DNA from: Anaerolineae bacterium
Lineage (GTDB): Bacteria > Chloroflexota > Anaerolineae > Aggregatilineales > UBA3940
Reading direction: 5' to 3'
Length of the DNA stretch: 64,000 nucleotides
Assembly (NCBI GenBank): GCA_016926255.1
Contig: JAFGOY010000012.1
Span: forward strand, 14,172-78,171
Shown: positions 1 to 64,000 of the stretch, one piece after another
Layout: every line of letters begins with the position of its first letter
Position numbering within the stretch: position 1 is the first letter of the stretch
The notes under the pieces: generated by a model
What the model was told of the DNA's origin: nothing
Databases searched by the model: none
Seen by the model: only the letters and a program-made list of their open reading frames with translations
Position numbers and translations under genes: made by a program

Positions 1-232
1 GCCCTCTCTTACAGCCCGTAGGGCTGCTAACCCTGGCTGCTGAATCCTGAATTTCTGTTTTCTGATCTGAGCGCGAGCGAAGCGAGCGCGAATCGCAAAA
101 AATTAAAATGAGAACCTGCAAGAATCTCTATCCGCAGATCACGGACTGGCATAATGTAATGCAAGCATGGTGCAAAACCCGTAAAGGGTAAAAACGACAC
201 CCTCTGTCCGACCTTCGGTTTGTGCCATCGTT

Positions 233-286
233 TATCAGCCTTCGGCTGATAACTGGGAGTTTTGCCTCTGGCAAAACATCCATCTT
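233..286. repeat. Dispersed intergenic repeat family A, copy 1: hairpin ATCAGC-CTTCG-GCTGAT, then a GGGAGT spacer, then a second hairpin GTTTTGCC-TCT-GGCAAAAC, then ATCCATCT
   Basis: The same ~50-nt architecture is read directly at 10438-10466 and 29888-29940. This copy lies in a 630-nt stretch with no convincing CDS. Confidence 0.7.
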
Positions 287-631
287 CCCCAAACCTGGGG
301 GCGATCAAGAAACGCCCGGTTTTGGGCGTGAAGAATCACCCCCTCTGGCTCCTGCGGAGCCATCTCCCCACAGGGGGCGATCCGCATCGGTACGGTACTA
401 TCAGCCGGGGAAGGGGCGCATTTGATTCTTATCCCGTGTCGATCTTACCCTTTCCCAACACTACCAAAAATCTGCATCTGGGCTTCAACCGTGCAGCATA
501 CGGCAACTTCGTGCCCCGGCGGCATCCAATCGCGATTCATTGCCCGCTGAACATTCAATTCGGCGTCGCAAATTCCGCCGGATAGAACACGCACCAGCGC
601 CTTGCCCCAACGCGGCGAAGGTGATACTCAG

Positions 632-1930
632 TCATCGACAAAAAGAGTCCAGGTCCAGGAACCCGGATGCGCGCCAGCCTTTCAACTGCTGCGCTGCGTT
701 TTGGATCAGGCCAAGCACGATGTCTTGCTCGCGTTGTAGGGGCGATGCTGTGCTCCATAATGGTTTCAACAGGGCATCCGGAATCGTTTCGTTTTCCAGG
801 ATTGAGGGATCAAGAACCGCCAGTGCCGCGGCGGCACCCAGGGCGTAACGACGCGGCGTTATTCCATTATCAAGCGCCAACCGCATCACGCCGATCAGCC
901 GATCATTCCACGCCAGCTTGCGCTCTGTGTCGCGCGTTACTCGTTCGATAGTATCCATCAGGAAAGGATTCAACATCCGCTCGATCAGATCATCGGCGTA
1001 TTCGCTATAGCCTTGCGGCGTGAACAATCTATCCATGCCGTGATGTCGGCGAATCAACGCCTCCCCCGACTCATGCACAAAAGCCGCACGCAGAAAGGGT
1101 ACGACGCCTGGAATTTCTCGCAGGTCATGCACCCGCTGAACGCCTCGCATGGCACCAATGTACCCGGCCAGAGCATGTGTTGCGTTGTGACCATAGAGCT
1201 TGGCTTCTTCGAAAGGAAGGAGATTGTCTTTTTCCTCAAAAACCCTGATGCCGCGCTCAAAAGCCTCGTCGAACCGGGCCTTGCTAATCAGGATTCGGTC
1301 AAACGATTCGACCAGAAAAGCGCGCCCGTAATCGGGTGTTATCGTCGCCAGTCCTCGCCGGATTATCTCATCCGGATCGGCAACGACCTGGCTCATCTTG
1401 CCGATCACGGTATTGAGATATCGAACCTGGGAGTGAATTGTCTCGCGTTGAGCGGGGGAAACCTCACCCACCACGCGTTGTTCCAGTATCTCGGCGGCGT
1501 GATTGTGATTCTCGGCAGCATAAATGACGGCGCGCGGTCCACGCCGGGCCGCTTTTTGAGCCAGGCCGGATGCCAATAAACGGTGAAGGCTTCCCGGCTT
1601 CCTGGAAACATAATAGTCGACACTGGGAACCGCCGTTCCTATCTCGTCGGCCTGCGCGATCGCTTCGATAAGCTGCCGTCGGTCCGCTTCGGATGCCGGG
1701 TTCAGGATTTCGATAGGCCCTACCTGGACGCATTCGATGTGATCCCGGTAAGCAATGTTGACCCGATAATTGCCTTCCGCGCGGCGTACGGCAGACACAA
1801 CCTCCGGCACAACCTCGGCTACGACCAACCGGCCAAAAGCGCCGGAGCGAAAGGCTTCGTAAAGAAAGAGACCGCTCTGGATGGCACCAAAACCGAATCC
1901 TGCGTATGTGCGGGTTCCTGTCAGTGTCAC
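632..1930 (-). CDS. Mannitol dehydrogenase family oxidoreductase (MtlD-like polyol or polyol-phosphate dehydrogenase), GTG start
   Basis: 432-aa ORF. N-terminal Rossmann motif GFGFGAIQSG. The overall pattern (TAVPS...KMSQVV...LYGHNATHALAGYIG) resembles the mannitol-1-phosphate/mannitol dehydrogenase family. The antisense ORFs are GC shadows. Confidence 0.7.
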   Translation of the reverse strand: MTLTGTRTYAGFGFGAIQSGLFLYEAFRSGAFGRLVVAEVVPEVVSAVRRAEGNYRVNIAYRDHIECVQVGPIEILNPASEADRRQLIEAIAQADEIGTAVPSVDYYVSRKPGSLHRLLASGLAQKAARRGPRAVIYAAENHNHAAEILEQRVVGEVSPAQRETIHSQVRYLNTVIGKMSQVVADPDEIIRRGLATITPDYGRAFLVESFDRILISKARFDEAFERGIRVFEEKDNLLPFEEAKLYGHNATHALAGYIGAMRGVQRVHDLREIPGVVPFLRAAFVHESGEALIRRHHGMDRLFTPQGYSEYADDLIERMLNPFLMDTIERVTRDTERKLAWNDRLIGVMRLALDNGITPRRYALGAAAALAVLDPSILENETIPDALLKPLWSTASPLQREQDIVLGLIQNAAQQLKGWRASGFLDLDSFCR

Positions 1931-1970
1931 TGCTTAACTCGTTTTCTCCAAGGTTTATCGCAACTGCCTG

Positions 1971-2201
1971 TTAATCAACCGGCGTGCACGCGGCGACGGT
2001 CTGAATCAGCGGCACGAGGTTCTCCAGTGTAACAAAGGGGAAATGGACTTCGGCAATATTCAGAATAACCGGTGAGTTCTGCTGCTGCGCGGTCTCAATA
2101 ATGGCCTCTAAAAAGGTCAGGTCGACGACATTGAATGCCCCAACCGCATAATGATCGCGGTAGGCTTTATCCGGGATTGTTTTCAGGTTAACCAGTCCCA
2201 T
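1971..2201 (-). pseudogene. N-terminal fragment (76 aa) of a class II ketose-bisphosphate aldolase (fructose/tagatose-bisphosphate aldolase family)
   Basis: The sequence MGLVNLKTIPDKAYRDHYAVGAFNVVDLTFLEAIIETAQQQNSPVILNIAE matches the first quarter or so of class II aldolases. The ORF stops before the HLDHG metal-binding region. A good RBS (GAGGAAAAACA-ATG) is retained, and the next gene starts 41 nt downstream. Confidence 0.55.
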
Positions 2202-2414
2202 TGTTTTTCCTCAATCTCCCGGGCTAATATCCAGGGTGTGGGCAAAGTGCTATCAGCCGGGTGATAGTCGAACTCCACCACCTATGCTTCATTTCATAAC
2301 GAATTGGCGGTACAATTGTTTATCAGTACGAATGCCTCGCACCGCCTGCCCTCTTGCCAGGAATCCACACACAACGTTTACCATGGATAGATGTGATTAT
2401 ATCTGGAGAAATGC

Positions 2415-3647
2415 ATGAAGGAACTACCGGGGGCGGAATTCAGGGCGCATATCAAAACATGGTTCAAACACATCCGGGTGCTGGTCGATCACATCGGGCC
2501 GCGCGGCTCGACGACTGACGCCGAGCGGCGTGCATCAGAATACTGCGCCGAGACTCTGCAAAGCCTTGACTACGAGGTCACCGTCGAACCGTTCAGGAGC
2601 GCGACCTCGTTATATCTGGTTCACGTCATTGCCGGGTTGATGCTGCTGTCGGCATTCATCATCTACCCGCTGGCGGGACGGATCGGCGCGGCGGCGGCGT
2701 TTTTGCTGGCCTTCATCGCGATGTATTCGGAAACGATGGAGATGCTGTTCCGCAACAACCCGATCCGGTCGATGCTGCCGCGTGGAAACAGCCAGAACGT
2801 AATCGCCCGGCTCGATCCCTCCGACGAGCATCTTCAGGATTTGATCCTGGTGGGGCATGTCGATACAAACCGCTCGCCGCTGATGTTTCGCTCCACAAAG
2901 TGGCTCGACTTCTTCCGAACGGTCACCACGATCACGTATTCGGTGTTTGCGGCACAGGTGCCGATCTACCTCGCGGGCTGGATCACCCAGGGAAGTTCGA
3001 TCCGGTACCTATCGATTCCAAGCCTGCTTTGCGCCATCGTGATGGTGTTCATCATGCTGGAAGCCGAGATGTCGCCTTTCAGCCCCGGCGCAAACGACAA
3101 CGCGACCTCCGTCGGGCTGGTGCTGACGCTGGCCGAGATGCTCAAAAACCGGCCATTGAAAAACACGCGAGTCTGGTTCGTGAATACCGGCTGCGAAGAA
3201 GTGAAGCATTATGGGGCGATTGATTTCTTCAAGCGGTACAAATCGAAGTTCAAGAACCCCAAGGCGCTGGTCTTCGAGATATTCGGGATCGACGGCCCGG
3301 CGTGGCTGGCCGAAGAGGGAATGATCGGGTATTTCAACTACAAGGCGTCGCCGGAACTGGTTTCGATCTGTGAGGACATCGCCGCAGCCAGCCCGGAACT
3401 GGAGGCACACCCCACGACGGTCAACGGCGGCCACTCGGAAATGGCTGACGCGCTGCGGTTGGGCATCCCGGCGATCACATTCATCGGGTTGAACCGGCAC
3501 GGGGCGCGGAAGGGCTACAGCGGCCCGGAGCTTTTCTGGCACCGGATCGACGACACGGTCGATAAGCTGCGTCCGCGCGCGATGCTGCGGAATTTTACCT
3601 TCACCTGGCAGTTCATCACCCGGCTGGATAGGGATCGGCAGGGTTAG
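2415..3647 (+). CDS. M28 family metallopeptidase with internal transmembrane segments
   Basis: 410 aa. M28-type metal-ligand motifs are present: LILVGHVDTN, GANDNATSVG, NTGCEEVKHYG. There are hydrophobic helices between residues ~70-110 and ~170-220. GGAGA RBS lies 7 nt upstream. Confidence 0.75.
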   Translation: MKELPGAEFRAHIKTWFKHIRVLVDHIGPRGSTTDAERRASEYCAETLQSLDYEVTVEPFRSATSLYLVHVIAGLMLLSAFIIYPLAGRIGAAAAFLLAFIAMYSETMEMLFRNNPIRSMLPRGNSQNVIARLDPSDEHLQDLILVGHVDTNRSPLMFRSTKWLDFFRTVTTITYSVFAAQVPIYLAGWITQGSSIRYLSIPSLLCAIVMVFIMLEAEMSPFSPGANDNATSVGLVLTLAEMLKNRPLKNTRVWFVNTGCEEVKHYGAIDFFKRYKSKFKNPKALVFEIFGIDGPAWLAEEGMIGYFNYKASPELVSICEDIAAASPELEAHPTTVNGGHSEMADALRLGIPAITFIGLNRHGARKGYSGPELFWHRIDDTVDKLRPRAMLRNFTFTWQFITRLDRDRQG

Positions 3648-3716
3648 TCTATCAGTCGAGGGACAGCGGCACGCCAGACAGTAAGTTGAATATCCAGATT
3701 ATGTTCTCAACAAAAA

Positions 3717-3747
3717 GCGGGGCAGTGATTTCAAATCGCTGCCCCGC
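3717..3747 (-). terminator. Rho-independent terminator of lipoprotein paralog A (GCGGGGCAG-loop-CTGCCCCGC, U-run on the minus strand)
   Basis: A 9-bp GC stem is read from the sequence. CAAAAA on the plus strand gives a U-run for the leftward transcript. It lies 26 nt past the stop at 3773. Confidence 0.65.
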
Positions 3748-3772
3748 CTGTGTCTGAATGGAATCAGTCGAC

Positions 3773-5260
3773 TTAGTCGGTGCCGATCAGCTTGACGGCA
3801 TCGATCTCATCCCAGCCAGAGTGCGCTCTCTGATCGAGGTAGAGGACAACGGAATCGACCTTTTCATCTATGCCGGAAAACTCGATAGTCCAGGTCACAG
3901 GGCAGAAACTATCGATCTGCGGTTCACCTGAGTAGACTATGTACTCTTCTCCCGATACACCGATCACGATGACCTCGGTAATCGCGCCGGGGTTGTAGGT
4001 CTCATAGATAACGACTGCGGTGGGATAAACCGGGGTCTCATAGTGCAGCTCCAGCCAATCCATGCCGGTGGCTGATGAGGTAGCCCAGGCGGTGTAGTAG
4101 TCGCCGCAATCAAAAGTATCGGCTGGGCCGGTGGCCTGATATGCCGCCCAGTCCGAGTCGGTGTACTGGCTGCTGGCGACTGCGGTATCAGCCCACTGTT
4201 CGATAGTCTTCCCTGAGCCGGAGCCTGGTGGGGCAGACTCTACAGTGGGCAGTTCGCCCTCAAAGACGACGAATCCGTAAGTGCCCGTGCTCCAGGTATC
4301 AACCCGGGCTGTATACAGGCCGTCGACGGGCAGGGTGATGGAAATCCAGGGGTCAACGCCCATCGTGTCATCTTCTTCGGCCAGCAGATCGCCATCGGGA
4401 TCGAGCAACCTGATCCGCGTATCAACTTCACCATCTAAACCAGCAGCAACAATCTGCACTTCCTGATCAGCGGAGCCTTCGAAAACCCAGTTGTGAGCAT
4501 CAAAGACGCTTTCAAAAGTTGATGAATAGGGGACATTCATATCGATAAGCTGTACCAGCGTGGTGTCATAGCCATCGTCCAGATCGAACAAGGGGAGCGA
4601 TGGGTCGACTTCTTCGGCCATTTCGATAGGCTCGACGTCTTCCATCCCGCCTTCACCACCTTCATGTACAGCGCCACCGGTAGGCTCGGTGACGGTGATC
4701 GTGTAATCTCCCGAAAGGAAGGTGTCAACGCGGATGGTATACAAACCATCTTCAGGCAGTGTGTAAGTGATAATGGGGTCAGTGCCATCGGTGTTGTCTT
4801 CCTCAATCAGCAGATAGCCTAAGGGATCAATGAGCCTGGAGCGGGCATCGATGAGATTGTTCCCCTCTACAGCGATCCGTAAAACCTGCCCGGCAGTTCC
4901 CTCGAAAAGCCAGTTGTGAGCATCAAACACGCTTTCAAAGGTTGCGGTAACAGGCGTATCAAGGTAGATACGCTCAACTATGGTTGTGTCATAACCATCA
5001 TCCAGATCGTAAACCGGAAGGTCTTCGTCAATTCCATGCGAGGGTTCTTCTTCCGCGATCTCTTCTTCTATTACTGGCTCTTCTGTAGGACTCTCCTCGA
5101 CTGCTTCTACCGTTTCTTCAACTTCTTCGACTGCTTCATCGACTGCTTCCTCTACCTGCTCGGCGGCACCTGACAATGGCCCACAGGCAAACGCGGCCAC
5201 GACAAGCGCGATGAACACCAGTTTCAATAGAGTTGATCTGTTCGCCAACACGTTCTTCAT
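3773..5260 (-). CDS. Secreted lipoprotein, paralog A: lipobox signal, Glu/Val-rich acidic linker, two PPC-like (pre-peptidase C-terminal type) domains and an unrecognised ~150-aa C-terminal domain
   Basis: I moved the start to ATG 5260 (MKNVLANRSTLLKLVFIALVVAAFACG, lipobox AFAC; GGAGA RBS). The motif DAHNW(L/V)FEG...RL(I/L)DP.G.LL.EED...LP.DGLYT.RVDT occurs twice. The protein is about two-thirds identical to the adjacent ORF by eye. Confidence 0.8.
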   Translation of the reverse strand: MKNVLANRSTLLKLVFIALVVAAFACGPLSGAAEQVEEAVDEAVEEVEETVEAVEESPTEEPVIEEEIAEEEPSHGIDEDLPVYDLDDGYDTTIVERIYLDTPVTATFESVFDAHNWLFEGTAGQVLRIAVEGNNLIDARSRLIDPLGYLLIEEDNTDGTDPIITYTLPEDGLYTIRVDTFLSGDYTITVTEPTGGAVHEGGEGGMEDVEPIEMAEEVDPSLPLFDLDDGYDTTLVQLIDMNVPYSSTFESVFDAHNWVFEGSADQEVQIVAAGLDGEVDTRIRLLDPDGDLLAEEDDTMGVDPWISITLPVDGLYTARVDTWSTGTYGFVVFEGELPTVESAPPGSGSGKTIEQWADTAVASSQYTDSDWAAYQATGPADTFDCGDYYTAWATSSATGMDWLELHYETPVYPTAVVIYETYNPGAITEVIVIGVSGEEYIVYSGEPQIDSFCPVTWTIEFSGIDEKVDSVVLYLDQRAHSGWDEIDAVKLIGTD

Positions 5261-5488
5261 TATCAGTCTCTCCTTCTCCCTACCTGAGACAATAAAAAAA
5301 TATACCCACAGTGTCATTATTTTATTCAAGACGATGATCTGGCGATAGCGGGTTACTGCGATAACAAAGAAAAAAGCCTGGTTTATTGATTTTCAGCCAG
5401 AATATCTCCCAGAAACTGGGGGGCAACCTTCGAATTGTGTTGAGAGTCGAGTCAGTCGAGGGGGGAACTGCATTCCACACACAAAAAA

Positions 5489-5516
5489 TGGGGCAGCGAT
5501 CTGTGTCGCTGCCCCA
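5489..5516 (-). terminator. Rho-independent terminator of lipoprotein paralog B (TGGGGCAGCGA-loop-TCGCTGCCCCA)
   Basis: An 11-bp stem is preceded on the plus strand by ACAAAAAA, which gives a U-run on the minus strand. The stem sequence is homologous to the terminator at 3717-3747. Confidence 0.65.
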
Positions 5517-5544
5517 CCAGTGTGCCGGTTTAAAGCGGCAGATA

Positions 5545-6969
5545 CTACTCGGTTCCGATCAACATAACGGCGTCGATTTCATTCCAGCCGGAGTGATCGC
5601 TCTGATCGAAGTAGAGGATGACAGTGTCGACTTTTTCATCGATTCCGGCGATCTCGAAGCTCCGTGTCATCGGGCAGTAAGCCTTGATTTCAGGGCTGGT
5701 CATGTATGCCGTGTACTGAGAACCTGATACGCCGATCACATCGATCTGATAAAGCGCACCGGGGTTGTAGGTTTCGTAAATGACAACTGTGGTAGGAACA
5801 ACCGGGGTGGCATATTCGAGTTGGAGCCACTCTACACCGGTGGCTGATGCGGAGGCCCAGGCGGTGTCGTAATCGCCGCATTCAGGGGTATCGGTTTCGC
5901 CAGTTGCCTGGGATGCGGACCAGTCCGTGTCGGTGTACTGGCTGCTGGCCGTTGCCCTTACGGCCCATTGCTCGATGGTGGCTCCTGAAGACGAACCGGA
6001 AACTGCTGCGCCTTCGCCTTCCATGACGATCATCCCGTAAGCACCTGTGGACCAGGTGTCTATCCGGACCGTGTACAGGCCGTCGTCAGGGAGGGTGATT
6101 GTAATCCAGGGATCGACACCCATGGTATCATCTTCCTCGGTCAGCAGGTTGCCATCCGGATCGATCAGCCTGGCGCGGGTATCGACTTCCTCATCGATAC
6201 CGGTAGCATAAACCTGGATGTCCTGCCCGGCGGAGCCTTCGAAAAGCCAGTTGTGAGCGTCGAATACGCTGTTAAAGGTCGACGAATAGGGGATGTTGAT
6301 GTCGATGAGCTGAAGCAGCGTAGTGTCATAGCCATCGTCCATATCGAACAGCGGGAGGGACGAATCGACTTCCTCGGCCATTTCGATTGGCTCGATGTCT
6401 TCCGGCGCTTCTTCTTCTGACATTGCTATCTCACCCTCGGTGACGATCAGCGAGTATGTCCCGGTAGACCAGGTATCGACCCGGACTGTATACAAGCCGT
6501 TGGTGGGCAGGGTGATAGAAACCAGGGGGTCGTTGCCTACAGTGTCATCTTCCTCGGCCAGCAGATTTCCGTCAGGGTCGATCAGCCTGATCCGCGTATC
6601 AACTTCACCGCTTCCTGTGGCAGCGATTTGTACAGTCTGACCGGCGGTGCCTTCGAAAAGCCAGTTGTGGGCGTCGAATACGCTATCAAAGGTACCTGAG
6701 ACCTGGCTGTCCATATCAATGAGTTCGACCAGGACAGTCTCGTAACCATCGTCCAGGTCGTATACCGGAAGCTCCTCTTCCACTTTGACGGGAGGTGCCT
6801 CGGTGGGGGCCTCCTCGACCTCCTCCTCTTCTTCAACTACCGGTTCTTCTCCTACTTGCTGGACTTCTTCGGTCACGTTTGTGACAGTGCCACATGCCAG
6901 GGCGCCCAGCAGCAGGGCGATAAGTACCAGTTTCAATATAGTTGATCTTTCTGTCAGCCTATTCCTCAT
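5545..6969 (-). CDS. Secreted lipoprotein, paralog B (same architecture as 3773-5260)
   Basis: I moved the start to ATG 6969 (MRNRLTERSTILKLVLIALLLGALACG; AAGGAGA RBS). It has two PPC-like repeats and the same C-terminal domain (IEQWA..ASSQYTD.DW.A.QATG...CGDY.TAWA...IYETYNPGA...SGW.EIDAV.LIGT). Confidence 0.8.
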   Translation of the reverse strand: MRNRLTERSTILKLVLIALLLGALACGTVTNVTEEVQQVGEEPVVEEEEEVEEAPTEAPPVKVEEELPVYDLDDGYETVLVELIDMDSQVSGTFDSVFDAHNWLFEGTAGQTVQIAATGSGEVDTRIRLIDPDGNLLAEEDDTVGNDPLVSITLPTNGLYTVRVDTWSTGTYSLIVTEGEIAMSEEEAPEDIEPIEMAEEVDSSLPLFDMDDGYDTTLLQLIDINIPYSSTFNSVFDAHNWLFEGSAGQDIQVYATGIDEEVDTRARLIDPDGNLLTEEDDTMGVDPWITITLPDDGLYTVRIDTWSTGAYGMIVMEGEGAAVSGSSSGATIEQWAVRATASSQYTDTDWSASQATGETDTPECGDYDTAWASASATGVEWLQLEYATPVVPTTVVIYETYNPGALYQIDVIGVSGSQYTAYMTSPEIKAYCPMTRSFEIAGIDEKVDTVILYFDQSDHSGWNEIDAVMLIGTE

Positions 6970-7244
6970 TGCCTTTTCTCCTTCATTCTGTTGAAAAATT
7001 ACCTGTAATGCTGTTATTCTATCGCACATCGGTGTTCGCGCGATAGGGGGGCACCGCGATAACAAAAGGGAGGGTCTGGTTTATTGGTTATGGCCAGAAT
7101 ATCCCCCAGTAAATGGGGGGATAGGTGTTTCCTCGCCCTTAGACGAACTTGAACCCGAAACGGCACAAGCCGCCGAAACCCGGGGATAAGAGAATTTGCT
7201 TTTAACATTCCTTGTGCATTCTTTACGGTTTGATTTCCATCGCT

Positions 7245-8612
7245 TCAGACCACGGCGCGGCGGACGTGCCATTCGGTGTGGAGCTGGTGGGCATGGGCGA
7301 CACGCAGCAGCGTCGATGTGTCGCGCCCGACAAGCTGAACGCCAATCGGAAGGCCATCGTCGCTGAAACCGCAGGGCATCGAGAGGGCAGGGAGGCGGCT
7401 CAGGCTGAACGGGTAGGTGAAGCGGAGCAGTTCTGCCGCCGCCGAGACTCCTTCGCTGCCTTCTATTGCGTGGGAGATCACACCGGTGGCCGGGGTAACC
7501 AACACGTCGATCTCGTCGCGGAAGAGGGTGTGGAGCCTGCGAATCCAGGATCGCTCAAACTGGCGGGCGAGGGCATAGTCGGCGGCGCTGCGGGCGGCAC
7601 CCCCTTCGAGACGGGCGCGGACATCGGCACCGAAGCGCTCCGGGGCATTCGCCAGCCGGTCGCGGTGATAGGCGGCAGCATCGCCCATGCTGATCGTCGA
7701 CGCGGCCTGGTACGCCTGCCGGATATCGGGGAGGCTGATGTCAACCTGCGTCATCCGGGCATCGACGGTCAGTACGTCAATCGCGGAGCGCACCGCGCCG
7801 ACCAATTCCAGCGAGAGATCGGCCCAGATCGAATCGTCTTTCGGGACGCCGATACGCAATCCTGCGACCGGCTCGTCGATGGTCTGCGCGTGGGGGATGG
7901 CGGCTTCGATGGTCATTGCGTCGAGCATGAGAGCCACACCTTTGGCAGAATGAGCGAATGGGCCGACGGTATCGAGCGACCAACTCATCGGGATGACGCC
8001 CTGTGTGCTGACCTGCCCCAGCGCGGGACGGAGTCCGGTCAGGCCGCAGAAGGCGGCAGGCAGGCGAACCGATCCGCCGGTGTCGGTGCCGAGCGCACCG
8101 GGGCACATCGCTGCCGCGACCGCCGCTGCCGATCCGCCGCTCGATCCGCCGGGACTGAGGTCGAGATTCCAGGGATTGCGGGCCGGGCCGTAATGGGGGT
8201 TGACGTTCGTCGCGCCGACCGCAAACTCGTGAAGGTTGGTCTTGCCAATGATGATCGCCCCGGCTGCACGAAGCTGCTGGATCACAATTGCATCTTTCCG
8301 GGGGATGTTATCGGAGAAAAACTGGCTCCCTGCGGTGTTTGGGACACCGGCCACATCGATCAGGTCTTTGACGCCAATCGGGATGCCATGGAGCGGCCCC
8401 CAGTCTTCGCCGCGCCCGACTGCCGCCGTTGCCTGCTGCGCTTCCTCACGGGCGGTATCGGCCAGGACGGTGATAAAGGCGTTGATCTTCGGGTTCAGCT
8501 TCTCGATGCGCTCCAGGCTGACCTCGACGACTTCGAGCGGCGTTACTTCCCTTTTGTGGATCAGAGTCGAGATGTCTGCCAGCGATAATTTATCGATCCA
8601 GTCGGTGGTCAT
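7245..8612 (-). CDS. Amidase (amidase-signature family, GatA-like)
   Basis: The amidase signature GGSSGGSAAAVAA and the KDLIDVAG motif are present. I chose the start at ATG 8612 (MTTDWIDKLSLADI..) because of the GGGAGGAG RBS. The 458-aa plus-strand ORF 7212-8588 is an antisense shadow. Confidence 0.85.
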   Translation of the reverse strand: MTTDWIDKLSLADISTLIHKREVTPLEVVEVSLERIEKLNPKINAFITVLADTAREEAQQATAAVGRGEDWGPLHGIPIGVKDLIDVAGVPNTAGSQFFSDNIPRKDAIVIQQLRAAGAIIIGKTNLHEFAVGATNVNPHYGPARNPWNLDLSPGGSSGGSAAAVAAAMCPGALGTDTGGSVRLPAAFCGLTGLRPALGQVSTQGVIPMSWSLDTVGPFAHSAKGVALMLDAMTIEAAIPHAQTIDEPVAGLRIGVPKDDSIWADLSLELVGAVRSAIDVLTVDARMTQVDISLPDIRQAYQAASTISMGDAAAYHRDRLANAPERFGADVRARLEGGAARSAADYALARQFERSWIRRLHTLFRDEIDVLVTPATGVISHAIEGSEGVSAAAELLRFTYPFSLSRLPALSMPCGFSDDGLPIGVQLVGRDTSTLLRVAHAHQLHTEWHVRRAVV

Positions 8613-8751
8613 GGCTCCTCCCGTCGATGTGGTGTACCGGGTCTTTCGTGGTGCGATCTTAATTATACGTGGATTCGGCGGGGAGGATGAATTGTGATAC
8701 TGCTGGATAGTCAGGAAAACATGCAAAAAGCGCGTAGTGACAGGGAGAAGT

Positions 8752-9546
8752 ATGGATAGAGAAGACTATCAACTTATTGACGAGCAGGAGTTTCTGGAAA
8801 GGATGGCTGAGGGGAGGTCTTTCCGAAACATAGTTTTGAGGGATGCCGATCTCACGAAAACTGAAGCTGCCGATCTCACATTCAGGGACTGTGTATTCGA
8901 TGGAGTCGATTTGACAGGAATAAGCTGGATAGGGCTTAAGTGTGAATCTGTGAAGTTTAAATGCTGCGATCTGAGTGATGCCGATCTGGAAGACGCGGTC
9001 TTTGAAAATTGCAGCTTTTTCGATCCAAACCATCCTGAAGGATCAAGAGAATCGCGGCCTATTTATCCCCCAGGCGGTTGTAAATTCCTTCGAGCAAACC
9101 TCCATTCAGCAGCATTTACAAACTGTGATCTGTCCTTCTGTATTTTCGAAGGGGCAAACATGTTCCGTGTCACCATCAAGAATTCTAAAGCGACCTCTGC
9201 CAAATTTCATCGGGCCAGCTTCAACAACTCAGCCAGGCTCATCAATAACGTTATGCATTATGCTGATCTAAGAGGTGCTCAACTGTCAAAGTGCGATGTT
9301 TCCCTGACCGACTTTCAATGGGCAAATCTCGATGAAGCAAATTTTACAGAAGCCGTATTAGTCGGAAGCAACCTGGGCGGGACAACAGTTCGATATGCTA
9401 AATTTGAGAAGGCTGATCTGAGAGGTGCCGGTACAGCATCTTTTGATATTCGTACTATCGACTTACATGGTGCAAAAATATATGAAAGTCAGATGCGAAT
9501 ACTGCTGGAGAACTGCGGACTTGTTATCTTTCCGGACGGTCATTGA
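8752..9546 (+). CDS. Pentapeptide-repeat protein
   Basis: The sequence shows A(D/N)L..-type 5-residue periodicity throughout (ADLTKTEAADLTFRDCVFDGVDLTG..., ANLDEANFTEAVLVGSNLGG...). I prefer ATG 8752 with a GGGAGAAG RBS over the GTG at 8737. GC was about 45-48% in the lines I counted, far below the flanking genes. Confidence 0.8.
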   Translation: MDREDYQLIDEQEFLERMAEGRSFRNIVLRDADLTKTEAADLTFRDCVFDGVDLTGISWIGLKCESVKFKCCDLSDADLEDAVFENCSFFDPNHPEGSRESRPIYPPGGCKFLRANLHSAAFTNCDLSFCIFEGANMFRVTIKNSKATSAKFHRASFNNSARLINNVMHYADLRGAQLSKCDVSLTDFQWANLDEANFTEAVLVGSNLGGTTVRYAKFEKADLRGAGTASFDIRTIDLHGAKIYESQMRILLENCGLVIFPDGH

Positions 9547-9649
9547 GCCGGGGAAGCTTCAGAACACCGGACTGGAAAATGCCGACTCGCCGCTGCGCTT
9601 TAGTTGGGTTATCCTACAGGCAGGTATGAAACAGTACTGGAAAGAGTGA

Positions 9650-10462
9650 ATGACCCTTCTCCCGGAAAACGAACCCTGTACGGCAACCGATCCTGTCAGC
9701 TACACACTCGTTACACGTGACAGGCGTGAAGAAATCGACGCGAAGATCATCGACGAGCAGTTATTTACAATCTACGTCAATGGGCAGGAACTCACGACGA
9801 TGATGTGTACGCCCTGCAACCAGGAGGCGCTGGCACTGGGTTTCCTGGCCAACGAGGGCGTGATCGACTCGCTCGACGGGGTACAGTCATGGCGGCTGTG
9901 CAGCGCAGGGCGGAGCATCGACGTCTGGTTGAAGGCACCGACTACGAAGCCCCTCCGCCGGGTGATCCTCACCTCCGGGAGCGGGGGAAGCATCACGTTT
10001 GACGACCTGATCGCCACCCATGACCCGGTTGAGGCGGAGAGGGCGATTACGCCCGAACAGTTATGGTCGCTGATGGATTGCCTCTATCAGCAGGCGCACC
10101 TGCATCAGAATGCCGGGGGCGTGCATGTCACCGGATTGAGCGACGGCGAAAGGCTGGTGTTGACGGTCGAGGATGCCGGACGGCACAACACGTTTGACAA
10201 GCTGCGCGGGCTGGCACTGATGAACGAGATCGAGACGGCAGGGGGGATCATCCTGACGACCGGGCGGATCAGTTCGGAGATCGTCAACAAGGCGCGGGGG
10301 ATGGACATCCCGGTCGTCTGCTCGAAAGCGCCGCCGACTAACTTTTCGATCCGGCTGGCAGCGCGGTGGAACATGACGCTGATCGGCTGCGTGGATGAAC
10401 ACAGTATGAGAGTTTACACCCATTCGCGCCGGGTGGATTATCAGCCTTCGGCTGAAAAATAG
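9650..10462 (+). CDS. fdhD: Formate dehydrogenase accessory sulfurtransferase FdhD
   Basis: 270 aa with the FdhD hallmarks GGVHVTG...EDAGRHNTFDKLRG...SGRISSEIV.KA. The last 7 codons (YQPSAEK) are encoded by a copy of repeat family A. Confidence 0.85.
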   Translation: MTLLPENEPCTATDPVSYTLVTRDRREEIDAKIIDEQLFTIYVNGQELTTMMCTPCNQEALALGFLANEGVIDSLDGVQSWRLCSAGRSIDVWLKAPTTKPLRRVILTSGSGGSITFDDLIATHDPVEAERAITPEQLWSLMDCLYQQAHLHQNAGGVHVTGLSDGERLVLTVEDAGRHNTFDKLRGLALMNEIETAGGIILTTGRISSEIVNKARGMDIPVVCSKAPPTNFSIRLAARWNMTLIGCVDEHSMRVYTHSRRVDYQPSAEK

Positions 10463-10524
10463 GAGTATGCCCGGGGCTAAAGCCGCCGGGCTAAAGTGGT
10501 TCTGGGCGAGGGCAAGCCTCGCCC
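10438..10524. repeat. Composite repeat: family A copy 2 (10438-10466), family B (GCCCGGGGCTAAAGCCGCCGGGCTAAAGTGG, 10469-10499) and hairpin GGGCGAGG-GCAAG-CCTCGCCC (10504-10524)
   Basis: Read directly from the sequence. Family B recurs at 40717-40745 and 44687-44704. Confidence 0.65.
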
Positions 10525-10598
10525 CTGCGGCACCAGATCAGGTATGGCGTTACAGTATTAACAGAGCGCCAATCGCGAATAAGGGATGAGACGACCCG

Positions 10599-11156
10599 AT
10601 GACGAAAATCAATGATTATCTATGGCACCTGCCGCATGCAGCACTGCCCGACGATCCGCCCGACATTGCCGTGCTACAGCAGTCGTTCAACCTGCCGATT
10701 GCCGATTCGCTCGAAGGGCCGCTCGGCGAGTTGGGGTATCAACTCAAGAGCAACGACGTGATGGTCAAGCTCGACGAACGGCTCGACCGCACTGCCGATA
10801 CCTATTATGCGAATGTGCGGTTTATCGCCTATATGGAGTCGGACATCATTCTGCGGGTGCATTTCGAGCATACGGAGTGGGCGACGATCCTCGCCGACCA
10901 TGATGTGCATCAGTACTTCATCAACCTGGACCGGTTCAAGGTGCAGGACCCGCGCACCCAGGTGGTCGTTCCGGCGTGGTCGGGGCGGCTGCACTCGCGG
11001 ATGACCAACCGGCCCGGCGACCGGCTGCACCACGCGGGTGAAGATCAAATCTGGGCGTACAAGTCGGCGGAAGAACTCGAAGGGCAGATTCAGATGTTCC
11101 TGGAGAAGTTCGACCGGATGGGGCATGCGTGGCTTGCTGACCGGGCGACGCTCTAA
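10599..11156 (+). CDS. Hypothetical protein (185 aa)
   Basis: A long ORF with ordinary composition and a plausible RBS (AAGGGATGAG). I recognise no motif. The overlapping ORFs in other frames look like GC shadows. Confidence 0.55.
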   Translation: MTKINDYLWHLPHAALPDDPPDIAVLQQSFNLPIADSLEGPLGELGYQLKSNDVMVKLDERLDRTADTYYANVRFIAYMESDIILRVHFEHTEWATILADHDVHQYFINLDRFKVQDPRTQVVVPAWSGRLHSRMTNRPGDRLHHAGEDQIWAYKSAEELEGQIQMFLEKFDRMGHAWLADRATL

Positions 11157-11245
11157 GATTTGCAGGGTGAATATCAAACCGCAAAGTGCGCGAAGAACGC
11201 AAAGGAAAAACAAAAAAGTAAAAAACAATTAGACTGGCGGGGTAC

Positions 11246-11273
11246 TTGACTTTGACGGTCTATGCGGTAAAAT
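11246..11273 (+). promoter_or_regulatory. Sigma70-like promoter for tRNA-Glu (TTGACT, 16-nt spacer, TAAAAT)
   Basis: The hexamers are read at 11246-11251 and 11268-11273, 13 nt upstream of the mature tRNA 5' end. Confidence 0.5.
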
Positions 11274-11285
11274 CTCTGCGCTCTA

Positions 11286-11358
11286 GCCCCCATCGTCTAG
11301 AGGACCAGGACGCGGCCCTTTCAAGGCTGAAGCAGGAGTTCGAATCTCCTTGGGGGCA
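11286..11358 (+). tRNA. tRNA-Glu: tRNA-Glu (anticodon UUC)
   Basis: The cloverleaf was folded by hand. Acceptor stem is GCCCCCA/TGGGGGC. The anticodon stem is CGGCC/GGCTG with loop CTTTCAA. The T arm is AGGAG-TTCGAAT-CTCCT. Length is 73 nt and no CCA is encoded. Confidence 0.9.
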
Positions 11359-11421
11359 TAGATGATACGAGCCAGTGCCAGTCACTGGCTCGTTTTTATA
11401 ATGGTCATCGGGGCACCCAGA

Positions 11422-12378
11422 ATGAAGACCAACAGCCAACAGACGATCACTTCACACGCTTATCAATGTGACAAAGATGGCGAGCGCATACCGCAGTTTT
11501 TGATCGACACCTACACGTTAACCGGTTACAGCTGGAACTGGGATGTCCGGCGCTGGGCGGGGCATCGTTACTATGGCCATTTCCGTCAATCGTGGCGGCG
11601 CAGTGATTATGTCAGGGTATGGGAAAACAAGGCGGGCGAGATCGTCGGCGTTGTTCACAACGAAGGCGATGTGCCTTATAACCCCTGGGTGGAAATTCAC
11701 CCGGACTACCGTCACCTTGAGGATGAGATGATCGCCTGGGCGGAGTCAGCCTACACCGGGCGCAAAAAGGACGGCAAACGCACCTTAGAGATATTTGTGT
11801 TCGAGGAAGACACACACAGGCAGTCGGTGTTGGCTGATCGGGGCTGGGCAAAAACGGAACATTCAGAAGTTATCCGGCGGATGCCGTATGCGCCGCTTGA
11901 GGAGCCTGTGACTATCCCCGAAGGCTACAAGCTTCGCTCGCTGGTCCCCGGCGAAGCGGACGCGGCAAACTGGGTGACCATCACCAGACGGGTATTTCAA
12001 CCCGATTGTGACCTCACAGCACTTGACTCTGGCCCCTATCGGGTATTTCAGGAAGAATCGCCCTGGTATCAGCACGATCTGCACATCGTCGCCGAAACGC
12101 CCGATGGATCGCTCGCGGCCTTTGCGGGATTCAGCGTCGAACCGACGAACCACATGGCATCGCTTGAGCCTGTCGGCACCCACCCCGATCATCGCCGCCG
12201 GGGACTGGCCTCCGCCGTGATCCGTGAAGGGCTGCGGCGGCTTGCTGCTTACGATGTCGAGGTTGTGTATGTCGGTACCGGGGGCGATATGCTCCCCGCC
12301 AATAAATTGTATGAATCACTCGGATTCACTGATGTGAAGCGGCTGGTCATGTGGACTAAACACCTAGCCAGTTCTTGA
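11422..12378 (+). CDS. GNAT family N-acetyltransferase
   Basis: The C-terminal acetyl-CoA binding motif VGTHPDHRRRGLASAVIREGLRR...NKLYESLGF is present. I moved the start to ATG 11422 because the track start at 11362 lies only 4 nt after the tRNA. The start is uncertain (11401 is also possible). Confidence 0.7.
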   Translation: MKTNSQQTITSHAYQCDKDGERIPQFLIDTYTLTGYSWNWDVRRWAGHRYYGHFRQSWRRSDYVRVWENKAGEIVGVVHNEGDVPYNPWVEIHPDYRHLEDEMIAWAESAYTGRKKDGKRTLEIFVFEEDTHRQSVLADRGWAKTEHSEVIRRMPYAPLEEPVTIPEGYKLRSLVPGEADAANWVTITRRVFQPDCDLTALDSGPYRVFQEESPWYQHDLHIVAETPDGSLAAFAGFSVEPTNHMASLEPVGTHPDHRRRGLASAVIREGLRRLAAYDVEVVYVGTGGDMLPANKLYESLGFTDVKRLVMWTKHLASS

Positions 12379-12409
12379 TCCAGTTCACACTCATTAATCG
12401 GGGGGCAAA

Positions 12410-13498
12410 ATGAGAAAACGTCAGTGGATAGTGTTATCAGGATTCCTCTGTTTATGCCTCTTCCTGTCTGCCTGCGCGGGGGGTGAAGAAGTCCCGACGG
12501 CCACGTCAGAGCCGACAAAGACCTCTGAGCCAACGGATGAGCCTAATCCAACGGCCACGCTACAGCCAACAGATGAGCCGCAGCCAGAGTCGGAGATCGA
12601 ATTTCCAGAGAGCGGAACAGCGCTGCTGTCGATCCCGGCGTTGGACGGCAATCAAATCGAGATACGGATCACAAAGCCGGAGGGCGATGGCCCATTCCCG
12701 GCGCTGATCGGCGTGGCCGGTGGGGATGGCAGTTTTGCGTTTTATTCGAACATCATGGCCGATGGGTTGAAAGGGATGGGGATCGTCGCGGTCGATTTCG
12801 CCCCGGAGGGCCGCTTGAACAGCGAAGGCGAGGACGATCACCACGGGCCGGTACATCAGGATGATCTGAAAGCACTGGTCGATTTCGTCAGCGAGCAGCC
12901 CTTCGTCCAACCGGACAATATTGGGATACTCACTTACTCGTACGGGCTGATCATGGCAACCGGAGCGCTGTCACGCTACCCGGATATGCCGGTCGCGTTC
13001 CTGATCGACTGGGAGGGGCCTTCCTCTCCCGGCAGGGACATCATGCGCGGGGTGGAGAACGAGGAACCCTGGGCGATAGAGACGATCCTGACCCTCAGCG
13101 TCAGAACTGATATGAGCCGCGAAGAAATGGAAGCCTTCGTGATCCACGGGGGCATGATCTCCGATGAGGCGTACTGGGCAGATCGAGACGCGTCCCTGTT
13201 CATCAAAGACCTGCCCTGCCCATATCTCCGGGTGCAGTTCGATGAGGATCACGTTCAGGGCACGTATAAAACGCACATGATGCTGGTGATCAACGCGGCG
13301 ACGGAGTACAGTGACCAGTGGACGCGTTTGAATGATAATCCGCCGAACGTCATTTATACCGAAGAAAACCTCGCCGATGTGCACTTCCACACCTACGACG
13401 AGGGCGAATTCCGGCCAATGACCGTCTTACCGACGGCGGATGAGGTTCTGCTGGCTTACGTCGACGAGATGTTCTTCACAAGGCCCTATGAAGAATAA
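12410..13498 (+). CDS. Lipoprotein, alpha/beta-hydrolase-like
   Basis: Lipobox signal MRKRQWIVLSGFLCLCLFLSACAG, then a PT/E-rich linker, then a possible nucleophile elbow ILTYSYGL. The fold assignment is tentative. Confidence 0.6.
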   Translation: MRKRQWIVLSGFLCLCLFLSACAGGEEVPTATSEPTKTSEPTDEPNPTATLQPTDEPQPESEIEFPESGTALLSIPALDGNQIEIRITKPEGDGPFPALIGVAGGDGSFAFYSNIMADGLKGMGIVAVDFAPEGRLNSEGEDDHHGPVHQDDLKALVDFVSEQPFVQPDNIGILTYSYGLIMATGALSRYPDMPVAFLIDWEGPSSPGRDIMRGVENEEPWAIETILTLSVRTDMSREEMEAFVIHGGMISDEAYWADRDASLFIKDLPCPYLRVQFDEDHVQGTYKTHMMLVINAATEYSDQWTRLNDNPPNVIYTEENLADVHFHTYDEGEFRPMTVLPTADEVLLAYVDEMFFTRPYEE

Positions 13499-13501
13499 CG
13501 C

Positions 13502-14803
13502 CTAGCCGTTTTTCGCCGACAACTGTGACAGGATGGTGGCCTGCTTGTTCTCGATATCGAAGCAGGCCATCTGATTCTCTCGCATCAGGCAGGTGGCGAT
13601 CTGGATCGCCTCGGCTTCGCAGAATGTCCCCTCCTCGACTTCGGCGGACAGGGCGCGGGTCAGCCCGTCGCGGGCCTGCGCCGCGTAGCCGACCACCTGC
13701 GCGGGCCAGAAGGTATCGCCGCCGAAGGCAAACAGCTTGTTGTAGGGCACAGCGTGGATCATCTGCCGCACGAAATCGACCGCCGCGCGGAAGTTCAATG
13801 CCCATCCCCAGCACATATCGACGTAGACATTCGGGAAGTTCTTCGCCATGCCGACCAGTTCATCGGTATAAGGGTAAGCCATGTGCATCAGCACGAAGCG
13901 GGTGTCGGGATAGCGGGCGAGGATCGTCCCCAGGTTCCCCGATTGCAGGCGGAAGGGATCGGTCATCGTGCTGTTGAAGGCCATGATCCCGGTATGAATC
14001 TTGAACGGCAGGTTGTGCTCGGCGGCCAGTTCGACGCCCCGCGCCCAGCACCAATCCCCCAGGCACAGGCGCTCCGCCGCGTCGATCTCGTCGCCGCGCA
14101 GCACCTTCTGCAAGACGGGTTCGACATCGGCATCGTCCCGCTCGACCCAGGCCAGTGTCCGGTCGTAGGCATGCTGGGCCTTGACCGCGACCGCGCAGCC
14201 GCCGTATTTTTCAAACAGGGCGGCCATCGCCTGTCGCAGACTGGCCGTATCGCGCACCTCAACCTGTGTCTCTTCGTATAATTGCTTCAGGTCAGGCTGA
14301 CCGCTGCAAAATTCGACCCACGAAATATCGTAGAGGAAGAATTCAGGCCCCGACAAATCCGGCTCGCAGGCCCATGCGTGATGGTTGATCTGGACGTGAT
14401 CGAGATTTGCCACCTCGCGGAGCAGTCGCAGCCGCTCGCCGGGCTGACGTAACTGCTTGTTGCGCTCCGCTGCGGTGAGTATCGAGTCGAGGGTGATCTC
14501 CTCGATGCCATAGACCAGCCGGGCGGTGATCCGTGCCGCCTGCCCGTAGCTCGTGAACCGGCAGTATTCCCACGCGTCCTTGATACAGTTCCAGCGCCCT
14601 TCGACGTCCGGGTCGGATGAGTCGATCACGCGGTCGGCGACATCTTTCGAGACACGGGAGGTGATCAGATCGAGGCCGATGTAGGTGTGGAAGATGCTCT
14701 GAAGCACATCGGGGCCGTCTTTGACGTATTCAGCTTCCGATAAAAGATGCTCGTGTGTATCGACCAGCGGGGTGATCTTGATATGGTGGGCAAGGTCGGT
14801 CAT
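13502..14803 (-). CDS. Amidohydrolase-family metal-dependent hydrolase (TIM-barrel, Amidohydro_2-like)
   Basis: N-terminal motif ITPLVDTHEHLL, with later H and D residues typical of the family. The start is set at ATG 14803 (AGGAGA RBS), 13 nt after the upstream stop. Its stop lies only 3 nt from the convergent stop at 13498. Confidence 0.7.
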   Translation of the reverse strand: MTDLAHHIKITPLVDTHEHLLSEAEYVKDGPDVLQSIFHTYIGLDLITSRVSKDVADRVIDSSDPDVEGRWNCIKDAWEYCRFTSYGQAARITARLVYGIEEITLDSILTAAERNKQLRQPGERLRLLREVANLDHVQINHHAWACEPDLSGPEFFLYDISWVEFCSGQPDLKQLYEETQVEVRDTASLRQAMAALFEKYGGCAVAVKAQHAYDRTLAWVERDDADVEPVLQKVLRGDEIDAAERLCLGDWCWARGVELAAEHNLPFKIHTGIMAFNSTMTDPFRLQSGNLGTILARYPDTRFVLMHMAYPYTDELVGMAKNFPNVYVDMCWGWALNFRAAVDFVRQMIHAVPYNKLFAFGGDTFWPAQVVGYAAQARDGLTRALSAEVEEGTFCEAEAIQIATCLMRENQMACFDIENKQATILSQLSAKNG

Positions 14804-14816
14804 GGGGTTTCTCCTG

Positions 14817-15266
14817 TCAGACCAGATGTATGATCGTATTGCATCGATCATCCCCCAGCAGGAACGCCTCGGTGATGGTCACCTCGACGGGCTGGCCCAG
14901 CAGCATCCCGAACAGTTCCTGCTGAAAGTTCTTGCAGCAATAATAGCACAATGACTGCGGCGGTTGGGAACAATCGGCGAAGGCACAGGCGCACTCCTCT
15001 ACCACTTTCCCGGTCAGGGTAAGCACGGAGCGTTCCGCGTTGAATTCCAGCCGCTCCCAGTATTTCGATGCCTTCTCGACGTTGATCCAATCCAGAAACG
15101 CCTGAACGTTCCCCACGTATTGACCAACCCATTCGTCGAGTTTGCGCGTGTAGAAACAGTCGTGGCCTAATTGGGTAAAGATGCTCTGTTTGACCGGTTC
15201 GCTCTGCGTCTCGTCGATGAACTTGAGGATGCTCTTTACCTGTTCCGGGTTCATGTCCTGCGGCAT
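14817..15266 (-). CDS. Small Cys-rich protein of unknown function (149 aa)
   Basis: Cysteine cluster EECACAFADCSQPPQSLCYYCCKNF...GDDRCNTIIHL suggests metal or Fe-S binding. It is translationally packed between the GT and amidohydrolase genes. I cannot name the family with confidence. Confidence 0.6.
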   Translation of the reverse strand: MPQDMNPEQVKSILKFIDETQSEPVKQSIFTQLGHDCFYTRKLDEWVGQYVGNVQAFLDWINVEKASKYWERLEFNAERSVLTLTGKVVEECACAFADCSQPPQSLCYYCCKNFQQELFGMLLGQPVEVTITEAFLLGDDRCNTIIHLV

Positions 15267-15270
15267 AAAC

Positions 15271-16518
15271 TTACCCTTTTGCCTCTTCCAGCTTTTTCAA
15301 TACTATTGCTGCTGCTTGTCTTCTTCCACCCAGTTCTCGGATTTCCCGGCTGTATTTTTCCAGGTTTGTGTGAAAGGGTTTCCGATCAAGTAGTTCCTGG
15401 CAGCAGGACAGTATTTTGCCAGCTGTGAAGTCATCACTACTGAGATTGTATGCGCAGCCGATCTCCGCGGCCTTTTTTGCATTGTAATGACGCTCAAAGT
15501 TCTCGCCGGGGAAAATGAGTGCCGGAACCATCGACTCGATGCACTGGAGCGTCGTGTTTTGCCCGCCGTGGTGAATGGCAATATCGGCCTGTTTCATGAC
15601 CTCATCCGATGGGAGATACTGAAAAAAGTGAACATTGCCGATCTGGTATTCGCCTTTCTTCTCGAAATACGGATGTCCCGCGCCGGAGAAGACGACATCA
15701 AAATCCGATTCTGCAAATGCGCCGGTCAGCACTTTTTCGGCAAGCTGTGGCGTGATCTGCCCTATACTGAGATAAACATAGATCAGTGGGCGGTGTTTGT
15801 CCCAATCCCAGGATCGATCTGCGAATTTTTCAGGAACGATACTCCCGACAAAGTGATTCCTGTCGTTGGCCGGGACATCTTCCATCGCCGGGATAGAGGG
15901 AATGAGCCGTTCCGAATGGTCATATCCCCCAAAGAGATCAAGTATATTTGATACTTCTGGCAGCTTCAGACGTCGAAGCAGGCGGTTATAAGGCCGGTAG
16001 AGCCGTCTGGTTGAATGGGGCCGGTTGTAGAAAAGCTCGGAATAATAAGATGGCCTTCCCACAGAGCTAAAGGTCGTCAGAAGCGCGATCCCATATTTTC
16101 TTGCGACAATCGGCGCAACCAGATCGAATTCACTCACAATGACGTCCGGTTTGAATGATCGGACAAGTTCTTCCCATTCCTGATAAGTCTGCTCAACATA
16201 TGCCTTCGTACAGATGCCTTTTAACCGGATGATGCTCTCCATGCCTTTGACTGGGGGCACGGTCCCATCCCATTCTCCTTGCACCATGCCCATGAACTTC
16301 CATACCCAGCCGGGCAGACCATACATAGTGGGCTTATAGCCGGTTACACAGGCGTAATTGTGATCTACAACGTGTTCGGCTTCAGAGCCAGCCGCGCGGA
16401 AAAGAATATCGGTATCCGGTGCGATTTTTCGAAGTTCGTCGGCAATGGCAATCATCCGTGTTACGGTGCCCAGTGCTTCGACCGCATTGATGCCGACCGA
16501 GAATAAAACGCGATGCAT
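15271..16518 (-). CDS. GT1 family glycosyltransferase (UDP-glycosyltransferase/MGT-like)
   Basis: C-terminal nucleotide-sugar motif HHGGQNTTLQCIESMVPALIFPGENFERHYNAKK is present. The start is set at ATG 16518 (MHRVLFSVG.., GGGGAGG RBS). GC was about 43% in the line I counted, against 60-73% in the other operon genes. Confidence 0.8.
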   Translation of the reverse strand: MHRVLFSVGINAVEALGTVTRMIAIADELRKIAPDTDILFRAAGSEAEHVVDHNYACVTGYKPTMYGLPGWVWKFMGMVQGEWDGTVPPVKGMESIIRLKGICTKAYVEQTYQEWEELVRSFKPDVIVSEFDLVAPIVARKYGIALLTTFSSVGRPSYYSELFYNRPHSTRRLYRPYNRLLRRLKLPEVSNILDLFGGYDHSERLIPSIPAMEDVPANDRNHFVGSIVPEKFADRSWDWDKHRPLIYVYLSIGQITPQLAEKVLTGAFAESDFDVVFSGAGHPYFEKKGEYQIGNVHFFQYLPSDEVMKQADIAIHHGGQNTTLQCIESMVPALIFPGENFERHYNAKKAAEIGCAYNLSSDDFTAGKILSCCQELLDRKPFHTNLEKYSREIRELGGRRQAAAIVLKKLEEAKG

Positions 16519-16523
16519 GTTCG

Positions 16524-17006
16524 TTAAGCCTCCCCTATCACCTGTTCGACGATCTCCAGCGGCATCGATGTCCATTCGGCGACGGCGGCGGCATCCATGC
16601 CCTGGGCATGATACCGCAGGATGGTCGCCGATATCGGCTCGCCCACCTCGACGACATGCCCATCCGGGTCATGGACGCGGAATACCCGCTGACCCCAGGG
16701 CTGCTCGCGGATCGGGTGGACAATATCTACTTGTGCACCCGATAACTGTCGCAGTACGCTGTCAATATCGGTTGACTCGAAATACAGTTCGAGGTTTTTT
16801 CGCCCCAGGGGTGCATCCGATTCTGGCGCACGCTGATAGACCATTTCGTATGCGTGGTTGACATCCCAGATGGAGAGTCCGCCTTCGAACTCGACGTTTT
16901 CACCGTGATCCATCGTGACTTTCTGGCCGAGCAGACCCTCATAGAAAGCGCGTGACGCGTCGATATCCTGCACAAAAATAACCGCCACTTTGAATTTGAC
17001 TGGCAT
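16524..17006 (-). CDS. VOC (glyoxalase/bleomycin-resistance/dioxygenase) family protein
   Basis: Typical beta-alpha-beta-beta-beta module pattern: VAVIFVQDIDASRAFYEGLLG...FRVHDPDGHVVEVGEP. 160 aa. Confidence 0.75.
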   Translation of the reverse strand: MPVKFKVAVIFVQDIDASRAFYEGLLGQKVTMDHGENVEFEGGLSIWDVNHAYEMVYQRAPESDAPLGRKNLELYFESTDIDSVLRQLSGAQVDIVHPIREQPWGQRVFRVHDPDGHVVEVGEPISATILRYHAQGMDAAAVAEWTSMPLEIVEQVIGEA

Positions 17007-17009
17007 TGT

Positions 17010-18260
17010 TTACTCCTGCCTTTCCACAGCTCCGATATCACATCCCGCGCCTTGAGGACGAGGATAACCGTATTGATCGAGACTGTCGGCGCATTCGCTG
17101 GTCGGTACAGCATCGAGGGCCGGGCTGCCATCAAGCGGAATATGTCCGCCATCAGCGAGTGAGCCTAATCCGCAGGGCTGATTGGCGATGTCCGTGTCGT
17201 CAAGAGAAAGGTTTCCAGCAGCACCGATCAAATTATATCCAAGGGAGATAAACGGTTCCTCCTGATTTCCCTCGATGAGGATGTCGGTGGCTGACTGGGC
17301 ACTGTTTCCTGCGATGATCGATTGTTGAAGGGTGACGCTGCCGTCAGTCCAGATACCACCCCCGCGTCCGGCAGTATTGTTAGTGATAGTGCAGGTGACG
17401 ATCTCCACGTTTCCACCCACAGCAGCGATAGCCCCGCCCCCACGCGCGGATCGATTGCCACTGAAGGTTGATGCAGCCGCCGTCAGGGTGGCATCGGTCA
17501 GACATAGCGCCCCTCCCCCGTGGACGGTCACCTCGTTAGCGACGAAGGCGCTGTTCTCCACCTGAAGCTCGCCCGCGTCGATGTAGATCGCCGCCCCGCA
17601 GCCAACCGAAGTGTTTTCGACAAAGGTGGTTTCAAGAATATCGATCCAGCTGCCGTGTGACGAAATCGCGCCGCCGTTGAATACCGCCGCATTACCCCGG
17701 AATTCGCCAGCGGTGATCTCTATCGATCCTGCCTGCGTGCCGATGGCCCCGCCCTCGGTTTCAGTTTGGTTGTTGTAAAAGTACCCATCGTAGACGGAGA
17801 TGCGGCCCTCTTCGGTATAAATCGCCGGGCTGTGGTTGTTGTGATAGGCGTTCTGGATGGTGAGAGAGTCAAGCTTGATATCGGTATTTTGGCTGAAAAA
17901 GACGGCATACTGCCCTCCACCATCGATGACTGCATTGTTGCCAGAGATATCGATGTCAGTGTTGAGGGACGGAAGATCGGCGGTGAGGTGGTAGGTGCAA
18001 TCTGGCGTAAGAACGATCTCACCCCCGGCGGCGACGGCTTCTCGGAGAGCGGATTCGGTGCAGTCGATAGATGGCACTTCGGTTGGCGGCGGGTTGGTGG
18101 GGATCGGCGTTGCTGTTGGCGGCTGGACGGTCGGTGATTCTTGTATCGATGGTGTTGGTGGGATAGCAGTAGCATCGACCGGAGCGCACGCAGTGATGGT
18201 CATAACAGCGACAACGGCAATCAAGCTCCTGATAGCTTTTATGCGATGGCGACAGCGCAT
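17010..18260 (-). CDS. Lipoprotein with right-handed beta-helix (GGAI-type PMP repeats) and a choice-of-anchor-Q-like C-terminus
   Basis: Start at ATG 18260 (MRCRHRIKAIRSLIAVVAVMTITACAP lipobox). Repeated GGAI/GGGAL/GGGI turns are present. The C-terminal motif is LDQYGYPRPQGAGCDIGAVE. Confidence 0.75.
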   Translation of the reverse strand: MRCRHRIKAIRSLIAVVAVMTITACAPVDATAIPPTPSIQESPTVQPPTATPIPTNPPPTEVPSIDCTESALREAVAAGGEIVLTPDCTYHLTADLPSLNTDIDISGNNAVIDGGGQYAVFFSQNTDIKLDSLTIQNAYHNNHSPAIYTEEGRISVYDGYFYNNQTETEGGAIGTQAGSIEITAGEFRGNAAVFNGGAISSHGSWIDILETTFVENTSVGCGAAIYIDAGELQVENSAFVANEVTVHGGGALCLTDATLTAAASTFSGNRSARGGGAIAAVGGNVEIVTCTITNNTAGRGGGIWTDGSVTLQQSIIAGNSAQSATDILIEGNQEEPFISLGYNLIGAAGNLSLDDTDIANQPCGLGSLADGGHIPLDGSPALDAVPTSECADSLDQYGYPRPQGAGCDIGAVERQE

Positions 18261-18485
18261 AGAGACTTCCTGTACCCATATGCTGTGGATCAACGGAACA
18301 TCGACCAGTGGGCAGTATAAAACAGAGCGGACAGGTTGGGCAACAATCTTTGTACCGCGGGTAGCGACAATGGGACTCGTTGATTGATATACTCAAACGA
18401 ACGGCAGCTGGTTTATTGGAAGGAACCGCGATGACAATCAAGCCCAGAGCAGCGGTGGCGTCCTGACTCGTGGAAAGGTATCCTG

Positions 18486-19037
18486 ATGGAATTGTCAGCA
18501 GAACAACGTGAAGAACTGCTCGGAACATTGAAAGCCCGTTTCGAGAAAAATATGAACCGCCATCAAGGCCTTGAATGGGCCAGCGTACAGGCAAAGCTGG
18601 AAGCTAATCCCGAAAAACTGTGGTCACTCAATGAAATGGAAGGCACCGGCGGCGAGCCGGATGTGGTCGGCTATGATCAACAGACAGGCGAGTTCATTTT
18701 TATTGATTGTTCGGCGGAAAGCCCGGCAGGTCGCAGAAGTGTTTGTTACGACCGCGAAGCGCTGGAAGCACGGAAAGAGCACAAACCGGAAAATAACGCA
18801 GTCGATATGGTCGCCGCTATGGGCATCGAGCTTTTATCGGAAGAACAATATCGAGAACTGCAAAAACTCGGCGAATTTGATACGAAAACATCGAGCTGGG
18901 TGAAAACACCCCCCGATATTCGAAAACTCGACGGTGCCCTCTTTTGTGATCGTCGCTACGGCCATGTCTTCGTGTATCACAACAGTGCGTCTTCTTACTA
19001 TGCCGCCAGGGGGTTCCGTGGCTCGCTAAGGGTCTAA
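18486..19037 (+). CDS. DUF4256-like protein (183 aa)
   Basis: The N-terminal pattern LSAEQREELLGTLKARFEKNMNRH.GLEW..V.AKLEANPEKLWSLNEMEGTGGEPDVVG matches my memory of the DUF4256 family. GC is lower than in the neighbours. Confidence 0.6.
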   Translation: MELSAEQREELLGTLKARFEKNMNRHQGLEWASVQAKLEANPEKLWSLNEMEGTGGEPDVVGYDQQTGEFIFIDCSAESPAGRRSVCYDREALEARKEHKPENNAVDMVAAMGIELLSEEQYRELQKLGEFDTKTSSWVKTPPDIRKLDGALFCDRRYGHVFVYHNSASSYYAARGFRGSLRV

Positions 19038-19074
19038 ATTTAGCGACGCACCACACGACAGGGTTAAATCGATC

Positions 19075-19099
19075 AGCCGACCGCTCAGGTCGGCTTTTT
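19075..19099 (+). terminator. Rho-independent terminator (AGCCGACC-GCTCA-GGTCGGCT-TTTT)
   Basis: An 8-bp stem plus T-run, 38 nt after the stop at 19037. Confidence 0.75.
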
Positions 19100-19353
19100 G
19101 TGTAATTTATCAGACGGAATAAACAAGTTTGTCTGTTTTATTATGATCGGCATCTTCTTATTTTTGTGCCAACAAATTTAGTAAGGTATGATACCTTTCA
19201 CGTCCGAACTCAAATTCCTCTTTTTCACTTACTCAGAGCGGACATTTTAGTCTATGTATGTCTTCATAACCTCATAGCGATTTCCCGGAGCAGCGATCGA
19301 TCATTCGCTGCTGATAGGAAAACTGCACCTTTTAGCCAATCACCGGAGGAGAT

Positions 19354-19638
19354 ATGCAACACGAACCTGCACCACAGGAACTCGGAGAGGACCGTGCCGC
19401 AGAATACAAGGCACGGAATGGGCTGATCCTGTTCGGGGTCTACAGCCTGATCTATCTTGGATTCGTCCTGATCAACCTGATAAGTCCTGGCCTGATGGCA
19501 AAAGAGGTCATCGGCGGGGTCAACCTAGCCGTCGTCTACGGCTTCGGGCTGATCCTCCTGGCGATCATCATGGGGGTCATTTACAACGCCATGTGTACCA
19601 GGGCAGAAGATCAAATGAACGGGGGAACAGCCGAATGA
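19354..19638 (+). CDS. DUF485 inner-membrane protein (YjcH-like partner of ActP)
   Basis: 94 aa with two hydrophobic helices and a GGAGGAG RBS. Its stop overlaps the actP start (ATGA), the classic yjcH-actP arrangement. Confidence 0.8.
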   Translation: MQHEPAPQELGEDRAAEYKARNGLILFGVYSLIYLGFVLINLISPGLMAKEVIGGVNLAVVYGFGLILLAIIMGVIYNAMCTRAEDQMNGGTAE

Positions 19639-21569
19639 TTTACAATGCATCACCTCTGGCAATCGGGATATTCGTCGTATTCGTGCTGCTGGTACTGGGG
19701 ATCTCGTTCTATTTTGCGGGTCGAACCAAAAGCGCATCAGGCTATTTCGCCGCCGGTGGAAAAATCCACTGGGGGGTGAACGGGATCGCCTTTGCCGGTG
19801 ACTATCTCTCGGCGGCCTCGTTCCTCGGCATCTGCGGGATGATCGCAGTCGACGGCTACGACGGCTTCCTGTATTCAATCGGCTACCTGGCCGGGTGGAT
19901 CGTGGCGCTGTTCGTTGTGGCGGAACCGCTCAAGCGGCTGGGCAAATACACGCTCTCTGATGCGTTGGACGCTAAGTTCAACTCGAAGGGCATCCAGTTG
20001 ATGGCCGGTATCAGCGCGCTGATCGTCTCGATCTGCTATCTGATCCCGCAGATGGTTGGCGCGGGGGCACTCGTGACGCCGCTGCTGGGCCTGCCACACT
20101 GGATCGGCGTGGCGATGGTGGGAGGGATCGTGATCACCATCGTGGCAACGGCAGGGATGGCCTCGACGACCTACGTGCAGTTCCTTAAGGGCGGCCTGCT
20201 GATCATCTTCTCGACGATTGTCACCGTGCTGGTCGTCCGCAACGGACTGTCGCTCAAACCTTCTGAGACCTACCACGACTTTCAGGCTATTTCGGCGGTA
20301 GTCGAGGCGGGCGAAGTGGTCGAGATCTCCAACCCGGACTACAGCATCGCCGGGCAGTATGAAGCAAACGGGATGCAGTTCGTCAAGCTGGAGCAGGACG
20401 GCGTGTTCACGTGGTGGAGCCTGGGCGAGATCGACGGGCAGCCGGTGCTGAATGAGGCCCCATCCGCTATTCCCGCCGACAAAATCTACAACGGCGAACC
20501 CCAGGCTGACGGCGCATTCTACCAGGTTGGGCATCCGAGCCGGATTATCCTGGATGGGAAGGAAGTCGCATCGACCGGGCCACTGGGACCCTTCAAGTTC
20601 CTGGCGACTGTGCAGAACAGCGACATCGTGCGCTTCACCAAGGTGACGATCAACGACGGAGACGACAAGGTATCGGTCTGGTACCAGAACGTGACGCCTG
20701 GCGAGCAGATCATGCGCCCCGGCCTGCACTTCAAGGTGGCCGAGGGATCGACGTGGATCAGTAAGCTGGACTTCTCATCGCTGATGCTGGCGCTGTTCTT
20801 CGGGACGTCGGCGCTGCCGCACATCCTGATCCGGTATTACACGGTTCCCAGCCAGCGTGACGCCCGCAAATCGACCATCGTGGCGATTGCGGCGATCGGG
20901 TTCTTCTACATCCTGACCCTGTTCATGGGGCTGGGGGCGATGGTCAACGGCGTGCTCGACCTGGAAAGCAGCAACATGTCCGCGCCGCTGCTGGCGCAAA
21001 CCTTTGGAACGGCGCTGTTCGCCTTCATCTCGGCGATTGCCTTTGCGACGGTGCTGGGCACGGTCAGCGGGCTGATCGTCGCCGCATCGGGTGCGGTGGC
21101 CCACGACCTGATGGACAACTTCTTCGGGATCAAGATGGAAGAAAAGGGCAAGGTGCGGGCCGGGAAGATCGCGGCGATTGTGGTTGGCGGGATCGCGATC
21201 ATCCTCGGCATGCTGTTCAAGGGAATGAACGTCTCGTTCCTGGTAGGGCTGGCCTTTGCGGTCGCTGCATCGGCGAACCTGCCCGCGATTCTGATGCTGC
21301 TGTTCTGGAAAAAGACAACCGCCAAGGGGATCGCGGCTTCGATACTGGTGGGGATGATCTCGGCACTGATGCTGATCCTGCTCTCGCCGGCGATGTTCGA
21401 ACGCTACGGGCTGCCGGGATCGGCAGTGTTCCCGCTCGACAATCCGGGTATCGTCTCGATACCGCTGAGCTTCGTGACGCTGATCGTCGTCTCGCTGCTG
21501 ACACAGCCGGAAGCAACAGAGGAAGCGCCCCCCATTGTGGAAGCGTCGATGACGGCTGCCGACCGGTAG
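19635..21569 (+). CDS. actP: Cation/acetate symporter ActP (sodium:solute symporter family) with an enlarged extramembrane loop
   Basis: Start at ATG 19635 (MIYNASPLAIGIFVV). SSF motifs are present: GGKIHWGVNGIAFAGDYLSAASFLG and GTSALPHILIRYYTV. Length is 644 aa, compared with ~550 aa for typical ActP. Confidence 0.85.
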   Translation: MIYNASPLAIGIFVVFVLLVLGISFYFAGRTKSASGYFAAGGKIHWGVNGIAFAGDYLSAASFLGICGMIAVDGYDGFLYSIGYLAGWIVALFVVAEPLKRLGKYTLSDALDAKFNSKGIQLMAGISALIVSICYLIPQMVGAGALVTPLLGLPHWIGVAMVGGIVITIVATAGMASTTYVQFLKGGLLIIFSTIVTVLVVRNGLSLKPSETYHDFQAISAVVEAGEVVEISNPDYSIAGQYEANGMQFVKLEQDGVFTWWSLGEIDGQPVLNEAPSAIPADKIYNGEPQADGAFYQVGHPSRIILDGKEVASTGPLGPFKFLATVQNSDIVRFTKVTINDGDDKVSVWYQNVTPGEQIMRPGLHFKVAEGSTWISKLDFSSLMLALFFGTSALPHILIRYYTVPSQRDARKSTIVAIAAIGFFYILTLFMGLGAMVNGVLDLESSNMSAPLLAQTFGTALFAFISAIAFATVLGTVSGLIVAASGAVAHDLMDNFFGIKMEEKGKVRAGKIAAIVVGGIAIILGMLFKGMNVSFLVGLAFAVAASANLPAILMLLFWKKTTAKGIAASILVGMISALMLILLSPAMFERYGLPGSAVFPLDNPGIVSIPLSFVTLIVVSLLTQPEATEEAPPIVEASMTAADR

Positions 21570-21595
21570 TTTGAAAACAGAGGTTTTTACTGAAA

Positions 21596-21630
21596 GCGGG
21601 GACGTACTTTGACACGTCCCCGCTTTCTTG
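21596..21630 (+). terminator. Rho-independent terminator after actP (GCGGGGACGT-loop-ACGTCCCCGC-TTTCTT)
   Basis: A 10-bp stem is read directly, 27 nt after the stop. Confidence 0.75.
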
Positions 21631-21694
21631 TCCCGACGATTGAAGGGCTGGAGGTAGAAGCCTATAATCAGGAAAATGCCACAAGGAGAAACCA

Positions 21695-22012
21695 ATGCCC
21701 GACTTGTTACATATCGACGACCTGTACGCCAGTTTCAACTCTATTCCCACTGACAGCATCGTCAGCCGAACGGTGCTCGACACCGATCAGATCAAGGCGG
21801 TTGCCTTCGGGTTTGCGCAGGGGCAAGAGCTTTCCGAGCATACCGCGTCGATGCCCGCCGTCATCCACTTTCTGAAGGGCGAGGCCCATGTCGCGCTGGG
21901 CGATCAGGAAATCGAGGCGGTGCCTGGCACGTGGGTGCATATGCCCGCGAAGATGGCGCACAGCATCACCGCCAAAAGCGAAGTCGTGATGCTGCTCTTG
22001 CTGCTCAAATAA
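21695..22012 (+). CDS. Cupin domain protein
   Basis: 105 aa. Cupin motif pattern G.ELSEHTA..PAVIHFLKGEA...G..VHMPA...HS. AAGGAGA RBS. Confidence 0.7.
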   Translation: MPDLLHIDDLYASFNSIPTDSIVSRTVLDTDQIKAVAFGFAQGQELSEHTASMPAVIHFLKGEAHVALGDQEIEAVPGTWVHMPAKMAHSITAKSEVVMLLLLLK

Positions 22013-22033
22013 CCTATCCGAAAAGGACAACCT

Positions 22034-23977
22034 ATGCTGGGCCGGGTGATTCTGATCACAGTGATGATGGCCGGACTGTTTCCCGCTGCGGAAATGGGAA
22101 TGCAGGAGACAGTCCCGCGATTCGAGCCGGGCGAGTGCCCGGAGCCGCTGGCCGGTCTGGACGGCGTCGAGTGCGGACAGTTGATCGTGCCGGAGAACCG
22201 GGACGGCCCGGAGAGCCGGTCGATCAGCCTGACGGTGGCGATCTTCCGGGCGCGGAGCGAGAACCCGGCCCCTGACCCGGTGATCTACCTGGAGGGCGGG
22301 CCGGGCGGCAGCGCTATCGATTATGGACGATGGGCGGCGATCAGCCCGATCCGCGAACAGCGCGACCTGATTCTCTACGAGCAGCGCGGCAACCGGTATG
22401 CCGATCCCTGGCTGGACTGCCCGGAAATCTCCGAGGCTTTCATCGACAACATGGAGCGTGGGCTAAGTCCGGCGGAAGAAGCGCCGACAGAACTGGCTGC
22501 CGCCGAAGCATGCCGGGATCGATTCCTGGCGGAGGGCGTCGACCTGAGCGGGTATACGAGCGCGGAAAGCGCGGCGGACGTCGCCGACCTGGGTCGAGTG
22601 CTGGGCTACGAGGAATGGAACCTGTACGGGGTTTCTTATGGGACCCGGCTGGGGCTGACCGTGCTGCGCGATCACCCGGAAGGGGTGCGCAGCGTGATCC
22701 TGGATTCGGTGTACCCGCCGGAGGCGTCAAGCTGGGCGATGCTGACTGCCAATGCCGCGTGGCTGTTCGACAGGGTATTCGATGACTGCGCCGCCGACAC
22801 GGAATGCACGGCGACCTACCCGGAACTGGAAGCGCACTTCTACGCCGTGCTGGATCGGGCAAACGCCGAGCCGATCACAATCGAGGGCATCGAGCAGCCG
22901 CGCACGTTTCGATTAACCGGCCCGGATATTGTGGGTGGGCTGGCACAGGGGATGTACGATCCCGACTTCACGGCGATCACCCCGCTTCTGATCGAGGAAC
23001 TGTACCGGGGCAGTGACACCGTGCTCGTGCCGCTGGTCGATATGCTGGCGGATCGATTGGGCGATATCAGCATGGGAGCATATCTATCCATCGAGTGCTA
23101 CGAACGCTACCCATTCGAGCCGCCGGAGGTGATCGCGGCAGCGGCGGCGGATTATCCGCCCCAACTGCACGATCCGCTGTTCACGCGGGTGGAATGGTGC
23201 GAAGCCTGGGAGACGGAGCCGGTCGACCCGGTGGAACACGAGCCGGTGTCGAGCGATGTGCCGGTGCTTCTCCTGAGCGGCGCGGTCGATCCGATCACGC
23301 CGCCGCGTGACGCGGCTCAGGCTGCGGAGATGCTCAGCAGCGGGTATTGGTACGAATTCCCCGGCGAAGGCCACGCGGTATCTTTTGGGGGGTGCCCTCA
23401 GCAGATGATGCTCGCTTTCCTGGACGATCCGGGCGCGGCACCGGATTCAGGCTGTCTTTCAGAGATGGATACCGTCGAGTTTGTCAGCGATATTTACACG
23501 ACAACCGCATTCTACCGGTTGAACGTCGATCTGCTGTCACGGCGTCCGCTGGGCTGGTTCGGGCTGCTTGGGTTCTGCCTCCTGTTTTTCCTGGCGGAGA
23601 TTCTGATGCGGCTGGTCGGGCTGGTGTTCCGGCGCGGCAGGAACGATCCGCGAGGCGCGCAGGCCGCGCATATCGTATCGGGCAGCATGGCGGCGGTGAA
23701 CCTGGGCTTTCTGACCGGGCTGATACTTGCGATCCGGCAGGCGACGGCATCGAACTGGCTGATCCTGGCGCTGGGCATCCCGGCGAAATGGGCGTGGGTG
23801 CTGTATCTGCCGGTGCTGTCGGGCGCGGCAGGGATCGGGATGGCATACTTCGTATACCGGGCGATCCGCGAGGGATATTGGAATCGAGTCTGGCGGATTC
23901 ATTACATCCTGGCGACGGCTGCGGCACTGGCCTTCACACTGTTCTGCGTCTACTGGGGGCTGGTTCGATTGCTTTAG
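22034..23977 (+). CDS. Secreted alpha/beta hydrolase (S33 tripeptidyl-aminopeptidase-like) with a C-terminal multi-TM anchor
   Basis: Oxyanion motif GGPGGSAI and nucleophile elbow YGVSYGTRLG are present. There are four hydrophobic helices in the last ~170 aa. Confidence 0.75.
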   Translation: MLGRVILITVMMAGLFPAAEMGMQETVPRFEPGECPEPLAGLDGVECGQLIVPENRDGPESRSISLTVAIFRARSENPAPDPVIYLEGGPGGSAIDYGRWAAISPIREQRDLILYEQRGNRYADPWLDCPEISEAFIDNMERGLSPAEEAPTELAAAEACRDRFLAEGVDLSGYTSAESAADVADLGRVLGYEEWNLYGVSYGTRLGLTVLRDHPEGVRSVILDSVYPPEASSWAMLTANAAWLFDRVFDDCAADTECTATYPELEAHFYAVLDRANAEPITIEGIEQPRTFRLTGPDIVGGLAQGMYDPDFTAITPLLIEELYRGSDTVLVPLVDMLADRLGDISMGAYLSIECYERYPFEPPEVIAAAAADYPPQLHDPLFTRVEWCEAWETEPVDPVEHEPVSSDVPVLLLSGAVDPITPPRDAAQAAEMLSSGYWYEFPGEGHAVSFGGCPQQMMLAFLDDPGAAPDSGCLSEMDTVEFVSDIYTTTAFYRLNVDLLSRRPLGWFGLLGFCLLFFLAEILMRLVGLVFRRGRNDPRGAQAAHIVSGSMAAVNLGFLTGLILAIRQATASNWLILALGIPAKWAWVLYLPVLSGAAGIGMAYFVYRAIREGYWNRVWRIHYILATAAALAFTLFCVYWGLVRLL

Positions 23978-24001
23978 GTCATCGGCGAATTTCACGAATT
24001 G

Positions 24002-24026
24002 GGGCGACCGGGTGGTCGCCTTTTTG
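24002..24026 (+). terminator. Rho-independent terminator (GGCGACC-GGGT-GGTCGCC-TTTTT)
   Basis: Read directly, 25 nt after the stop at 23977. Confidence 0.75.
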
Positions 24027-24197
24027 ATGATGGTGATCTTTTAAAAGGGGCATGTTAGTGGATTTGGAGTTAAACTGCCGTAGTTGCATACGGGGGCGTC
24101 TCGCTGCCGCCTGCAACAGATCGCCCGGACACGCGTATAGGGTTATGACTTTGTGACCGGTTTGTGCTGTTGACTGTGGTAGTGAGAAGAGGATCAA

Positions 24198-24791
24198 ATG
24201 TATACTGAGAAATCTGCTGTCACACCGATGAAAGTGTGTGAGAAGCAGGAACGACAGTGGCCGGGAACCGTTATGCTGGTACTGAGTGTTATCGCTACTT
24301 CTGTGCTGGCAATCTACATGGCAAAGAACATCGACGAACTGGCAACATTTATCACCGCCATTGGGGTCATCGGGCCGCTGGTGAGCATTTCGCTGCATAC
24401 GCTGCTGGGCGCGTCGCCGATTCCGACCGAAACGCTGACTGCGATCAACGGGATCGTGTTTGGCCCGGCAGCAGGCACGTTCTACAGCTGGATCGGTTAC
24501 ATGCTGGCCTCGTTCGTCGAGTATTTCATCGGGGTGAAGATCGGGAATATAGCAGACTTCGAATCGGAGCGCGACAAGATGCCGTTCGGGTTGGGCCGCC
24601 TTCCTGCCGATTCGCCCTGGTTCCTGATCCTGGGGCGGGTCGTTCCTTTTGGCGGGGCAAAAGTGGTGGGAGTTGTCGGGGGTGTATACCGGGTATCGCT
24701 GTGGCGCTTCACCTGGACGGCGGCGCTGGCGACCGGTGCGGGGGCGCTGATTTTCGCCTATGGTGGGTCTATGCTCAAGGGGCTGTTTTAG
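24198..24791 (+). CDS. TVP38/TMEM64 (DedA-related, VTT domain) membrane protein
   Basis: 197 aa, multi-TM, with the pattern LLGASPIPTETLTAINGIVFGP..GT.YSWIG typical of the family. Confidence 0.65.
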   Translation: MYTEKSAVTPMKVCEKQERQWPGTVMLVLSVIATSVLAIYMAKNIDELATFITAIGVIGPLVSISLHTLLGASPIPTETLTAINGIVFGPAAGTFYSWIGYMLASFVEYFIGVKIGNIADFESERDKMPFGLGRLPADSPWFLILGRVVPFGGAKVVGVVGGVYRVSLWRFTWTAALATGAGALIFAYGGSMLKGLF

Positions 24792-24907
24792 GGCGGTGGG
24801 GCGATCATAAAGGTGGGCGATAGGTAACCGCAAGGATCGCCCTGCGAGATGAAATCAGGATTTGTGATCGATCTGGTAAAGTGTTGAAAGATCAGGCCTA
24901 AAAAGTA

Positions 24908-26629
24908 CTAAGACTGATTGGCGAGGGGCAGAGAAAATGAAAACGTACTGCCTTTCCCCGATTCGCTTTCCATCCACATTTTCCCGCCGTGAAGTTCGAC
25001 TATCAGCTTGGAGATCGTCAACCCCAGGCCGGTGCCTCCCATCTCGCTGAGCACCGTGTCTGAGCGGAAGAACTGATCGAATACCTGTTCCTGCTCCTCC
25101 CGGCTGATCCCGATACCTTCGTCCTGCACACCGATCTCGATCCGGTCGGCTTCTTTTCTTCCCCGAATGGTGATCGTGCCGCCGTCGGGCGAATACTTGA
25201 TGGCGTTCGAGATCAGGTTCCAAAATACCTGTTCCAGACGGGAACGGTCAGCGTTGACCGTCGGCAGGTCATCAAAGCCAACCATCTGGATGGAATGTTC
25301 GTTTGCCGTTTCCGCAAAAGGCTGTATCACCTGATCTACCAGTTGCATCATATCAACCGGCTCGAATTCCAGTTCCAGGCCACGCCCGGACTCCAGGCGC
25401 GTGACATCGAGGAGACTATCGATGATTCGCGCCAACTGCTGGGACTGCCGGTCGATGAACTGCAGGTAGCGCCGGTGGCGCTCCGGACTGAGTTCACGAG
25501 TCAGAAGAATCTGGCTAAATCCCCGGATGCTGGTCAGCGGGGTGCGGAGTTCGTGGGCTGCCGTCGAGAGGAACGAGTCCTTCATCCGCTCGACGGTTTT
25601 CATCGCGCTGATATCACGCAGGCTGCACACCACCGCCATCAGGCCATCTTTTTCCTGAACAGGCGCCATCGCGAGTTCGGCGTCAAAGGTCGAGCCGTTC
25701 AGATGCAGGGCGGTTGCTTCAAAGCGCACCGTTTGCCGGTGAGCAACTACAGCTGCCAACCCATCCCCAAATTCATCGCGTTTGTGGGGGACCAGCAGGT
25801 TTTGCATCGGGCGGTCTTCCAGACAGTCGGGTTCCAACCCAAACAATGCCCGACAGATCGGATTGGCCCGCCGGATCGTACCATCCGGGGAGAGCAGGAA
25901 AATGGCATCAGGTGTGTTATTGACGATGACGGCCAGCCGCTCGCTTGTTCGCTGCAACTCGGCGGTGTGGTCGGCAACCTCAATTTCGAGCTGCGCGGCC
26001 CAGTTTCGCAACAAGTATTGTGAGGAAGCGACAATCCCGAAAACAATGCTGCTGGCAATCATCCAGATTAAAAACGTGAAAGCGATCGTTTCACGGATGT
26101 CCCTATTCGGGGGAACTGGCAGGCGGCCTGCCATCCACAGGCCGATCATCCCGATATACAGGACGAAACACAGCGTATATACAGCAAGGGCTTCTCTAAG
26201 CGAAAGGACAACCACGCTGACCGCTACCACCAATGTCAGTAATACGGTACCCAGCGGATCGGAAAAGGGATTCCCCTCAGTAAAGTTTCTTGTCAGCGTG
26301 GCGGCCAACAGGGACAGGACGACGAGCCATGAGGCCAGCCGGTAATGGCCCCGGCGGTTAAGCAGGTATGTCAACCCGCCGATAGCTACGCCGATGATCT
26401 CGTATAGCCGGTCACTGGCAGGGTCGACGGTGTATGTCTCCTGACGAAGGATCAGCAAAGTACCGTCGACGATCAGCAGCAGCAGTGCCCCGGCAAGTAT
26501 CGTCAGGCTGATAAGATTCACCAGGTGCGACCGGTGAGCGGATTCTGAATATGGGCCGGATAGAGGTGGAGAGATTTTTGCCAGCAGTTCGGCAAGTGGA
26601 CGGCTATTGCTTTCTGCTGATTTCTTCAT
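24908..26629 (-). CDS. Membrane sensor histidine kinase (multi-TM N-terminus, PAS, HisKA, HATPase_c)
   Basis: H-box STAAHELRTPLTSIRG, N-box NLISNAIKYSP, G-boxes DEGIGI and GGTGLGL. About 6 N-terminal hydrophobic helices. No response regulator gene is adjacent. Confidence 0.85.
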   Translation of the reverse strand: MKKSAESNSRPLAELLAKISPPLSGPYSESAHRSHLVNLISLTILAGALLLLIVDGTLLILRQETYTVDPASDRLYEIIGVAIGGLTYLLNRRGHYRLASWLVVLSLLAATLTRNFTEGNPFSDPLGTVLLTLVVAVSVVVLSLREALAVYTLCFVLYIGMIGLWMAGRLPVPPNRDIRETIAFTFLIWMIASSIVFGIVASSQYLLRNWAAQLEIEVADHTAELQRTSERLAVIVNNTPDAIFLLSPDGTIRRANPICRALFGLEPDCLEDRPMQNLLVPHKRDEFGDGLAAVVAHRQTVRFEATALHLNGSTFDAELAMAPVQEKDGLMAVVCSLRDISAMKTVERMKDSFLSTAAHELRTPLTSIRGFSQILLTRELSPERHRRYLQFIDRQSQQLARIIDSLLDVTRLESGRGLELEFEPVDMMQLVDQVIQPFAETANEHSIQMVGFDDLPTVNADRSRLEQVFWNLISNAIKYSPDGGTITIRGRKEADRIEIGVQDEGIGISREEQEQVFDQFFRSDTVLSEMGGTGLGLTISKLIVELHGGKMWMESESGKGSTFSFSLPLANQS

Positions 26630-26816
26630 GTGTATTGCCTGCAGCTTCCTAAAAATGAGTGCTCATATACCCATATAACACCGTACCAGAATATATTATA
26701 GCAGTTGTGGGCCGTGAAAGTTTTAATAAGAATAAATTCATATGCGCTGCTGATCAATGAAAAATCGGCGGTTTCACTTTGCTCAAAAACGCAGTTCGAC
26801 GTACCATGATAGCGAT

Positions 26817-29800
26817 ATGTACGCCGAACTGCACTGTCACTCAAATTTCAGCCTGCTCGACGGCGCTTCACACCCTGAAGTGCTGGCTGCCCGTGCCGCA
26901 GAGTTGGGGATGCCCGCTCTGGCGCTTACCGATCACAACGCGGTCTATGGGGCCGTTCGCTTTTTCCGAGCGGCGCGGACGTATGGAGTCAAGCCGATTC
27001 TCGGCGCTGAAATGACGCTTGACGACGGCAAACACCTGACGCTGCTGGTCGAAAACGAACGAGGCTGGCATAACCTGTGCACGCTGATCAGCGAAGCACA
27101 GCAGCACGTGCCAAAGGGTGAGGCAATACTTCCTCTCGAAGCGTTGGCGGGCCGGACGCACGGCCTGATTGCGCTGTCGGGGTGCCGAAAGGGGGCGGTG
27201 ACTTCGGCGCTGCTCGAACGCGACCGGCAGACGGCGCTGGATGCCGCCACCTATTATCGCAACCTGTTTGGCGAAAATAACTTCTGGATCGAGCTTCAGA
27301 ATCACCTGCTGCCGGAAGATGACGTGGTCAACGCACAGTTGGTCGGGCTGGCCCGCCAGTTGAATCTGGGCTTCGTGGCGACCAACAACGTTCACTACGC
27401 CGAACCGGACGGCAGCCGCCTGCAAGATGTGCTGGTCTGTATCAACCATCACACTACGCTCAACGATTCGCATCACCTGCGGCGGCCTAACTCGGAATAC
27501 TATCTCAAATCACAGGCGCAGATGGCCCCGCTGTTCGGACGCTATCCCGAAGCGCTGGAAAACTCACTATTCATCGCCTCGCGCTGCAACTTCGAGCTTG
27601 CCTACGGGCTGCAAGACCTGCCGCGCTACCCAACTCCACACCAGATGACCGCCTCGGAGTACCTGCGCTACCTGTGTGAAGTGTCGCTGCTGGCCCATTA
27701 CGCAAGCATCCCTGCCAAGGTGTTCGAACGGCTGACTCACGAACTCTCGGTGATCGAAAACGCGGGGCTGTCGAATTATTTCCTGATCGTGTGGGATATC
27801 GTACGGTTTGCCCGCGAGAACGAGATTCGCTGCCAGGGACGGGGATCGGCGGCCAACTCGCTGGTCGCCTACCTGCTTGACATCACGCCTATCGATCCAC
27901 TAGCCCATGACCTTGTATTCGAGCGATTCCTGTCCGAGGAGCACCAGCTTACTCCCGACATTGACATCGACTTCGACGCCTCGCGTCGCGAAGAAGTGAT
28001 CCAGTATGTGTACGACAGCTATGGATCGGGAAACGCGGCGATGGCCTGTACATTCGTCACCTACCGGGCGCGAAGCGCCCTGCGCGACGTGGGAAAGGCG
28101 CTTGGCCTGCCTGCCGAGCAGATCAATCAGGCGGCGGAGGCGCTTGATACCTACGACCCGCAGGAACTGGCCGATTCGCCCAGCCTGCGCGAGACGCTGG
28201 GCGGCGCAATCGACGCACTGCCCTGGCGGCAGCTTTTCGAACTGGTGGGGCAGATTGGTGGGTTCCCGCGCCACCTGGGGATTCACAACGGCGGGATGGT
28301 GGTCACCGGGCCGCCGATGGCAAGCTTCGTGCCGATCGAACCAGCGACGATGCCAGGGCGGGTGGTGACCCAGTGGGACAAGACCAGTCTGGAGGATGCG
28401 GGGCTGGTGAAGATCGACTGCCTGGGGCTGAGGATGCTCTCGACAATCGACGAGGCGCTCGACCTGGTCGAGCAGGCCAGCGGGGATCGGCCCGACCTGG
28501 ATGGGCTGACCTTCGACGACCCGGCCATCTACGAGATGATCACCAATGCCAACACGGTCGGCGTGTTCCAGATCGAATCGCGGGCGCAGACTCAGATGCT
28601 CCCACGGCTCAAACCGACCTGCTTCGAAGACCTGATCGCTGCCGTCTCGCTGATCCACCTTCGCCCGATCCAGGAGGACATGGTTCACTCTTACCTGCGG
28701 CGCAGGCAGGGCGAGGAAGAAGTGACCTATCAGCACCCGCTGATGGAACCAATCCTCAAGGAGACACTGGGGGTGTTCCTGTTCGAGGAGCAGGTGGCAA
28801 AAATCGCCCGCGACGTGGCGGGGTTCAGCGCCGGGCAGGAGGAAATCCTGCGGCGCGGATTGGGCAACCGACCCGACGAACGGATGACGCAACTGCTGCG
28901 GCAGGCGTTCATTGACGGGGCGCGGAAGAAGGACGTGCCCGAAGACGTGGCCGGGGAAATCTTCGAGTCGCTGCGGGCCGCTGCGGGCTGCGTGATGCCA
29001 AAGAGCCATGCGGCTTCCTTCGCGGTGATCGTCTACCAATCGGCGTGGCTGAAACATTATCACACGGCAGCTTTCTATGCGGCGCTGCTCAACAACCAGC
29101 CGATGGGGTTCTGGCGTCCGGCGGTGCTGCTGAACGTCGCCCGACGGCTGGGGATCGAAATCCTGCCGGTGGATATCAACCTGAGCCAGGAACGCTCGAC
29201 GATCTCGCCCGACCAAACGCAGATCAGGCTGGGGTTGAGCACAATCAAGGGATTCGGGCAGGCGACTATCGAGCGGGTGCTGTATGTCCGGGCCGAACGA
29301 CCTTACAACGCCGGGCTGGTCGATTTTTGCAAGCGGACGCAGATGCCGCGACGCCTCGTGGAGAATCTGATCATGGCCGGGGCGATGGATGGCTGGCGGG
29401 TGCCCCGTCGAAAACTGCTGTGGGACCTGGGCACACTGCAATACAAACACGACGAACTGGGGCTGGAATTTGCCAATGGGGATATCGAACTGCCGCGCCT
29501 GACGGAACAGGACAGCCTGGTGCAGGAATACGCCGTGATGGGATTTTCGGCGCAGCCGCACAGCCTGACGCTGTACCGCTCCTGGCTGACCGAGCAGGGG
29601 GTGATCAGCACGGAGGAGGTCAGGGATCGCAACGGCGGGAAGCCGGTCAAGGTGGCCGGGCTGATGGTGGTTCACCAGGCCCCGCCGACGGCGAAGGGGC
29701 ACCGGTTCCTGACGCTGGAGGACGAGTTCGGGCTGCTGGATGTGATCGTGCGGCCCAACATTTACGAGCAGTACCGGCAGATCGTGCGCGGCTCAGCGAT

Positions 29801-29888
29801 GCTGATCGTCGAGGGGACGATACAGCGGAAAAACCGGGTGATCAGCCTGATCGCGCAGAAAATCAGCGCGCTGCTGCCGATGGGGTAA
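26817..29888 (+). CDS. dnaE2: Error-prone DNA polymerase III alpha-type subunit, DnaE2/ImuC-like
   Basis: Start at ATG 26817 (MYAELHCHSNFSLLDGAS..ALTDHNAVYGAVRF, PHP domain). Palm motif is TPDIDIDFD. Length is 1023 aa, which fits DnaE2 rather than ~1160-aa DnaE1. The 600-aa antisense ORF is a shadow. Confidence 0.8.
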   Translation: MYAELHCHSNFSLLDGASHPEVLAARAAELGMPALALTDHNAVYGAVRFFRAARTYGVKPILGAEMTLDDGKHLTLLVENERGWHNLCTLISEAQQHVPKGEAILPLEALAGRTHGLIALSGCRKGAVTSALLERDRQTALDAATYYRNLFGENNFWIELQNHLLPEDDVVNAQLVGLARQLNLGFVATNNVHYAEPDGSRLQDVLVCINHHTTLNDSHHLRRPNSEYYLKSQAQMAPLFGRYPEALENSLFIASRCNFELAYGLQDLPRYPTPHQMTASEYLRYLCEVSLLAHYASIPAKVFERLTHELSVIENAGLSNYFLIVWDIVRFARENEIRCQGRGSAANSLVAYLLDITPIDPLAHDLVFERFLSEEHQLTPDIDIDFDASRREEVIQYVYDSYGSGNAAMACTFVTYRARSALRDVGKALGLPAEQINQAAEALDTYDPQELADSPSLRETLGGAIDALPWRQLFELVGQIGGFPRHLGIHNGGMVVTGPPMASFVPIEPATMPGRVVTQWDKTSLEDAGLVKIDCLGLRMLSTIDEALDLVEQASGDRPDLDGLTFDDPAIYEMITNANTVGVFQIESRAQTQMLPRLKPTCFEDLIAAVSLIHLRPIQEDMVHSYLRRRQGEEEVTYQHPLMEPILKETLGVFLFEEQVAKIARDVAGFSAGQEEILRRGLGNRPDERMTQLLRQAFIDGARKKDVPEDVAGEIFESLRAAAGCVMPKSHAASFAVIVYQSAWLKHYHTAAFYAALLNNQPMGFWRPAVLLNVARRLGIEILPVDINLSQERSTISPDQTQIRLGLSTIKGFGQATIERVLYVRAERPYNAGLVDFCKRTQMPRRLVENLIMAGAMDGWRVPRRKLLWDLGTLQYKHDELGLEFANGDIELPRLTEQDSLVQEYAVMGFSAQPHSLTLYRSWLTEQGVISTEEVRDRNGGKPVKVAGLMVVHQAPPTAKGHRFLTLEDEFGLLDVIVRPNIYEQYRQIVRGSAMLIVEGTIQRKNRVISLIAQKISALLPMG

Positions 29889-29940
29889 ATCAGCCTTCGG
29901 CTGATTAATAGGAGTTTTGGTGCAGCCAAAACGTCCATCT
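29888..29940. repeat. Repeat family A, copy 3 (ATCAGC-CTTCG-GCTGAT, TAATAGGAGT, GTTTTGGT-GCA-GCCAAAAC, GTCCATCT)
   Basis: It starts at the dnaE2 stop codon. The second hairpin carries a compensatory C:G to G:C swap relative to copy 1. Confidence 0.7.
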
Positions 29941-30209
29941 GGGACAGAAAATCAGCAATGGGTTGAATTGACGATCACCCCCCGTATTTCGCTCCGCTAA
30001 ATCTGCTCCCTTAGCTAAGTGGGACCCTTATACTACGTAAGGGGGGCGGCATATCTTAACCTGTGATGACCGTTATAAGCCACCAGATAGTTGGTTTTGT
30101 GAAGGCTCTCCGACCGGGACGAATCGTTCCTTTTTCCCCTATCATGTGTTAAAGAAGATAAGCATATAGGATTTCGACGGCCTATCCTCGTCTATTAAAC
30201 TGGAGAAAC

Positions 30210-31556
30210 ATGATGGAATCCCCACCCGCAAAAGCAACCCGGCGCGAGCGCTGGGCGTGGTACATGTACGATTTCGGTAATTCGGGGTATGCCTCGATTA
30301 TCCTGCTGGCAATCTACCCGGCCTACTTCAAGGAGGCGGTGGTCGGTGGGGCCAACGGCTCCCGATTGTGGGGGATCGCGATCGGGATCGCGATGCTGAC
30401 CGTAGCGATCATCGCGCCGGTGCTGGGGGCCATCGCCGATTTTTCCGGGGCGAAGAAAAAGTTTCTGTTCGTCTTCACGACGATATCCTGCGTGTTCACG
30501 GGATCGATTTTCTTCGTGGGGGAGGGAGACTGGTTCCTGGGGATGCTGCTGTTCATCCTGGCCGAGATCGGCTACCGGGGGTCACAGGTGTTTTATAACT
30601 CGCTGCTGCCGGAGATCGCTGACCAGGAGGAGATCGGAACCATATCGGGCAACGGCTGGGCGGTTGGATCGGTGGGAGGGATCATCATCCTGGTGGTGGT
30701 GCTGGGACTGCTCCAGTTCGTTGGGGGGATGTGGATCATCCGGCTCTCGATGCTGCTGACGGCGGTCTGGTTCTTCGGGTTTTCACTGTTCATCTTCCTG
30801 CGATTGGAAGAACGCGCCCAGCCGAAACCGCTGCCGGAGGGCGAAACGTATCTCTCGGTGGCGTTCAAGCAGCTTGCATCGACTTTCCGCGCGGTGAAGC
30901 GCTACCGGGAGTTCATCAAGTTCATCGTCGCCTTCCTGATCTACAACGACGGGATCATCATGGTGCTTGAGTTCGCGGCGATCATCGGCGCGGTGCTGTT
31001 CGGAATGACGCAGGAGAACCTGATCTTCTTCATCATCGTGGTGGAACTCACCAACGTGCTCGGCTCGTACGTGTTCGGGGTGATGGCCGACAAGGGCGGC
31101 AGCAAGCTGGCGCTGATGATCTCGTTCGTGCTGATGATCGGGGCGATCCTGTGGCTGTACTTCGCACAGTCGATCACCGAGTATTTCGTGATCGGGGCGA
31201 TTGGTGGGATGGCGATGGCCGGGCTGCAATCGGTGAGCCGAACGATGGCCGGGCAGTTCGCACCGCCAGGGCAGAGCGCCGAGTTCTTCGGGTTCTTCGC
31301 GGTCGCCGGGCGAAGCTCATCATTTATCGGGCCGACGGTGTTCGGGCTGCTGGTGGTCTGGGCGACGAATCGATTCGAGGCGGCAGGGATGGCTCCGCTG
31401 CTCGCCGAGCAGATGGGCCACCGGGTATCGCTGTTCTCGGTGGTGGCTTTCCTGGTAGTGGGGATGATCATCCTGCTGACGGTCAACGAGGCGAAAGGCC
31501 GCGAGGTGGGTCGGGTGAAGGTCGGCGTGCCGGAGGTGGAGCCGGTAACTAAATAG
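30210..31556 (+). CDS. MFS transporter, UMF1 (Atg22-like) family
   Basis: N-terminal pattern RRERWAWYMYDFGNSGYASIIL..IYP.YF and 12 predicted helices. GGAGA RBS. Confidence 0.75.
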   Translation: MMESPPAKATRRERWAWYMYDFGNSGYASIILLAIYPAYFKEAVVGGANGSRLWGIAIGIAMLTVAIIAPVLGAIADFSGAKKKFLFVFTTISCVFTGSIFFVGEGDWFLGMLLFILAEIGYRGSQVFYNSLLPEIADQEEIGTISGNGWAVGSVGGIIILVVVLGLLQFVGGMWIIRLSMLLTAVWFFGFSLFIFLRLEERAQPKPLPEGETYLSVAFKQLASTFRAVKRYREFIKFIVAFLIYNDGIIMVLEFAAIIGAVLFGMTQENLIFFIIVVELTNVLGSYVFGVMADKGGSKLALMISFVLMIGAILWLYFAQSITEYFVIGAIGGMAMAGLQSVSRTMAGQFAPPGQSAEFFGFFAVAGRSSSFIGPTVFGLLVVWATNRFEAAGMAPLLAEQMGHRVSLFSVVAFLVVGMIILLTVNEAKGREVGRVKVGVPEVEPVTK

Positions 31557-31681
31557 CCCCCTTTGCCGCTGCGCGGCACTTCCCCCAAGGGGGCAGGTGG
31601 GGTATGAATCGTGAGTTCCGGTTCTGCTAAAGCAATTCAAAGAAAGTGAACCGTCCATCGAAAGGTGGGCGGTTTTGATTC

Positions 31682-32071
31682 TCACGATGAGCGACCAAGC
31701 TGAACGAGTTCCAGCGTGCTGATGCTGATCAGGAAGACGACAAGGAGCCAGAGAGAAACAGCACCGCCAGTCGACAGTGTAAGCCTGCCGAAGGTCAGCC
31801 AGCCAGCGAGCATCGCCCCACCGCAGAGGTTGATCGCTGCGGCCCCGGCGGTACCCAATCCGACCTGTGGGGAAGTCTTATCGCGCAGTGCTTCCCAGGC
31901 GAGGGCTATCGCAATACCGACGAAGACTGCGCCGAGGATATTGACATAAAACAGCCTGTCAGGAACAGGCAGACCCATCCAGTGAGCGACCGGCGGCGTA
32001 AAGAAAATCAGCAGGATGCCCAACGCAAGATTGATTGAAGAATCGATTAACAGCAGACTGCGTTGTTTCAC
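31682..32071 (-). CDS. Small integral membrane protein (4 predicted helices), GTG start
   Basis: The start is placed at GTG 32071 because a GAGGAGG RBS lies 7 nt upstream. The track start at 32107 has no RBS. Confidence 0.55.
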   Translation of the reverse strand: MKQRSLLLIDSSINLALGILLIFFTPPVAHWMGLPVPDRLFYVNILGAVFVGIAIALAWEALRDKTSPQVGLGTAGAAAINLCGGAMLAGWLTFGRLTLSTGGAVSLWLLVVFLISISTLELVQLGRSS

Positions 32072-32217
32072 TGTGATGCCTCCTCGATAGGTGTGTACCA
32101 GTTCCATTGTACAGCATATCGCCGGTTCAGTGACCGGTTCTAACTCCGTTTTAGCGGCAGGCGAACCACCGCCTGATATAATCCCGGTAGGGTTTGCCAG
32201 TATAAAGAGAGCCGCTA

Positions 32218-34164
32218 ATGGGGTTTCATGGTTTCAGAAGTTTCATCAACTCGCCGGAAGAAAAGCCGAAAGTCACCCGGAAGTTAATCAAACGGGTGAT
32301 GGGGTACGCTCGACCGTATCAGGGGCAGATCGCCGGGATGCTGATTTTGATCACGCTGTCGGCAGGGCTGACGCTGGTTACACCGCTGATTATGCGGGAC
32401 CTGATCGACAAGACGATCCCGGCGGGTGATGTCAACCGGCTGGTACTGCTTTCGGTCGGGCTGCTGGTGATCCCGGTGGTCGGTGGGCTGATCAACGTCG
32501 TGCAGCGAAGGCTCAACGCGGCAGTCGGCGAAGGGGTAATCTACGATCTGCGGGTTGCCCTCTATGCCCATCTTCAACGGATGTCGCTGCGCTTCTTCAC
32601 CAACACCAAAGTCGGCGAGATGATGAGCCGCCTGAACAACGACGTGATCGGTGCACAGAACGCGATCAGCAATACCGTTGTCAATATCATCACGAATATC
32701 ATCCAGGCGGCGGCGGTGCTGGTCGTGATGCTGACACTCGACTGGCGGCTGACTCTGCTCAGCATTGCAGTTATGCCGCTGTTCTATATCGTGATGCGGC
32801 GGCTGGGCAGCCGTCTGCGTGACATCGCCCGCAAAGCGATGAACATCAACGCGCAAATGAACGCGATGATGAACGAGACGCTCAACATCAGCGGGGCGCT
32901 GCTGGTGAAACTGTTCGGGCGGATCGACCTGGAGGCCGATCGGTTCGATGACCGGGCGGCAAAAGTGCGCGACGTGGGTATCCAGCGGGCGGTGGTTGGC
33001 CGGGTGTTCTTTATGATCATCGGGCTGTTGAGCGCGGTCGGGACGGCGCTGGTGTACGGGATCGGCGGTTACCTTGTGATTCGGGGGGAGTTCACAGTCG
33101 GGACGATTGTGGCGTTCGGCGCGTACCTCACGTCGATGTATTCGGCGCTGCAAGGGCTGGCGAATGCGCCGGTCGAATTTGCTACATCGGTGGTCAGCTT
33201 CGAGCGGGTTTTCGAGGTGATCGACCTGCCGCACGAGATCGATGACAGGCCGGGGGCCGTGGCCCTCGATACCATTCGGGGCGATCTGGTGTTCGACGAC
33301 GTGATATTCCGCTATGAGGTCGCAGAAGAAAATTTACTGCGCGAGGTAAAACGCTTCGGGCGAATGGACGATGTCCGGGCGGTGCTGTCGGGGGATGGTG
33401 AGTCGAAAGAAAAGCCGGACGGGCAGCAGGCGGAGATCAAGGCGGGCGAATCGCAGGCGCGGGAAATGGCACTCGAATCGATCTCGTTTCACGTGGAACC
33501 GGGACAGTTGATCGCGCTGGTGGGGCCGAGTGGGGCCGGAAAAACGACGATGACCTACCTGATTCCACGGCTGTACGATCCGTCAGCAGGGCGGATTCTG
33601 ATCGATGGGCACGATCTGCGAGAGGTGACGCTGGCTTCGCTCTCCGAGCAGATTGGGATGGTGACGCAGGAGACGCACCTGTTCCATGACACAATCCGGA
33701 CGAACCTGCTCTACGCAAAACTCGACGCGACGCAGCAACAGATCGAGGCAGCGGCGAAAGCAGCCAATATCCACGACTTCATCATGGGGCTGCCCGAAGG
33801 GTACGATACGGTGGTCGGTGAGCGAGGGTATCGACTGAGCGGCGGGGAAAAACAGCGGATCGCGCTGACACGCGTGATTCTCAAAGATCCGCGCATCCTG
33901 GTGCTGGACGAGGCAACGAGTCACCTGGACAGTGAATCAGAATCGCTGATTCAAGAAGCGCTGGGGCGGGTGATGGCAGGCCGAACGAGCATCGTGATTG
34001 CACATCGATTAAGCACGATTCTGGCTGCCGATCAAATCCTGGTGATGGATCGGGGACGGATCGTGGAGAAGGGGACTCACAGTGAACTGCTGGCGCAGGA
34101 CGGGCTATATGCGCGGCTGTACGAGACTCAGTTCAGCCGGGAGGAGGATTCAGCCCACAGATAG
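32218..34164 (+). CDS. ABC exporter, fused permease/ATPase (MsbA/type I exporter-like)
   Basis: Six-helix TMD. Walker A GPSGAGKTT, signature LSGGEKQRIAL, Walker B ILVLDEATSHLD. There is a ~40-aa insertion before Walker A. The last 4 codons lie in a dispersed repeat. Confidence 0.85.
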   Translation: MGFHGFRSFINSPEEKPKVTRKLIKRVMGYARPYQGQIAGMLILITLSAGLTLVTPLIMRDLIDKTIPAGDVNRLVLLSVGLLVIPVVGGLINVVQRRLNAAVGEGVIYDLRVALYAHLQRMSLRFFTNTKVGEMMSRLNNDVIGAQNAISNTVVNIITNIIQAAAVLVVMLTLDWRLTLLSIAVMPLFYIVMRRLGSRLRDIARKAMNINAQMNAMMNETLNISGALLVKLFGRIDLEADRFDDRAAKVRDVGIQRAVVGRVFFMIIGLLSAVGTALVYGIGGYLVIRGEFTVGTIVAFGAYLTSMYSALQGLANAPVEFATSVVSFERVFEVIDLPHEIDDRPGAVALDTIRGDLVFDDVIFRYEVAEENLLREVKRFGRMDDVRAVLSGDGESKEKPDGQQAEIKAGESQAREMALESISFHVEPGQLIALVGPSGAGKTTMTYLIPRLYDPSAGRILIDGHDLREVTLASLSEQIGMVTQETHLFHDTIRTNLLYAKLDATQQQIEAAAKAANIHDFIMGLPEGYDTVVGERGYRLSGGEKQRIALTRVILKDPRILVLDEATSHLDSESESLIQEALGRVMAGRTSIVIAHRLSTILAADQILVMDRGRIVEKGTHSELLAQDGLYARLYETQFSREEDSAHR

Positions 34165-34306
34165 CACAGATGTCACAGATAGGAATTATTTATCCGCTAA
34201 TTGCGCGAATTACACGAACTTTTAATGCTGTCGAGTACGGCAGCGTGAAAGTGTGGGTGGATCGAGATGGTAGGGGGGATTCAGCCCACAGATAGAACAG
34301 ATAGGA
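34146..34306. repeat. Repeat cluster: two direct copies of GGATTCAGCCCACAGATAG(C/A)ACAGAT..AGGA (34146-34184, 34276-34306) flanking a family D unit CCGCTAATTGCGCGAATTACACGAAC (34194-34219)
   Basis: Read directly. The family D core AATTGCGC(G/C)AATTAC(A/G)C recurs at 41582-41603. Confidence 0.7.
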
Positions 34307-34313
34307 TGGTTTG

Positions 34314-35174
34314 ATGGACTTTAGCGATCTTCAGCCAGTTGAAAGAAATGCGCTCGATGATCTGGCGACGGTAATCGGGGAACCGGTCCAGCGGGTGGAC
34401 CGGGGCCAGATGTTCGACGAGTCGATTCCGGCGCGGGTTACCATCGAGGAAGGGGCTGTCAGGGCCCTGGCAGTGTGGGGATTCTGGATAGATCGGCTGC
34501 CGGAGTCAATCGGGAATTTCGGCGATCTGATCGAGTTGTATGTGCATGACAATCGATTGGCCGAACTGCCGGAGAGCATCGGCGGGCTGGCACGATTGGA
34601 AGTGCTCGACCTGGGACACAATCAAGACCTGGCCTCGCTGCCGGACTCAATTGGCGCTCTGCGCAATTTGCGGTTCCTGTATGCAAGTGATAACCGGCTT
34701 GATTCGCTGCCGGAGTCATTATCGAATTTGCGGTCGCTGATCTATCTCAATCTCACAGATAACCGGTTCACGAGTTTACCGGAGTGGATCGGGCAGTTGG
34801 CAGGACTGATCGAACTGCGGCTGTATGACAATCAACTCGACCGGCTGCCCGATTCGATTGGGGAACTGGAGAATCTCCGGGAGATGCACATTCAGAATAA
34901 TCAACTGGTGCTGCTGCCGGAATCGATTGGGGAACTGAACTCGCTCCGGCGGTTGGGGCTGAGAGACAACTGGCTCGAAGCAGTGCCGGAGTCAACCGGA
35001 AGGCTGGCGCGGCTGGTCGATCTTGACCTGAGAAGGAATCTGCTGGAGGTGGTGCCGGATTGTCTGGCCGGGCTGCCGGAAATCGAAAGGCTCGATCTGC
35101 GCTGGAACCGGATCGGGGTACTGCCGGGGTGGATGGATCGATTGGAGGAACGCGGGTGTGTGGTGTATATGTGA
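34314..35174 (+). CDS. Leucine-rich repeat (LRR) protein, stand-alone
   Basis: About 9-10 tandem 23-residue repeats of LPESIGxLxxLxxLxLxxNxL. There is no recognisable enzymatic or signal domain. I prefer the ATG at 34314 over the TTG at 34311. Confidence 0.8.
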   Translation: MDFSDLQPVERNALDDLATVIGEPVQRVDRGQMFDESIPARVTIEEGAVRALAVWGFWIDRLPESIGNFGDLIELYVHDNRLAELPESIGGLARLEVLDLGHNQDLASLPDSIGALRNLRFLYASDNRLDSLPESLSNLRSLIYLNLTDNRFTSLPEWIGQLAGLIELRLYDNQLDRLPDSIGELENLREMHIQNNQLVLLPESIGELNSLRRLGLRDNWLEAVPESTGRLARLVDLDLRRNLLEVVPDCLAGLPEIERLDLRWNRIGVLPGWMDRLEERGCVVYM

Positions 35175-35272
35175 TGAGCATTCGTTAGACGTCCAGACAG
35201 CGGGCACAGCACGCTGCGGACAACAAAAAACGTTGCTGTGCTCGTACGACAACTTTAAAGGAGGAGAACATC

Positions 35273-35749
35273 GTGCAGCAGGTTGCTAAGGATTTACGAG
35301 CGGTGGTGACGAAGGCAGCGGGGCAGATGCGGCAGGTCGGGGAGAAGGATGCTGCACAGAAACCCGGATCAGAGGAGTGGTCAAACAAGCAGGTGCTCGG
35401 CCATCTGATCGACTCGGCATCGAACAACCACCAGCGTTTTATCCGCGCGCAGCGGAGCGAATCGCACGATTTTCCCGGCTACGATCAGAACGACTGGGTT
35501 GCTTTGCAGGCGTACCAGACGAAGCCGTGGACGCAGCTTGTCACGCTGTGGGAAGTGCTGAATCTGCACCTCGCTGACATCATTGAGTGGATTCCAGAAA
35601 GCAAACTGTCGACGGAGTGCACAATCGCGGGTAAGCCGTGGACGCTCGGAGAGATCGTCGTCGGTTACTTCGGGCATATGCAGGCGCATCTCGACGATCT
35701 GCCGGTCGATGTATCGGATATCAAGCGCTACCCGTATCCGAGAGGGTGA
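35273..35749 (+). CDS. DinB-family (DinB_2-like) four-helix-bundle protein, GTG start
   Basis: Contains WSNKQVLGHLIDSASNNHQRF and a C-terminal GHMQAHLDDL, typical of DinB/YfiT-like metal-binding bundles. A strong RBS AAAGGAGGAG lies 6 nt upstream of the GTG. Confidence 0.7.
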   Translation: MQQVAKDLRAVVTKAAGQMRQVGEKDAAQKPGSEEWSNKQVLGHLIDSASNNHQRFIRAQRSESHDFPGYDQNDWVALQAYQTKPWTQLVTLWEVLNLHLADIIEWIPESKLSTECTIAGKPWTLGEIVVGYFGHMQAHLDDLPVDVSDIKRYPYPRG

Positions 35750-35834
35750 TCAGCAGAAAGCCTCGGCGGGTGACGACCTTCGGTCGTTTCAAAGCACGCT
35801 GTGCCCGTACAAGCTGGTTTTCTTTTTCAGGTGG

Positions 35835-36770
35835 TCAAATTTTAGTTTCGATAAACTGAAGCACCCGTTCGGGGTGCTGACCGACGTAGTTGTAGGCGTC
35901 GAAGCGCATCATCTTGCCCTCGATCCACCAGAATTCTTTAGGCCCCTGCACGGCATCGTAGATACTCTCGATGTCGTGCAGTTCTGTCCAGCGGTCTTCG
36001 CGGGCCTGGACGAACAGCGAGGGGACAGCAACATCCGATGCGTATTCGAGGGGAGACATTGCCTTCAGGGAATAGCCGCCGCGCAGCTGAACCAGCCAAT
36101 CGACGAGGGGCATCAGGAAAAGGCTTAGCGGCGTGTAGACGGCCTTCAAATAGCTGCGGACAAAGACATTGGCCGAAATGGGCTGGATGGCGACCAGGAA
36201 AGCAATATCTTTGACGAGTTCGCCACCTTTGCTCAATGCGATAATGGTCGAATTGGCGCCCATGCAAAAACTGACGAATCCGATCCGGGGATTGTTCAGG
36301 GTAGGGCGCTCTTTGAGGTAGGCGACCGCCCCCAGTACGTCTTTGTATTCTTCGAGGCCGACGCCGGTCAGGGCTTTACCGCTCTGGCCGTGATTGCGGA
36401 AATCGAACATCAGGATGGAATGGCCTGCATTGTGGAGGGCCTGGGCGGTGGTCAGGAGGTCGACATCGGTCCAGGCGAGCGGGGGAAAGCCCTGGTTCTT
36501 AGCGATGAATCCATGCCGGTTGAAGGGGAACGGGTGGGTGATGATGATCACCTTGCCGGATGAATCCGCCGGAATGAACCATCCCGACAGGGTGATGCCG
36601 TCAATGCTGGTGAACTCAACATCCTCATAGGCCATGCCATAATCGGCGGGGGTCTTGATAATTGACTGCCGCCGCGAGTGGATGATCAGGCCGGAAAAGA
36701 TCAGGCCGATGACCAGTACCAGACCGATCAGCACGGCGGCGATAATCAGCAGGACTGCGTAAACCGGCAT
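35835..36770 (-). CDS. Membrane-anchored alpha/beta hydrolase (dienelactone-hydrolase/COG1073-like, possible Cys nucleophile)
   Basis: N-terminal TM helix. The elbow is FVSFCMGAN, where GxSxG would normally sit. A C-terminal HD region is present. GGAGG RBS. Confidence 0.65.
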   Translation of the reverse strand: MPVYAVLLIIAAVLIGLVLVIGLIFSGLIIHSRRQSIIKTPADYGMAYEDVEFTSIDGITLSGWFIPADSSGKVIIITHPFPFNRHGFIAKNQGFPPLAWTDVDLLTTAQALHNAGHSILMFDFRNHGQSGKALTGVGLEEYKDVLGAVAYLKERPTLNNPRIGFVSFCMGANSTIIALSKGGELVKDIAFLVAIQPISANVFVRSYLKAVYTPLSLFLMPLVDWLVQLRGGYSLKAMSPLEYASDVAVPSLFVQAREDRWTELHDIESIYDAVQGPKEFWWIEGKMMRFDAYNYVGQHPERVLQFIETKI

Positions 36771-36791
36771 GATGACCTCCGTTTCGAGGGA

Positions 36792-37607
36792 TTAACCCTG
36801 TTGCTGCTGCTTCTTCAGCCGTTCCTCTTTGCGCTTCTCGCGCAGGTGCTCGCCGAAAGTCATCTCGTCTTCGGTGGCTTCGGCCCAGGGATAGATGGCG
36901 GCTTCTCTGGCCGCCTCACGGATGGCGGGATCATCGGAGTAACAGCCGCGCTGTTCTGGTGGGAGAAGTTCGGCAATGTGGTGCATGATGTCATGGCCAA
37001 TCTCGTCAAGTTGGCGACGCCGCTCTCGCCCGCTGCCACTGGTCGAATAAGGGCCAAACGGTTTGCCGATCCGCACGGTGACCTTTTCGCGTTTTCCCTG
37101 CCTTAGCTTGACAAAGACGTTCTCCATATTGATCAGACCAATCGGGACAATACGGGCATTCGATTGGGCGGCGAGGAAGGCTACACCGGGGCGCGGTGGG
37201 CGAAGTACCCTGGCCCAGGTGCCACCTTCGGGGAAAATGCCGATGATGCCGTCCTGCTTGAGGACTGACAGTGCCTTTTTCAGGGCCGTCGTCGAAGCGG
37301 TGCCACGGGCGACGCGGAACACGCCCCACCATGTGGTGAGGAACTGCACCGCACGCGGCGAACCGGGGTTGATCGTCCCGGCTAGAAAGTCAAGATAATA
37401 GGGGGTCGCACCGATCACGAAAACCGGGTCGACATAGAAGAAGTGGTTGGCGGCAAGAATCAGAGGGCCTTTCTCAGGTAGATTCTCCCGACCTTCGATG
37501 TTGAACCTGGTTAGCCCATAGGTCAAAGGATGGGCGATGGCAGCGCGCAGCACCCAGCGAAGCACGGTTCGGCGCGGGTAGTGGATGTTTGTTGTGTTGT
37601 TTGTCAT
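36792..37607 (-). CDS. Lysophospholipid acyltransferase (PlsC/LPLAT family) with a C-terminal extension
   Basis: Acyltransferase motif I AANHFFYVDP (HX4D) and motif III GIFPEGGT are present. Confidence 0.75.
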   Translation of the reverse strand: MTNNTTNIHYPRRTVLRWVLRAAIAHPLTYGLTRFNIEGRENLPEKGPLILAANHFFYVDPVFVIGATPYYLDFLAGTINPGSPRAVQFLTTWWGVFRVARGTASTTALKKALSVLKQDGIIGIFPEGGTWARVLRPPRPGVAFLAAQSNARIVPIGLINMENVFVKLRQGKREKVTVRIGKPFGPYSTSGSGRERRRQLDEIGHDIMHHIAELLPPEQRGCYSDDPAIREAAREAAIYPWAEATEDEMTFGEHLREKRKEERLKKQQQQG

Positions 37608-37660
37608 GGTGGTTAGTGTAGGCGATAGCGAGGGGAATCGTCAAATTGAAGATTTGTATC

Positions 37661-37689
37661 TTGCCTAATCGACGGGTTCAACTTACTAT
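37661..37689 (+). promoter_or_regulatory. Sigma70-like promoter for the response regulator gene (TTGCCT, 17-nt spacer, TACTAT)
   Basis: Hexamers are at 37661-37666 and 37684-37689, 36 nt upstream of the ATG. Confidence 0.4.
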
Positions 37690-37725
37690 AACTGTGTGTT
37701 TGGACTACCCTGACCAGAGGACAGA

Positions 37726-38418
37726 ATGGCCCGAATTTTAGTTGTCGATGATTCCCCGACCGCGCGCGCATCGATCAGGCTGATGCTGGCCGACGAGGGC
37801 CACACGGTGATCGAAGCGGCCAGCGGGCAGGAGGCACTCGATCTGCTCTCCGGTAAACTGCCCGACCTGATCCTGCTCGATATCGTCATGCCGAATATTG
37901 ACGGCATCGAAACCTGCAGGCGCATCCGATCTGACCCGTTTATGACCCAACTACCAATCGTCTTTCTGACGGCGAGAGATCGCCCGCATGATATCGCCAA
38001 AGGGCTGGATGCCGGTGGGGATGATTTCGTCTCGAAAGCGGCGTTGAGCGTCGAACTGCTGGCCCGTGTGCGCGCGGTGCTGCGGCGGTTTGCCGGGGGT
38101 ACGCTCGATCCTTCAGCCGACCGGCTGGCGGTTGGCGGTCTTCTCCTGTACCTGTCACGCTTTGAGGTGCTGGTCGATGGGGTGAAGGTCGAACTGACAC
38201 CGGTCGATCACCGGCTGCTTTACTACCTGATGTCGCGGGCCGGACAGCCCGTACCGACCGATCAACTGCTGGAGCACGTGTGGGAATACGCCCCCGGAGA
38301 AGGCGATCCGAAAGTGGTGCATGTGGGGATCGCCCGGCTGCGCTCGAAAATCGAAGCGGCGGATGGGCCGCGTGTCATCCGCACCGTGCGCGGGCGCGGG
38401 TACATGATCGAAGGCTGA
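37726..38418 (+). CDS. OmpR/PhoB-family response regulator (REC plus winged-helix DNA binding), orphan
   Basis: REC motifs are DD...D (ILLDIVMP) and a conserved T/K. The C-terminal winged helix reads LTPVDHRLLYYLMSRAGQPVPTDQLLEHVW...IARLRSKIE...IRTVRGRGYMI. There is no adjacent kinase gene. Confidence 0.9.
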   Translation: MARILVVDDSPTARASIRLMLADEGHTVIEAASGQEALDLLSGKLPDLILLDIVMPNIDGIETCRRIRSDPFMTQLPIVFLTARDRPHDIAKGLDAGGDDFVSKAALSVELLARVRAVLRRFAGGTLDPSADRLAVGGLLLYLSRFEVLVDGVKVELTPVDHRLLYYLMSRAGQPVPTDQLLEHVWEYAPGEGDPKVVHVGIARLRSKIEAADGPRVIRTVRGRGYMIEG

Positions 38419-38426
38419 GCCGCTTT

Positions 38427-38507
38427 CCCCTTATTACAAAAGCCTAAAGATGAGCTTCCTGTAGTGTTCTGTTACCTCCAGACGGGTGAGCACGTGGTAT
38501 CAATAAG
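38427..38507 (+). promoter_or_regulatory. Conserved upstream block 1: ATTACAAAAGCCTAAAGATGAGCTTCCTGTAGTGTTCTGTTACCT, 17-nt spacer, TGGTATCAATA (extended -10-like); contains phased direct repeat CTGTAG/CTGTTA
   Basis: It is nearly identical to 38845-38923 (44 of 45 nt in the core, same spacer length, identical TGGTATCAATA). It sits ~55 nt upstream of small ORF 1. Confidence 0.55.
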
Positions 38508-38559
38508 CTATAAGGTTTTAATGTGATAAGCAATCAAGAATTTTTAATGGAGAAATGAC

Positions 38560-38715
38560 ATGACACTCAATCCGACACTCAAAGAGAACTGGGAAAAGCT
38601 TCAGGAAAAGTACAACTACCCTGTCGATGCACTGGGACGTCCGATCGAAACGAAGGACGAGGAAACCCTGAAAGTGTGGCGCGGTGAGGGTATTGATCGC
38701 TTCCAGCAGAAGTAG
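38560..38715 (+). CDS. Small protein 1 (51 aa), unknown family: MTLNPTLKENWEKLQEKYNYPVDALGRPIETKDEETLKVWRGEGIDRFQQK
   Basis: Not in the supplied track because it is under 60 aa. GGAGA RBS lies 7 nt upstream. Its paralog 430 nt downstream has the same length and 41 of 51 identical residues, with 7 synonymous codon differences. It has its own terminator. Confidence 0.7.
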   Translation: MTLNPTLKENWEKLQEKYNYPVDALGRPIETKDEETLKVWRGEGIDRFQQK

Positions 38716-38754
38716 TACAAACCAGCCAACAGACTTTATGGGGAACCAGAGGAT

Positions 38755-38785
38755 CAGCTCCAGCAAGGAGCTGTTTTTCTTTTTT
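38755..38785 (+). terminator. Rho-independent terminator of small ORF 1 (CAGCTCC-AGCAA-GGAGCTG-TTTTTCTTTTTT)
   Basis: A 7-bp stem plus a 12-nt T-rich run, 40 nt after the stop. Confidence 0.75.
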
Positions 38786-38844
38786 GTGGCAGAGGCAGGG
38801 AGCACCCGGATGTGTTCGGGGGTGAGACAGAGCCGGACTATCTC

Positions 38845-38923
38845 TCCTATTACAAAAGCCTAAAGATGGGCTTCCTGTAGTGTTCTGTTACCTTCGGGCA
38901 GGCTGCGGTGTGGTATCAATAGA
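38845..38923 (+). promoter_or_regulatory. Conserved upstream block 2 (duplicate of 38427-38507)
   Basis: Same core, spacer length and TGGTATCAATA element. It lies ~65 nt upstream of small ORF 2. Confidence 0.55.
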
Positions 38924-38988
38924 GTAGCAACGTAATCAACCATGATTAATGGTAAAAATACTGAACAAATTTAATTGGAGGGAGACAG

Positions 38989-39144
38989 ATGGCACTCGAT
39001 CCGAAAGTCAAAGAAAACTGGGAAAAGCTTCAGGAAAAGTACAACTATCCTGTCGATGCACTGGGGCGACCGATCGATCCGAAGGACGAGGAAACCCTGC
39101 GAGTCTGGCAGAGTGAGGGTATCGACCGCTTCCAGCCGAAGTAG
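38989..39144 (+). CDS. Small protein 2 (51 aa), paralog of 38560-38715: MALDPKVKENWEKLQEKYNYPVDALGRPIDPKDEETLRVWQSEGIDRFQPK
   Basis: GGAGGGAGA RBS. The frame is conserved with copy 1. The track ORF 38975-39196 is in a different frame that is not conserved between the two copies. Confidence 0.7.
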   Translation: MALDPKVKENWEKLQEKYNYPVDALGRPIDPKDEETLRVWQSEGIDRFQPK

Positions 39145-39185
39145 TGGAACCTATCCGACAATAGTTTTACTGGTATCCGGAGAAT

Positions 39186-39218
39186 CAGCCTCATGATGAT
39201 GAGGCTGTTTTGCTTTTT
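39186..39218. terminator. Terminator hairpin between convergent genes (CAGCCTCAT-GATG-ATGAGGCTG-TTTTGCTTTTT)
   Basis: A 9-bp stem plus T-run, 42 nt after small ORF 2 and 13 nt before the stop of the minus-strand gene. Confidence 0.75.
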
Positions 39219-39230
39219 GCAGGCATTACG

Positions 39231-39605
39231 CTAATCGCCGACCCCCGCCAGGAATGAAAGCACCCTTTCCTGCACCTCATCCGGGGTCAGGTCATTGGTA
39301 TCGATGTAGAGATCGCAGTGCTGGCGGGCATGGGAAAGCCGCTCGACTTCGACTGCGAGGCGATCCGGCCCCCAGTCAACCAGCGGGCGGCGCTGCCGGG
39401 AAACCTCAAAACTGACATCCAGATAAATCAACACATCGGGCGGGTGGATTCGCTGCCACATGTCTTTGACGTAGGAATGCTCCTGGGCGACATGGCGCAC
39501 GGCATATCCAGCGGCTTTCAACCGCGTGACGAGCGTCGATTTGCCGGAGGCGCTCGGCCCGACGACGGCTACTACCAGATCGGGCCGGGCGTCCTCATTG
39601 TTCAT
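39231..39605 (-). CDS. Small P-loop NTPase/kinase-like protein (124 aa)
   Basis: Walker A motif VVGPSASGKSTL at the N-terminus, with a Walker-B-like VLIYLD. It overlaps the upstream gene by 11 nt. Confidence 0.65.
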   Translation of the reverse strand: MNNEDARPDLVVAVVGPSASGKSTLVTRLKAAGYAVRHVAQEHSYVKDMWQRIHPPDVLIYLDVSFEVSRQRRPLVDWGPDRLAVEVERLSHARQHCDLYIDTNDLTPDEVQERVLSFLAGVGD

Positions 39606-40695
39606 CGCGGCAGGGCCGGTTCCAGTTGCGGGCCAGGTCTTTGATCTGGGGGAGACCGGCCACCACAGCGATCACGTCACCGGAGTGGAGCACCACGTCG
39701 TCGTTGGGACTCTGGTCGACGGCATCACCGGATTGGAGGAGGACAATCGAAATGTCGAGTGTGTCTTCGACGCTGCCGACTGCCGCCCCATCGAGGCGGG
39801 AGCAGGGCTGCACCTCGACGCGGCCCATCGCCAATACCTGATCGCCCACTTTGAAGGTCTGGACGATCTCGGTGCCAGCGGCGGCCCCGGCAAAAGCGGG
39901 CGCAGCCATCATCGAGGCACTCATCACGGCGCTGACCTCGAAACGGTCGGCCATCGCCTCGGCGAACTGGTCGTCGAACATGCGCATGACGATGCGGATA
40001 CTCCTGTTCGTCTCGCGGATACGGCTGGCGATCTGGAGGTTGGCAAGGTCGTTGTTGGTGGCGATGATCACCGCCGCCGCGCGGTCGATCCCGGCGGCGT
40101 CCAGAATATCGACGTTGCGGGCGTCGCCGGTGATCACCGGGATATCGTATTCGCGGACTTCGACAAAGCGGGGCGAATCTTCGTGGATTTCGATCACGAC
40201 GATGTCTTCGTCGAGGATGACCAGCTCACGCACCACGCGAATTCCCAGGTGGCCCAGGCCGATGATAATGATGTGGTCATTGAACGTAGATGCCACGGCA
40301 GCCTCCCATTGACTGTGACGCGAACGTCGATTGAACAACAGCGGTAGAAAATCGGCCAGGCCGGTAGCCAGCGCGATGACGCCCAGCAGGGGCATCAGGA
40401 AGTAGTAAATATCGAGGTACCACTCCTGCGGGAAATCGAGGGTGGGCTGCATCAGGGTGAGCGCCGAGGTCTGGAACAGCGCCTCGATGAAACGCATCGA
40501 GTTGTCGGGGTAAGTCTGGTTCCAGAGCGCCTGGAAGCTGATCGCGCCGAGCAGCAGGGCGACGGTAAAGATAACCAGCCCCACGCGGAACTCGCGCAGA
40601 AGCACCCAGGTATCGCGCAGAGACGCCCGCAGGCGTCGGCGGATGGCGCGGCGGTGGTAGGCGGCCCTGGCATCATCACGGGTGGTGATGGTCAT
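39595..40695 (-). CDS. Membrane protein with RCK/TrkA-N and TrkA-C domains (potassium-channel-related, no obvious GYG filter)
   Basis: N-terminal helices are followed by a Rossmann motif IIIIGLGHLGIRVVREL and a C-terminal TrkA-C-like beta domain. I did not see a TVGYG selectivity filter. Confidence 0.7.
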   Translation of the reverse strand: MTITTRDDARAAYHRRAIRRRLRASLRDTWVLLREFRVGLVIFTVALLLGAISFQALWNQTYPDNSMRFIEALFQTSALTLMQPTLDFPQEWYLDIYYFLMPLLGVIALATGLADFLPLLFNRRSRHSQWEAAVASTFNDHIIIIGLGHLGIRVVRELVILDEDIVVIEIHEDSPRFVEVREYDIPVITGDARNVDILDAAGIDRAAAVIIATNNDLANLQIASRIRETNRSIRIVMRMFDDQFAEAMADRFEVSAVMSASMMAAPAFAGAAAGTEIVQTFKVGDQVLAMGRVEVQPCSRLDGAAVGSVEDTLDISIVLLQSGDAVDQSPNDDVVLHSGDVIAVVAGLPQIKDLARNWNRPCRDEQ

Positions 40696-40763
40696 AGAGG
40701 CGGCTCCCCTTTCTGTACCCGGCGCTGAAGCACCGGGCTAAAGTGTCACCTTGATATAGGTCA

Positions 40764-41495
40764 TCAGGGCCGCAGGATGGGCGGCACCGGGAATGAGACA
40801 CTCAATCGTCGGATTTCGTCGGACTGGTTATGAGCGACGGCGACGACCAGCACGGAAATATCATCCTTAGGGCGATTATCGTCGCGGTGGAGCGCTTCGG
40901 CAAGCAGGGCATCAGCGATGGGCCGGGCGATGTCAGGTTGATCGATGCTGCGGGCGTAGAGTTCGTCGACGAAGGCGGGGACATCAATCGCGCCGCCGTT
41001 GTTCTCTCCGGCACACTGAACGCCATCGGTGAAGACGACCGCCACCATCCCGTAGGCGACCGGCAGCTCGGCGATCTGGGGCTTGGTGCGGGCGTGGACG
41101 CCAATCGGCGGGGCGGGGTCGTTGAGGATGATCTGCTCGCCGGGGGCGGTCTGGATGATCGCCGGGCAGTGGCTGTTCCGCGAGAGGACGAGCGTCTTGG
41201 AGGCCATATCGACGGAGACGATGTTGAGGGTCGCCGAGACTTTGCCGCCGCGCTGGGTGTACAAATAATCGTGGGTGGCACGGGCGGCGGCCCCATCACG
41301 GACGCCTTCGGAAAGAAGGGCGATGGCTTTACTGGTGACGAGATTACTGATTGTCTTGGCCGCTCTGCCGGATCGCTGGCCGTCGGCGAGTACGAACGAG
41401 AGTCCCCCCTGGGGACGTTCGATCATTTCGAGTGTGTCGCCGCTTTCGCTGGTGGCGTATTTACCGATCTTGGCTGCGGCTACCTGAATCTGCAC
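40764..41495 (-). CDS. PP2C/SpoIIE-family serine/threonine phosphatase (catalytic domain only), GTG start
   Basis: Motifs SGDTLE...FVLADGQRSGRAAK, VVFTDGV and DDISVLVV are present. The start is moved to GTG 41495 (GAGGAA RBS). The track start at TTG 41594 lies inside a family D repeat. Confidence 0.7.
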   Translation of the reverse strand: MQIQVAAAKIGKYATSESGDTLEMIERPQGGLSFVLADGQRSGRAAKTISNLVTSKAIALLSEGVRDGAAARATHDYLYTQRGGKVSATLNIVSVDMASKTLVLSRNSHCPAIIQTAPGEQIILNDPAPPIGVHARTKPQIAELPVAYGMVAVVFTDGVQCAGENNGGAIDVPAFVDELYARSIDQPDIARPIADALLAEALHRDDNRPKDDISVLVVAVAHNQSDEIRRLSVSFPVPPILRP

Positions 41496-41670
41496 GGGCG
41501 GGTTCCTCGGTGTGATGGTTGGACGTTGGGATAATGATACCACCGGGGCGGGTTGTCCACGAGTGAGGAGGATTCGATCCGCGAATTGCGCCAATTACGC
41601 TAATTATTTTTAGCGGGCTACCGCCCGCCGGGAATCGATTAAATGTAACTGGTGCAGATGAGGACAAATT

Positions 41671-43899
41671 CTATTGACCGGTTGGTTCGGTGAGGGTGAT
41701 CGTGCCGACGAAAACCGCGTCCTGGCCGCCGGTGGTGAGCAGGGGCGTGCCATCGGGGTCAAGGAGGCCGACGTAGACTTCGTAGGATGCCGGTTCGAGC
41801 GCGGCGGTATCAAGCTGATAGGTATCGGTGACCTTCTCGCCGGTCTCCCAGATCGAGGTTGGGTACGCACCGTCGTGCGGTTCGGCGGCGGTCTGCGCGG
41901 CGACGAGTCCCGCGCTGCGCACCTGGACATAGATCCGATAATCGGCCTGGGGCGGGCGGTTGGCTTCCCACATCAGGAGAACCTGCAAGCCTTCTTCCGG
42001 GGTGCTGGAAAGTCGGTAGCCCATGAGTGTCAGGTCACCGAAATCAGCGCGAACGCCCGACATCGCACCGACAAATACTGACTCCGGGAAGGGGACTTTG
42101 CCCTGACCGATGACCTGCCAGGTGAGCGCTTCGGGATCGGGGCCGATCCCAATCGAGAGGTCGTAGACGCCGGGCATGGGTTCGGGTACGAGGTCGATGG
42201 TGTGGAAGGTGGTGATCAGGCGGCGCTGGGGCCAGTTCTGGAAATCGACCCACTGCCCGTTCAGGGCGGCGAGGGCCTCATTGCGGCCCCGGATGGCTAT
42301 CGAAACATACTGCGGTTCGTCGAAGGATTCGTTGAGGAGCCATTCCAGGCGCATGCGACCTGTGCGGCCACCTTCGAGGGGACTGAGGGGATAATCGACA
42401 GCGATGGTGTTCAAAATCAGGCCGTTGGGATAGCCGACCATGCCGAGCAGATGCTCGGTGAGCGGGGGTGGGGAGGCGGTGCGGGTGTAGATCACAAGGG
42501 GGTCGGTCTCGCCAAAGCAGGCCTGCTCGGCGTACAGACCGGCCAGCCAGGGATTCGATTGGGCATCGACCAGGTCGGCGGCCTGGGACTCGTGGAGGAC
42601 GATGACTTCGGGGATATAGGCGTTGATCCACCAGCGGGTATCACCGCGACGGTAGGCCTCGGCGAGATCGGGCTGGAGGCGGCCTTCTGGATCGAGGATG
42701 GGGCGCTCGGAGATGTAGCCCAGCGTGCCCAACTCCGACGTCGCTATGATGGTGTCCGGGCTGGTGTTCTCAAGAAGCCAGAAACCGGCCTGCGCTGACT
42801 CTTCGTCGACCAGAGTGGGCTGCATGGCCTGCCAGGGGATATCTCCGGTGGGTGGGGCGAGGGTGAGGCGGAGCAGCGAATCGGTGGCGGCACCGACCAG
42901 CAGCAACGCATAGACTCCGATCACGACGGCGCGGATACCCTTCTCCTTGATCAGGCCGACGAGCCAGTTTGCACCCAGGCCGACGAGCGTGGCAAGGGCC
43001 GGGATCAGCGGGGCGAAGTGCCACGAATAGACGGCGGTACGGAAAAGGGCAAGGGTGATCAGGTGAAGGGCGGCCCATCCGGCCAGTACCAGCGGCCAGC
43101 GGTCTTCGCGGCGGCGGAGCACCGGCAGGCGGACAAGGCCGGGGATGGCGAGGATCGGCAGGACGATCCACAAAGGCGAGAGGGTAAAACTGGCTTTGCC
43201 AACAGCGGCAAGCCCGGCCCAGACGTTAGGGGCGAACACGTCCGTGAGGATGGGACCGGAACCCACACCGGGGAGTCCGGGCAGCATCAGCAAGCCCAGA
43301 ATGACGATCCCGGTATAAAGGCCGATAGGGAGAATTTCGAAGCGGCGACCGGTGGCGATGGCATCGGCGATCAATATGGCGGCAAGCGCGCCGATCTCAG
43401 GGCGGATCAAGGTCGCCAGGGCAAGGAATACGGCGGCGACGACCGGCCAATCAAAAAGATAGGCCATAGTCGCAAGCAGGGCCAGTGCCATCCACAAAGC
43501 AATCTCCAGGCCGAGGGTCAGCCAGAGCAGGGGAAAGACGGCGAACAGGGCGCTGACCAGGAGGGCAGTCCATTTGCCGGTGGGGAGCACGGCAAAGTAA
43601 AGGGCCACCACGCCGATGCCAATGGAAACGACACCGATCAGATTGCCGGTGAGGGGGATATCGGGGGTGAAGCGGGTGAAGAGTGACAACAGGAAAACGT
43701 AAAGCGGGCTGATCGAGCCGGTAAGAACCGGCTCGCCGGGATTGTAGGCAAATCCCTGGCCGCTGGCGAGATTGCGGGCGCAGCGATAAGAAATGAAGCT
43801 CTGGTCGAGATGCTGTCCGCTGAACAGAAAGCCGAGGCCGACGACGATCAGGACGAGGGCGAGTAGACTCAGGATTTCGACGTGGCGTCTGGCAATCAT
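41671..43899 (-). CDS. Large polytopic membrane protein, GT-C-like glycosyltransferase (ArnT/PMT-like N-terminus) with a ~330-aa extracytoplasmic C-terminal domain
   Basis: 742 aa. About 11-13 hydrophobic helices in the first ~400 aa. The soluble C-terminus is rich in beta-type sequence. The family assignment is by architecture only. Confidence 0.55.
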   Translation of the reverse strand: MIARRHVEILSLLALVLIVVGLGFLFSGQHLDQSFISYRCARNLASGQGFAYNPGEPVLTGSISPLYVFLLSLFTRFTPDIPLTGNLIGVVSIGIGVVALYFAVLPTGKWTALLVSALFAVFPLLWLTLGLEIALWMALALLATMAYLFDWPVVAAVFLALATLIRPEIGALAAILIADAIATGRRFEILPIGLYTGIVILGLLMLPGLPGVGSGPILTDVFAPNVWAGLAAVGKASFTLSPLWIVLPILAIPGLVRLPVLRRREDRWPLVLAGWAALHLITLALFRTAVYSWHFAPLIPALATLVGLGANWLVGLIKEKGIRAVVIGVYALLLVGAATDSLLRLTLAPPTGDIPWQAMQPTLVDEESAQAGFWLLENTSPDTIIATSELGTLGYISERPILDPEGRLQPDLAEAYRRGDTRWWINAYIPEVIVLHESQAADLVDAQSNPWLAGLYAEQACFGETDPLVIYTRTASPPPLTEHLLGMVGYPNGLILNTIAVDYPLSPLEGGRTGRMRLEWLLNESFDEPQYVSIAIRGRNEALAALNGQWVDFQNWPQRRLITTFHTIDLVPEPMPGVYDLSIGIGPDPEALTWQVIGQGKVPFPESVFVGAMSGVRADFGDLTLMGYRLSSTPEEGLQVLLMWEANRPPQADYRIYVQVRSAGLVAAQTAAEPHDGAYPTSIWETGEKVTDTYQLDTAALEPASYEVYVGLLDPDGTPLLTTGGQDAVFVGTITLTEPTGQ

Positions 43900-43916
43900 T
43901 CGCGTGGTGTGGTGGA

Positions 43917-44504
43917 TCAGCGGTTGGCTAACAGGTCAAGGTCGACTTCACCGGTCTGGACGAACTCGTCCAGGGTCGGGGTGATGACGACATGCGGTGG
44001 CAGATAGCGCAGCACGGTGGCGGTGATCCCGCGTGCGTCGAAGCGGCTCTTGTGGATCATCCCCCGGTCTTCAAAGGTGACGTCGAACTCCATCATCTCG
44101 CCGTCGCTTTCGATGAAACGGACGATGGGGTATTCGAGGGTAAATTCGCCGCGAGTCTCCTGCCCCTTGACGAAATCGACACGGATCACGTCTTTATATT
44201 CGAGGGTGGCGGTGCGCTTGCCCTCGCGCCAGACCATGCGGTGGGGAGTGACTTCGACCTGGATGGCCTGCCGGAGACGGGCAAGAGTGACGATCCCGGC
44301 GATCAGCCCTGCGACCCCGGCACAGGCGATCCCGCCGGAGAGGGCGACCGACCAGGTGGTCGAGCGGTTGGCGGCGGTGGTCATGCCGAAGACGGTCGCG
44401 CCGCAGCCCATGAGACCGGCCCCAATACCAAATAGCAGGTAGGCGGTGCGGCTGATCGAACGGCGGGCGGAAGCCGCCGCAGGGAAAATCTCTGGATTAG
44501 CCAT
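43917..44504 (-). CDS. Membrane protein (two TM helices plus a C-terminal soluble domain), hypothetical
   Basis: 195-aa ORF, 17 nt upstream of the GT-C-like gene on the same strand. No motif recognised. Confidence 0.55.
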   Translation of the reverse strand: MANPEIFPAAASARRSISRTAYLLFGIGAGLMGCGATVFGMTTAANRSTTWSVALSGGIACAGVAGLIAGIVTLARLRQAIQVEVTPHRMVWREGKRTATLEYKDVIRVDFVKGQETRGEFTLEYPIVRFIESDGEMMEFDVTFEDRGMIHKSRFDARGITATVLRYLPPHVVITPTLDEFVQTGEVDLDLLANR

Positions 44505-44801
44505 AGGTCATACCCTTTTTGCTGACGAGGTTATTCCCCGGCGCTGTCGAACATTTACAAAATAGCAAGGTAAGAAACCGCATCGTTTTCACCCCCTCCC
44601 TGTCCCTCCCCCTCAAGGGAGAGGGAACAGAATCGCGTGGTGTTGTACGCTGATTTGCTTACCTTATTCATTTGCAAAAGAGCAAAAGCACCGGGCTAAA
44701 ATTGATAGATTGACCGTTGTTGGTAATTACCCAGGCGGGCGCAGCACGCTGCGCCCCTACCGGCGATTTTTATCCAGACGAGATGTGTACCAGGCAGCCG
44801 G

Positions 44802-45584
44802 TTACTGGTTTTCCAGTTCGGCGTCGATGACCTGCTTGAAATTCTCAAAGGGCTGCGCACCGACGAAGCGAGTGCCGTTGATAAAGAAGGTCGGGGTGCC
44901 GGTGACACCCAGCGCTCGCGCCTCCTGGTAATCGGCGTTCCACTCGTCCCGGTACGTCCCCGATTCAATACAGTCGCGGAGTTCTTCGCCGTCGAGATCA
45001 AGGGTTACGGCCAGGGCGACGAAATCGTCGGTTGACGTGTACTCACGGAAGCCCTCAAACAGCGCGTCGTGATATTCCCAGAAAGAACCCTGGTCGCCTG
45101 CACACTGGGCGGCCTCGGCGGGACGGTCACCGCCGAAGGCGGGGAAATCACGGTAAACAAAGCGAACCTGATCGCCGTATTCTTCGAGAATCTGCGGGAG
45201 AATCTGGAGTTTGAAGGCGGCGCAGTACTGGCAGAAAAAGTCGCTGAACTCGACGATGGTGACCGGGGCATCTTCCGGGCCTAAAAAGGGATCGTCGTCG
45301 GAGAGATCGCCTTCGACATACTCGGCGGGAGCGGCTTCCGAACCGGCTGAGTCGGCTGACTCGCTGATGGCCCCGGCGACGGCCTCATTGACAGCGTCAT
45401 CGACGGCAGCGACGGCATCGGTGACACCGCGATTATAGATATTGATGGCAGCAAAATAGCCGCCAACTGCACCGAGGATCAGACCGATCAGCCCGGCGAG
45501 CACGGCATAGAACACTGTGCGTGAAATGTATATATAATCATTTTCATTATCGTTGTCGGCGGTGGTTTCCTGAGACAGGCTCAT
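44802..45584 (-). CDS. DsbA-family thiol:disulfide oxidoreductase with N-terminal membrane anchor
   Basis: CxxC active site FSDFFCQYCAAF. Thioredoxin-fold C-terminus ...GVTGTPTFFINGTRFVGAQP. AGAGGAAG RBS. Confidence 0.85.
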   Translation of the reverse strand: MSLSQETTADNDNENDYIYISRTVFYAVLAGLIGLILGAVGGYFAAINIYNRGVTDAVAAVDDAVNEAVAGAISESADSAGSEAAPAEYVEGDLSDDDPFLGPEDAPVTIVEFSDFFCQYCAAFKLQILPQILEEYGDQVRFVYRDFPAFGGDRPAEAAQCAGDQGSFWEYHDALFEGFREYTSTDDFVALAVTLDLDGEELRDCIESGTYRDEWNADYQEARALGVTGTPTFFINGTRFVGAQPFENFKQVIDAELENQ

Positions 45585-45786
45585 CGATCTTCCTCTGGTT
45601 GAAATTTTATCACTGTTTCAGATAGTAACCAGATTGGACGTCGGGAGCAAACTGATGAAAGCAGGAAAGCGGTGCTCGTGAGACGATTCAACGCCGGGTG
45701 CCCGGATGGCAGGCGGTTTGCGGGCGGGTATCGGGGCGTGATACACTCACCACGCTCTAGAGAAACTCGACAGGCAGCTATCAGAC

Positions 45787-47655
45787 ATGACCGGCCCATC
45801 ATCATCAAAATCGAAGAGACTTCTGGCCGCCAGCCTTGCCGGAGCGGTGGCTGTGCTGATCGGGCTGGTGGGCTGCAAGGGCGGCGGCGAGGAATCGACA
45901 CCGACTCTGTATGCATTACCCAGCCTGGAAGCCAGCCTGATGCCCAGCGCGACGCTGGCACAGGCGCTCCCGACCGATACCGCCGTCCCCTCGCCCGTAC
46001 CGACTCTACCCGACTACAGTTGGTGCAGCCTCGACGCGGCATTCGTCGCCGATCTGACCGTCCCGGATTACACGACGATCGAACCGGCTACGCTGTTCAC
46101 GAAATCGTGGCGGATGCAGAACACGAGCACCTGTGACTGGGGGCCGGGGTTCGAGCTTCTATTTTACTGGGGCGATCAACTGGTGGGGCCGGTGGCAGTC
46201 GAGGTGCCGGAGACGGCGCAGGGCGAGATGGTCGATATTTCGGTGGATTTGCAGGCCCCGCTGGAGATCGGCGAGTACACGATGGTCTGGCAGCTCGTCT
46301 CGCCGGACGGCACCTGGTTCGGCACCGAGCCTTACCTGCGGATTGTCGTGCCCTGGACGGTGACGGTCACCCCGACCCCGACATCGCCCGAAGAATGCGT
46401 CTACAACGTCGCCTTTGTCGACGACGTGACGATCCCTGACAATATGCAAATCCTGGCCGGGGCGGAATTCACCAAAGTGTGGCGGATGATCAACACGAGC
46501 ACCTGTCACTGGGGCGAAGGCTTCGATCTGGTGTTCATCTCCGGCGATCCGCTCGGCGCGGACGAATCGAACCCGATTCCCGAAGTCAAGATGGGCGAGC
46601 AGTTCGATATACTGGTCGATATGCGCGCGCCGGAGGAGGGCGGGCTGTACCGGAGCATCTGGAAGATACAGAAGCCGGACGGCACGCAGTTCGGGTTGGA
46701 GCCGTTCGTAAGGATCGAGGTGGTGGAGCCGACGCGGACTCCGACTCCAGAAGCGACCGATACACCGACTCCAACAGTCGGGCCGGGGACACCGTCTCCG
46801 ACCCCACAGCCCACCCAGCGCCCGACACGGACTCCAACTGCCGGGCCGACGCCAACCGCGAGGCCGGTCGCTACGGCAGCGCCCCCGGCATCACATCCCG
46901 GCTACCCGGCGCTGGTGACGGGGATCACGGCGCATTCGCGGCAGATTTATCTCAACGGGCAAACGCTGGGGAACAAATCGACGGTGTTCTCGAAAGTGGG
47001 CGACAGCATCACCCACAGCCCGGCCTTCCTGAACCCGATCGGGCAGGGGCGCACCGATCTGCACGAGGAGTACGCTTACCTGCAGCCGGCGATCAACTGG
47101 TTCATGGGCACGGCACGGGTCGCCAACTCGTTCGACAACCCGTCGCTGGCCGAACGCTACGGCTGGACGAGCGCCGACATCCTCAACCCGGCGAGCGCCG
47201 AACCGGGCTGCGCGGGGAGATCGCCGCTGGTGTGTGAATATGAGCTGTCGCATCCTTCGGTGGCGCTGATCATGATCGGGACGAACGATTCAACAGGCCA
47301 TCTGTCGGTCGATGCGTTCCGGGCGAACTTGCAGCAGATAGTCGACATCTCGCTGGAATACGGGGTGATCCCGGTGTTGTATACGATCCCCTGGAACGCC
47401 TACGGGGACGTAAGCGGGTTGAACAACGTGATCGTCAGCACGGCGTGGGTGTATGACGTGCCGCTGATCGATTACTATTCGGCGATGGAGGCGCTGCCGA
47501 ATCACGGGGTGAGCGACGACGGGGTGCACCCATCGCTGCCGCCGGATGGGAACACGGCGAATTTCAGCGAGGAGAACGTGCAGTACGGGTACACGCTGCG
47601 GAACCTGATCAGTGTGCAGGCGCTCGATGCGATCTGGCGGCAGGTAATCTATTAA
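45787..47655 (+). CDS. Lipoprotein with two NBR1-like Ig (FW) domains, a PT-rich linker and a C-terminal SGNH/GDSL hydrolase domain
   Basis: Lipobox LIGLVGCKGG. The motif F(T)K(S/V)WRM.NTSTC.WG.GF.L.F occurs twice. SGNH blocks are FSKVGDSIT (block I), IMIGTND (block III) and DDGVHPS (block V). Confidence 0.8.
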   Translation: MTGPSSSKSKRLLAASLAGAVAVLIGLVGCKGGGEESTPTLYALPSLEASLMPSATLAQALPTDTAVPSPVPTLPDYSWCSLDAAFVADLTVPDYTTIEPATLFTKSWRMQNTSTCDWGPGFELLFYWGDQLVGPVAVEVPETAQGEMVDISVDLQAPLEIGEYTMVWQLVSPDGTWFGTEPYLRIVVPWTVTVTPTPTSPEECVYNVAFVDDVTIPDNMQILAGAEFTKVWRMINTSTCHWGEGFDLVFISGDPLGADESNPIPEVKMGEQFDILVDMRAPEEGGLYRSIWKIQKPDGTQFGLEPFVRIEVVEPTRTPTPEATDTPTPTVGPGTPSPTPQPTQRPTRTPTAGPTPTARPVATAAPPASHPGYPALVTGITAHSRQIYLNGQTLGNKSTVFSKVGDSITHSPAFLNPIGQGRTDLHEEYAYLQPAINWFMGTARVANSFDNPSLAERYGWTSADILNPASAEPGCAGRSPLVCEYELSHPSVALIMIGTNDSTGHLSVDAFRANLQQIVDISLEYGVIPVLYTIPWNAYGDVSGLNNVIVSTAWVYDVPLIDYYSAMEALPNHGVSDDGVHPSLPPDGNTANFSEENVQYGYTLRNLISVQALDAIWRQVIY

Positions 47656-47685
47656 CATCCAGGGCGGAGCCCCGATTATTCTTCA

Positions 47686-49086
47686 TTATTGCATCGCCTG
47701 ATGCTTGACGGCGTGGAGCACTTCGAGTGCTTCGAGGTTGCGGCGTACCATGCCATAGTGCATCCGATCCTCCAGAAAGACCGCCGAACCGAAATCGGCG
47801 GGCACCGTCAGGTGTGAGATGTTCAACTCGACGCCCTGGTTGGGAAGCTGGGAGGTCGTCTGCCAGAAATCCCAGAGCGGTACCTGCTTCTCGGCAGCCA
47901 CGCGGCGGATCGCTTCGTTCATTTCAGTGTGGCCACCGCCATGTAAATAAGGAACGGTGCTGAGAACCGGGATCACGCCCCGGCTGGCAGCGATGTCGAC
48001 AATACGGCTGACGCCTGCATAATAATCCTCTGCCCAGGTGGTCGATTCTTTCGGATAGGTGCGCACCATGATCAGGGCGATGGCAGGCTTGTAGCTGCGC
48101 AATTCGCATTCGAGGGGCGTTTCGCCGCGCCAGCAAACCGAGGGATCGGCCCAGGTGGGGTCGAGCAGGGCATTGACCACGTATCCGCCTTTCGCCGCAT
48201 AGCCGATCCGGCTGAACGACCCGGCGAAATCCCAGATCACTTCGTGAAGATAAATATAATCACCCAGGTAGAAGAACTGGTCGTCGAAGGCGATCAGGAA
48301 ATAAGGCGACTCGGCTTCACAGTCGCCGATCTTGCTGAATCGGTGGGGATTGTTGCCCAACTGCTGGCCGCGCTGGTAGATGGCGCGGGCATTCGGGCCG
48401 ATGCCGGTGATGGTCGCCGTGTAGGGCACGGCTGGCGCAGCCGAAACAGGCGCGGCGGCAGGGGCAGCGGGAGCCGGTGCGCTGGCAACGTCGACGGCAG
48501 AGGGAACGGGCACGGTGGAGAGATCGCCGCTGAGATCGGTAAAAACGGTGTAGACCCAGCCGGTCTTCCCCGCGTAGGTGATCAGGACCCAGGTGGACAA
48601 TTCATTGCGACCCTGCACGACGAGCGTCGTACTTACCGGGATGGTGCCGAGCAGGGTAGCGTCGAAATCGGGGGCGGACCGATAGCGCAGGTTGACGGTC
48701 GTTGTGGCGGTAACGGTGCTCCCGGCGACCGGCGGCGGTGCGGCAGGCGGGGCCGCTTCGCCGACGACCGGTACGGTGTTGAGATCGCCTTCGATCTCGC
48801 ACAGCCATCCGGCGACCCAGTTTTCGGTGCCAGGACCAAAGTTGACGAGCAGCCAGGCGGAATCGGTGCTGCGACCCAATACGGGCAGCGGCGTACGAGC
48901 GGAAACGCGCCCGATCGCGTCGTAGTGAGTGCCGGGGCCGGATCGGATGGTCAGCGAGGTGGTGGGGCTGGCAACGACGGCAGACTGATCGAGCGGGTGG
49001 GCGAAAGCACTCGACAGGGGCAGGGCGAGCAGGGCGAGACAGGCAATCAGTAAAGCGATCCGCCAGGGCGGTGATGTTCTGCGCAT
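47686..49086 (-). CDS. Secreted protein with two SH3b-like domains and a degenerate SGNH-like domain (Cys at the nucleophile position)
   Basis: A signal peptide is present. Two SH3b-like segments occur (LTIRSGPGT.YDAIGRV.. and VNLRYRSAPDFDA..). The C-terminal domain aligns with 45787-47655, but block I is FSKIGDCEA, block III is IMVRTY and block V is NISHLT. Confidence 0.75.
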   Translation of the reverse strand: MRRTSPPWRIALLIACLALLALPLSSAFAHPLDQSAVVASPTTSLTIRSGPGTHYDAIGRVSARTPLPVLGRSTDSAWLLVNFGPGTENWVAGWLCEIEGDLNTVPVVGEAAPPAAPPPVAGSTVTATTTVNLRYRSAPDFDATLLGTIPVSTTLVVQGRNELSTWVLITYAGKTGWVYTVFTDLSGDLSTVPVPSAVDVASAPAPAAPAAAPVSAAPAVPYTATITGIGPNARAIYQRGQQLGNNPHRFSKIGDCEAESPYFLIAFDDQFFYLGDYIYLHEVIWDFAGSFSRIGYAAKGGYVVNALLDPTWADPSVCWRGETPLECELRSYKPAIALIMVRTYPKESTTWAEDYYAGVSRIVDIAASRGVIPVLSTVPYLHGGGHTEMNEAIRRVAAEKQVPLWDFWQTTSQLPNQGVELNISHLTVPADFGSAVFLEDRMHYGMVRRNLEALEVLHAVKHQAMQ

Positions 49087-49355
49087 GAGCGATGATTCCT
49101 TCCAATTATGATCGGGTTTATTTTACTCATAAAGTGGGGATGGGCGCGAACGGATGCAGGGCGATCAATCTGCCACGGCAGCGATCACCCCCCTGTCGCA
49201 CGCATCGCGTGCGACTGTCCCCCCTTGGCAAAGGGGGACAACAAATATAAATATGTACCGGTCAGGAATTCAGTGCGGTGGAGGCAATCTGGCCAATCGG
49301 CTATAATCGCCCCGGTGCCCGCCCCGGCGGGCAGTATGAATCGAAGAGGAAATCA

Positions 49356-50528
49356 ATGAGCACAGAAGAACAATCGGTGGGGAAGGCAACGAAGCAGGAA
49401 CGGCTGATGCTGATCGGCGGCGGGGTAGTGTTCGCGGGGCTGGTGATCGGCATCGCGGTGCTGCTCGCCCCCAACCTGATCCGGCCCAAGATCGTGTTCC
49501 ACGCCTATGACGGGGACGTGTTCCGCTACAGCCCCGGACAGGTGCGTCCGCCGGAAGAAAACGAGATTCTGGAAAACTACCCGGCTCACTACGGCAAAGA
49601 TGGATTCCGCGTTCCGGCAATGGAAGCCAAAGAATACCCGATCATCGCGCTGGGTGATTCATATACTGAGGGCGGAAGCGTTCCCTGGGTGGACGTGGTC
49701 GCGGCGGAACTCGATACACCGGTTCAGAACCTGAGCTGGCGCGGCTACGGGCCGCTGGAATACGCGGCGATCATGGAAGAGTACGGCGGCGGCGATCACG
49801 ACTGGGTGCTGATCGGGTTTTTCGAGGGCAACGATTTGAGCAACATACACTCGTCAACCAATATCCTCGAAGAGACGGGATCGCTTAACCTGGAACGCGA
49901 ACTGTTCTCCACCGGAGAAGCCGAAGAGATGGAAGTGCTGCCCCCCGATCCGGACAAGTGGTATTTATTCCCACTGCGACACCTGGTGGGGGATCAGGTG
50001 TACGAACTGGCCTATATCCCCGATTATCTATGGGGTCTGAACGGGAACACGGAAGCCTACCGCCAGTCGCGGAACGTGGCGTTGCTGCGTGAATCGCTGC
50101 AGGAGATCAAGACTCTGGCGGGCGATGCCTGCGTGGGGCTGGTCTACATCCCCGACAAGCCGCATATCTATTTCCCGTACAGCGACCCGGATGGTAATCA
50201 ACAGTGGTTATTGAATGAAGGGGCAGTGGTAAGCCTCGATGCCGATGGCTGGCTCTCGATGGATGTGATCCCGCGCCCGGCCCCGCAGGAATTCGAAACG
50301 GTGGTGGGCAATCTCGACAACCAGCGGGATGTGATCGGCGAGGTTGCGGCGGAACTGGGCATTCACTTCATCGATCTGACCCCGGCGCTCCAGGCGGCGG
50401 TCGAGACGGGCGAGCCGACCTATTTCGCCTATGATTCGCACTGGAACGCACGCGGTCACGAGGTCGGGGGGGAGGCGGCTGCCGGGTACATCCGCAGCGT
50501 GGAAGGGTGCGGCGCGTATGAGCCTTAA
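49356..50528 (+). CDS. Membrane-anchored SGNH-like protein of the AlgX/AlgJ (DHHW-type) O-acetyltransferase/esterase class
   Basis: Start at ATG 49356 (AAGAGGAAA RBS), followed by an N-terminal TM helix. Block I is ALGDSYTEGG, block III is FFEGNDL, and the terminal motif is AYDSHWNARGHEV. Confidence 0.7.
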   Translation: MSTEEQSVGKATKQERLMLIGGGVVFAGLVIGIAVLLAPNLIRPKIVFHAYDGDVFRYSPGQVRPPEENEILENYPAHYGKDGFRVPAMEAKEYPIIALGDSYTEGGSVPWVDVVAAELDTPVQNLSWRGYGPLEYAAIMEEYGGGDHDWVLIGFFEGNDLSNIHSSTNILEETGSLNLERELFSTGEAEEMEVLPPDPDKWYLFPLRHLVGDQVYELAYIPDYLWGLNGNTEAYRQSRNVALLRESLQEIKTLAGDACVGLVYIPDKPHIYFPYSDPDGNQQWLLNEGAVVSLDADGWLSMDVIPRPAPQEFETVVGNLDNQRDVIGEVAAELGIHFIDLTPALQAAVETGEPTYFAYDSHWNARGHEVGGEAAAGYIRSVEGCGAYEP

Positions 50529-50691
50529 GAATTTAATCCGATAACAGAAGGTCTTTGTTTGATAGACGAAGGCCGCCCCCCTCTGGTCGACTACGTCGCC
50601 CATCTCCCCCCGCTGGGGGGCGAGTAGTCGATGGCTATAGATGGTTGCCGGATTATTCTGTAAATTTGCGTATAGTTTCCAGGCAGACATT

Positions 50692-50729
50692 AAAATCACC
50701 TATCAACGCCCGATAGGTGATTATTTTTA
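50692..50729. terminator. Bidirectional terminator (AATCACCTATC-AACGCCC-GATAGGTGATT, flanked by an A-run and a T-run)
   Basis: An 11-bp perfect stem. ATTTTT follows on the plus strand and TTTTAAT follows on the minus strand. Confidence 0.75.
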
Positions 50730-50907
50730 TGTCTATTCAATTTACGCGTGATTGTTACGCGTGACCGGTTATGCATCGCGCCGTGAAGCGGAACTCCTTC
50801 CGCCGGGACGCAGCCGCCAGGTTCAATGAAGCACAGCCGGGCGGCTACCTGAATGCACGGCAGGTCGGATGCAAATACCGTTTCTCAGACCGGGACGGGA
50901 ATACTAC

Positions 50908-51183
50908 CTAGAAATCTTCGTCTTCCCAATCCATGTCTTCGTCGTCGTCATCGTCGAGATCGTCGAAGTCGTCGGCGGCGTCGAATTCGTCGTAGTCGTC
51001 ATAGTCATCGAGTTCATCGACATCTTCGTCATCTTCGTCGTACTCGAAGTCAAGAACGACCGGCCCCAATTCGATGACTTCCAGATACTCGCCGCAGTGA
51101 GGGCAAACGACTTTCTGCCCAAGCCGGGGAGGACTGGAAAAGGTGACACGATCATTACAGTACGGGCACTTAGCGTCTGACAT
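50908..51183 (-). CDS. LysW-like zinc-ribbon protein with a long acidic C-terminal tail (91 aa)
   Basis: KCPYCNDRVTFSSPPRLGQKVVCPHCGEYLEVIELGPVVLD fits the LysW/ArgW amino-group-carrier ribbon (two CxxC knuckles followed by LEV). It is followed by ~45 residues that are mostly D/E with scattered aromatics, ending MDWEDEDF. AGGAGA RBS. Confidence 0.7.
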   Translation of the reverse strand: MSDAKCPYCNDRVTFSSPPRLGQKVVCPHCGEYLEVIELGPVVLDFEYDEDDEDVDELDDYDDYDEFDAADDFDDLDDDDDEDMDWEDEDF

Positions 51184-51427
51184 AAACTGTCTCCTATATA
51201 CCTGACGCAGGTAGTATATTTGTGCAAATTATAGTGCCAGTCCGGTCAAGTACAAATATTGATCCATAGAACTTTTGTTTTGTCCGACAACCGTTTCCGG
51301 CGATCTGCCTCGATGGGATAATCAGGGAGACCGTTCTTACTGCCCTTTTGGGTAATGGACGGAACCGGGGGCGTATCTCTACAATTACGATACATTAGCA
51401 ATGAATAGTGCTGATTGACGGGAAATA

Positions 51428-52216
51428 ATGGAACTTCTAAACACCCTCCACGCGATAAATCAGGAGGTCGTCCAACTGGCGGCAGTTGGGCATTACAAGC
51501 AGGCTTTAACCCGGCTGGCGGTCGCTGCCTGTGATCTCCTGAACGGCGAAACCAGCGCGATCTGGCTGCTGGAGGATGGGTGGCTGCTGCTGCATGCGAC
51601 CGATGCCGACCAATCACACGCGGACAGGGTTCCGCTGTACGAAAGCCTGGTAGGGGAATCGGTTCTGGCCCGCGCACCGGTACAATCGGACGATGTGCGG
51701 ATCGACAAGCGGCTGCATCACCCCGAACTGGCGGCTCAATACGGCTGGCTGAGGGCGTTGATCGTGCCGATTGTGACCGAGCCGGATGGCGAGCCAATCG
51801 GGGCAATCAATGTGTACTGTCGTGAAAATCCCTGCGATGAAACGACTTCCGAGGAACAGATGCAAATCCTGACCCTGCTGGCCGACCTCGCGGCGATGGT
51901 GATCGTCAGTGCGACGCGCTACCAGGTGGGGGAAGCGGCAGAGACGCCGAGCCGCTCGTACGTCCTGCTCGGCGACCTGGCGACCAGTTTGCTGGTCAGG
52001 CTGCGGGTCAAAGCCGGGGCGATCCCGGTCCGGATCGAGGGGATACAGGATAAATGCAGTGCGGCGGTGGTTGCCGACGACTATCTGTCCGAAAACCTGG
52101 CGGCTATTCAACAAAACATACGCGAGTCGATGCAGGTGGTCGGCGAACTGCTCTCGCTGATGCGGATGCTATCGAGCGGGGAGACGGCCATACCGGTCGG
52201 GCCGGAACACGGATAG
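51428..52216 (+). CDS. GAF domain protein with a C-terminal helical region
   Basis: The N-terminal ~160 aa show a GAF-like pattern (LL.GETSAIWLLEDG.L.L.A......VPL.ESLVG.....P....D......H.....G...AL.VPI......IGAINVY). No kinase or output domain recognised. Confidence 0.6.
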   Translation: MELLNTLHAINQEVVQLAAVGHYKQALTRLAVAACDLLNGETSAIWLLEDGWLLLHATDADQSHADRVPLYESLVGESVLARAPVQSDDVRIDKRLHHPELAAQYGWLRALIVPIVTEPDGEPIGAINVYCRENPCDETTSEEQMQILTLLADLAAMVIVSATRYQVGEAAETPSRSYVLLGDLATSLLVRLRVKAGAIPVRIEGIQDKCSAAVVADDYLSENLAAIQQNIRESMQVVGELLSLMRMLSSGETAIPVGPEHG

Positions 52217-52380
52217 GGACTCGACCAACCTCGCAAGTTCATCCCCTTTTCTTCAAAATCCATCGAATAAATACCGTCAACAGAAACCGATCATAATCCC
52301 CAGGAAGGGCGATTTCGGCCTGACTGCCGATGCTCGAACACCTGTAATAAAGTTGTAATCTATAATAAAAAAGGAAAATA

Positions 52381-52409
52381 TTGACAAAATTAAGATGGCC
52401 GCATACAAT
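52381..52409 (+). promoter_or_regulatory. Sigma70-like promoter (TTGACA, 17-nt spacer, TACAAT) for the SufR-like gene at 52466
   Basis: Consensus -35 at 52381-52386 and a near-consensus -10 at 52404-52409, in an AT-rich region. Confidence 0.55.
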
Positions 52410-52465
52410 GAATCAGTAAGCTTTTGGGCATAATGTAGACGAATATCGAAAAGGGAGCCTCACAC

Positions 52466-53104
52466 ATGCAGAAGACCCGCCATGATATTGTTGATTATCT
52501 ACGCGAACACGGGGCGGCGACGGTCGATGAATTATGCTCAGCGCTTGGTGATCTCACCTCGGTGACGGTGCGCCATCACCTGGATATTTTACAAAAGGAA
52601 GGGCTGGTCGATCCGCCGGAACCACAGCGCCGGGCCGCGCCGGGCCGTCCGAAGTATGTATACGAACTGTCCAGACAGGCCGATGCGCTATATCCAAATA
52701 ACCTGATACCCTTCACTTTCTTCCTGCTGGAAGAACTGCGGTTCGTGATGGGGCCGCGCCAGCTTGAAGTACTGCTCGACGGAATCGCCCGGCGAATGGC
52801 CGCCGAATACAAGCCAGACAGCGATGAGGTGTCGTTCGGGCAGAAACTGGACCATGTCGTCGCCCATTTGAATACCCAGGGGTACGAGGCGGCCTGGGAA
52901 CCCCAGCAAGATTCCTATTCGCTGGTTCTTCACAACTGCCCATATTGGACGGTCGCTAAGGCGCAGCCGGGACTCTGTCTTTTCGAGAAGCGCTACCTGG
53001 GGCACCTGCTTGGGATTTCCCCGCAGCTTGAATCGACGAGAGCAGGCGGGGCCAGCAAATGCCTCGCGCGGATACCGAACAGCCTGATCGAGTACTTGCT
53101 GTAG
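52466..53104 (+). CDS. SufR-like winged-helix (ArsR/DeoR-type) transcriptional regulator, paralog 1
   Basis: N-terminal wHTH R..I..YL...G..TV.EL...L.....TVR.HLD.L..EGLV......R...GRP...Y.L. C-terminal Cys pattern NCPY..(x12)..C..(x~27)..C. It resembles the regulator at 59537-60226. Confidence 0.65.
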   Translation: MQKTRHDIVDYLREHGAATVDELCSALGDLTSVTVRHHLDILQKEGLVDPPEPQRRAAPGRPKYVYELSRQADALYPNNLIPFTFFLLEELRFVMGPRQLEVLLDGIARRMAAEYKPDSDEVSFGQKLDHVVAHLNTQGYEAAWEPQQDSYSLVLHNCPYWTVAKAQPGLCLFEKRYLGHLLGISPQLESTRAGGASKCLARIPNSLIEYLL

Positions 53105-53133
53105 GTAATGACCGGTCATTGATCATGGCAGAT

Positions 53134-53157
53134 GGGGCATTGATGATGCCCCTTTTT
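53134..53157 (+). terminator. Rho-independent terminator (GGGGCAT-TGATG-ATGCCCC-TTTTT)
   Basis: Read directly, 30 nt after the stop at 53104. Confidence 0.75.
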
Positions 53158-53222
53158 GGTTAGATGTAGAAATGGCACGGAGTGGTTGAAAAGCGTGAGG
53201 AACCGGCGGACAGGCAACTGAA

Positions 53223-53251
53223 TTGACAACCCCCAGGTGGGTCGATACAAT
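53223..53251 (+). promoter_or_regulatory. Sigma70-like promoter (TTGACA, 17-nt spacer, TACAAT) for the HesB/IscA gene
   Basis: Hexamers at 53223-53228 and 53246-53251, 62 nt upstream of the ATG. Confidence 0.55.
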
Positions 53252-53313
53252 CTGGGCGACGCACGAGAAACGATCATGGTAACGCATACCAAGAACAAGG
53301 AGCCACAATCAGA

Positions 53314-53688
53314 ATGAGCGATCAGGCACAGGCGGAAGGCACAAAAGCCGCCACCACAGAGCAGATTATCACAGTCACCCCGCAAGCTATCGAAAAGATC
53401 AACGGGCTGCTAGAAGAGAAAAAACTGGAAGGGCACTGCCTGCGCGTGTTTGTCGTGAGTGGCGGATGTTCGGGTCTTCAATACGGGATGGCTTTTGAAC
53501 CCCAGCCGCGCGAAGAAGACACGGTGGTCAATGCGAACGGCTTACAGGTGCTCGTCGACCCGTTCAGCCTGCAATATATGTCAGGCAGCACGGTAGACTA
53601 TGTCGAGACGGAGGCAATGGCCGGGTTCCGGATCGACAACCCGAACTACACTCCCTCGTGCAGCTGCAGCGGGGGCGGCTGCGGGTAG
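53314..53688 (+). CDS. HesB/IscA/ErpA-family iron-sulfur cluster insertion protein
   Basis: Contains LRVFVVSGGCSGLQYGM...VDYVE...GFRIDNPN and a Cys-rich C-terminus CSCSGGGCG. AAGGAG RBS. Confidence 0.85.
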   Translation: MSDQAQAEGTKAATTEQIITVTPQAIEKINGLLEEKKLEGHCLRVFVVSGGCSGLQYGMAFEPQPREEDTVVNANGLQVLVDPFSLQYMSGSTVDYVETEAMAGFRIDNPNYTPSCSCSGGGCG

Positions 53689-53712
53689 TTTCTAAATCGA
53701 CCGGTACATTCG

Positions 53713-53748
53713 AACGGCGATCCTGAACTGAGGATCGCCGTTTTTTTC
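53713..53748 (+). terminator. Rho-independent terminator (AACGGCGATCC-TGAACTGA-GGATCGCCGTT-TTTTT)
   Basis: An 11-bp stem plus T-run, 25 nt after the stop. The stem sequence recurs at 56851-56884. Confidence 0.8.
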
Positions 53749-53879
53749 TTGTTCGGGGGCGTCAAAAAGGGAGTTGTTAACAGCAGATTGATGGATATAC
53801 TATACTGGCATTGAAGAAGCTCAAAATCGACTTTGATTTTCGATCAGTCATCCTTCAGATAGACATGCAGGAGCTTACA

Positions 53880-56009
53880 ATGGGATATCTTCGCGCATGC
53901 CAACGCGCCCGACTGAGGTGGGCGCTGCCGGGTCTTCTTTTTTTGCTGTCACTCCTGATAACCGGGACCGCTGCCTCAGCTCCCCTTGAGGCGGATAAAA
54001 GTATCGACCTGGATTATGGCGAATACTTCACCGAGAGGCTGGTGGCCTACGAAAGAGACGAGTTATACGAGCCATATGTCTACAAGATAGAAATACCCAA
54101 AGGGGCCGAACTGCTGGTCTCGATCAGCCAGCCATCCGCGCAGTACTGCTTCTTCGAGGCTGCCGTCTATGTGCCGAATTATTCCTCCGGCGACTATAAA
54201 GGGCGGGCGACCGTCAATGCGGGTTCGATATCGGACAGTTTCCTGATCACGCTGCCGGGTGGAGACGCCGAAGTCTGGATCGGGAGTACACAGGACTGCG
54301 ATTATTACCAGGACTTCCCGGTGTACGTCTACCCGTACTTCGAGGTGTTCGGCAGTTCGTCCTATGACGATGACAGCAGCAGCGACGACGATGACGAGGA
54401 CTCGTGGCCCGATCCGGTCGTCGAGTTCGGCGCTGACAGCACTTCAATCGTCGCGGGACAATGTGTGCGGCTGACATGGTATATCGAGTATATCAGTGCG
54501 GCCTACCTGCGGGGCGGGGGATACGATCAGGGCGTGGAGGGGCCAAGCGGATCTATCGAGGTGTGCCCGGTCGAAACGACCGAGTACCGGATGGAGGTGC
54601 AGGCCCCGAAAGGCAGCCAGACCGTCAAAATTGTGATCACGGTCGTCCAACCGACGGCGGAGCCGACCGACACCCCCAGGCCGACATCGACATCCAGACC
54701 AACATCGACTCCGCAGCCGACTTCGACAAGCACCCCGACCGAAGAACCTACACCCGACGAACAGGAGGAGCCGGAGGAAGGGGAGCCAGAGGAAGAGGAG
54801 GAGCCGCCGACCGCCACGCCGACCCCCGACGAGGACGAGGGCGTCATGCCACCCTACCTGGTGCTGACCCACAAAGGCCGGTTGAACACGGCGCTTGGAT
54901 TGGGTGGGGCGTGGGATGAAATCGAGGGGCTGCTGGACGATCACTACGGGCACGACAATTACTCGGTGCTCGACTACGAGGAAGAGTTGGGGGCATCGAG
55001 CAGCATCAACCAGTATCGTGACCTGCTGCTTGAGGAAGTACGCAGCCGGGGCTGGCCGAAATATATCATCGTCATGGGCGGGCCGAATATCGTGCCGTTT
55101 GGCACGGTAACCAATCCATGCTCAGGAGTGGTCAACAGCGACAACGATACGATATTCACCGACGACTGGTACGCCGACCTGGATCAGGACGGCGCTTTCA
55201 TGCCGGATGTACCGGTGACGCGCGTGCCGGATGGCGGGAACATCGAGCTGATCCGGGCGATCTTCCAGGCGAACGAACGGTCAATGCCATCGGGGAGCAA
55301 CGATGTATTTTCCTACGGGCAGCCGCTGAGAGAGTTCGCCGAAGACATGGTGATACAAATCCTGCGCGGAAACACCGATCACCCGGACTGGGGAACGGTG
55401 CCGATCCGGAGTTCACCGCTGACGAGTGGAGGCGTCGACGTGGGGCTGGTCGATGCGCAGTATACCTACTTCATCCTGCATGGCAATCGAGGCAATACTG
55501 CATCGTGGTGGGGTGAAGACCCGGATGTTCTGTGTAGTGTCGACGAAAACGGAGATCGTGTTTGTCCTTCATCACGGTATCCCACCGCTTTCGACGTGAG
55601 CCAGGCCGACTCGCAGGGGCTGGTGATCAGCGCCGCCTGCTACGGGGCATACATTAACGACGGGCAGACGACGGCCAACTCGATTGCGCTCAACTTTCTG
55701 CAAAACGGCGCGTTTGCCTTCATCGGCTCGACGGCGACGACCTACAGCACCAAAGCACAAGACGAAGAAATCGAGATGTGCCGGGACGACGGCCACTGCT
55801 TCCCGGTGCGGATCGTCGGGGAGCCGTTAGGCAGAGGTCACCAGCGCATGGACTGGTCGATCTTCAACAAGGTGTCGCAGGATCAGATGCACCCGGTCGA
55901 CGCTTACCTGAGCGCCAAACTGGAGCAAACCGGGTTGAGCGATCCGACCTGCGGCGAGCAGAAAGCCATCCATTCATACGTCTACTACGGGCTGCCGCCC
56001 ACATCCTGA
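53880..56009 (+). CDS. Secreted multidomain protein with a C-terminal C25 (gingipain-like, clan CD) peptidase-type domain
   Basis: Start at ATG 53880 (signal peptide MGYLRACQRARLRWALPGLLFLLSLLITGTAASA; AGGAG RBS). N-terminal beta-rich domains are followed by an Asp/Ser acidic stretch and PT/E linkers. The C-terminal part reads YIIVMGGPNIVPF...DDWYADLDQDGAFMPDVPVTRVP...ILHGN...ISAACYGAY, resembling the C25 layout with a His/Cys dyad. Confidence 0.65.
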   Translation: MGYLRACQRARLRWALPGLLFLLSLLITGTAASAPLEADKSIDLDYGEYFTERLVAYERDELYEPYVYKIEIPKGAELLVSISQPSAQYCFFEAAVYVPNYSSGDYKGRATVNAGSISDSFLITLPGGDAEVWIGSTQDCDYYQDFPVYVYPYFEVFGSSSYDDDSSSDDDDEDSWPDPVVEFGADSTSIVAGQCVRLTWYIEYISAAYLRGGGYDQGVEGPSGSIEVCPVETTEYRMEVQAPKGSQTVKIVITVVQPTAEPTDTPRPTSTSRPTSTPQPTSTSTPTEEPTPDEQEEPEEGEPEEEEEPPTATPTPDEDEGVMPPYLVLTHKGRLNTALGLGGAWDEIEGLLDDHYGHDNYSVLDYEEELGASSSINQYRDLLLEEVRSRGWPKYIIVMGGPNIVPFGTVTNPCSGVVNSDNDTIFTDDWYADLDQDGAFMPDVPVTRVPDGGNIELIRAIFQANERSMPSGSNDVFSYGQPLREFAEDMVIQILRGNTDHPDWGTVPIRSSPLTSGGVDVGLVDAQYTYFILHGNRGNTASWWGEDPDVLCSVDENGDRVCPSSRYPTAFDVSQADSQGLVISAACYGAYINDGQTTANSIALNFLQNGAFAFIGSTATTYSTKAQDEEIEMCRDDGHCFPVRIVGEPLGRGHQRMDWSIFNKVSQDQMHPVDAYLSAKLEQTGLSDPTCGEQKAIHSYVYYGLPPTS

Positions 56010-56023
56010 GGGGAGCATTCCAG

Positions 56024-56791
56024 ATGACCATCATACTACGTTCAGTACACCAACCTGACTGGGAGATTCCGCTTGAGGCGGGTGAATACAGTGTTGGCAG
56101 AAGCGAGGATAACCAGATCGTACTGCCCGACGCTTCCGTGTCACGACACCATGTCACGCTGTGGATCGAAGGGAACATCCTGACCGCTTCCGATCAGGGC
56201 AGCGCGAACGGGACGTTCGTCAATGGGGCGCGTATCCAGCAGGCGCAGCTCATGCCGGGCGATATCTTGAAGATCGGCGGCTACATGTTTACCTGCGTCG
56301 GGCCGAGCGAAGCGGTGACAATGCCGGAAGCGATGACACCCACGCTGATCGAGCAGCCGGGGCCGGTAACCCCGCCGCCGGGTTATGTGCTGCCGGATTA
56401 TTCCACGCCGCCGCCTCCACCACCCGCGCCGCCGCAGCCGACGAAGAAGAAGCGGCGCACGCTGCCGCTGGTGCTGGGGATCGGTGTGCTGGTGCTGATC
56501 GCGGCTGCCGGGGCGGTGATCATCGCCCTGCTGCTGATGGGGCGGAACAAGTCCGACCTTACGGAACAGGAAGAAGCCCTGTTCATCGCCAACTCGATTG
56601 TCGAGTCGGATTACCCGGACTATATGGTCGAAGACCCGTCGATCAGCGAGTGGCAGGTTCAGGGCGGGGACGGCTATATGGTGTCGTATTCGCTCGATGC
56701 GGACGAATCGGCGGGAATGATATTCCCTCGCGCGCTGAATATCTATGTCAACCCGGAGACAAACGAGGTAATGATCGAGGAGATGAACTGA
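56024..56791 (+). CDS. FHA-domain membrane protein (cytoplasmic FHA, Pro-rich linker, single TM, extracytoplasmic C-terminal domain)
   Basis: FHA signature YSVGRSEDNQIVLPDASVSRHHV...SDQGSANGTFVNG is present. The segment PPPPPPAPPQPTKKKRR is followed by the helix LPLVLGIGVLVLIAAAGAVIIALLL. It starts 15 nt after the upstream stop, with a GGGGAG RBS. Confidence 0.85.
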   Translation: MTIILRSVHQPDWEIPLEAGEYSVGRSEDNQIVLPDASVSRHHVTLWIEGNILTASDQGSANGTFVNGARIQQAQLMPGDILKIGGYMFTCVGPSEAVTMPEAMTPTLIEQPGPVTPPPGYVLPDYSTPPPPPPAPPQPTKKKRRTLPLVLGIGVLVLIAAAGAVIIALLLMGRNKSDLTEQEEALFIANSIVESDYPDYMVEDPSISEWQVQGGDGYMVSYSLDADESAGMIFPRALNIYVNPETNEVMIEEMN

Positions 56792-56850
56792 CCGCCTATC
56801 CGAAATGAGCAAAGCGAATTTTTGGATAGGTACTATATGCTGCTCAGAAT

Positions 56851-56890
56851 AAAACGGCGATCCTGGTATGGGGATCGCCGTTTTCGTTTA
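56851..56890. terminator. Bidirectional terminator (AAAACGGCGATCC-loop-GGATCGCCGTTTT)
   Basis: It lies between convergent genes. The stem is nearly identical to that of the terminator at 53713-53748. Confidence 0.75.
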
Positions 56891-56910
56891 ATGATCGGGG
56901 ATGGGTTGGT

Positions 56911-57330
56911 TTAACGATTACAGTGGGCCAGCGCCTCGGATTCGGTATTGAACAAGAGCACATTGTTCCGTCCGGTGATTCTCGATAGGAACCCCTCGAC
57001 CGCTTTTGCTCCCCGGTTTGAACCAATGATCAGCCACTCGGCCAGCAAATGATGCTGGTATGGCCTTATCGCAGAAATCATGGTTTCGGTGAGTGGAAAT
57101 ACAGGGTTCTGCCGCAGGTCGACGACGACGCACATTTCCGCACTGGCGGAGTCAAGTACTGCCTGGATTGACTGAAAGGCGCGGCGGACATCAGCCGGAT
57201 CGACTTTTTGCTGCCAGGTCATCAGAAGGACATTTTTTTTATCATGGATTTCTTTGACCGATACCGTCGGGCCTTCTTCAAGACTGCTGTTGACTATGTT
57301 GGATTGTTCCATCACTCTCTGCTCAACCAT
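56911..57330 (-). CDS. Hypothetical protein (~139 aa), low-GC
   Basis: The ORF was trimmed to ATG 57330 because the track ORF runs into the terminator and tRNA-Val. No motif recognised. The start is uncertain (57312 is also possible). Confidence 0.5.
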   Translation of the reverse strand: MVEQRVMEQSNIVNSSLEEGPTVSVKEIHDKKNVLLMTWQQKVDPADVRRAFQSIQAVLDSASAEMCVVVDLRQNPVFPLTETMISAIRPYQHHLLAEWLIIGSNRGAKAVEGFLSRITGRNNVLLFNTESEALAHCNR

Positions 57331-57412
57331 ATATTGTTCCCTTTTATACAAAGTAGGTAGGAAGAGTATACGGCAATTTGCAGGTTGCAGGTATGAAATG
57401 CTCATGAAAAAG

Positions 57413-57449
57413 AAAAAAAACCGGATCGCATGCGATCCGGTTTTTTTTT
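57413..57449 (-). terminator. Terminator after tRNA-Val (perfect 20-nt palindrome CCGGATCGCATGCGATCCGG flanked by A8 and T9 runs)
   Basis: Read directly. It lies 4 nt downstream of the tRNA 3' end on the minus strand. Confidence 0.8.
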
Positions 57450-57453
57450 CGTG

Positions 57454-57527
57454 TGGGCGGTACAAGACTTGAACTTGTGACCTCCACGATGTCAACGTGG
57501 CGCTCTAGCCAACTGAGCTAACCGCCC
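57454..57527 (-). tRNA. tRNA-Val: tRNA-Val (anticodon GAC)
   Basis: The reverse complement folds as acceptor GGGCGGT/ACCGCCC, D arm GCTC/GAGC, anticodon stem CCACG/CGTGG with loop TTGACAT, and T arm ACAAG-TTCAAGT-CTTGT. 74 nt. Confidence 0.9.
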
Positions 57528-57631
57528 AATGTGGATGCAATTATACGCCGAACGCGGCGGTCCGTCAAAAATTTTGTTCTGGGGTGGCGGTTCGCTTGCG
57601 AAAAATCCGCCGATAGTGAACAATCGTGAGT

Positions 57632-58867
57632 ATGAACAAGGCGATACGCAGACACATCCTGATTACGTTGCTCATTTGCGGCCTGCTGATGGCGGGCTGT
57701 GCTGCCGAAGAAACCGACCCGGTGCTGGTCGATCCGACCGGTTTTGTCACCTACAGCCACCCGACGGGGGTGTTCTCGCTCTCGATGCCGCCCGACTGGA
57801 TTCTCAGCGATACCTCTGATGCCTACGCGCTGGATGTCAGCTTTTCGCTGCCGGACACATCGCTGCCGGTGTTGAACGTCTACGTGGTCAGTTCGAGCGC
57901 GCTGGGAACCAACGCCTCACCCGATGCGCTGACGACTTTCGAGAATACCACTGACGTGGTCACCAGCTTCGATGGGCTGGTCAGCCTGTACCAGTCCGAT
58001 TTCTACCGGCTGACCAACGAGGTCTACAAGGAGATCGGGCGGGAGATTCAACCCGACGGCAGCCTGCGGGTCGCGTTCCTGATCGATTCGGCATATGGCA
58101 CCAGCCAGCACAACGATTTCTTCCAGGTGGCGGGCCAATACTTCGTCGCCGTTCGCACCCGGCTGCCTGCCGATCCGGCCCAGCAGCGCACACTGAGCCG
58201 GGCGATCAACACGCTGTCGTTCAACCTGACGACCGGCTGGGCGTCGACGGTGGCGCATCCCGACGAGAGCAGCCCGCGCGACCTGGTGGGCTTTGCTAAC
58301 CTCAATCACTGGGCGGGCAGCAACGGTGGATTCGTGGTGGTGGGGCAGGTGATCAACCATGCGCCGGAGCCGCTGGAATTCGTGCGGGTCAACGTCCAGC
58401 TTTACGATCCATTCGGCGAATTGCTGATCGAACAGGACAACTTCGTTTCCTCCGACCTGATCATGCCCGGCGAATACGCGCCCTTCTCGATTGTGTTCAG
58501 CGACGGCCTGCCGCCCGATACCGTTCGCTATGATCTGGAAGCTTCGGCGCGTTATGCCGATTACGCTACCCAGACTTTTTACGGCCCGGAGAACTTCGCG
58601 GTGACCTCCGAGGCGGGCTTCGATGAAAACGGGCTGCTGGTGGTCAGCGGGCAGGTGCGCAACGAGGGAAATCTCACCGCCAACCTGGTGAAGGTGATCG
58701 TTACGATCTTCGACGAGGATCAACGAGTGGCGGGCACCGATACCACGCTGGTCGACGTGCAGCAGCTTGCCCCCGGCGAGACATCGGGGTTTGACGTGCG
58801 GTTCTTCGAACTGGGGGGCGCGCCGAACACGTTCCTGGTGTCAGTGCAGGGGATTATCGCGGATTAA
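57632..58867 (+). CDS. Lipoprotein of unknown function (411 aa)
   Basis: Lipobox signal MNKAIRRHILITLLICGLLMAGCAAE. The long ORF has normal composition. The 268-aa antisense ORF is a shadow. Confidence 0.65.
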   Translation: MNKAIRRHILITLLICGLLMAGCAAEETDPVLVDPTGFVTYSHPTGVFSLSMPPDWILSDTSDAYALDVSFSLPDTSLPVLNVYVVSSSALGTNASPDALTTFENTTDVVTSFDGLVSLYQSDFYRLTNEVYKEIGREIQPDGSLRVAFLIDSAYGTSQHNDFFQVAGQYFVAVRTRLPADPAQQRTLSRAINTLSFNLTTGWASTVAHPDESSPRDLVGFANLNHWAGSNGGFVVVGQVINHAPEPLEFVRVNVQLYDPFGELLIEQDNFVSSDLIMPGEYAPFSIVFSDGLPPDTVRYDLEASARYADYATQTFYGPENFAVTSEAGFDENGLLVVSGQVRNEGNLTANLVKVIVTIFDEDQRVAGTDTTLVDVQQLAPGETSGFDVRFFELGGAPNTFLVSVQGIIAD

Positions 58868-58957
58868 ACCGGGGTAGACATCATACAAATGGAATCAAAA
58901 AGGACGCAGTCGATTTCGTCGAGTGCGTCCCTGGCTTGTATAAGTCGGGCAGGGGGA

Positions 58958-59185
58958 TCAATCCCCTTCGATGGTAGGCCCCATCTCCTCGCGCTGCTTA
59001 TCGAGTGCCGTGCGGAAAGTATCGAGCCATTGATCGGACGTTTCCCAATCATCCAGGGCTCCCATTTCGACCGGCACCATTGCCAGCAAAGCCTGCCACT
59101 CGGCAAGCGGAATCTGCACAACTTCCTTGCCGTCGGCGGTTTTTATCAGTTTTACTGCTCTTTTGATGGCTGATAGATTCGTCAT
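58958..59185 (-). CDS. Small hypothetical protein (75 aa), antitoxin-like N-terminal pattern
   Basis: MTNLSAIKRAVKLIKTADGKEVVQIPLAEWQALL resembles the beta-strand/helix start of Phd/YefM-type or similar antitoxins. There is no RBS and no partner gene, so the call is weak. Confidence 0.35.
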   Translation of the reverse strand: MTNLSAIKRAVKLIKTADGKEVVQIPLAEWQALLAMVPVEMGALDDWETSDQWLDTFRTALDKQREEMGPTIEGD

Positions 59186-59235
59186 TCAGAAACCAGCCCA
59201 GAAAACAAATCGAACGTGTTTGAGCAAGCGCACGG

Positions 59236-59544
59236 TCAGAAGAGACCCCAGTCGCCGCCCGCGCCTTCTTCCATCATGCCGGGGTCCCACATCTCGTCCC
59301 CCATCTCGACGGTGGTCGGCAGGTCCAGTTCCTCCTGAACCGTCAACTGCACCTGGTACATCAACTGCGGGCCGTAGGGACAGAAGGGAGTGGTCAGGAT
59401 CATAACGATGTTGGCTCCATCCTCCCAGATTTGCACGTCACGGATCAAACCCAACTCGACGACGTTCAGGCCGATCTCCGGGTCGACGACCCGGCGCAGC
59501 GCCTCGTAAACTTTTGCCTCTTTGGCATCGGGTTGTTCAGGCAT
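59236..59544 (-). CDS. sufT: DUF59/MIP18-family Fe-S assembly protein (SufT-like)
   Basis: Contains VYEALRRVVDPEIGLNVVELGLIRDV...ILTTPFCPYGP, the canonical DUF59 motif. The ATG at 59544 overlaps the upstream regulator's stop by 8 nt. Confidence 0.8.
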   Translation of the reverse strand: MPEQPDAKEAKVYEALRRVVDPEIGLNVVELGLIRDVQIWEDGANIVMILTTPFCPYGPQLMYQVQLTVQEELDLPTTVEMGDEMWDPGMMEEGAGGDWGLF

Positions 59545-60226
59545 GGGTTCCCTCACCCGTCGAATTTCCTTCCTGACTCACCACCAGCGTGCAGGCCGAA
59601 TCGCCGTGCTGCATACAGGACAAACGCTTTGCCCCGGTTCCGAGAACCGATCCCACCACCGACAGTTCGATCCGGCAGATTTCGGGGTGGCGTGCGCCTA
59701 TATCATAATACGGGCAATGATATCGTACTAACTGCGGCCCGTCATCTCCATCTTGCCAGCGGGCAGTCATCCCCTGCTCGTCGAGCCAATCCAATAGAAT
59801 CTGCCGCTGAACGGCTTCTGGCTGCCCGGCAAGCGCCTTGCGCAGATCGCTGGTCAGCGAATTGGCCAACCCGTCGATCAACTGATCGATTGCGTCGGCA
59901 GGTAGTTGATCCTTTACCTGATCGAGCAGGCCGTCAACCAGCAGGTGATAGGCGTGGGGGAAGAAGCGCTCCGCCTCATGCGAGAGCCGGTAAATATGAA
60001 CCGGCCTGCCGACCGAGCGGCGTTCCGCTTCCACGTCGATCAGCCCCTCGGCCTGCAAATTGGTCAGGTGATGGCGGACAGTCACGCCCGCCACGCCGAC
60101 GACATCGGCCAGCTCGTTGATCGTCGCTTTGCCGAGCGATCGCAGCGCCTTTAACACCAGCCAGCGCGTACTGCCAGTATTGAGACCAGAGCTTACCTGA
60201 TGATCGGTGGTATGTTGGAATGTCAT
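59537..60226 (-). CDS. sufR: SufR-like transcriptional regulator, paralog 2, divergent from sufCBD
   Basis: wHTH STRWLVLKAL...TINELADVVGVAGVTVRHHLTNLQAEGLI......GRPVHIYRLS. C-terminal cysteines are HCPYY..(x11)..C..(x~22)..C..(x6)..C. The start could be ATG 60226 or 60265. Confidence 0.7.
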   Translation of the reverse strand: MTFQHTTDHQVSSGLNTGSTRWLVLKALRSLGKATINELADVVGVAGVTVRHHLTNLQAEGLIDVEAERRSVGRPVHIYRLSHEAERFFPHAYHLLVDGLLDQVKDQLPADAIDQLIDGLANSLTSDLRKALAGQPEAVQRQILLDWLDEQGMTARWQDGDDGPQLVRYHCPYYDIGARHPEICRIELSVVGSVLGTGAKRLSCMQHGDSACTLVVSQEGNSTGEGTHA

Positions 60227-60289
60227 ATTACTCTGGAGTATAACTCGCGGCGAGTTTATAGTCAATTATTATCATAAATATCATTATTA

Positions 60290-60319
60290 TTGACTTTAGC
60301 TTTTCCCGTGTGCTATAAT
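60290..60319 (+). promoter_or_regulatory. Strong sigma70-like promoter for sufCBD (TTGACT, 18-nt spacer, extended -10 TGCTATAAT)
   Basis: Hexamers at 60290-60295 and 60314-60319, with TG at 60311-60312. It implies a ~190-nt AT-rich leader containing GTGACT inverted repeats. Confidence 0.6.
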
Positions 60320-60513
60320 CCGTGCGCATTTCACGCAGGAAAAAACACGGTGACTCGATATCCGTTGCAGCCGCCTGACGAAAACGGCGAGTCACTGCAT
60401 AAAATCAAGAATAAAGTGACTTAAGTCATGTGAAAAACAAGAAAAATCGTTTCAAATTTATATCGTTTTTCTCAGACTTATACCATAAATAAATCAGGGA
60501 GCCTTAGTGTAAG

Positions 60514-61284
60514 ATGACCGTAGCTTTAGAGATTAGAAACCTGCATGTCAACGTCGAAGATAAGCCGATCCTCAAAGGCGTGAATCTGACCGTCCGGCAG
60601 GGCGAAACCCACGCGCTGATGGGGCCGAACGGATCCGGCAAGAGCACGCTGGCTTATTCGTTGATGGGCCACCCGAATTACGAAGTCACCGGCGGGCAGA
60701 TATTGCTTGACGGAGTCGACCTGCTTGAACTGGAGGCCGATGCCCGCAGCCACCTGGGGCTATTTCTCGCTTTCCAGTACCCGGTAGCGATTCCCGGCGT
60801 ATCGCTGGCGAACTTCCTGCGACACGCTGTGAACGCGCATCGCAAGGCCGTCGATCCCGACGACGGGGGAATGCCGATCCCGGAGTTCCGCAAGATGTTG
60901 AAGGCCAAGATGGACCTGCTGGAAATGGATCACAGTTTCGCGGGGCGCTACCTGAACGACGGCTTCTCCGGCGGCGAGAAGAAGCGGGCGGAAATCCTCC
61001 AGCTTGCCACGCTCGAACCGAAGATCGCGGTGCTTGACGAAACCGACTCCGGACTCGACATCGACGCACTGCGGATTGTCTCGGAGGGGGTCAATGCGCT
61101 GGCCGGGCCTGATCTGGGTGTGCTGGTGATCACCCACTACCAGCGGATATTGAACTACGTCAAGCCGGAGTATGTCCACGTTATGTTCGACGGCCAGATC
61201 GCCGAGAGCGGCGGTCCTGAACTTGCGCTGCGTCTGGAAGAGCAGGGTTACGACTGGCTGCGCGAGAAAAACGGAAGCAGTTAG
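60514..61284 (+). CDS. sufC: Fe-S cluster assembly ATPase SufC
   Basis: Contains [28 protein letters not shown] and [12 protein letters not shown]. Length and N-terminus are typical of SufC. Confidence 0.95.
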
Positions 61285-61342
61285 CAATCGACAATTGGCT
61301 TTTGCCAGTTGCTACCGCACCTTCATATTGGAGTAGAACCTC

Positions 61343-62758
61343 ATGCCTGATGAAGCAAAACAGCTAGAAGGCATCAAAGATAGTTACGCCGACAAGTACG
61401 GCTTTCATGTTCGTGAAAACTACGTGTTCAGGGCACGCCGGGGGCTGAACCGCGAGATCGTCGAGGAAATATCGTGGATGAAGGGCGAACCCGACTGGAT
61501 GCGCAACATCCGGCTGAAGGCGCTCGAACACTTCTTTGAGCGCCCGATGCCCAACTGGGGAGCCGATCTCAGCGAGATCGATTTCGACAATATCTTCTAC
61601 TTCGTCCGTGCGACCGAAGAACAGACCGCCGACTGGGACATGGTTCCCGACGAGATCAAGGAAACCTTCGACAAGCTGGGCATTCCCGAAGCCGAGCGCA
61701 AGTTCCTGGCGGGTGCGGGTGCGCAGTACGAGTCGGAGGTGATTTACCATAAAATCCGTGAAGACCTTGCGGCCCAGGGCGTGGTGTTCCTCAGTATGGA
61801 CGAGGGACTCAAACAACATCCCGACCTGGTGAAGGAATATTTCACCAAGATCATCCCCTATAACGACAACAAGTTCGCCGCGCTGAATACCGCCGTCTGG
61901 TCAGGTGGGTCGTTCATCTACGTTCCGCCGGGCGTCGAATTGACGATGCCGCTCCAGGCTTATTTCCGCATCAATACGATGAATATGGGCCAGTTCGAGC
62001 GGACGCTGATCATCGTCGACGAGGGCGCGTTCGTCCACTACGTCGAGGGCTGCACCGCGCCGATCTATTCGAGCGATAGCCTGCATGCGGCGGTCGTGGA
62101 GATCATCGTCAAGGAAGGGGCACGCTGCCGCTACTCGACCATCCAGAACTGGTCGAACAACGTGTACAACCTGGTCACTAAGCGGGCGGTCGCCTATAAA
62201 AATGCGACGATGGAATGGGTCGACGGGAACATCGGCAGTAAGATCACGATGAAATATCCCGCCGTCCACCTGATGGAACCCGGCGCGCACGGCGAAGTAT
62301 TATCGATTGCCTTTGCGGGCAAAGGACAGATACAGGACGCAGGGGCGAAGATCGTCCATGCCGCGCCATATACTACGAGTAAGGTCACCAGCAAATCGAT
62401 CAGCATTGACGGCGGGCAGGCGAGTTATCGCGGCCTGCTGAAAGTCTACGAGGGAGCGCATCACACAAAGAGCAACGTGGTGTGTGACGCGCTGCTCCTC
62501 GACGACAAGTCGCGCTCGGACACTTACCCCTATATCGAGATCGACGAGGCAGACGTGACCATCGGCCACGAGGCGTCGGTCAGCAAGGTGGGGGAGGATC
62601 AGCTTTTCTACCTGATGAGCCGGGGCCTGACCGAAGAACAGGCCAACGCGATGGTAGTCAATGGGTTTATCGAGCCGCTGGTCAAAGAACTGCCGATGGA
62701 ATACGCGATGGAACTCAACCGCCTGATCCAGATTCAGATGGAAGGCAGTATCGGATAG
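61343..62758 (+). CDS. sufB: Fe-S cluster assembly scaffold SufB
   Basis: 471 aa with [11 protein letters not shown] and the beta-helix core typical of SufB. Confidence 0.95.
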
Positions 62759-62945
62759 AGTGTTGTAGAGGGTGAGGTCAGGGGCTCCGCCCCTGTGCCC
62801 CCGCAACCTTTTAGAAAAAGGTTGACCAAAACTAATCATTCAATTTTCGGGCACAGCCCCAAAATTGGTATAAGGGTTCAGGGAAACCAAGGGGGATGTT
62901 TGGGCAAAGCCCCGGATACCAGTAAATATATTGGAGTTATTGACG
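62759..62945. repeat. 187-nt hairpin-rich spacer between sufB and sufD (CAGGGGC-TCC-GCCCCTG; CAACCTTTT-AGA-AAAAGGTTG; GGGCACAGCCCC and GGGCAAAGCCCC units)
   Basis: Read directly. It resembles the G/C-arm hairpin repeats seen in other intergenic regions of this window. Confidence 0.6.
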
Positions 62946-64000
62946 TTGGCAAGACGACGAGAAACATTGAAAGAAGTGACCTTCCCGATCAGCCGTGATG
63001 ACGTGGTCGGATTATCGGAGCGGTTGGACGAGCCGAAGTGGCTGCGCGAGAAGCGGCTTGAAGCGTGGGAACTGGCCGAATCGCTGCCGATGCCCACTAC
63101 CAAAGACGAACCCTGGCGGCGCACCGATCTGCGCCGGGTGGACTGGACTCAGGCCAACCACCTGGTCAACCCCAATGGTTCGGTGAGCATCGGGCAGGTG
63201 CCGACGGAACTCTACCGCCCGCTGATCGGAGACCGGCAGGGCGGGCTGCTCGTGTTCGTTGACGGGAAGCTGGTTTATACCGAGTGCTCCGAAGAGCTGG
63301 ACGCGAAGGGCGTGGTCTTTACCGATCTCTCCACCGCGTGGCGGGATCATCGGGAGCTGGTCGAGCAGACTTTCATGACTCAGGCCGTCAAGCCCGACGA
63401 GGGGAAGTTTGCGGCGCTGCACGCGGCATTGTGGACTCATGGCGTATTTCTCTACGTACCTGCCGGGGTGGAGGTCGAGCAGCCGCTGCACAGCGTCGAA
63501 TATACAACCGGCGATGATCTGACCAGCACGCATATCCTGGCGGTGCTTGAAAATGGCGCAAGCGCCACCTATCTACATGAGAGTGTTTCACCTGACCGGC
63601 GCGAGCAGGCCGTGCACATGGGCGCGACCGAACTGCTGGTTGGCGATGAGGCGAATCTGCACTATGTGGGTCTCCAGAACTGGAACGAGAGTACGGTCAA
63701 TATCAGCCACCAGCGCGGGCGCGTCGAACGGGGCGGCCAGTTGGATTGGGTCAGCGGGGAGATGGGGACACGGTTCAGTAAGGTGTTCCAGACTCTCGAT
63801 CTCGACGGCGACGACTCGTCGGGGCGGATATCGGGGCTGTATTTCACGCATGGCCGCCAGCATCTCGACATCGACACGCAGCAGAATCACCGCGCACTGA
63901 GGACGACGAGCGACCTGCTCTACAAGGGCGTGCTCAAAGAAAAGAGTCACACCGTGTGGCAGGGGATGATCCTGGTCGAACCGGGCGCGCAGCGCACCGA
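62946..64000 (+). CDS. sufD: Fe-S cluster assembly protein SufD (partial, runs off the window), probable TTG start
   Basis: The frame reads ..LARRRETLKEVTFPISRDDVVGLSERLDEPKWLREKRLEAWELAESLPMPTTKDEPWRRTDL... and continues to the window end, a typical SufD N-terminus and beta-helix. There is no in-frame ATG. The TTG at 62946 lies 9 nt after GGAG. The track missed this ORF. Confidence 0.8.
   Translation, partial: MARRRETLKEVTFPISRDDVVGLSERLDEPKWLREKRLEAWELAESLPMPTTKDEPWRRTDLRRVDWTQANHLVNPNGSVSIGQVPTELYRPLIGDRQGGLLVFVDGKLVYTECSEELDAKGVVFTDLSTAWRDHRELVEQTFMTQAVKPDEGKFAALHAALWTHGVFLYVPAGVEVEQPLHSVEYTTGDDLTSTHILAVLENGASATYLHESVSPDRREQAVHMGATELLVGDEANLHYVGLQNWNESTVNISHQRGRVERGGQLDWVSGEMGTRFSKVFQTLDLDGDDSSGRISGLYFTHGRQHLDIDTQQNHRALRTTSDLLYKGVLKEKSHTVWQGMILVEPGAQRT

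Follow-up and report, generated by a model that had tools for sequence, protein, structure and literature searches.

The PPC fold is that of the tandem Ca2+-dependent collagen-binding domains of the clostridial collagenase ColG. In the ColG s3a-s3b pair of Hathewaya histolytica, which belongs to the PPC superfamily, two consecutive PPC-type beta-sandwiches form a C-terminal appendage of the secreted enzyme, each preceded by an acidic D-x-D-D-G segment. A second point of comparison is human PAPP-A, whose M2-type discoidin domain was reportedly described in 2022 as having no known sequence relatives. This domain sits within M1 of a metzincin protease of 1,500 residues; it has long loops as well as Cys732, through which stanniocalcin-2 is linked. 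Its fold is F5/8 type C-like with one Ca2+, and its loops face the protease active site (PMC9579167). In secreted proteases, PPC domains typically serve as accessory modules (Pfam family description).

The window analysed here, a 64-kb stretch of DNA from an uncultured Anaerolineae lineage of the Chloroflexota, carries two adjacent genes, A and B (Table 1), in which both kinds of module are found together in a different setting. Their products share with ColG s3a-s3b the two consecutive PPC-type sandwiches and the acidic segment ahead of each domain. Unlike ColG, they contain neither a collagenase nor any other catalytic domain, and they are predicted to be lipid-anchored at the N-terminus. 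Unlike the situation in PAPP-A, their discoidin-like domain stands at the end of a small lipoprotein that lacks any protease, with one disulfide of its own and a distinct signature (QWA..ASSQY, CGD..TAWAS, YETYNPGA, GWNEIDAV). We consider, with a probability of about 0.7, that A and B are paralogous genes for non-enzymatic surface lipoproteins, which arose as old tandem duplicates of a whole unit and have kept its promoter region.

Table 1. Coordinates of the genes, domains and putative control elements in the window
Feature	Position (nt)	Strand	Description
Membrane M28 peptidase gene	2415-3647		convergent to the lipoprotein genes
Duplication unit A	3653-5452	-	upstream block, gene A, terminator and 3' flank; upstream block ends near 5425
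Gene A intrinsic terminator	~3712-3748	-	G+C-rich hairpin, then T run
Gene A	3773-5260	-	495-aa lipoprotein; signal peptide 1-25, lipobox Cys26, acidic tether 27-80
Gene A, PAPPA/discoidin-like domain	3776-4210	-
Gene A, PPC2	~4253-4597	-
Gene A, PPC1	~4676-5020	-
Gene A candidate -10	5319-5324	-	TAAAAT, 17 nt after TATCGC; aligns with TAGAAT of B, L003 and L001
Gene A repeat	5342-5365	-	GTTATCGC-N10-TATCGC on gene strand; proximal TATCGC (5342-5347) at -35 position
Gene A distal block	5378-5425	-	degenerate hairpin CCCAG-TTT-CTGGG, then GATATTCTGGC and CAATAAACCAG
Duplication unit B	5453-~7125	-	upstream block, gene B, terminator and 3' flank
Gene B intrinsic terminator	~5481-5518	-	13 pairs (8 G-C), then T-rich tail TTTTGTGTGT (terminator scan)
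Gene B	5545-6969	-	474-aa lipoprotein; signal peptide 1-25, lipobox Cys26, acidic tether 27-66
Gene B, PAPPA/discoidin-like domain	5548-5982	-
Gene B, PPC2	~6016-6357	-
Gene B, PPC1	~6430-6771	-
Gene B candidate -10	7016-7021	-	TAGAAT, 18 nt after TATCGC
Gene B repeat	7040-7063	-	GTTATCGC-N10-TATCGC on gene strand; proximal TATCGC (7040-7045) at -35 position
Gene B distal block	7075-7123	-	perfect 8-bp hairpin TATCCCCC-N8-GGGGGATA (7100-7123), then ATATTCTGGC and CAATAAACCAG
Amidase gene	7245-8726		general amidase-signature family

Modules of the two lipoproteins

The N-terminal anchor was assessed with a PROSITE PS51257-type pattern ([LIVMFWSTAG]2-[LIVMFYSTAGCQ]-[AGS]-C within the first ~40 residues, with a positively charged N-region and a hydrophobic H-region). 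In A and B alike the match ends at Cys26; all homologues carry the pattern, its last residue falling at Cys23-27 in the nine compared, and residues 2-23 form a helix in the AlphaFold2 model. A and B look thus like bacterial lipoproteins with a type II signal peptide, lipidation being predicted from the pattern. The product of gene A is identical in sequence to the public protein P0005, annotated as 'PPC domain-containing protein [Anaerolineae bacterium]'.

The PPC assignment rests on Pfam PF04151 (gathering threshold 25.9 bits), which is matched above threshold over two stretches in each protein, A scoring 51 bits and B 62.2 bits (E 2.8e-13 and 8.6e-17). The tandem collagen-binding domains of ColG (5iku) come second among the Foldseek matches of the full-length model, over 258 columns at 16% identity. 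No peptidase domain was found in either protein, as had been predicted; this absence is nevertheless not unusual, since the database matches commonly combine PPC and PAPPA with no protease attached, many such proteins coming from Chloroflexota.

The C-terminal domain of ~145 residues, which the original prediction could not place, corresponds to Pfam PF25900 'PAPPA' in the precomputed Pfam matches of the window's own proteins (P0001 and P0005) and of all orthologues. A profile built from 37 such domains aligns along its whole length with PAPP-A residues ~640-791, the terminal EIDA strand included (E 0.011-0.06), its next matches being CBM32 and factor VIII C2. The region matched is the M2 domain (PMC9579167). 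The domain of gene B modelled alone by AlphaFold2 reaches a pLDDT of 96.4, and the Foldseek ranking of this domain is again headed by PAPP-A (TM 0.73-0.80, 22-24% identity, E 4e-9), followed by CBM32, neuropilin b1 and factor VIII C2. The model thus assigns the C-terminal domain to a discoidin-like, F5/8 type C-like beta-sandwich whose nearest solved relative is human PAPP-A M2. The resemblance to F5/8 type C modules holds at the fold level only: the threshold of PF00754 (28.2 bits) was not reached, B scoring 16.6 bits and A giving no match. DUF7402 was likewise below its gathering threshold (18.8 versus 27 bits). CBM32 and F5/8 type C modules, such as the CBM32 of C. perfringens NanJ, share the fold (TM 0.62-0.70) with an identity of only 16-19%, a comparison made at the level of the fold, and a weak profile similarity links the domain to the chitosan-binding DD1/DD2 of Paenibacillus (E 0.05). 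A known discoidin-type family with an established role had been named in advance as the result that would count against the original prediction; the domain is indeed of discoidin type, but no bacterial role is established for PF25900.

In the full-length model of the gene B product, three confident domains (pLDDT mostly 80-97) are separated by disordered linkers, tether and linkers remaining below 50 (pTM 0.38). Each protein has only three cysteines; the two of the C-terminal domain occur together in 22 of the 37 family members and are both absent from the other 15. Lipidation of Cys26 would tether the protein to the outer face of the cytoplasmic membrane, from which an acidic disordered spacer of 40-54 residues may hold out three separately folded beta-sandwich modules like beads on a string, in the order PPC, PPC and the discoidin-like PF25900 domain with its putative disulfide. 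By analogy with the families concerned, the likely function is the capture of, or adhesion to, an extracellular polymer, glycan or protein.

The duplicated unit and its divergence

Compared from end to end, the two proteins show 61% identity and 76% similarity, and the ATG start codons at 5260 (A) and 6969 (B) are each preceded by a GGAG-rich ribosome-binding site. The copies are adjacent, collinear and on the same strand, with a similarity that spans the coding sequence and both flanks, which qualifies as a tandem segmental duplication of a 1.7-1.8 kb unit. The 3' flank motif CAGTCGAGGG is present in exactly two copies, at 3653-3662 and 5453-5462, 1800 nt apart, and at the other end the similarity of unit B to unit A begins at a CCCCCC hairpin near 7121-7123. 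Both structural claims of the original prediction are borne out: the reading frames, lipobox, paired PPC domains and identity agree with two adjacent lipoprotein genes of one architecture, and upstream block, terminator and 3' flank, all present in both copies, carry the duplication past the coding sequences.

The non-coding similarity is also far better than random, as had been expected. The upstream regions align locally over 82 nt at ~76% identity with a score of 72, compared with 17.7 +/- 2.1 for 500 dinucleotide shuffles (z = 25). The alignment of the two terminators (z = 9.4) and their shared consensus hairpin agree with the homology proposed for them; across five loci, 15 pairs of this hairpin are conserved, four of them with compensatory changes. 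Between the coding sequences of A and B, identity at four-fold degenerate sites is only 45%, with a dS of 1.08-1.20 and a dN/dS of ~0.22. The z-scores and the value at four-fold sites together place the non-coding similarity well above chance and above neutral expectation. The tandem duplication took in the promoter region and the coding sequence together with the intrinsic terminator and the 3' flank, and it is old (dS ~1.1). It gave two putative separate transcription units, both of which are still under purifying selection.

Divergence between A and B is concentrated in the tether and PPC1. The PPC1 of A is 85-91% identical at the nucleotide level to that of L003, a single-copy orthologous locus from another metagenome, the remainder of the L003 gene being B-like; on this sequence comparison, PPC1 is a segment exchanged by recombination within the family. 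Divergence and exchange together suggest that A and B differ in their binding target. Such recombination, along with the raised A/B identity of the PPC2 region (0.76-0.84), could also favour a recent gene conversion, rather than selection on regulatory sites, as the source of the non-coding similarity. This explanation is nonetheless very unlikely. Signal peptide and tether, whose coding sequence adjoins the upstream block, have diverged more than any other part of the genes, with a nucleotide identity of 0.57-0.68, falling to 0.29-0.53 at third positions. The blocks are also kept in L003, in a different organism, where the upstream region is 81% identical to that of B over 124 nt. Moreover, the similarity is patchy, with exact 11-mers lying between diverged spacers, which is the pattern of footprints and not of a conversion tract.

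Neighbours and relatives

The old duplication of a non-enzymatic lipoprotein unit has also to be considered in its genomic context, since the two genes lie between an amidase and a membrane M28 peptidase. The lipoproteins might recruit substrate for one of these hydrolases, in the manner of PAPP-A M2, whose loops face the protease active-site cleft (PMC9579167), and the usual accessory role of PPC beside secreted proteases (Pfam family description) is in line with such a partnership, as is the order amidase, lipoprotein, M28 peptidase common to the window and L003. We hold this to be highly improbable, because that order is confined to close relatives, and even in L003 genes for an ABC substrate-binding protein and a histidine kinase separate the lipoprotein gene from the M28 gene. 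At another orthologous locus, L001, a succinate dehydrogenase/fumarate reductase operon lies upstream, and the neighbours at the related locus L006 are unrelated. The M28 gene is convergent and hence not co-transcribed with the lipoprotein genes, and the amidase reading frame, as read, has no secretion signal.

The domain content of A and B is shared much more widely than their surroundings. The PF25900-type module is widespread in bacteria, where it forms about 5,400 clusters at 50% identity and is frequently found beside PPC without a protease, and the combination recurs in dozens of matches, for example the cluster 'PPC domain-containing protein [Caldilinea sp.]'. The A/B lipoproteins are in this respect a fairly ordinary member of a large known family, the form with two PPC domains and one PAPPA domain being limited to a small orthologue group. 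L006 offers a comparable cluster: of its three adjacent, related lipoprotein genes, two encode PPC alone and the third PPC and PAPPA. Its genes are 22 and 64 nt apart and operon-like, whereas A and B each have their own promoter region and terminator.

Promoter region and possible regulation

The repeat GCGATA-N10-GCGATAAC has exactly two copies in the 64 kb, one ahead of each gene, and both it and the distal block were found in the two copies as first described. The two-copy direct repeat had been a candidate for the specifically conserved element and was rejected, since its distal half is degenerate in orthologues (GTTATTGT in L003, ATTATTTAC in L001). Beyond A and B, a single orthologue retains the distal TATCGC repeat and the distal block; both are missing or degenerate in L004 and in L001, which carries the closest orthologue of B. 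A 24-nt stretch of the gene B distal block is identical in L003. In contrast, a promoter-like CTATCG-N17/18-TAnnnT is present at all five close-orthologue loci (A, B, L001/L002, L003 and L004), those of L001, L002, L003 and L004 fitting CTATCG-N17-20-TAnnnT. With the proximal TATCGC at the -35 position of this layout and the distal repeat degenerate, the conserved element appears to be a core promoter with a possible operator.

Judged by a sigma-70-type standard (TTGACA-like -35, TATAAT-like -10, spacing of 16-18 nt), TATCGC is a poor -35 match, while the -10-like TAGAAT/TAAAAT is conserved. The candidate promoter is based on this hexamer and its spacing. A generic sigma-70 scan gave no call on the gene strand for gene B, and for gene A two alternatives, including ATGACA-17-TATTGT nearer the start codon. 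With its poor -35 and its TATCG/GATA repeats, the region looks less like a sigma-70 promoter that works unaided than like one under an activator or a repressor, or one read by an alternative sigma factor. That the upstream block could instead be a transcribed cis-regulatory RNA, leader- or riboswitch-like, is highly improbable: the B upstream region does fold better than shuffled sequence (z = -2.74), with its perfect 8-bp hairpin and a second long hairpin, and the block is conserved in L003, but the A upstream region folds worse than shuffled (z = +1.40), no RNA structure common to the two was found, the hairpins of B are palindromes at the DNA level which A has only in degenerate form or not at all, sequence blocks are conserved and pairing is not, the conserved -10-like hexamer lies downstream of the block, and no Rfam family fits, a search up to E <= 10 giving only two chance-level matches (E 2.8 and 9.3).

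A core promoter and upstream block kept by selection imply that A and B are probably driven by the same factor, and the two genes are on this sequence evidence probably co-regulated. The original prediction of a shared regulator site holds in so far as the blocks are kept beyond neutral expectation, in L003 too; no further copy of the GCGATA/TATCGC motif was found in the 64-kb window, however, and no regulator gene is adjacent to the locus. The proximal TATCGC of gene B is also the left arm of a palindrome, CTATCGC-N14-GCGATAG (7019-7046), which is found in L003 as well. It is conceivable, but doubtful, that the TATCG/GATA array and the spacer-spanning palindrome form the operator of a dedicated, undescribed Anaerolineae regulator, with PPC1 as a recombining surface-binding cassette. 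If true, the pair would be a small co-regulated system for surface-specificity variation and not a plain duplicate.

The weight of these findings is modest, and the current understanding is not overturned. A public gene model from which the signal peptide is missing is corrected here, and the PAPP-A M2-type discoidin domain is shown to be part of a large family of bacterial surface modules. For this uncultured Chloroflexota lineage, the locus offers a clean case in which a whole transcription unit has been duplicated and retained, its control elements standing out as footprints against saturated neutral divergence. It thereby provides a promoter/operator candidate in a phylum for which little is known of transcription signals.

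Tandem lipoprotein genes and the extent of the duplicated unit

Two intact ORFs, both on the minus strand, are found in the region (see the table). Translation from 5260 and 6969, as originally proposed, fits the GGAG-rich ribosome-binding site lying ahead of each ATG. The two proteins (A and B) share 61% identity and 76% similarity over their full length, and both public entries read 'PPC domain-containing protein [Anaerolineae bacterium]', on a MAG contig of 89.9 kb. The NCBI model of gene B (P0001, 389 aa) begins at Met86, so that signal peptide, lipobox and acidic tether are all missing, along with the first part of the first PPC domain (PPC1). The longer ORF is supported by its ribosome-binding site and by N-termini conserved across all orthologues. 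Besides the M28 peptidase and amidase genes, the surroundings include a mannitol dehydrogenase-like gene, a pentapeptide-repeat gene, FdhD and a GNAT acetyltransferase. The amidase gene is G+C-rich, and an Arg/Gly/Ala-rich ORF running antisense to it is most likely no more than its spurious shadow.

Coordinates of the features discussed (window positions unless a locus is named)
Feature	Position	Strand	Remarks
Gene A	3773-5260	-	495 aa
Gene B	5545-6969	-	474 aa
Unit A	~5425 to 3653	-	upstream block, gene A, terminator, 3' flank
Unit B	~7125 to 5453	-	upstream block, gene B, terminator, 3' flank
M28 peptidase gene	2415-3647		convergent to A; stop codon directly adjoins end of unit A
Amidase gene	7245-8726	-	Pfam Amidase, E 5.9e-112
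Probable shadow ORF	7212-8588	+	458 aa
CAGTCGAGGG	3653-3662; 5453-5462
Octamer TCAGTCGA	3652-3659; 3764-3771; 5452-5459		TCGACTGA on the gene strand
GCGATA-N10-GCGATAAC	5342-5365; 7040-7063
CTATCGC-N14-GCGATAG	7019-7046; L003 ~5520-5547	- (window)	perfect palindrome, identical in B and L003
TAnnnT hexamer			TAGAAT in B, L003, L001; TAAAAT in A; TACCCT in L004 (alignment)
Tier 2: distal GTTATCGC			degenerate in L003 (GTTATTGT) and in L001
Tier 2: T-rich stretch			A, B, L003
Tier 2: CAATAAAC(CAG)			A, B, L003
Tier 2: GATATTC(TGGC)			A, B, L003
Tier 2: C6/G5-6 hairpin	7100-7123 (B)		perfect in B, 8 bp; degenerate in A
PPC1 of A	4676-5020	-
L003 orthologous gene	L003:5602-7032
Three adjoining genes	L006:2294-4603		164, 222 and 353 aa; gaps of 22 and 64 nt
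~90-nt palindromic repeat	L001:~7645-7735; L002:~3485-3575; L004:~395-490		CACTCCATTTCCAGGAAGCCCC...GGGG...AATGGAGTG

The original prediction of a tandem duplication reaching beyond the coding sequences holds, since the upstream block, the terminator and the 3' flank are homologous as well. The sequence said to be shared past both terminators, CAGTCGAGGG, occurs only there in the whole window, with a spacing of exactly 1800 nt. In the stretches 3' of both stop codons, the alignable part centres on a G+C-rich hairpin and the T run behind it; the upstream regions give an 82-nt local alignment of about 76% identity, within which the further conserved upstream block described previously is recovered. 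Compared with 500 dinucleotide-preserving shuffles, the upstream alignment scores 72 versus 17.7 +/- 2.1 (z = 25) and the terminator alignment reaches z = 9.4, which goes against a non-coding similarity no better than random. The neutral yardstick between A and B is low, with 45% identity at four-fold degenerate sites, 51% at third positions and a dS of 1.08-1.20 (three methods). These values together indicate that the non-coding similarity is real and exceeds the legacy of an old duplication.

The terminator homology first noticed between the two copies extends to five loci (A, B and the orthologue loci L001, L003 and L004), whose hairpins share a consensus stem of 15 pairs, then T runs. Compensatory double changes are seen in four stem pairs, such as CAGCGA/TCGCTG, CAGTGA/TCACTG and CGGCGA/TCGCCG, the pattern expected of genuine homologous intrinsic terminators. 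Since B has its own terminator, its transcript would end about 60 nt ahead of the A upstream block, and A and B are thus predicted to be separate transcription units. The octamer TCAGTCGA lies directly after the A stop codon, both duplication units have it at their distal edge too, and orthologues keep (A/G)TC(G/A)(A/G)CTGAT directly 3' of their stop codons. Its count in the window is not significant (4 observed versus 2.45 expected); at the unit boundaries, it could be a trace of the repeat through which the duplication arose.

A promoter-like core and its flanking block

The upstream comparison relies on the alignment of five upstream regions, those of A and B and those on the contigs of the closest relatives. 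L003 is a single-copy locus (protein P0004) with the same neighbours as in the window, namely an amidase on its upstream side and, farther off on the downstream side, an M28 peptidase; the neighbours differ at L001 and L002 (P0002, 77% identical to B) and at L004 (P0003). Two tiers of conservation can be distinguished. The first one, common to all five loci, consists of (CCC)CTATCG(C/G), 17-18 nt and a TAnnnT hexamer, the latter lying about 45-60 nt ahead of the start codon. This layout is read as a candidate promoter. A generic sigma-70 scan did not call it for B, and TATCGC is a poor match to TTGACA in the -35 position; such a weak -35 would be typical of activator- or alternative-sigma-dependent promoters. 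In B and L003, the CTATCGC of the -35 position is also the left arm of a perfect palindrome, the right arm of which overlaps the -10 hexamer, so that it spans the -35 to -10 interval. Such a layout would be well suited to a repressor acting as a dimer. L001 has an imperfect version of the palindrome and the A upstream region has none, so regulation may differ between the two paralogues.

The second, more distal tier is confined to A, B and L003. Over this region, B is 81% identical to L003 (124 nt) and 71% to A, and the C6/G5-6 hairpin of B is identical in L003 over 24 nt.

These blocks could in principle belong to an RNA element, and the B upstream region does fold better than its shuffled versions (z = -2.74), owing to its two palindromes. 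However, the A upstream region folds worse than shuffles (z = +1.40), the structure is thus not common to both, and an Rfam scan of 3500-7300 at E <= 10 returned only two chance-level matches. What is conserved is the sequence of the blocks rather than pairing, which makes a role at the DNA level more likely. Gene conversion restricted to the non-coding block is an unlikely source of the similarity, because A and B differ most in precisely the adjoining coding sequence (third-position identity 0.29-0.53) and the blocks are also kept in the single-copy L003 locus of another organism.

A shared regulator of A and B, as originally proposed, is a reasonable inference. The direct repeat GCGATA-N10-GCGATAAC reported upstream of both genes is indeed present there, and the upstream blocks are kept above the neutral level, as would be expected for co-regulation through a common promoter/operator. 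On the other hand, no further copy of the repeat is found in the other 60 kb of the window (up to 2 mismatches allowed), and no regulator or transcription factor gene is found among the genes adjoining A and B. The window shows no enrichment of TATCGC (40 observed versus about 35 expected); the only other close TATCGC pair, at 31878/31906, lies in what appears by eye to be minus-strand coding sequence.

Domain structure and placement of the C-terminal domain

A PROSITE-type lipobox ends at Cys26 in both proteins, and its pattern is also found in all orthologues and in shorter one-PPC relatives. The following spacer (40 aa in B, 54 aa in A) contains 38-43% Asp+Glu and almost no basic residues, and is disordered in the AlphaFold2 model (pLDDT below 50). 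Each protein then has two PPC domains, matched by Pfam in two stretches with E values of 2.8e-13 and 8.6e-17. No catalytic domain was detected in A or B with Pfam or NCBIfam, the latter giving only sub-threshold matches (choice_anch_X and Por_Secre_tail). The full-length model (pTM 0.38) comprises three confident domains separated by low-confidence linkers, and its predicted shape looks like beads on a string. The structural counterpart ranked second by Foldseek is the tandem collagen-binding domain pair s3a-s3b of collagenase ColG.

The C-terminal domain, which the original prediction could not place, is assigned to PF25900 (PAPPA) by precomputed annotation. A local copy of Pfam gave only sub-threshold DUF7402 and F5/8 type C matches, and the single domain sequence had no match among PDB sequences. 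A profile of 37 diverse copies reaches pappalysin-1 (PAPP-A) across the whole domain length (E 0.011-0.06), followed by CBM32 chitosan-binding modules and the factor VIII C2 domain. The domain alone is modelled with a pLDDT of 96.4. In Foldseek, seven PAPP-A entries rank first (TM 0.73-0.80, 22-24% identity, E down to 4e-9), followed by CBM32, neuropilin b1, factor VIII C2, the muskelin discoidin domain and fucolectins. The matched segment of PAPP-A is its M2 domain (F702-P883), which is described in the structure paper as F5/8 type C-like, with one Ca2+ and with long loops pointing toward the active-site cleft; no sequence similarity of the PAPP-A M domains had been reported by that time, as its authors noted (PMC9579167).

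The PAPPA domain is far from rare: the profile retrieves 5,415 clusters (50% identity) at E <= 1e-3 and 4,044 at E <= 1e-10, many with two to eight domain copies per protein. Its partners among the matches listed include PPC, NHL/SGL beta-propellers, a BlaR1-type M56 domain and a macroglobulin domain. Each protein has three cysteines, the lipobox Cys and two inside the PAPPA domain. The latter (Cys364 and Cys432 in B) are both present in 22 of the 37 aligned copies and both absent in the other 15, a co-occurrence that points to a probable disulfide, dispensed with in some lineages. A literature search on PF25900 and on PPC lipoproteins in Chloroflexi retrieved nothing relevant.

History of the pair and possible function

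Both copies are under purifying selection, as deduced from a dN/dS of about 0.22. Identity between A and B rises from 48% in the signal peptide plus tether to 61% in PPC1, 65% in the PAPPA domain and 78% in PPC2. PPC1 of A is strikingly close to that of the L003 gene (91% in protein, 85-91% in nucleotides), the rest of which, including its upstream region, is nearer to B. Synonymous sites carry the same signal (third-position identity up to 0.80), which shows recombination and not just stronger constraint; this segment, a single domain-sized cassette, thus has a more recent common ancestry. It follows that an A-type sequence is, or was formerly, present in the L003 lineage, and that the duplication would predate that split. 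In a neighbour-joining tree of PPC2 and the PAPPA domain, bootstrap support is low for either timing: 39% of replicates put A outside the B clade and 14% make it the sister of B.

A contig scan with protein B gave one distant locus and a metagenome scan with the alignment six further ones; the upstream motifs are missing from all these more distant relatives (L005-L011). At L006, three related lipoprotein genes adjoin each other, each with an ALACTCGPL-type lipobox at its start, the two shorter ones being PPC only and the longest PPC+PAPPA. Tandem expansion thus recurs in the wider family, on other Anaerolineae-like contigs. A ~90-nt palindromic repeat with terminal inverted repeats, absent from the window, flanks orthologous genes in two different MAG lineages, near or at contig ends in L001 and L002. 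This repeat resembles MITE- or REP-like elements and may break assemblies.

All the components described here fall into curated families (PPC PF04151, PAPPA PF25900, lipoprotein signal, intrinsic terminator); the PPC+PAPPA combination is common in Chloroflexota, as are tandem paralogues in this family. None of this would surprise a specialist or make a long-standing question testable. What is specific is the duplication of a complete transcription unit with footprint-like conservation of its control elements, the TATCG-based promoter/operator candidate and the PPC1 mosaic. Small follow-ups would be reasonable on the promoter footprint and on the bacterial family of PAPPA domains.

Chloroflexota are generally regarded as single-membrane bacteria, and A and B would be lipid-anchored at the outer face of the membrane. 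Judging from their families, they may bind an extracellular polymer without any catalytic activity, with the PPC pair working like the collagen-binding domains of collagenases and the PAPPA domain like a discoidin/CBM32-type module. The main differences between the paralogues lie in PPC1 and the tether, which suggests that A and B differ in binding specificity or reach.

Follow-up and report, generated by a model that had tools for sequence, protein, structure and literature searches.

Layout of the five-gene string

The analyzed stretch of 64,000 nt, hereafter called the window, contains a string of five minus-strand genes between positions 18260 and 13502. In order, they encode a beta-helix lipoprotein, a VOC protein, a GT1 glycosyltransferase (GT), a cysteine-rich protein, and an amidohydrolase-superfamily protein. 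The genes are separated by 3 nt (17007-17009), 5 nt (16519-16523), 4 nt (15267-15270), and 13 nt (14804-14816). A Shine-Dalgarno-like motif is present for each of the five genes, and the ribosome-binding motif of each start overlaps the end of the preceding gene; AGGAG is located 6 nt upstream of the ATG of gene 2 and 7 nt upstream of the ATG of gene 5. Among the co-directional ORF pairs of the window that were compared, a selection judged by eye and not a systematic count, the four successive gaps of at most 13 nt represent the tightest run. Re-reading of the sequence confirmed the ORFs, their order, and their spacing as given in the initial annotation, and the spacing agrees with the operon-like arrangement that it had proposed, which leaves scope for translational coupling. 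The starts that it had chosen for the GT and the amidohydrolase are backed by homologue alignments. Longer ORFs from a mechanical ORF listing were not supported by these alignments.

Gene 5 converges with the gene of a 362-aa S15-like lipoprotein (12410-13498, plus strand), and 3 nt (13499-13501) separate its stop at 13502 from the convergent stop at 13498. These three positions contain no terminator-like hairpin, and a scan for minus-strand terminators revealed no convincing candidate either inside the five-gene string or between the convergent stops, where the absence of a terminator had been noted before. As the gaps comprise only 3-13 nt, there is no room for terminators between the genes. 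Judged solely by the spacing, it is most likely that the five genes are co-transcribed. Transcription would probably start upstream of 18260, in the divergent region of 225 nt that gene 1 has in common with a DUF4256 gene, and read through all five genes. This region contains a weak promoter-like site (TTGCCC-18-TATACT, 18314-18343, minus strand, 9 of 12 consensus matches) about 55 nt upstream of gene 1. The consensus scan, which does not cover Chloroflexota promoters, found 9 promoter-like sites in the scanned sequence versus 5.0 +/- 2.4 expected from shuffles; another such site lies inside the GT gene (16451-16424).

The encoded proteins

Searches of Pfam and NCBIfam showed that the superfamily-level assignments made earlier were right, i.e. 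a Chlam_PMP lipoprotein, a Glyoxalase_2 VOC protein, a YjiC/OleD-like GT1 enzyme, and an Amidohydro_2 protein. Gene 1 (17010-18260) encodes a secreted lipoprotein of 416 aa with a parallel beta-helix (Pfam Chlam_PMP, 41.2 bits, cutoff 20.6) and a choice-of-anchor Q domain (NCBIfam choice_anch_Q, 46.9 bits, cutoff 25). GGAI-type PMP repeats, the C-terminal position of the choice-of-anchor Q domain, and an N-terminal lipoprotein signal, read from the sequence as a signal peptide with the lipobox ITAC (MRCRHRIKAIRSLIAVVAVMTITAC), are shared with chlamydial PMP-repeat/choice-of-anchor Q surface proteins. Unlike the chlamydial PMP-repeat proteins, it is not an autotransporter, and it has no detectable enzymatic domain: Pfam and NCBIfam returned only the PMP repeats and the anchor-associated domain, and no lyase or hydrolase family. 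A sequence search of the PDB yielded no relative.

Gene 2 (16524-17006) encodes a VOC protein of 160 aa that belongs to the Glyoxalase_2 family (PF12681, E 9.4e-36). It is detectably similar to drug-binding members of the superfamily, namely the mitomycin-binding protein MRD (E 1e-6 in the PDB), TioX, and BlmB. However, its nearest solved relatives, Atu1872 (2qnt, E 5e-29) and the C. difficile protein 4nvs (E 9e-26, full length), are uncharacterised, and a C-terminal extension of about 35 aa distinguishes it from MRD and the bleomycin-binding domain of BlmB.

Gene 3 (15271-16518), which according to the homologue alignment starts with MHRVLFSVGINA at 16518, encodes a GT of 415 aa with a GT-B fold. 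Its C-terminal part matched EryCIII-like_C (E 4.6e-11) and Glyco_tran_28_C. The best solved relatives are YjiC, CalG1, and OleD/OleI, and the best PDB match, YjiC 6kqx (E 7e-17), spans residues 114-406 only. The fold and the C-terminal nucleotide-sugar motif HHGGQNT, which is invariant in the alignment, are in common with YjiC, OleD, and OleI. In contrast to these enzymes, the N-terminus (GINAVEALGTVTR) is devoid of the GHV histidine, and an invariant GI(N/S)AVEALG(T/S)(V/I)TR is found where the catalytic GHV motif sits. The former classification as an MGT-type enzyme did not hold, because the protein scored 89.8 bits with TIGR01426 (cutoff 260), aligned over its C-terminal half only, and lacked this N-terminal motif. 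The GT represents a subfamily of its own in Anaerolineae and Clostridium; in this search, homologues were found only in Anaerolineae, a few Bacillota, and Clostridium.

Gene 4 (14817-15266) encodes a protein of 149 aa. On its own it had no match reaching threshold in Pfam or NCBIfam, and the same was true of its close family in Pfam. Homologues, structure prediction, and hhalign characterized it as a divergent DUF6144/V4R-like protein with a Bet3 fold. The hhalign comparison with DUF6144-like proteins extended over the full length (probability 99.9%, E 2e-35), and six cysteine positions are equivalent to those of DUF6144 (PF19641). Foldseek matches of the AF2 model (pLDDT 84.9) were TRAPP Bet3, BcsD, and the sensor domains of MopR/PoxR/DmpR, all with TM values of about 0.5, a moderate V4R/Bet3 likeness only. 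Seven cysteines are invariant in the homologue alignment (C37, C92, C94, C107, C110, C111, and C142). The CC doublet and the seventh cysteine set the protein apart from DUF6144/V4R, as does its unusual conservation across phyla (62-72% identity in five other phyla); 186 homologues were found, and the 120 listed among them are 65-85% identical. TAT-like signals are carried by distant relatives, and gene 4, unlike its DUF6144-like relatives, has no such N-terminal extension. One distant relative (P0243) is fused to a histidine kinase and a receiver. V4R domains are described as modules that bind small molecules (PMC2253512), and the redox-sensitive DNA binding of MsvR is modulated by conserved cysteines of its V4R domain (PMC3729527). 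From its families, the gene 4 protein probably binds a metal or Fe-S cofactor together with a small ligand.

Gene 5 (13502-14803), with the start MTDLAHHI at 14803 according to the homologue alignment, encodes a TIM barrel protein of 433 aa. It scored 59.1 bits with Amidohydro_2 (cutoff 26.4, E 8e-16), and no other Pfam family, including uronate isomerase, reached an E value of 0.01. The closest fold to its AF2 model (pLDDT 93.3) was that of 4i6v, an uncharacterised Planctomyces protein (TM 0.81, E 3e-18). Whole-chain matches were also obtained to the uronate isomerases (UxaC) TM0064, the Caulobacter enzyme, BH0493, and the Salmonella enzyme (1j5s, 2q01, 2pnk, and 3iac, TM 0.64-0.77). Gene 5 also has two features of this branch, an HxH metal motif near the N-terminus (DTHEHL) and an Asp late in the sequence (D363) that is invariant. 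However, gene 5 has only 12-18% sequence identity to its fold matches, and no hexuronate-pathway genes adjoin its homologues. The predicted fold, closest to uronate isomerases with TM values of 0.75-0.81, argues against the proposal that this protein deglycosylates or hydrolyses an aglycone.

Composition and history of the string

The GT gene had been described as compositionally foreign and recently acquired, with a GC content of about 43% in one counted line versus about 60-73% in lines from the Cys-rich, VOC, and amidohydrolase genes. This difference was overstated, as the whole-gene values are 50.4% for the GT, 54.4% for the Cys-rich gene, 56.3% for the VOC gene, 57.1% for the beta-helix gene, and 60.9% for the amidohydrolase gene. 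The heterogeneity is real and the GT lies on its low-GC side, but it is no outlier: its GC3 is 0.543, compared with 0.706 on average (sd 0.095) in 38 genes of the window (z = -1.7). GC3 is lower in the pentapeptide gene (0.42) and the DUF4256 gene (0.51), and about equal in the ORF at 23979-24833 (0.55). Likewise, the codon-usage typicality of the GT (z -1.16) is the seventh lowest among the 38 genes. Within the string, the Cys-rich and amidohydrolase genes are the most host-typical, the latter being among the most typical of the window (z +1.4), and the GT and beta-helix genes are on the atypical side.

A sister Anaerolineae genome with about 85% identity was compared at the available contigs of the locus. 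It carries the GT at 85% identity and with a GC3 of 0.50. This low-GC bias, which more distant orthologues do not exhibit, is therefore older than the split of the two genomes, and so is the acquisition of the GT, contrary to the initial annotation. The sister locus contains the GT and Cys-rich genes, but not the amidohydrolase, VOC, and beta-helix genes, which are thus the variable ones. The genes flanking the GT in the sister are 85-96% identical, and the synteny blocks stop exactly at gene boundaries. The amidohydrolase gene is a clean single-gene-sized indel; in the sister, 15 nt lie between the S15-like convergent gene and the Cys-rich gene. The 37-nt VOC-to-GT junction (16514-16550, minus strand), which comprises the VOC 3' end, the stop, CGAAC, and the GT start ATGCA, has left a scar: it is 92% identical to positions 7946-7982 of contig L001, which lie between the GT and Cys-rich genes of the sister. 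In addition, Cys-rich codons 1-23 recur upstream of the sister's GT as a duplicated remnant. The common ancestor would already have possessed the VOC-to-GT junction and the GT-Cys-rich pair, and VOC-GT-Cys-rich would be the oldest part of the string. The amidohydrolase gene, and the beta-helix gene with about 7.6 kb beyond it, would have been either gained in this genome or deleted from the sister.

Indels that fall exactly on gene boundaries, mixed codon usage inside the string, and the promoter-like site in the GT gene would also fit unrelated genes that are not all co-transcribed, with gaps produced by deletional compaction after successive insertions and with promoters inside upstream coding sequences. 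We consider this unlikely, as four successive gaps of at most 13 nt in the absence of terminator-like structures make read-through the default expectation, and the internal promoter-like match does not rise above the background seen in shuffles.

Gene neighborhoods and interpretation

Neighborhoods were sampled with homologues of the Cys-rich, GT, VOC, and amidohydrolase proteins, and many of the metagenome contigs were short. At about 70 loci with relatives of one of these proteins, the other partners were missing. The Cys-rich homologues were sampled at 27 genome loci from at least 7 phyla, of which one (L008) belongs to the sister species. A GT was present near the Cys-rich homologue only at L008 and on three further contigs of the same arrangement (L001-L003), and neither the 27 loci nor L001-L003 contained a VOC, amidohydrolase, or beta-helix gene within 8 kb. 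Full-length VOC homologues (35-59% identity) were found at 16 metagenome loci, none of which adjoins the other four genes. Homologues of gene 5 (55-69% identity) lie in unrelated contexts, and its family stands alone in hundreds of genomes. The partners of GT homologues differ between loci: TetR (L039-L041), PadR (L043, Clostridium beijerinckii), nitroreductase and GH3 (L042), an ABC-2 exporter 2 nt downstream (L115), or RraA and an aminotransferase (L113). Frequent proximity to TetR, PadR, or ABC exporter genes is a feature shared with detoxifying GTs.

The initial annotation had suggested a coherent, novel five-enzyme pathway for modifying or sequestering a small molecule that resembles an antibiotic. 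In such a scheme, the molecule would be bound by the VOC protein and glycosylated by the GT, the product would be processed by both the Cys-rich protein and the amidohydrolase, and the beta-helix protein would act at the surface. The tight, SD-equipped junctions, the kinship of the VOC protein to mitomycin- and bleomycin-binding proteins and of the GT to YjiC/OleD, and the regulator and exporter genes beside GT orthologues are in line with such a pathway. However, the five-gene order recurs at no other sampled locus, the sister makes do with the GT and Cys-rich genes, and the amidohydrolase is a solitary, single-gene indel that folds like a sugar-acid isomerase and not like a deglycosylating or amide-cleaving hydrolase. 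This pathway thus appears quite improbable.

Only slightly better is the prospect of a carbohydrate module instead of a xenobiotic one, in which the beta-helix protein would act on a polysaccharide or bind it, gene 5 and the GT on sugars or sugar acids, and the Cys-rich protein would bind a glycan or ligand. Parallel beta-helices are a frequent scaffold of polysaccharide lyases and hydrolases, and the fold of gene 5 is nearest to uronate isomerases. Outside the phylum of this genome, Cys-rich homologues adjoin GH8 in Bacteroidota, KSB1, and Spirochaetota loci, as well as GH3, GH39, GH43, GH127, and SASA esterases, and the fold also resembles BcsD, a cellulose-synthase subunit that binds glucan chains. 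Yet the beta-helix protein matched no lyase or hydrolase family, gene 5 is absent from the sister locus and elsewhere has no adjoining sugar-acid genes, GH neighbors are fairly likely by chance in CAZyme-rich genomes, and the BcsD likeness is confined to the general V4R/Bet3 fold level.

Being a recent patchwork that occurs in no other sampled genome, the string is best regarded as an ordinary accessory gene string. It is probably a lineage-specific assembly of individually mobile accessory genes, most likely co-transcribed, that does not represent a conserved pathway. Nevertheless, the tight packing and the SD motifs retained at four junctions could mean that a real, young pathway is under selection to be co-expressed. 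By family resemblance, the most plausible joint role of the VOC protein, which shares its superfamily with the drug-binding MRD, and the YjiC/OleD-like GT, which travels with TetR, PadR, nitroreductase, or ABC-2 exporter genes elsewhere, is to bind a small molecule that is toxic or foreign and to glycosylate it. The uronate-isomerase-like enzyme and the surface beta-helix lipoprotein would be passengers that share the transcript and not obligate partners. The small, highly conserved Cys-rich protein is the sole unusual part of the five-gene string.

Packing and expression of the five genes

The window derives from a MAG of an Anaerolineae bacterium. Five minus-strand ORFs were read from the sequence between 18260 and 13502, exactly where the initial annotation had placed them. 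The order is a beta-helix lipoprotein gene (gene 1), a VOC protein gene (gene 2), a glycosyltransferase gene (GT, gene 3), a gene for a Cys-rich protein (gene 4), and an amidohydrolase gene (gene 5). On the reverse strand, the intergenic gaps were confirmed to be 3, 5, 4, and 13 nt, and the last stop codon (13502) is only 3 nt from the convergent stop codon (13498) of a gene for a 362-aa S15-like lipoprotein. The start codons originally chosen for the GT gene (16518) and the amidohydrolase gene (14803) were backed by homologue alignments, which did not back the longer, mechanically called ORFs. Judged by eye from a comparison of some ORF pairs, the string is the tightest co-directional ORF run in the window.

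Upstream of every start codon lies a purine-rich, SD-like motif overlapping the preceding gene's end: AGGAG for the VOC and amidohydrolase genes, GGGGAGG for the GT gene. A consensus scan placed a promoter-like site at 18343-18314, upstream of gene 1, and a scan for minus-strand terminator-like hairpins inside the string revealed no convincing one. The gaps, the SD motifs, and the lack of an internal terminator suggest that one transcript would start upstream of 18260, and translation may be coupled at the gene junctions. It is also conceivable that the genes are unrelated and not all co-transcribed; given the packing, we consider this unlikely.

The sole Rfam matches in the window were two tRNAs; at 13.5-18.5 kb no riboswitch, leader RNA, or other match appeared. 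A repeat search for mobile-element boundaries or attC-like cassette repeats around the genes yielded only short, chance-level matches. A defence system was considered and rejected, as PADLOC had no match for any of the five proteins (E up to 0.001).

Conservation and history of the string

All five proteins were compared by tblastn with 116 fetched loci around relatives of the Cys-rich protein, the GT, the VOC protein, and the amidohydrolase; many of the contigs were short. None of the 116 loci contained at least three of the five genes, and the pairing of GT and Cys-rich genes was common only to a sister species (loci L001-L003 and L008). The Cys-rich gene was present at 27 genome loci including L008, and only there was it accompanied by the GT gene, as it was on the three contigs of the same arrangement, L001-L003. 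The VOC, amidohydrolase, and beta-helix genes were found in none of these Cys-rich loci (the 27 genome loci and L001-L003). The amidohydrolase family is very large (more than 1,600 matches, the best 120 of which are 55-69% identical), and the contexts of its members are unrelated to the string. No string partner was found near the 16 near-full-length metagenome homologues of the VOC protein. The GT orthologues of other Anaerolineae and of Clostridium had different neighbours each time, namely TetR; PadR; a second GT; a nitroreductase and GH3; RraA and an aminotransferase; or an ABC-2 exporter.

The initial annotation had suggested a coherent pathway of the five genes, against which a lack of the gene order in other genomes was to count. 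The order was found in no other sampled locus around relatives of the four proteins. Within these sampling limits the proposal therefore did not hold, and we regard such a pathway as very unlikely.

The history of the string was followed by a blastn comparison of the window with L001 (GCA_964560705.1). Collinear blocks of 83-89% identity were broken exactly at gene boundaries. They comprise the GT and Cys-rich genes (L001 6711-8451, window 16518-14816), the convergent S15-like gene (L001 8464-9557, window 13500-12407), and a DedA/VTT gene (L001 5412-6035, window 24797-24177). Compared with the sister, the window has the amidohydrolase gene as a gene-sized indel, and this gene was either gained in the window lineage or lost in the sister. 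Another extra segment, some 7.6 kb long, separates the GT start from the DedA gene and holds the VOC and beta-helix genes, a DUF4256 gene (18486-19037, plus strand, E 2e-93), a DUF485 and SSF symporter pair in an ActP-like arrangement (19354-21569, plus strand), and a gene for a 647-aa alpha/beta hydrolase (22034-23977, plus strand). A third extra element is a gene that begins 4 nt past a tRNA gene and encodes a GNAT protein of 338 aa with a weak MshD-like match (11362-12378, plus strand); in the sister, an unrelated ORF of 115 aa takes its place. This site beside the tRNA is a second variable spot. Sister homology ends exactly at the 3' end of the tRNA (11286-11358, plus strand).

Two scars were found in the sister locus. 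The first is 37 nt long (L001 7946-7982), is located between the GT and Cys-rich genes, and is 92% identical to window 16550-16514. It consists of the window's VOC 3' end, TAA, CGAAC, and ATGCA, in a locus that has no VOC gene, and it begins at a CTGGAG microhomology common to the GT and VOC 3' ends. Therefore, a VOC-to-GT junction once existed in the ancestry of the sister; we infer from it that VOC-GT-Cys-rich is older than the split and that loss of the VOC gene followed in the sister. The second scar is a remnant, some 350 nt upstream of the sister GT, that duplicates Cys-rich codons 1-23 and about 12 nt of the sequence before them (L001 6301-6363, also in L002, L003, and L008). The sequence after it contains two short palindromes, ccacctatggtgg and ccactacctatggtagtgg; the scar suggests an earlier rearrangement or insertion. 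With these two scars, the sister locus is not simply ancestral. A history of tandem duplication with later deletions, for which the CTGGAG microhomology would be the seed, was considered and rejected, as no single simple model fits both scars.

Composition was examined for all 38 window genes. The GT gene is indeed GC-poor, but at 50.4% GC less so than had been claimed. Its GC3 is 0.543, compared with a mean of 0.706 (sd 0.095), and its codon-usage typicality (z -1.16) is the seventh lowest. The beta-helix gene is as atypical (z -1.28), and the Cys-rich and amidohydrolase genes are the two most host-typical window genes by codon usage. The strongest compositional outlier in the window is a pentapeptide-repeat gene (8737-9546, plus strand; GC 45%, GC3 0.42, z -2.9), which looks more foreign than the GT gene. 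The sister GT has the same bias (GC3 0.496, flanks 0.70-0.82), which argues against the recent acquisition of the GT gene that had been proposed. More distant GT orthologues match their own genomes in composition. The data fit a GT copy obtained, before the divergence of the two lineages, from a donor of lower GC. The string is a mosaic, but what has varied recently in it are genes other than the GT gene.

Together, these results characterize the string as an ordinary, young arrangement of known superfamilies. It is probably a lineage-specific, co-transcribed accessory string without a conserved pathway.

VOC protein, glycosyltransferase, and putative passenger genes

The annotations of the individual proteins were good. 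The VOC call was confirmed by a match to Glyoxalase_2 (PF12681; E 9e-36, 122.8 bits, gathering threshold 30.1) over 117 of 118 profile positions. Among solved structures, the protein is closest to Atu1872 and C. difficile 4nvs, both uncharacterised; the mitomycin-binding MRD (E 1e-6), TioX, and BlmB are more distant. The protein scored 16.5 bits with the antibiotic-binding subfamily model NF033156 (ble_BLMA), far from its cutoff of 140. FosB-like VOC matches and the neighbouring MshD-like GNAT prompted a consideration of a low-molecular-weight thiol (bacillithiol or mycothiol) pathway. The BshA and MshA glycosyltransferases belong to GT4. Because the GT of the string is a GT1 enzyme, the hydrolase is not of the LmbE type, and all matches were far below the cutoffs, this pathway was rejected.

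The GT belongs to GT1/GT-B, with matches to EryCIII-like_C (43.3 bits, cutoff 31.7) and Glyco_tran_28_C (36 bits, cutoff 22), and the C-terminal nucleotide-sugar motif HHGGQNT is invariant in 14 homologues. The more specific assignment as an MGT-type enzyme was not borne out. TIGR01426 gave 89.8 bits (cutoff 260) and covered only residues 209-411 in the C-terminal half, and NF033129 (MGT) gave 33.9 (cutoff 700). Of the solved structures, YjiC is the best match, over residues 114-406. YjiC and OleD have an N-terminal catalytic histidine in a G-H-V-x-P loop. In contrast, no histidine is present in the N-terminal loop of the GT family alignment, where G9...A15-L16-G17..T20-R21 are invariant and an invariant GINAVEALGTVTR takes the usual place of the GHV loop. 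The invariant loop of the subfamily reads GI(N/S)AVEALG(T/S)(V/I)TR, and E14 is a candidate for the catalytic base. This GT1 subfamily without the GHV histidine (alignment A2 of the GT family, window 15271-16518) occurs in Anaerolineae, some Bacillota, and Clostridium beijerinckii, C. butyricum, and C. saccharoperbutylacetonicum. The VOC protein and the GT might bind and glycosylate a foreign or toxic small molecule, which would be in line with the GT neighbours elsewhere.

For gene 5, the Amidohydro_2 call (PF04909) held, with 59.1 bits (gathering threshold 26.4), and H17 and H19 of the HxH metal motif are invariant in 30 homologues. The AF2 model (pLDDT 93) matches the uncharacterised 4i6v with TM 0.81 and four uronate isomerases (UxaC) with TM 0.64-0.77 at 12-17% identity; no uronate-isomerase family match was found in Pfam or NCBIfam. 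On these fold matches, the label uronate-isomerase-like may suit the protein better than that of an amide hydrolase. A 56% identical homologue in Anaerolineaceae (6001-7293 in L037 and L038) lies among resistance-like genes (Adenyl_transf, MFS, two acetyltransferases, and an APH phosphotransferase), possibly by coincidence. Gene 1 encodes Chlam_PMP repeats and a choice-of-anchor Q domain behind an N-terminus that reads as a lipoprotein signal (…VMTITAC). Both genes 1 and 5 would be co-expressed passengers.

The Cys-rich protein family

The Cys-rich protein has an identical NCBI entry, locus tag JXJ17_04580, on a contig of 89.9 kb. It had no sequence match in Pfam, NCBIfam, or the PDB, and a profile search of the PDB returned only noise (E >0.6). 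The family is compact, with 186 homologues of about 154 aa, of which the 120 listed are 65-85% identical, and seven cysteines are invariant. Copies at genome loci of other Chloroflexota, Bacteroidota, Spirochaetota, Acidobacteriota, and KSB1 are 62-72% identical; lower values were found for Oscillospiraceae (55%) and for Ignavibacteriota and other Bacteroidota (36-48%). A 138-aa ORF after the GT orthologue in locus L039 was rejected as a relative (hhalign probability 0.1%).

In the AF2 model (pLDDT 85), the protein takes an alpha/beta fold, and the PDB structures that resemble it most, at TM of about 0.5, are TRAPP Bet3, BcsD, and the phenol-sensor domains of MopR, PoxR, and DmpR, which contain V4R. 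V4R domains are small-molecule-binding modules related to Bet3 (PMC2253512), and the redox-dependent behaviour of MsvR is modulated by conserved V4R cysteines (PMC3729527). DUF6144 (PF19641, threshold 28.8 bits) did not match any of 29 close family members (E up to 10). An exhaustive profile search reached distant proteins of about 185 aa, several of which score on DUF6144 (P0243, 53 bits; P0151, 29.9 bits) and one of which is fused to a histidine kinase and a receiver. Profile comparison by hhalign placed the family in a DUF6144-like superfamily (probability 99.9%, E 2.4e-35, 182 columns), and six invariant cysteines of the DUF6144-like set align with C37, C92, C94, C107, C110/C111, and C142.

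Many distant relatives (P0121, P0130, P0134, P0151, P0153, P0181, and others) begin with M-x-R-[RK]-x-F-[LV]-K, followed by C-x3-G-x-C-x-C. These N-termini look like TAT, possibly lipoprotein, signals, which suggests that the family folds around a cofactor. The window protein lacks the TAT-like motif and is presumably cytoplasmic; it may bind a cofactor and a ligand.

Genes for GH8 enzymes were observed within two genes of a Cys-rich homologue in Bacteroidota, KSB1, and Spirochaetota (L013 6119-7543, L019 8387-10669, and L012 9562-10779; homologues at about 7800-8450 in each locus). The enzymes of L013 and L019 are 66% identical to each other. That of L012 is only 27% identical, which makes it an independent association with the Cys-rich gene. 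Genes for GH3, GH39, GH43, GH127, and SASA esterases also recur nearby. A carbohydrate-centred module could draw on such neighbours and on the fold of gene 5; we judge this reading of the whole string to be quite improbable.

A further reading is confined to genes 3 and 4. The Cys-rich protein would represent an undescribed cofactor-binding V4R/DUF6144 branch, a sensing or carrier partner of sugar-modifying enzymes, and GT and Cys-rich would be the true functional unit. It is motivated by the 62-72% identity across phyla and by the recurrence beside glycan-active enzymes (GH8 in three phyla, GT1 here). The seven invariant cysteines would coordinate an Fe-S cluster or form a zinc site, the TAT-like signals of the relatives would imply export of a pre-folded, cofactor-loaded protein, and a ligand- or redox-sensing or carrier role would be exerted beside the sugar-modifying enzymes. 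We put this forward as a tentative possibility and retain the accessory string without a conserved pathway as the probable reading.

As a five-gene operon, the string matters little. It illustrates that in Chloroflexota an operon-like, closely packed run of genes can be a young patchwork, and therefore spacing alone is no evidence of a pathway. A useful by-product is the GT1 subfamily without the canonical catalytic histidine that is common to Anaerolineae and Clostridium. The only element of the string worth experiment is the DUF6144/V4R-like Cys-rich family, which is very strongly conserved and uncharacterised, and which has TAT-signal variants and repeated GH8 neighbours.

Follow-up and report, generated by a model that had tools for sequence, protein, structure and literature searches.

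The 64-kb window (the whole stretch of Anaerolineae DNA analyzed here) carries two real, duplicated genes of a conserved, uncharacterized protein of 51 residues, and comparison with related loci indicates that they are probably switched on by the OmpR/PhoB-family response regulator encoded beside them. Synteny places the family in chemosensory clusters of the type IV pilus type (Pil-Chp/Pix-like), and we suggest that this microprotein may be an unrecognized signaling accessory.

Twin genes for a conserved 51-residue protein

Two 51-codon open reading frames (ORFs) were located at positions 38560..38715 (gene 1; 6.1 kDa, pI 5.3) and 38989..39144 (gene 2; pI 5.0), on the plus strand like every other feature of the unit given below, and their translations match exactly those in a preliminary description of this DNA. 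As described there, the two proteins share 41 of 51 residues (80.4%). The coding sequences differ at 19 of 153 nucleotides, with synonymous differences in seven codons and a changed residue in ten, and the dN/dS ratio is 0.31 for this pair (Nei-Gojobori), compared with a median of 0.13 over 172 pairs of family genes. Both products matched the family HMM, with E-values of 3.5e-28 for gene 1 and 2.2e-30 for gene 2. By profile, the family comprises at least 436 protein clusters, nearly all exactly 51 aa long, which together with purifying selection supports the view that the ORFs are real genes. A 51-codon frame broken in relatives had been named in advance as an outcome that would speak against them, but the frame is preserved. 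The further suggestion that the ORFs were unannotated and missed by standard annotation was incorrect, as a protein identical to the gene 1 product (P0001; hypothetical protein JXJ17_04680) is already present in NCBI, and most relatives had been called by the JGI and ENA pipelines.

The microprotein has 43 close relatives, and a search of 1.8 billion proteins yielded 67 representatives at 50% clustering. Across 114 sequences, W11, Q15, and I29 are invariant and conservation spans residues 11 to 47, with variation confined to the first 9 and last 3 residues. The protein is predicted to be acidic, soluble, and cytoplasmic, with a fold of helix, beta-hairpin, helix, and short helix; the AlphaFold model built on the 114-sequence alignment reached a pLDDT of 83, and a model built on 44 sequences was weaker (pLDDT 66). 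All relatives derive from metagenomes or metagenome-assembled genomes (MAGs). A reference-genome scan with a narrower alignment matched only Anaerolineae and Chloroflexota MAGs, and the only taxa recovered from the cluster names of distant members were Candidatus Coatesbacteria and "Chloroflexi bacterium."

The microprotein resembles no characterized family, as had been suspected, with no significant match in Pfam, NCBIfam, PHROG, PADLOC, or the PDB. The sole Pfam match, to RHS, reached 14.7 of the 27.9 bits required, and assignment to the YD/RHS repeat proteins was rejected because this match was single, subthreshold, and of hairpin length. NCBIfam returned no match for the microprotein; the best PHROG or PADLOC match was a PHROG of unknown function, for a distant relative (E = 0.063); the best match among PDB sequences had an E-value of 0.007 over 22 residues; and Foldseek, with the AlphaFold model as the query, found nothing in the PDB better than an E-value of 6. 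Giant proteins, P0061 among them, carry short repeats that also match the microprotein profile.

A response regulator specifically linked to the microprotein genes

The regulator gene (37726..38418, 230 aa) encodes a receiver (Response_reg, PF00072, 1e-28, residues 4 to 115) and a winged-helix domain (Trans_reg_C, PF00486, 6e-22, residues 154 to 227), which assign the protein to the OmpR/PhoB family. Its score was below every NCBIfam equivalog cut-off, the best being MtrA (182 of 300 bits), followed by PhoB (172 of 296), RpaB (166 of 330), and OmpR (116 of 331). The gene is flanked by an acyltransferase gene on the opposite strand and by the microprotein genes; no kinase adjoins it, as previously noted, and the nearest histidine kinase gene (24908-26629) is 11 kb away.

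The preliminary description had recommended a check for conserved synteny with an OmpR-type regulator, and the association proved to be specific. Orthologues of the regulator (51 to 56% identity) lie directly upstream of family genes in the window and in loci L002, L017, L018, and L030, such that a microprotein gene is found directly downstream in 5 of 6 orthologue loci; the sixth, L029, has an IS3 transposase at the place of the microprotein. In contrast, a microprotein gene was found at 0 of 78 loci with regulator paralogues (≤43% identity). In L002, L017, and L018, which represent three lineages, the regulator orthologue abuts a che cluster, suggesting that the "orphan" is probably served by a distant CheA or kinase. 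A Pfam search of selected neighboring ORFs in L030 gave no match.

A predicted operator in fixed register with the -10 box

A duplicated upstream block, reported in the preliminary description as a 45-nt core, a 17-nt spacer, and an extended -10 element, is indeed present at both genes. The two cores (38433-38477 and 38849-38893) differ at 1 of 45 positions and the spacers at 11 of 17, and TGGTATCAATA is the same in both copies. If the core had diverged as far as the synonymous sites of the coding sequences (pS 0.255), one difference or fewer in 45 nt would have a probability of 2.9e-5, and therefore the core is either constrained or recently gene converted; gene conversion could explain part of its high identity. 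The core begins 14 nt past the stop codon of the regulator gene and not approximately 9 nt, as had been estimated. Its upstream part (38433..38459 in the first copy, where it includes ATTACAAAAG at approximately -77 to -68, and 38849..38875 in the second) has one difference in 27 positions, the A/G at 38453; L009 and L012 also have (A/G)TTACAAA in the corresponding place.

The remainder of the core is the predicted operator of the regulator, TGTAGT-GTTC-TGTTAC-CT, at 38460..38477, with an identical copy at 38876..38893. The extended -10 element TGG-TATCAA lies 17 nt past the CT of the operator, at 38495..38503 in the first promoter and 38911..38919 in the second. A search of the 64 kb for the repeat CTGTAGTGTTCTGTTAC, with up to three mismatches allowed, found these two sites and no others, against a chance expectation of 0.01 matches. 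Operator 1 scored 22.3 bits against a position-weight matrix (PWM), and the two operators are the only sites above 20 bits in the 64-kb window. If transcription starts 7 nt past the -10 box, the two half-sites occupy approximately -50 to -45 and -40 to -35; the direct repeat seen previously was thus confirmed, but its proposed position of -45 to -30 was approximately 5 nt off. There is no -35 hexamer at either promoter and a consensus sigma-70 scan found no full promoter, which fits dependence on an activator.

Nine promoters from seven loci share the architecture TGTAGC-N4-TGTTAC-CT-N17-TGn-TAnnnT, in which the sequence of the N17 spacer is free to vary. The register is exact in seven of the nine, with one promoter shifted by 1 nt and one degenerate, and the spacing of operator to -10 box is conserved in L002, L009, L012, and both promoters of L017. 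These data support the earlier reading of the direct repeat as a regulatory site and show it to be a conserved cis-element, whose distance from the -10 box is fixed even in distant relatives. The repeat period of 10 to 11 bp, the register, and the lack of a -35 box are those of an activator-dependent promoter, and we infer that the regulator would bind the repeat. By PWM, no strong operator was found before the regulator gene or at che-operon promoters, and its absence from the latter suggests that the regulator may not belong to the chemosensory pathway. A TGTTAC-N5-TGTAAC site in L006 was rejected as an operator, being out of register and 42 nt from the nearest -10-like box.

Each gene has a GGAG-type ribosome-binding site, as first described, with GGAG at 38549..38552 for gene 1 and GGAGGGAG at 38977..38984 for gene 2. 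The leader of gene 1 is AT rich (28% GC) and unstructured (fold z score of +0.6), and neither leader folded better than shuffled sequences. We rejected the idea of a riboswitch or small RNA, whether in the leader or in the upstream block, as Rfam at E-values of up to 10 gave no match there; the only match was a chance snoRNA inside the regulator gene. A terminator scan recovered the terminator claimed for each gene. The first (38755..38783) has a 7-bp GC-rich stem (38755-38773) followed by the T-run TTTTTCTTTT, and the second (39186..39217) has a 9-bp stem (39186-39207) followed by the T-run TTTTGCTTTT; they fold better than shuffled sequences, with z scores of -2.5 and -3.7, respectively. The two stems share neither sequence nor length (7 and 9 pairs), and pairing is kept in both. 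Each gene has its own promoter-like block and terminator, as had been proposed.

The family in chemosensory clusters of relatives

The unit had been viewed as a self-contained module, a view that did not survive comparison with relatives, as the main home of the family lies between an M16 peptidase gene and a CheY-like gene in chemosensory clusters. We identified 13 nonredundant arrays in the order M16 peptidase, one to three microprotein genes, and CheY-like receiver; in loci that reach far enough, CheW, MCP, and CheA-receiver or CheR genes come next. These arrays are situated inside Pil-Chp/Pix-like clusters of Chloroflexota and beyond. In the Anaerolineae loci, two receiver genes flank the M16 and microprotein genes, which in L027 and L111 stand first in the cluster. 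Microprotein genes occupy a cluster position in the 13 M16-linked arrays and, in addition, in L021 and L019, and the carriers are Chloroflexota and a lineage that was assigned to Candidatus Coatesbacteria. In the latter, the gene of a distant family member is placed between those of a PatA_N receiver and CheY. Neither a che cluster nor an M16 peptidase gene is present within the 64-kb window, and the link of the twin genes to chemosensing is therefore by homology only. Our literature searches yielded no relevant account of che clusters with an M16/insulinase peptidase or a small protein.

Proposed mechanism and alternatives

We hypothesize, with slightly better than even confidence, that the twin genes, under the control of the adjoining regulator, supply additional microprotein on induction and that this cytoplasmic protein is a chemosensory accessory. 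The phosphorylated regulator would dimerize head to tail on the direct repeat TGTAGT-N4-TGTTAC, centered near -42.5, and would activate a promoter with an extended -10 box and without a -35 box; with a separate terminator behind each gene, two short monocistronic mRNAs would result. The regulator would be the output of the chemosensory pathway or of an unlinked kinase, and the two genes in the window would be extra inducible copies of the CheY-proximal paralogue type. The microprotein would bind a component of the pathway, the most plausible candidate being the CheY- or PatA-type receiver encoded next to it, and the M16 peptidase, with a chamber suited to substrates of this size, would limit its lifetime.

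A broader proposal, which we put forward only tentatively, is that the microprotein and the M16 peptidase form an accessory module of pilus-type pathways, in which the level of a receiver-binding microprotein is set by regulator-driven synthesis, perhaps from the TGTAGC-N4-TGTTAC promoters, and by M16 degradation. On a CheY/PatA-type receiver, the microprotein may be a minimal phosphatase that uses the invariant Gln15, or it may serve as an adaptor or inhibitor, and its level may set the gain or memory of the pathway. Phosphatase or adaptor activity of the microprotein is pure conjecture.

Alternatively, the adjacency of the regulator might reflect a mere conserved neighborhood, with the repeat serving another factor or the promoter being constitutive, and the microprotein might have a general cytoplasmic role, in stress or as a chaperone-like adaptor. 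L009 and L012, which have the same promoter and no regulator gene within 6 kb, favor this explanation, as do the lack of che genes in the window and the unrelated contexts of distant members (L020, L025, L026, and L109), which include a neighboring sigma-70 gene, a phage-like region, and an Smr fusion. However, the linkage discriminates between orthologues (5 of 6) and paralogues (0 of 78) of the regulator, the half-sites resemble those of OmpR-family proteins (TGTnAC/GTnACA class) and lie at an activator position, and the order of M16, microprotein, and CheY genes recurs even though the microproteins share only 31 to 55% identity. We consider this explanation unlikely.

The microproteins could also be precursors or substrates of the M16 peptidase, cut to an exported signaling peptide that is sensed by the dCache-type chemoreceptor of the cluster in a pheromone- or RiPP-like circuit, with the regulator-driven copies boosting signal production. 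The peptidase is encoded directly upstream in 13 arrays with its active site kept (the HxxEH motif is intact), and a protein of 51 aa suits the size limit of the M16 chamber, known from pitrilysin, IDE, and PreP. The pairing of PqqA with PqqF is a precedent for a small peptide with an M16 peptidase, the chemoreceptors of these clusters bear dCache_1 sensor domains, and L001 has Opp-like permease genes upstream. Against this, neither the M16 peptidase nor the microprotein has a signal peptide, and the microprotein is conserved over residues 11 to 47 with no leader/core split, has a confidently predicted compact fold, and contains no Cys and few Ser or Thr residues. Its domain is also fused, in rare relatives, to cytoplasmic FHA and Smr domains. 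Radical-SAM (rSAM) enzymes, YcaO, lanthionine synthetase, and ABC exporters are not conserved nearby in the related clusters, where only the M16 peptidase is. The earlier judgment that the microprotein is not a RiPP precursor accords with the lack of a leader/core split, Cys residues, and a modifying enzyme, and a peptide-signal role appears distinctly improbable.

The last alternative, that the ORFs are untranslated and the duplicated unit is a repeated noncoding element (a small RNA gene or mobile repeat) whose frame is open by chance, appeals to genes shorter than the 60-aa cut-off of the original ORF track and duplicated along with their flanks, but it is scarcely credible and in effect already refuted by a frame and 51-codon length kept in hundreds of relatives down to approximately 30% identity, dN/dS values far under 1, strong ribosome-binding sites at both genes, the lack of an Rfam match, and unstructured leaders.

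Comparison with known signaling systems

Small proteins that are induced by two-component regulators and act back on signaling include MgrB (PhoP induced, 47 aa), SafA (EvgA induced), and PmrD (PhoP induced). The twin genes resemble these systems in having a very short gene beside, and here under the predicted control of, an OmpR/PhoB-type regulator, a promoter with regulator direct repeats (here predicted operators), and a presumed dosage-based modulation of a signaling pathway. Unlike MgrB, SafA, and PmrD, to which it has no sequence or fold relation, the microprotein is predicted to be soluble and acidic and not membrane inserted, occurs as two to three or more paralogues per genome, and is found chiefly within chemosensory operons, next to an M16 peptidase gene.

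Members of the OmpR/PhoB family are known to work from direct repeats that lie upstream of the -10 box and recur every 10 bp. As in the Pho box and RpaB/HLR1, two direct-repeat half-sites of the TGTnAC/GTnACA type, 10 to 11 bp apart, lie upstream of a -10 box without a usable -35 box. In contrast to the Pho box and HLR1, the half-site consensus here is TGTAGC / TGTTAC-CT, and the predicted site near -42.5 is one helical turn further upstream than in the Escherichia coli Pho box. The regulator also differs from PhoB, RpaB, MtrA, and OmpR in falling under their equivalog cut-offs. RpaB activates from HLR1, consisting of (G/T)TTACA(T/A)(T/A)-N2 repeats, when the site is centered at approximately -50 (PMC6525291). 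The reverse complement of TGTAAC is GTTACA, which may be compared with HLR1.

The related loci share the gene order of the type IV pilus-class chemosensory clusters, such as Pil-Chp of Pseudomonas and Tax1/Pix of Synechocystis, namely receiver (PilG/PatA type), CheY, CheW, MCP, CheR in some cases, and CheA-receiver hybrid, and some include PatA_N/DUF4388 proteins, as in that class. Unlike Pil-Chp and Pix, they contain an M16 peptidase gene and one to three microprotein genes, an arrangement for which our literature searches found no description, and the window holds only the regulator-linked copies.

CheZ, CheC/CheX, Spo0E, and CheS are small accessory proteins that act on CheY-type receivers, and CheZ and the Rap phosphatases use catalytic amide side chains. 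The microprotein is likewise small and predicted to be helical, with its gene directly beside a CheY-like gene in relatives, and the invariant Gln (Q15) on predicted helix 1 recalls the catalytic amides of CheZ and Rap. Unlike CheZ, CheC/CheX, Spo0E, and CheS, it has no Pfam or NCBIfam match to these families. Membership in a CheY-P phosphatase family (CheZ, CheC/X/FliY, or Spo0E) was rejected, since their motifs were not found and the helix 1 Gln is the only likeness.

As with PqqA and PqqF/G, a very small gene product is encoded beside an M16 metallopeptidase that keeps its HxxEH motif. The present family differs in that no radical-SAM or other modifying enzyme is encoded beside the microprotein gene, in that the microprotein, unlike PqqA, is conserved throughout its length and has a predicted fold, and in that the context is chemosensory and not cofactor biosynthesis.

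Implications

Chemosensory pathways are among the best-catalogued bacterial signaling systems, yet a protein of strictly 51 residues is conserved, along with an M16 peptidase, in pilus-type clusters of Chloroflexota and at least one other phylum without a family assignment. ORF tracks cut at 60 aa hide conserved signaling components of this kind. The locus is a rare computational case in which every element, from the regulator and predicted operator to the promoter, the target genes, and the terminators, can be recognized with comparative support, and it makes directly testable predictions of a binding site, transcription starts, and interaction partners. If the link to the peptidase is true, regulated proteolysis of a microprotein would join the known ways of tuning CheY-type signaling, and, should the two form an accessory module, these pathways would adapt by means of a proteolytically timed microprotein, instead of or besides receptor methylation.

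Two 51-codon genes follow an OmpR-type regulator gene

The OmpR-type regulator gene (37726-38418, +), which encodes Response_reg and Trans_reg_C domains, is followed by two 51-codon open reading frames (ORFs) at 38560-38715 and 38989-39144. The coordinates and translations in the preliminary description were confirmed from the sequence at 37500-39500 and the ORF list. The two encoded microproteins share 41 of 51 residues, and their codons carry 7 synonymous and 10 residue-changing differences (dN/dS, 0.31). A GGAG-type ribosome-binding site was found in the sequence ahead of each ORF, and a terminator scan recovered an intrinsic terminator for each gene, at 38755-38773 and 39186-39207, each with a T-run and each folding better than shuffled sequence. 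The stems of the two terminators differ in sequence and length, with pairing kept in both. The AT-rich leaders of the genes are unstructured, and a search of Rfam found no RNA family at the locus.

The claim that each gene is preceded by a near-identical block with a diverged 17-nt spacer was borne out. The 45-nt core differs at a single position between the two copies, the spacer differs at 11 of 17 positions, and TGGTATCAATA is identical in both. Were the core to diverge as much as synonymous sites of the coding region, one change or fewer in 45 nt would have a probability of P = 2.9e-5, which points to a core that is either constrained or recently homogenised. No further occurrence of the 17-mer repeat was found in the 64-kb window, with up to three mismatches allowed.

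The genes at 39231-41594 (-) converge on the second terminator and likely form one operon. Their products are a phosphatase of the SpoIIE/PP2C type (40764-41594, -), a TrkA_N membrane protein (39595-40695, -), and a P-loop protein of 124 aa that weakly resembles RapZ (39231-39605, -); the last of these genes overlaps the TrkA_N gene by 11 nt. Elsewhere in the window, a 287-aa leucine-rich-repeat protein (LRR_8, LRR_14; 34311-35174, +), which is unusual for bacteria, is encoded next to a DinB_2 protein (35273-35749).

The microproteins form a conserved family

The homology search and structure prediction proposed in the preliminary description were carried out. A single-sequence search returned 43 relatives, nearly all exactly 51 aa long, a profile search matched 436 clusters, and an HMM search run exhaustively against 1.8 billion representatives gave 67 matches at E up to 1e-3. 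Among the 43 relatives was an identical protein from an Anaerolineae MAG, already present in NCBI as a hypothetical protein; the genes therefore cannot be called unannotated, and pipelines do call them. Across 172 pairs of genes from the family, dN/dS had a median of 0.13. Among 114 sequences, residues W11, Q15, and I29 are invariant, and M1, P21, V22, A24, G26, D33, T36, L37, W40, and E43-G44-I45-D46 are nearly so. These data show, as had been claimed, that the window ORFs are real genes, belonging to a conserved, unnamed family. The peptides had not been recognised as members of any family, and no significant match was found in Pfam, NCBIfam, PHROGs, PADLOC, or PDB sequences.

The window microproteins are 6.1 kDa in mass, have a pI of about 5, and are strongly hydrophilic, with no signal or membrane segment. 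Given the 114-sequence alignment, AlphaFold predicted a compact fold (pLDDT 83) consisting of a helix (residues 5 to 17), a hairpin (approximately 22 to 28), a second helix (34 to 43), and a short helix (45 to 48); a Foldseek search of this model against the PDB found nothing similar.

Residues 18 to 30 of both microproteins, YNYPVDALGRPI (38611-38649 and 39040-39078), resemble a YD/RHS repeat. The Pfam RHS score of 14.7 bits is below the cut-off of 27.9; the microprotein profile also matches short repeated stretches in the giant proteins P0061 (1932 aa, 20 stretches), P0101, P0106, and P0110. The likeness probably reflects nothing more than a common beta-hairpin motif. The 51-residue domain also occurs in fusions, N-terminal to an Smr domain in the related protein P0070 and C-terminal to an FHA domain in P0098, and in P0065 and P0071 a tail rich in Pro and Ala, with YYRG at its end, comes after it. 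The Smr fusion locus, L109, has surroundings without che genes. The weakest family member, P0109 (locus L025, 7001-7159; E 8e-4), sits among consecutive short genes lacking annotation, close to Bro-N, HNH, and cold-shock genes, surroundings that look like a prophage; either the family extends to mobile elements or P0109 is a false relative.

Regulator orthologues and a shared promoter accompany the family genes

In the related metagenome loci L002/L004, L017, and L018, family genes are immediately preceded by orthologues of the regulator (51-53% identity). As an unbiased test of this linkage, we analyzed 80 metagenome loci encoding regulator relatives, only two of which, L029 and L030, showed at least 55% identity. 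In L030, a microprotein gene and its promoter are found immediately downstream of the regulator orthologue. In L029, the stop codon of the orthologue is directly followed by IS3-family transposase ORFs (1150-1800), which occupy the precise place expected for a microprotein gene. The microprotein gene was absent from all 78 loci with regulator paralogues (43% identity or less). The conserved synteny with an OmpR-type regulator that had been anticipated was thus found for 5 of 6 orthologues versus 0 of 78 paralogues. This makes the link a specific one, and the regulator is the predicted binder of the repeat.

Upstream sequences of every family gene outside che operons were anchored on the -10 box. 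A single architecture was observed, TGTAGC-N4-TGTTAC-CT-N17-TGn-TAnnnT. Its register is exact in the two window copies, in L002, L009, and L012, and in the two copies of L017, whereas L018 shows a one-base shift and L030 a degenerate form. The N17 spacers of different loci are unrelated in sequence. When scored with a weight matrix built from the collected sites, only the two window sites exceeded 20 bits in 64 kb. The window promoters have no -35 hexamer. For a transcription start placed 7 nt past the -10 box, the half-sites lie at -50 to -45 and -40 to -35, with the operator centre at -42.5, which is an activator position. Starts are accordingly predicted near 38510 and 38926, and the two transcripts would end near 38783 and 39217. 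The earlier proposal of an OmpR/PhoB-type direct-repeat site stands as regards a repeat in fixed register, but the position would be -50 to -35 and not -45 to -30. The half-sites are of the TGTnAC/GTnACA class to which OmpR-family proteins bind, and the promoters are similar to Pho-box and HLR1 promoters. In the HLR1 of RpaB, (G/T)TTACA(T/A)(T/A) occurs twice at a 10-bp period, and HLR1 activates when centred at about -50 (PMC6525291).

An extra conserved element, (A/G)TTACAAA(A/T), occurs at about -77 to -68 in the window (38433-38442 and 38849-38858) and at the same relative position in L009 and L012. The element resembles an inverted half-site, as TGTAAC reads GTTACA on the other strand. 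In L002 and L017 there are instead additional CTGTAA half-sites in direct orientation, near -61 and -72. In L006, a C-terminal fragment of the OmpR-type regulator gene and the first che-operon gene flank TGTTAC-N5-TGTAAC (548-568); the nearest -10-like box is 42 nt away, so the spacing does not match the register of the microprotein promoters.

L009 and L012 have the same promoter and no regulator gene within 6 kb, so the regulator, if it controls these copies, must act in trans. The regulator itself fell below every NCBIfam equivalog cut-off. The histidine kinase nearest to it (PAS-HisKA-HATPase; 24908-26629, -) is 11 kb away; the window survey showed no annotated partner regulator next to it. 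Like a distant CheA, this kinase is a candidate phosphodonor.

Most family genes lie within chemosensory clusters

At most loci, the family gene is found inside a chemosensory (che) cluster and not beside an OmpR-type regulator. The order in Anaerolineae is receiver, M16 peptidase, one to three microproteins, CheY, CheW, MCP (dCache/PAS), and CheA-receiver hybrid, as seen in L001, L006, L008, L010, L011, L013-L016, L017, and L018. Distant members are arranged as CheW-CheA-CheW-CheW-M16-microprotein-CheY-MCP (L024), M16-microprotein-receiver-CheY-CheW-MCP-CheR (L027/L028), M16-microprotein x2-TPR-receiver-PatA_N-CheY-ParA-CheW-MCP-CheR (L111/L112, Chloroflexi MAG), and PatA_N-receiver-microprotein-CheY-CheW...MCP-CheR (L021, with a cluster member named Candidatus Coatesbacteria). 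The M16-microprotein-CheY order recurs across microproteins sharing only 31-55% identity. The cluster M16 peptidases keep HxxEH, and no signal peptide was found on them. In type, these clusters match the Pil-Chp/Pix class of systems that govern type IV pili. A full-text literature search found no description of an M16 peptidase and microprotein as che-cluster members, and the 64-kb window contains no M16 or che genes.

The orthologue of the window regulator gene abuts the che cluster in convergent orientation in L002 and in divergent orientation in L017 and L018, which makes a cluster kinase a plausible phosphodonor of the regulator. The MAGs Zod_Metabat.387 and Zod_Metabat.487 each hold one che-linked pair and one stand-alone copy; thus, genomes carry at least three microprotein paralogues. 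In the che clusters of L001, L006, L008, L010, L011, L013, L014, L017, and L018, residue 25 was M, T, or V in 10 of 12 M16-proximal copies and L in CheY-proximal copies; it was also L in all regulator-linked or stand-alone copies, including both window genes. Such a split may reflect an ancient duplication after which the copies took on separate roles, possibly as a heterodimer.

Proposed role of the microprotein

Starting from the observed gene calls, family, synteny, conserved promoter architecture, and terminators, we propose that the phosphorylated regulator would bind the direct repeat and activate two monocistronic transcripts. The microprotein would then be a cytoplasmic protein that targets some part of the pilus-type chemosensory pathway, the adjacent CheY/PatA-type receiver being the most plausible candidate, and the M16 peptidase, which belongs to a family that takes substrates of about 51-mer size, may control the lifetime of the microprotein. 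The main alternative is that the peptidase cuts the 51-mer into an exported signal. However, the microprotein is conserved over its whole length and has a confident predicted fold, its domain is fused to cytoplasmic FHA and Smr domains, and no exporter or modifying enzyme is conserved in the clusters. That the regulator or che link is mere neighbourhood is rendered less likely by the contrast between orthologues and paralogues (5/6 versus 0/78) and by the recurrence of M16-microprotein-CheY at such low microprotein identity (31-55%).

The wiring of the window genes is similar to that of the regulator-induced small modulators MgrB, SafA, and PmrD. The microprotein would be a small accessory protein of two-component/chemosensory signalling, a gene product already called by pipelines as a hypothetical protein, of which the family and the partner are new.
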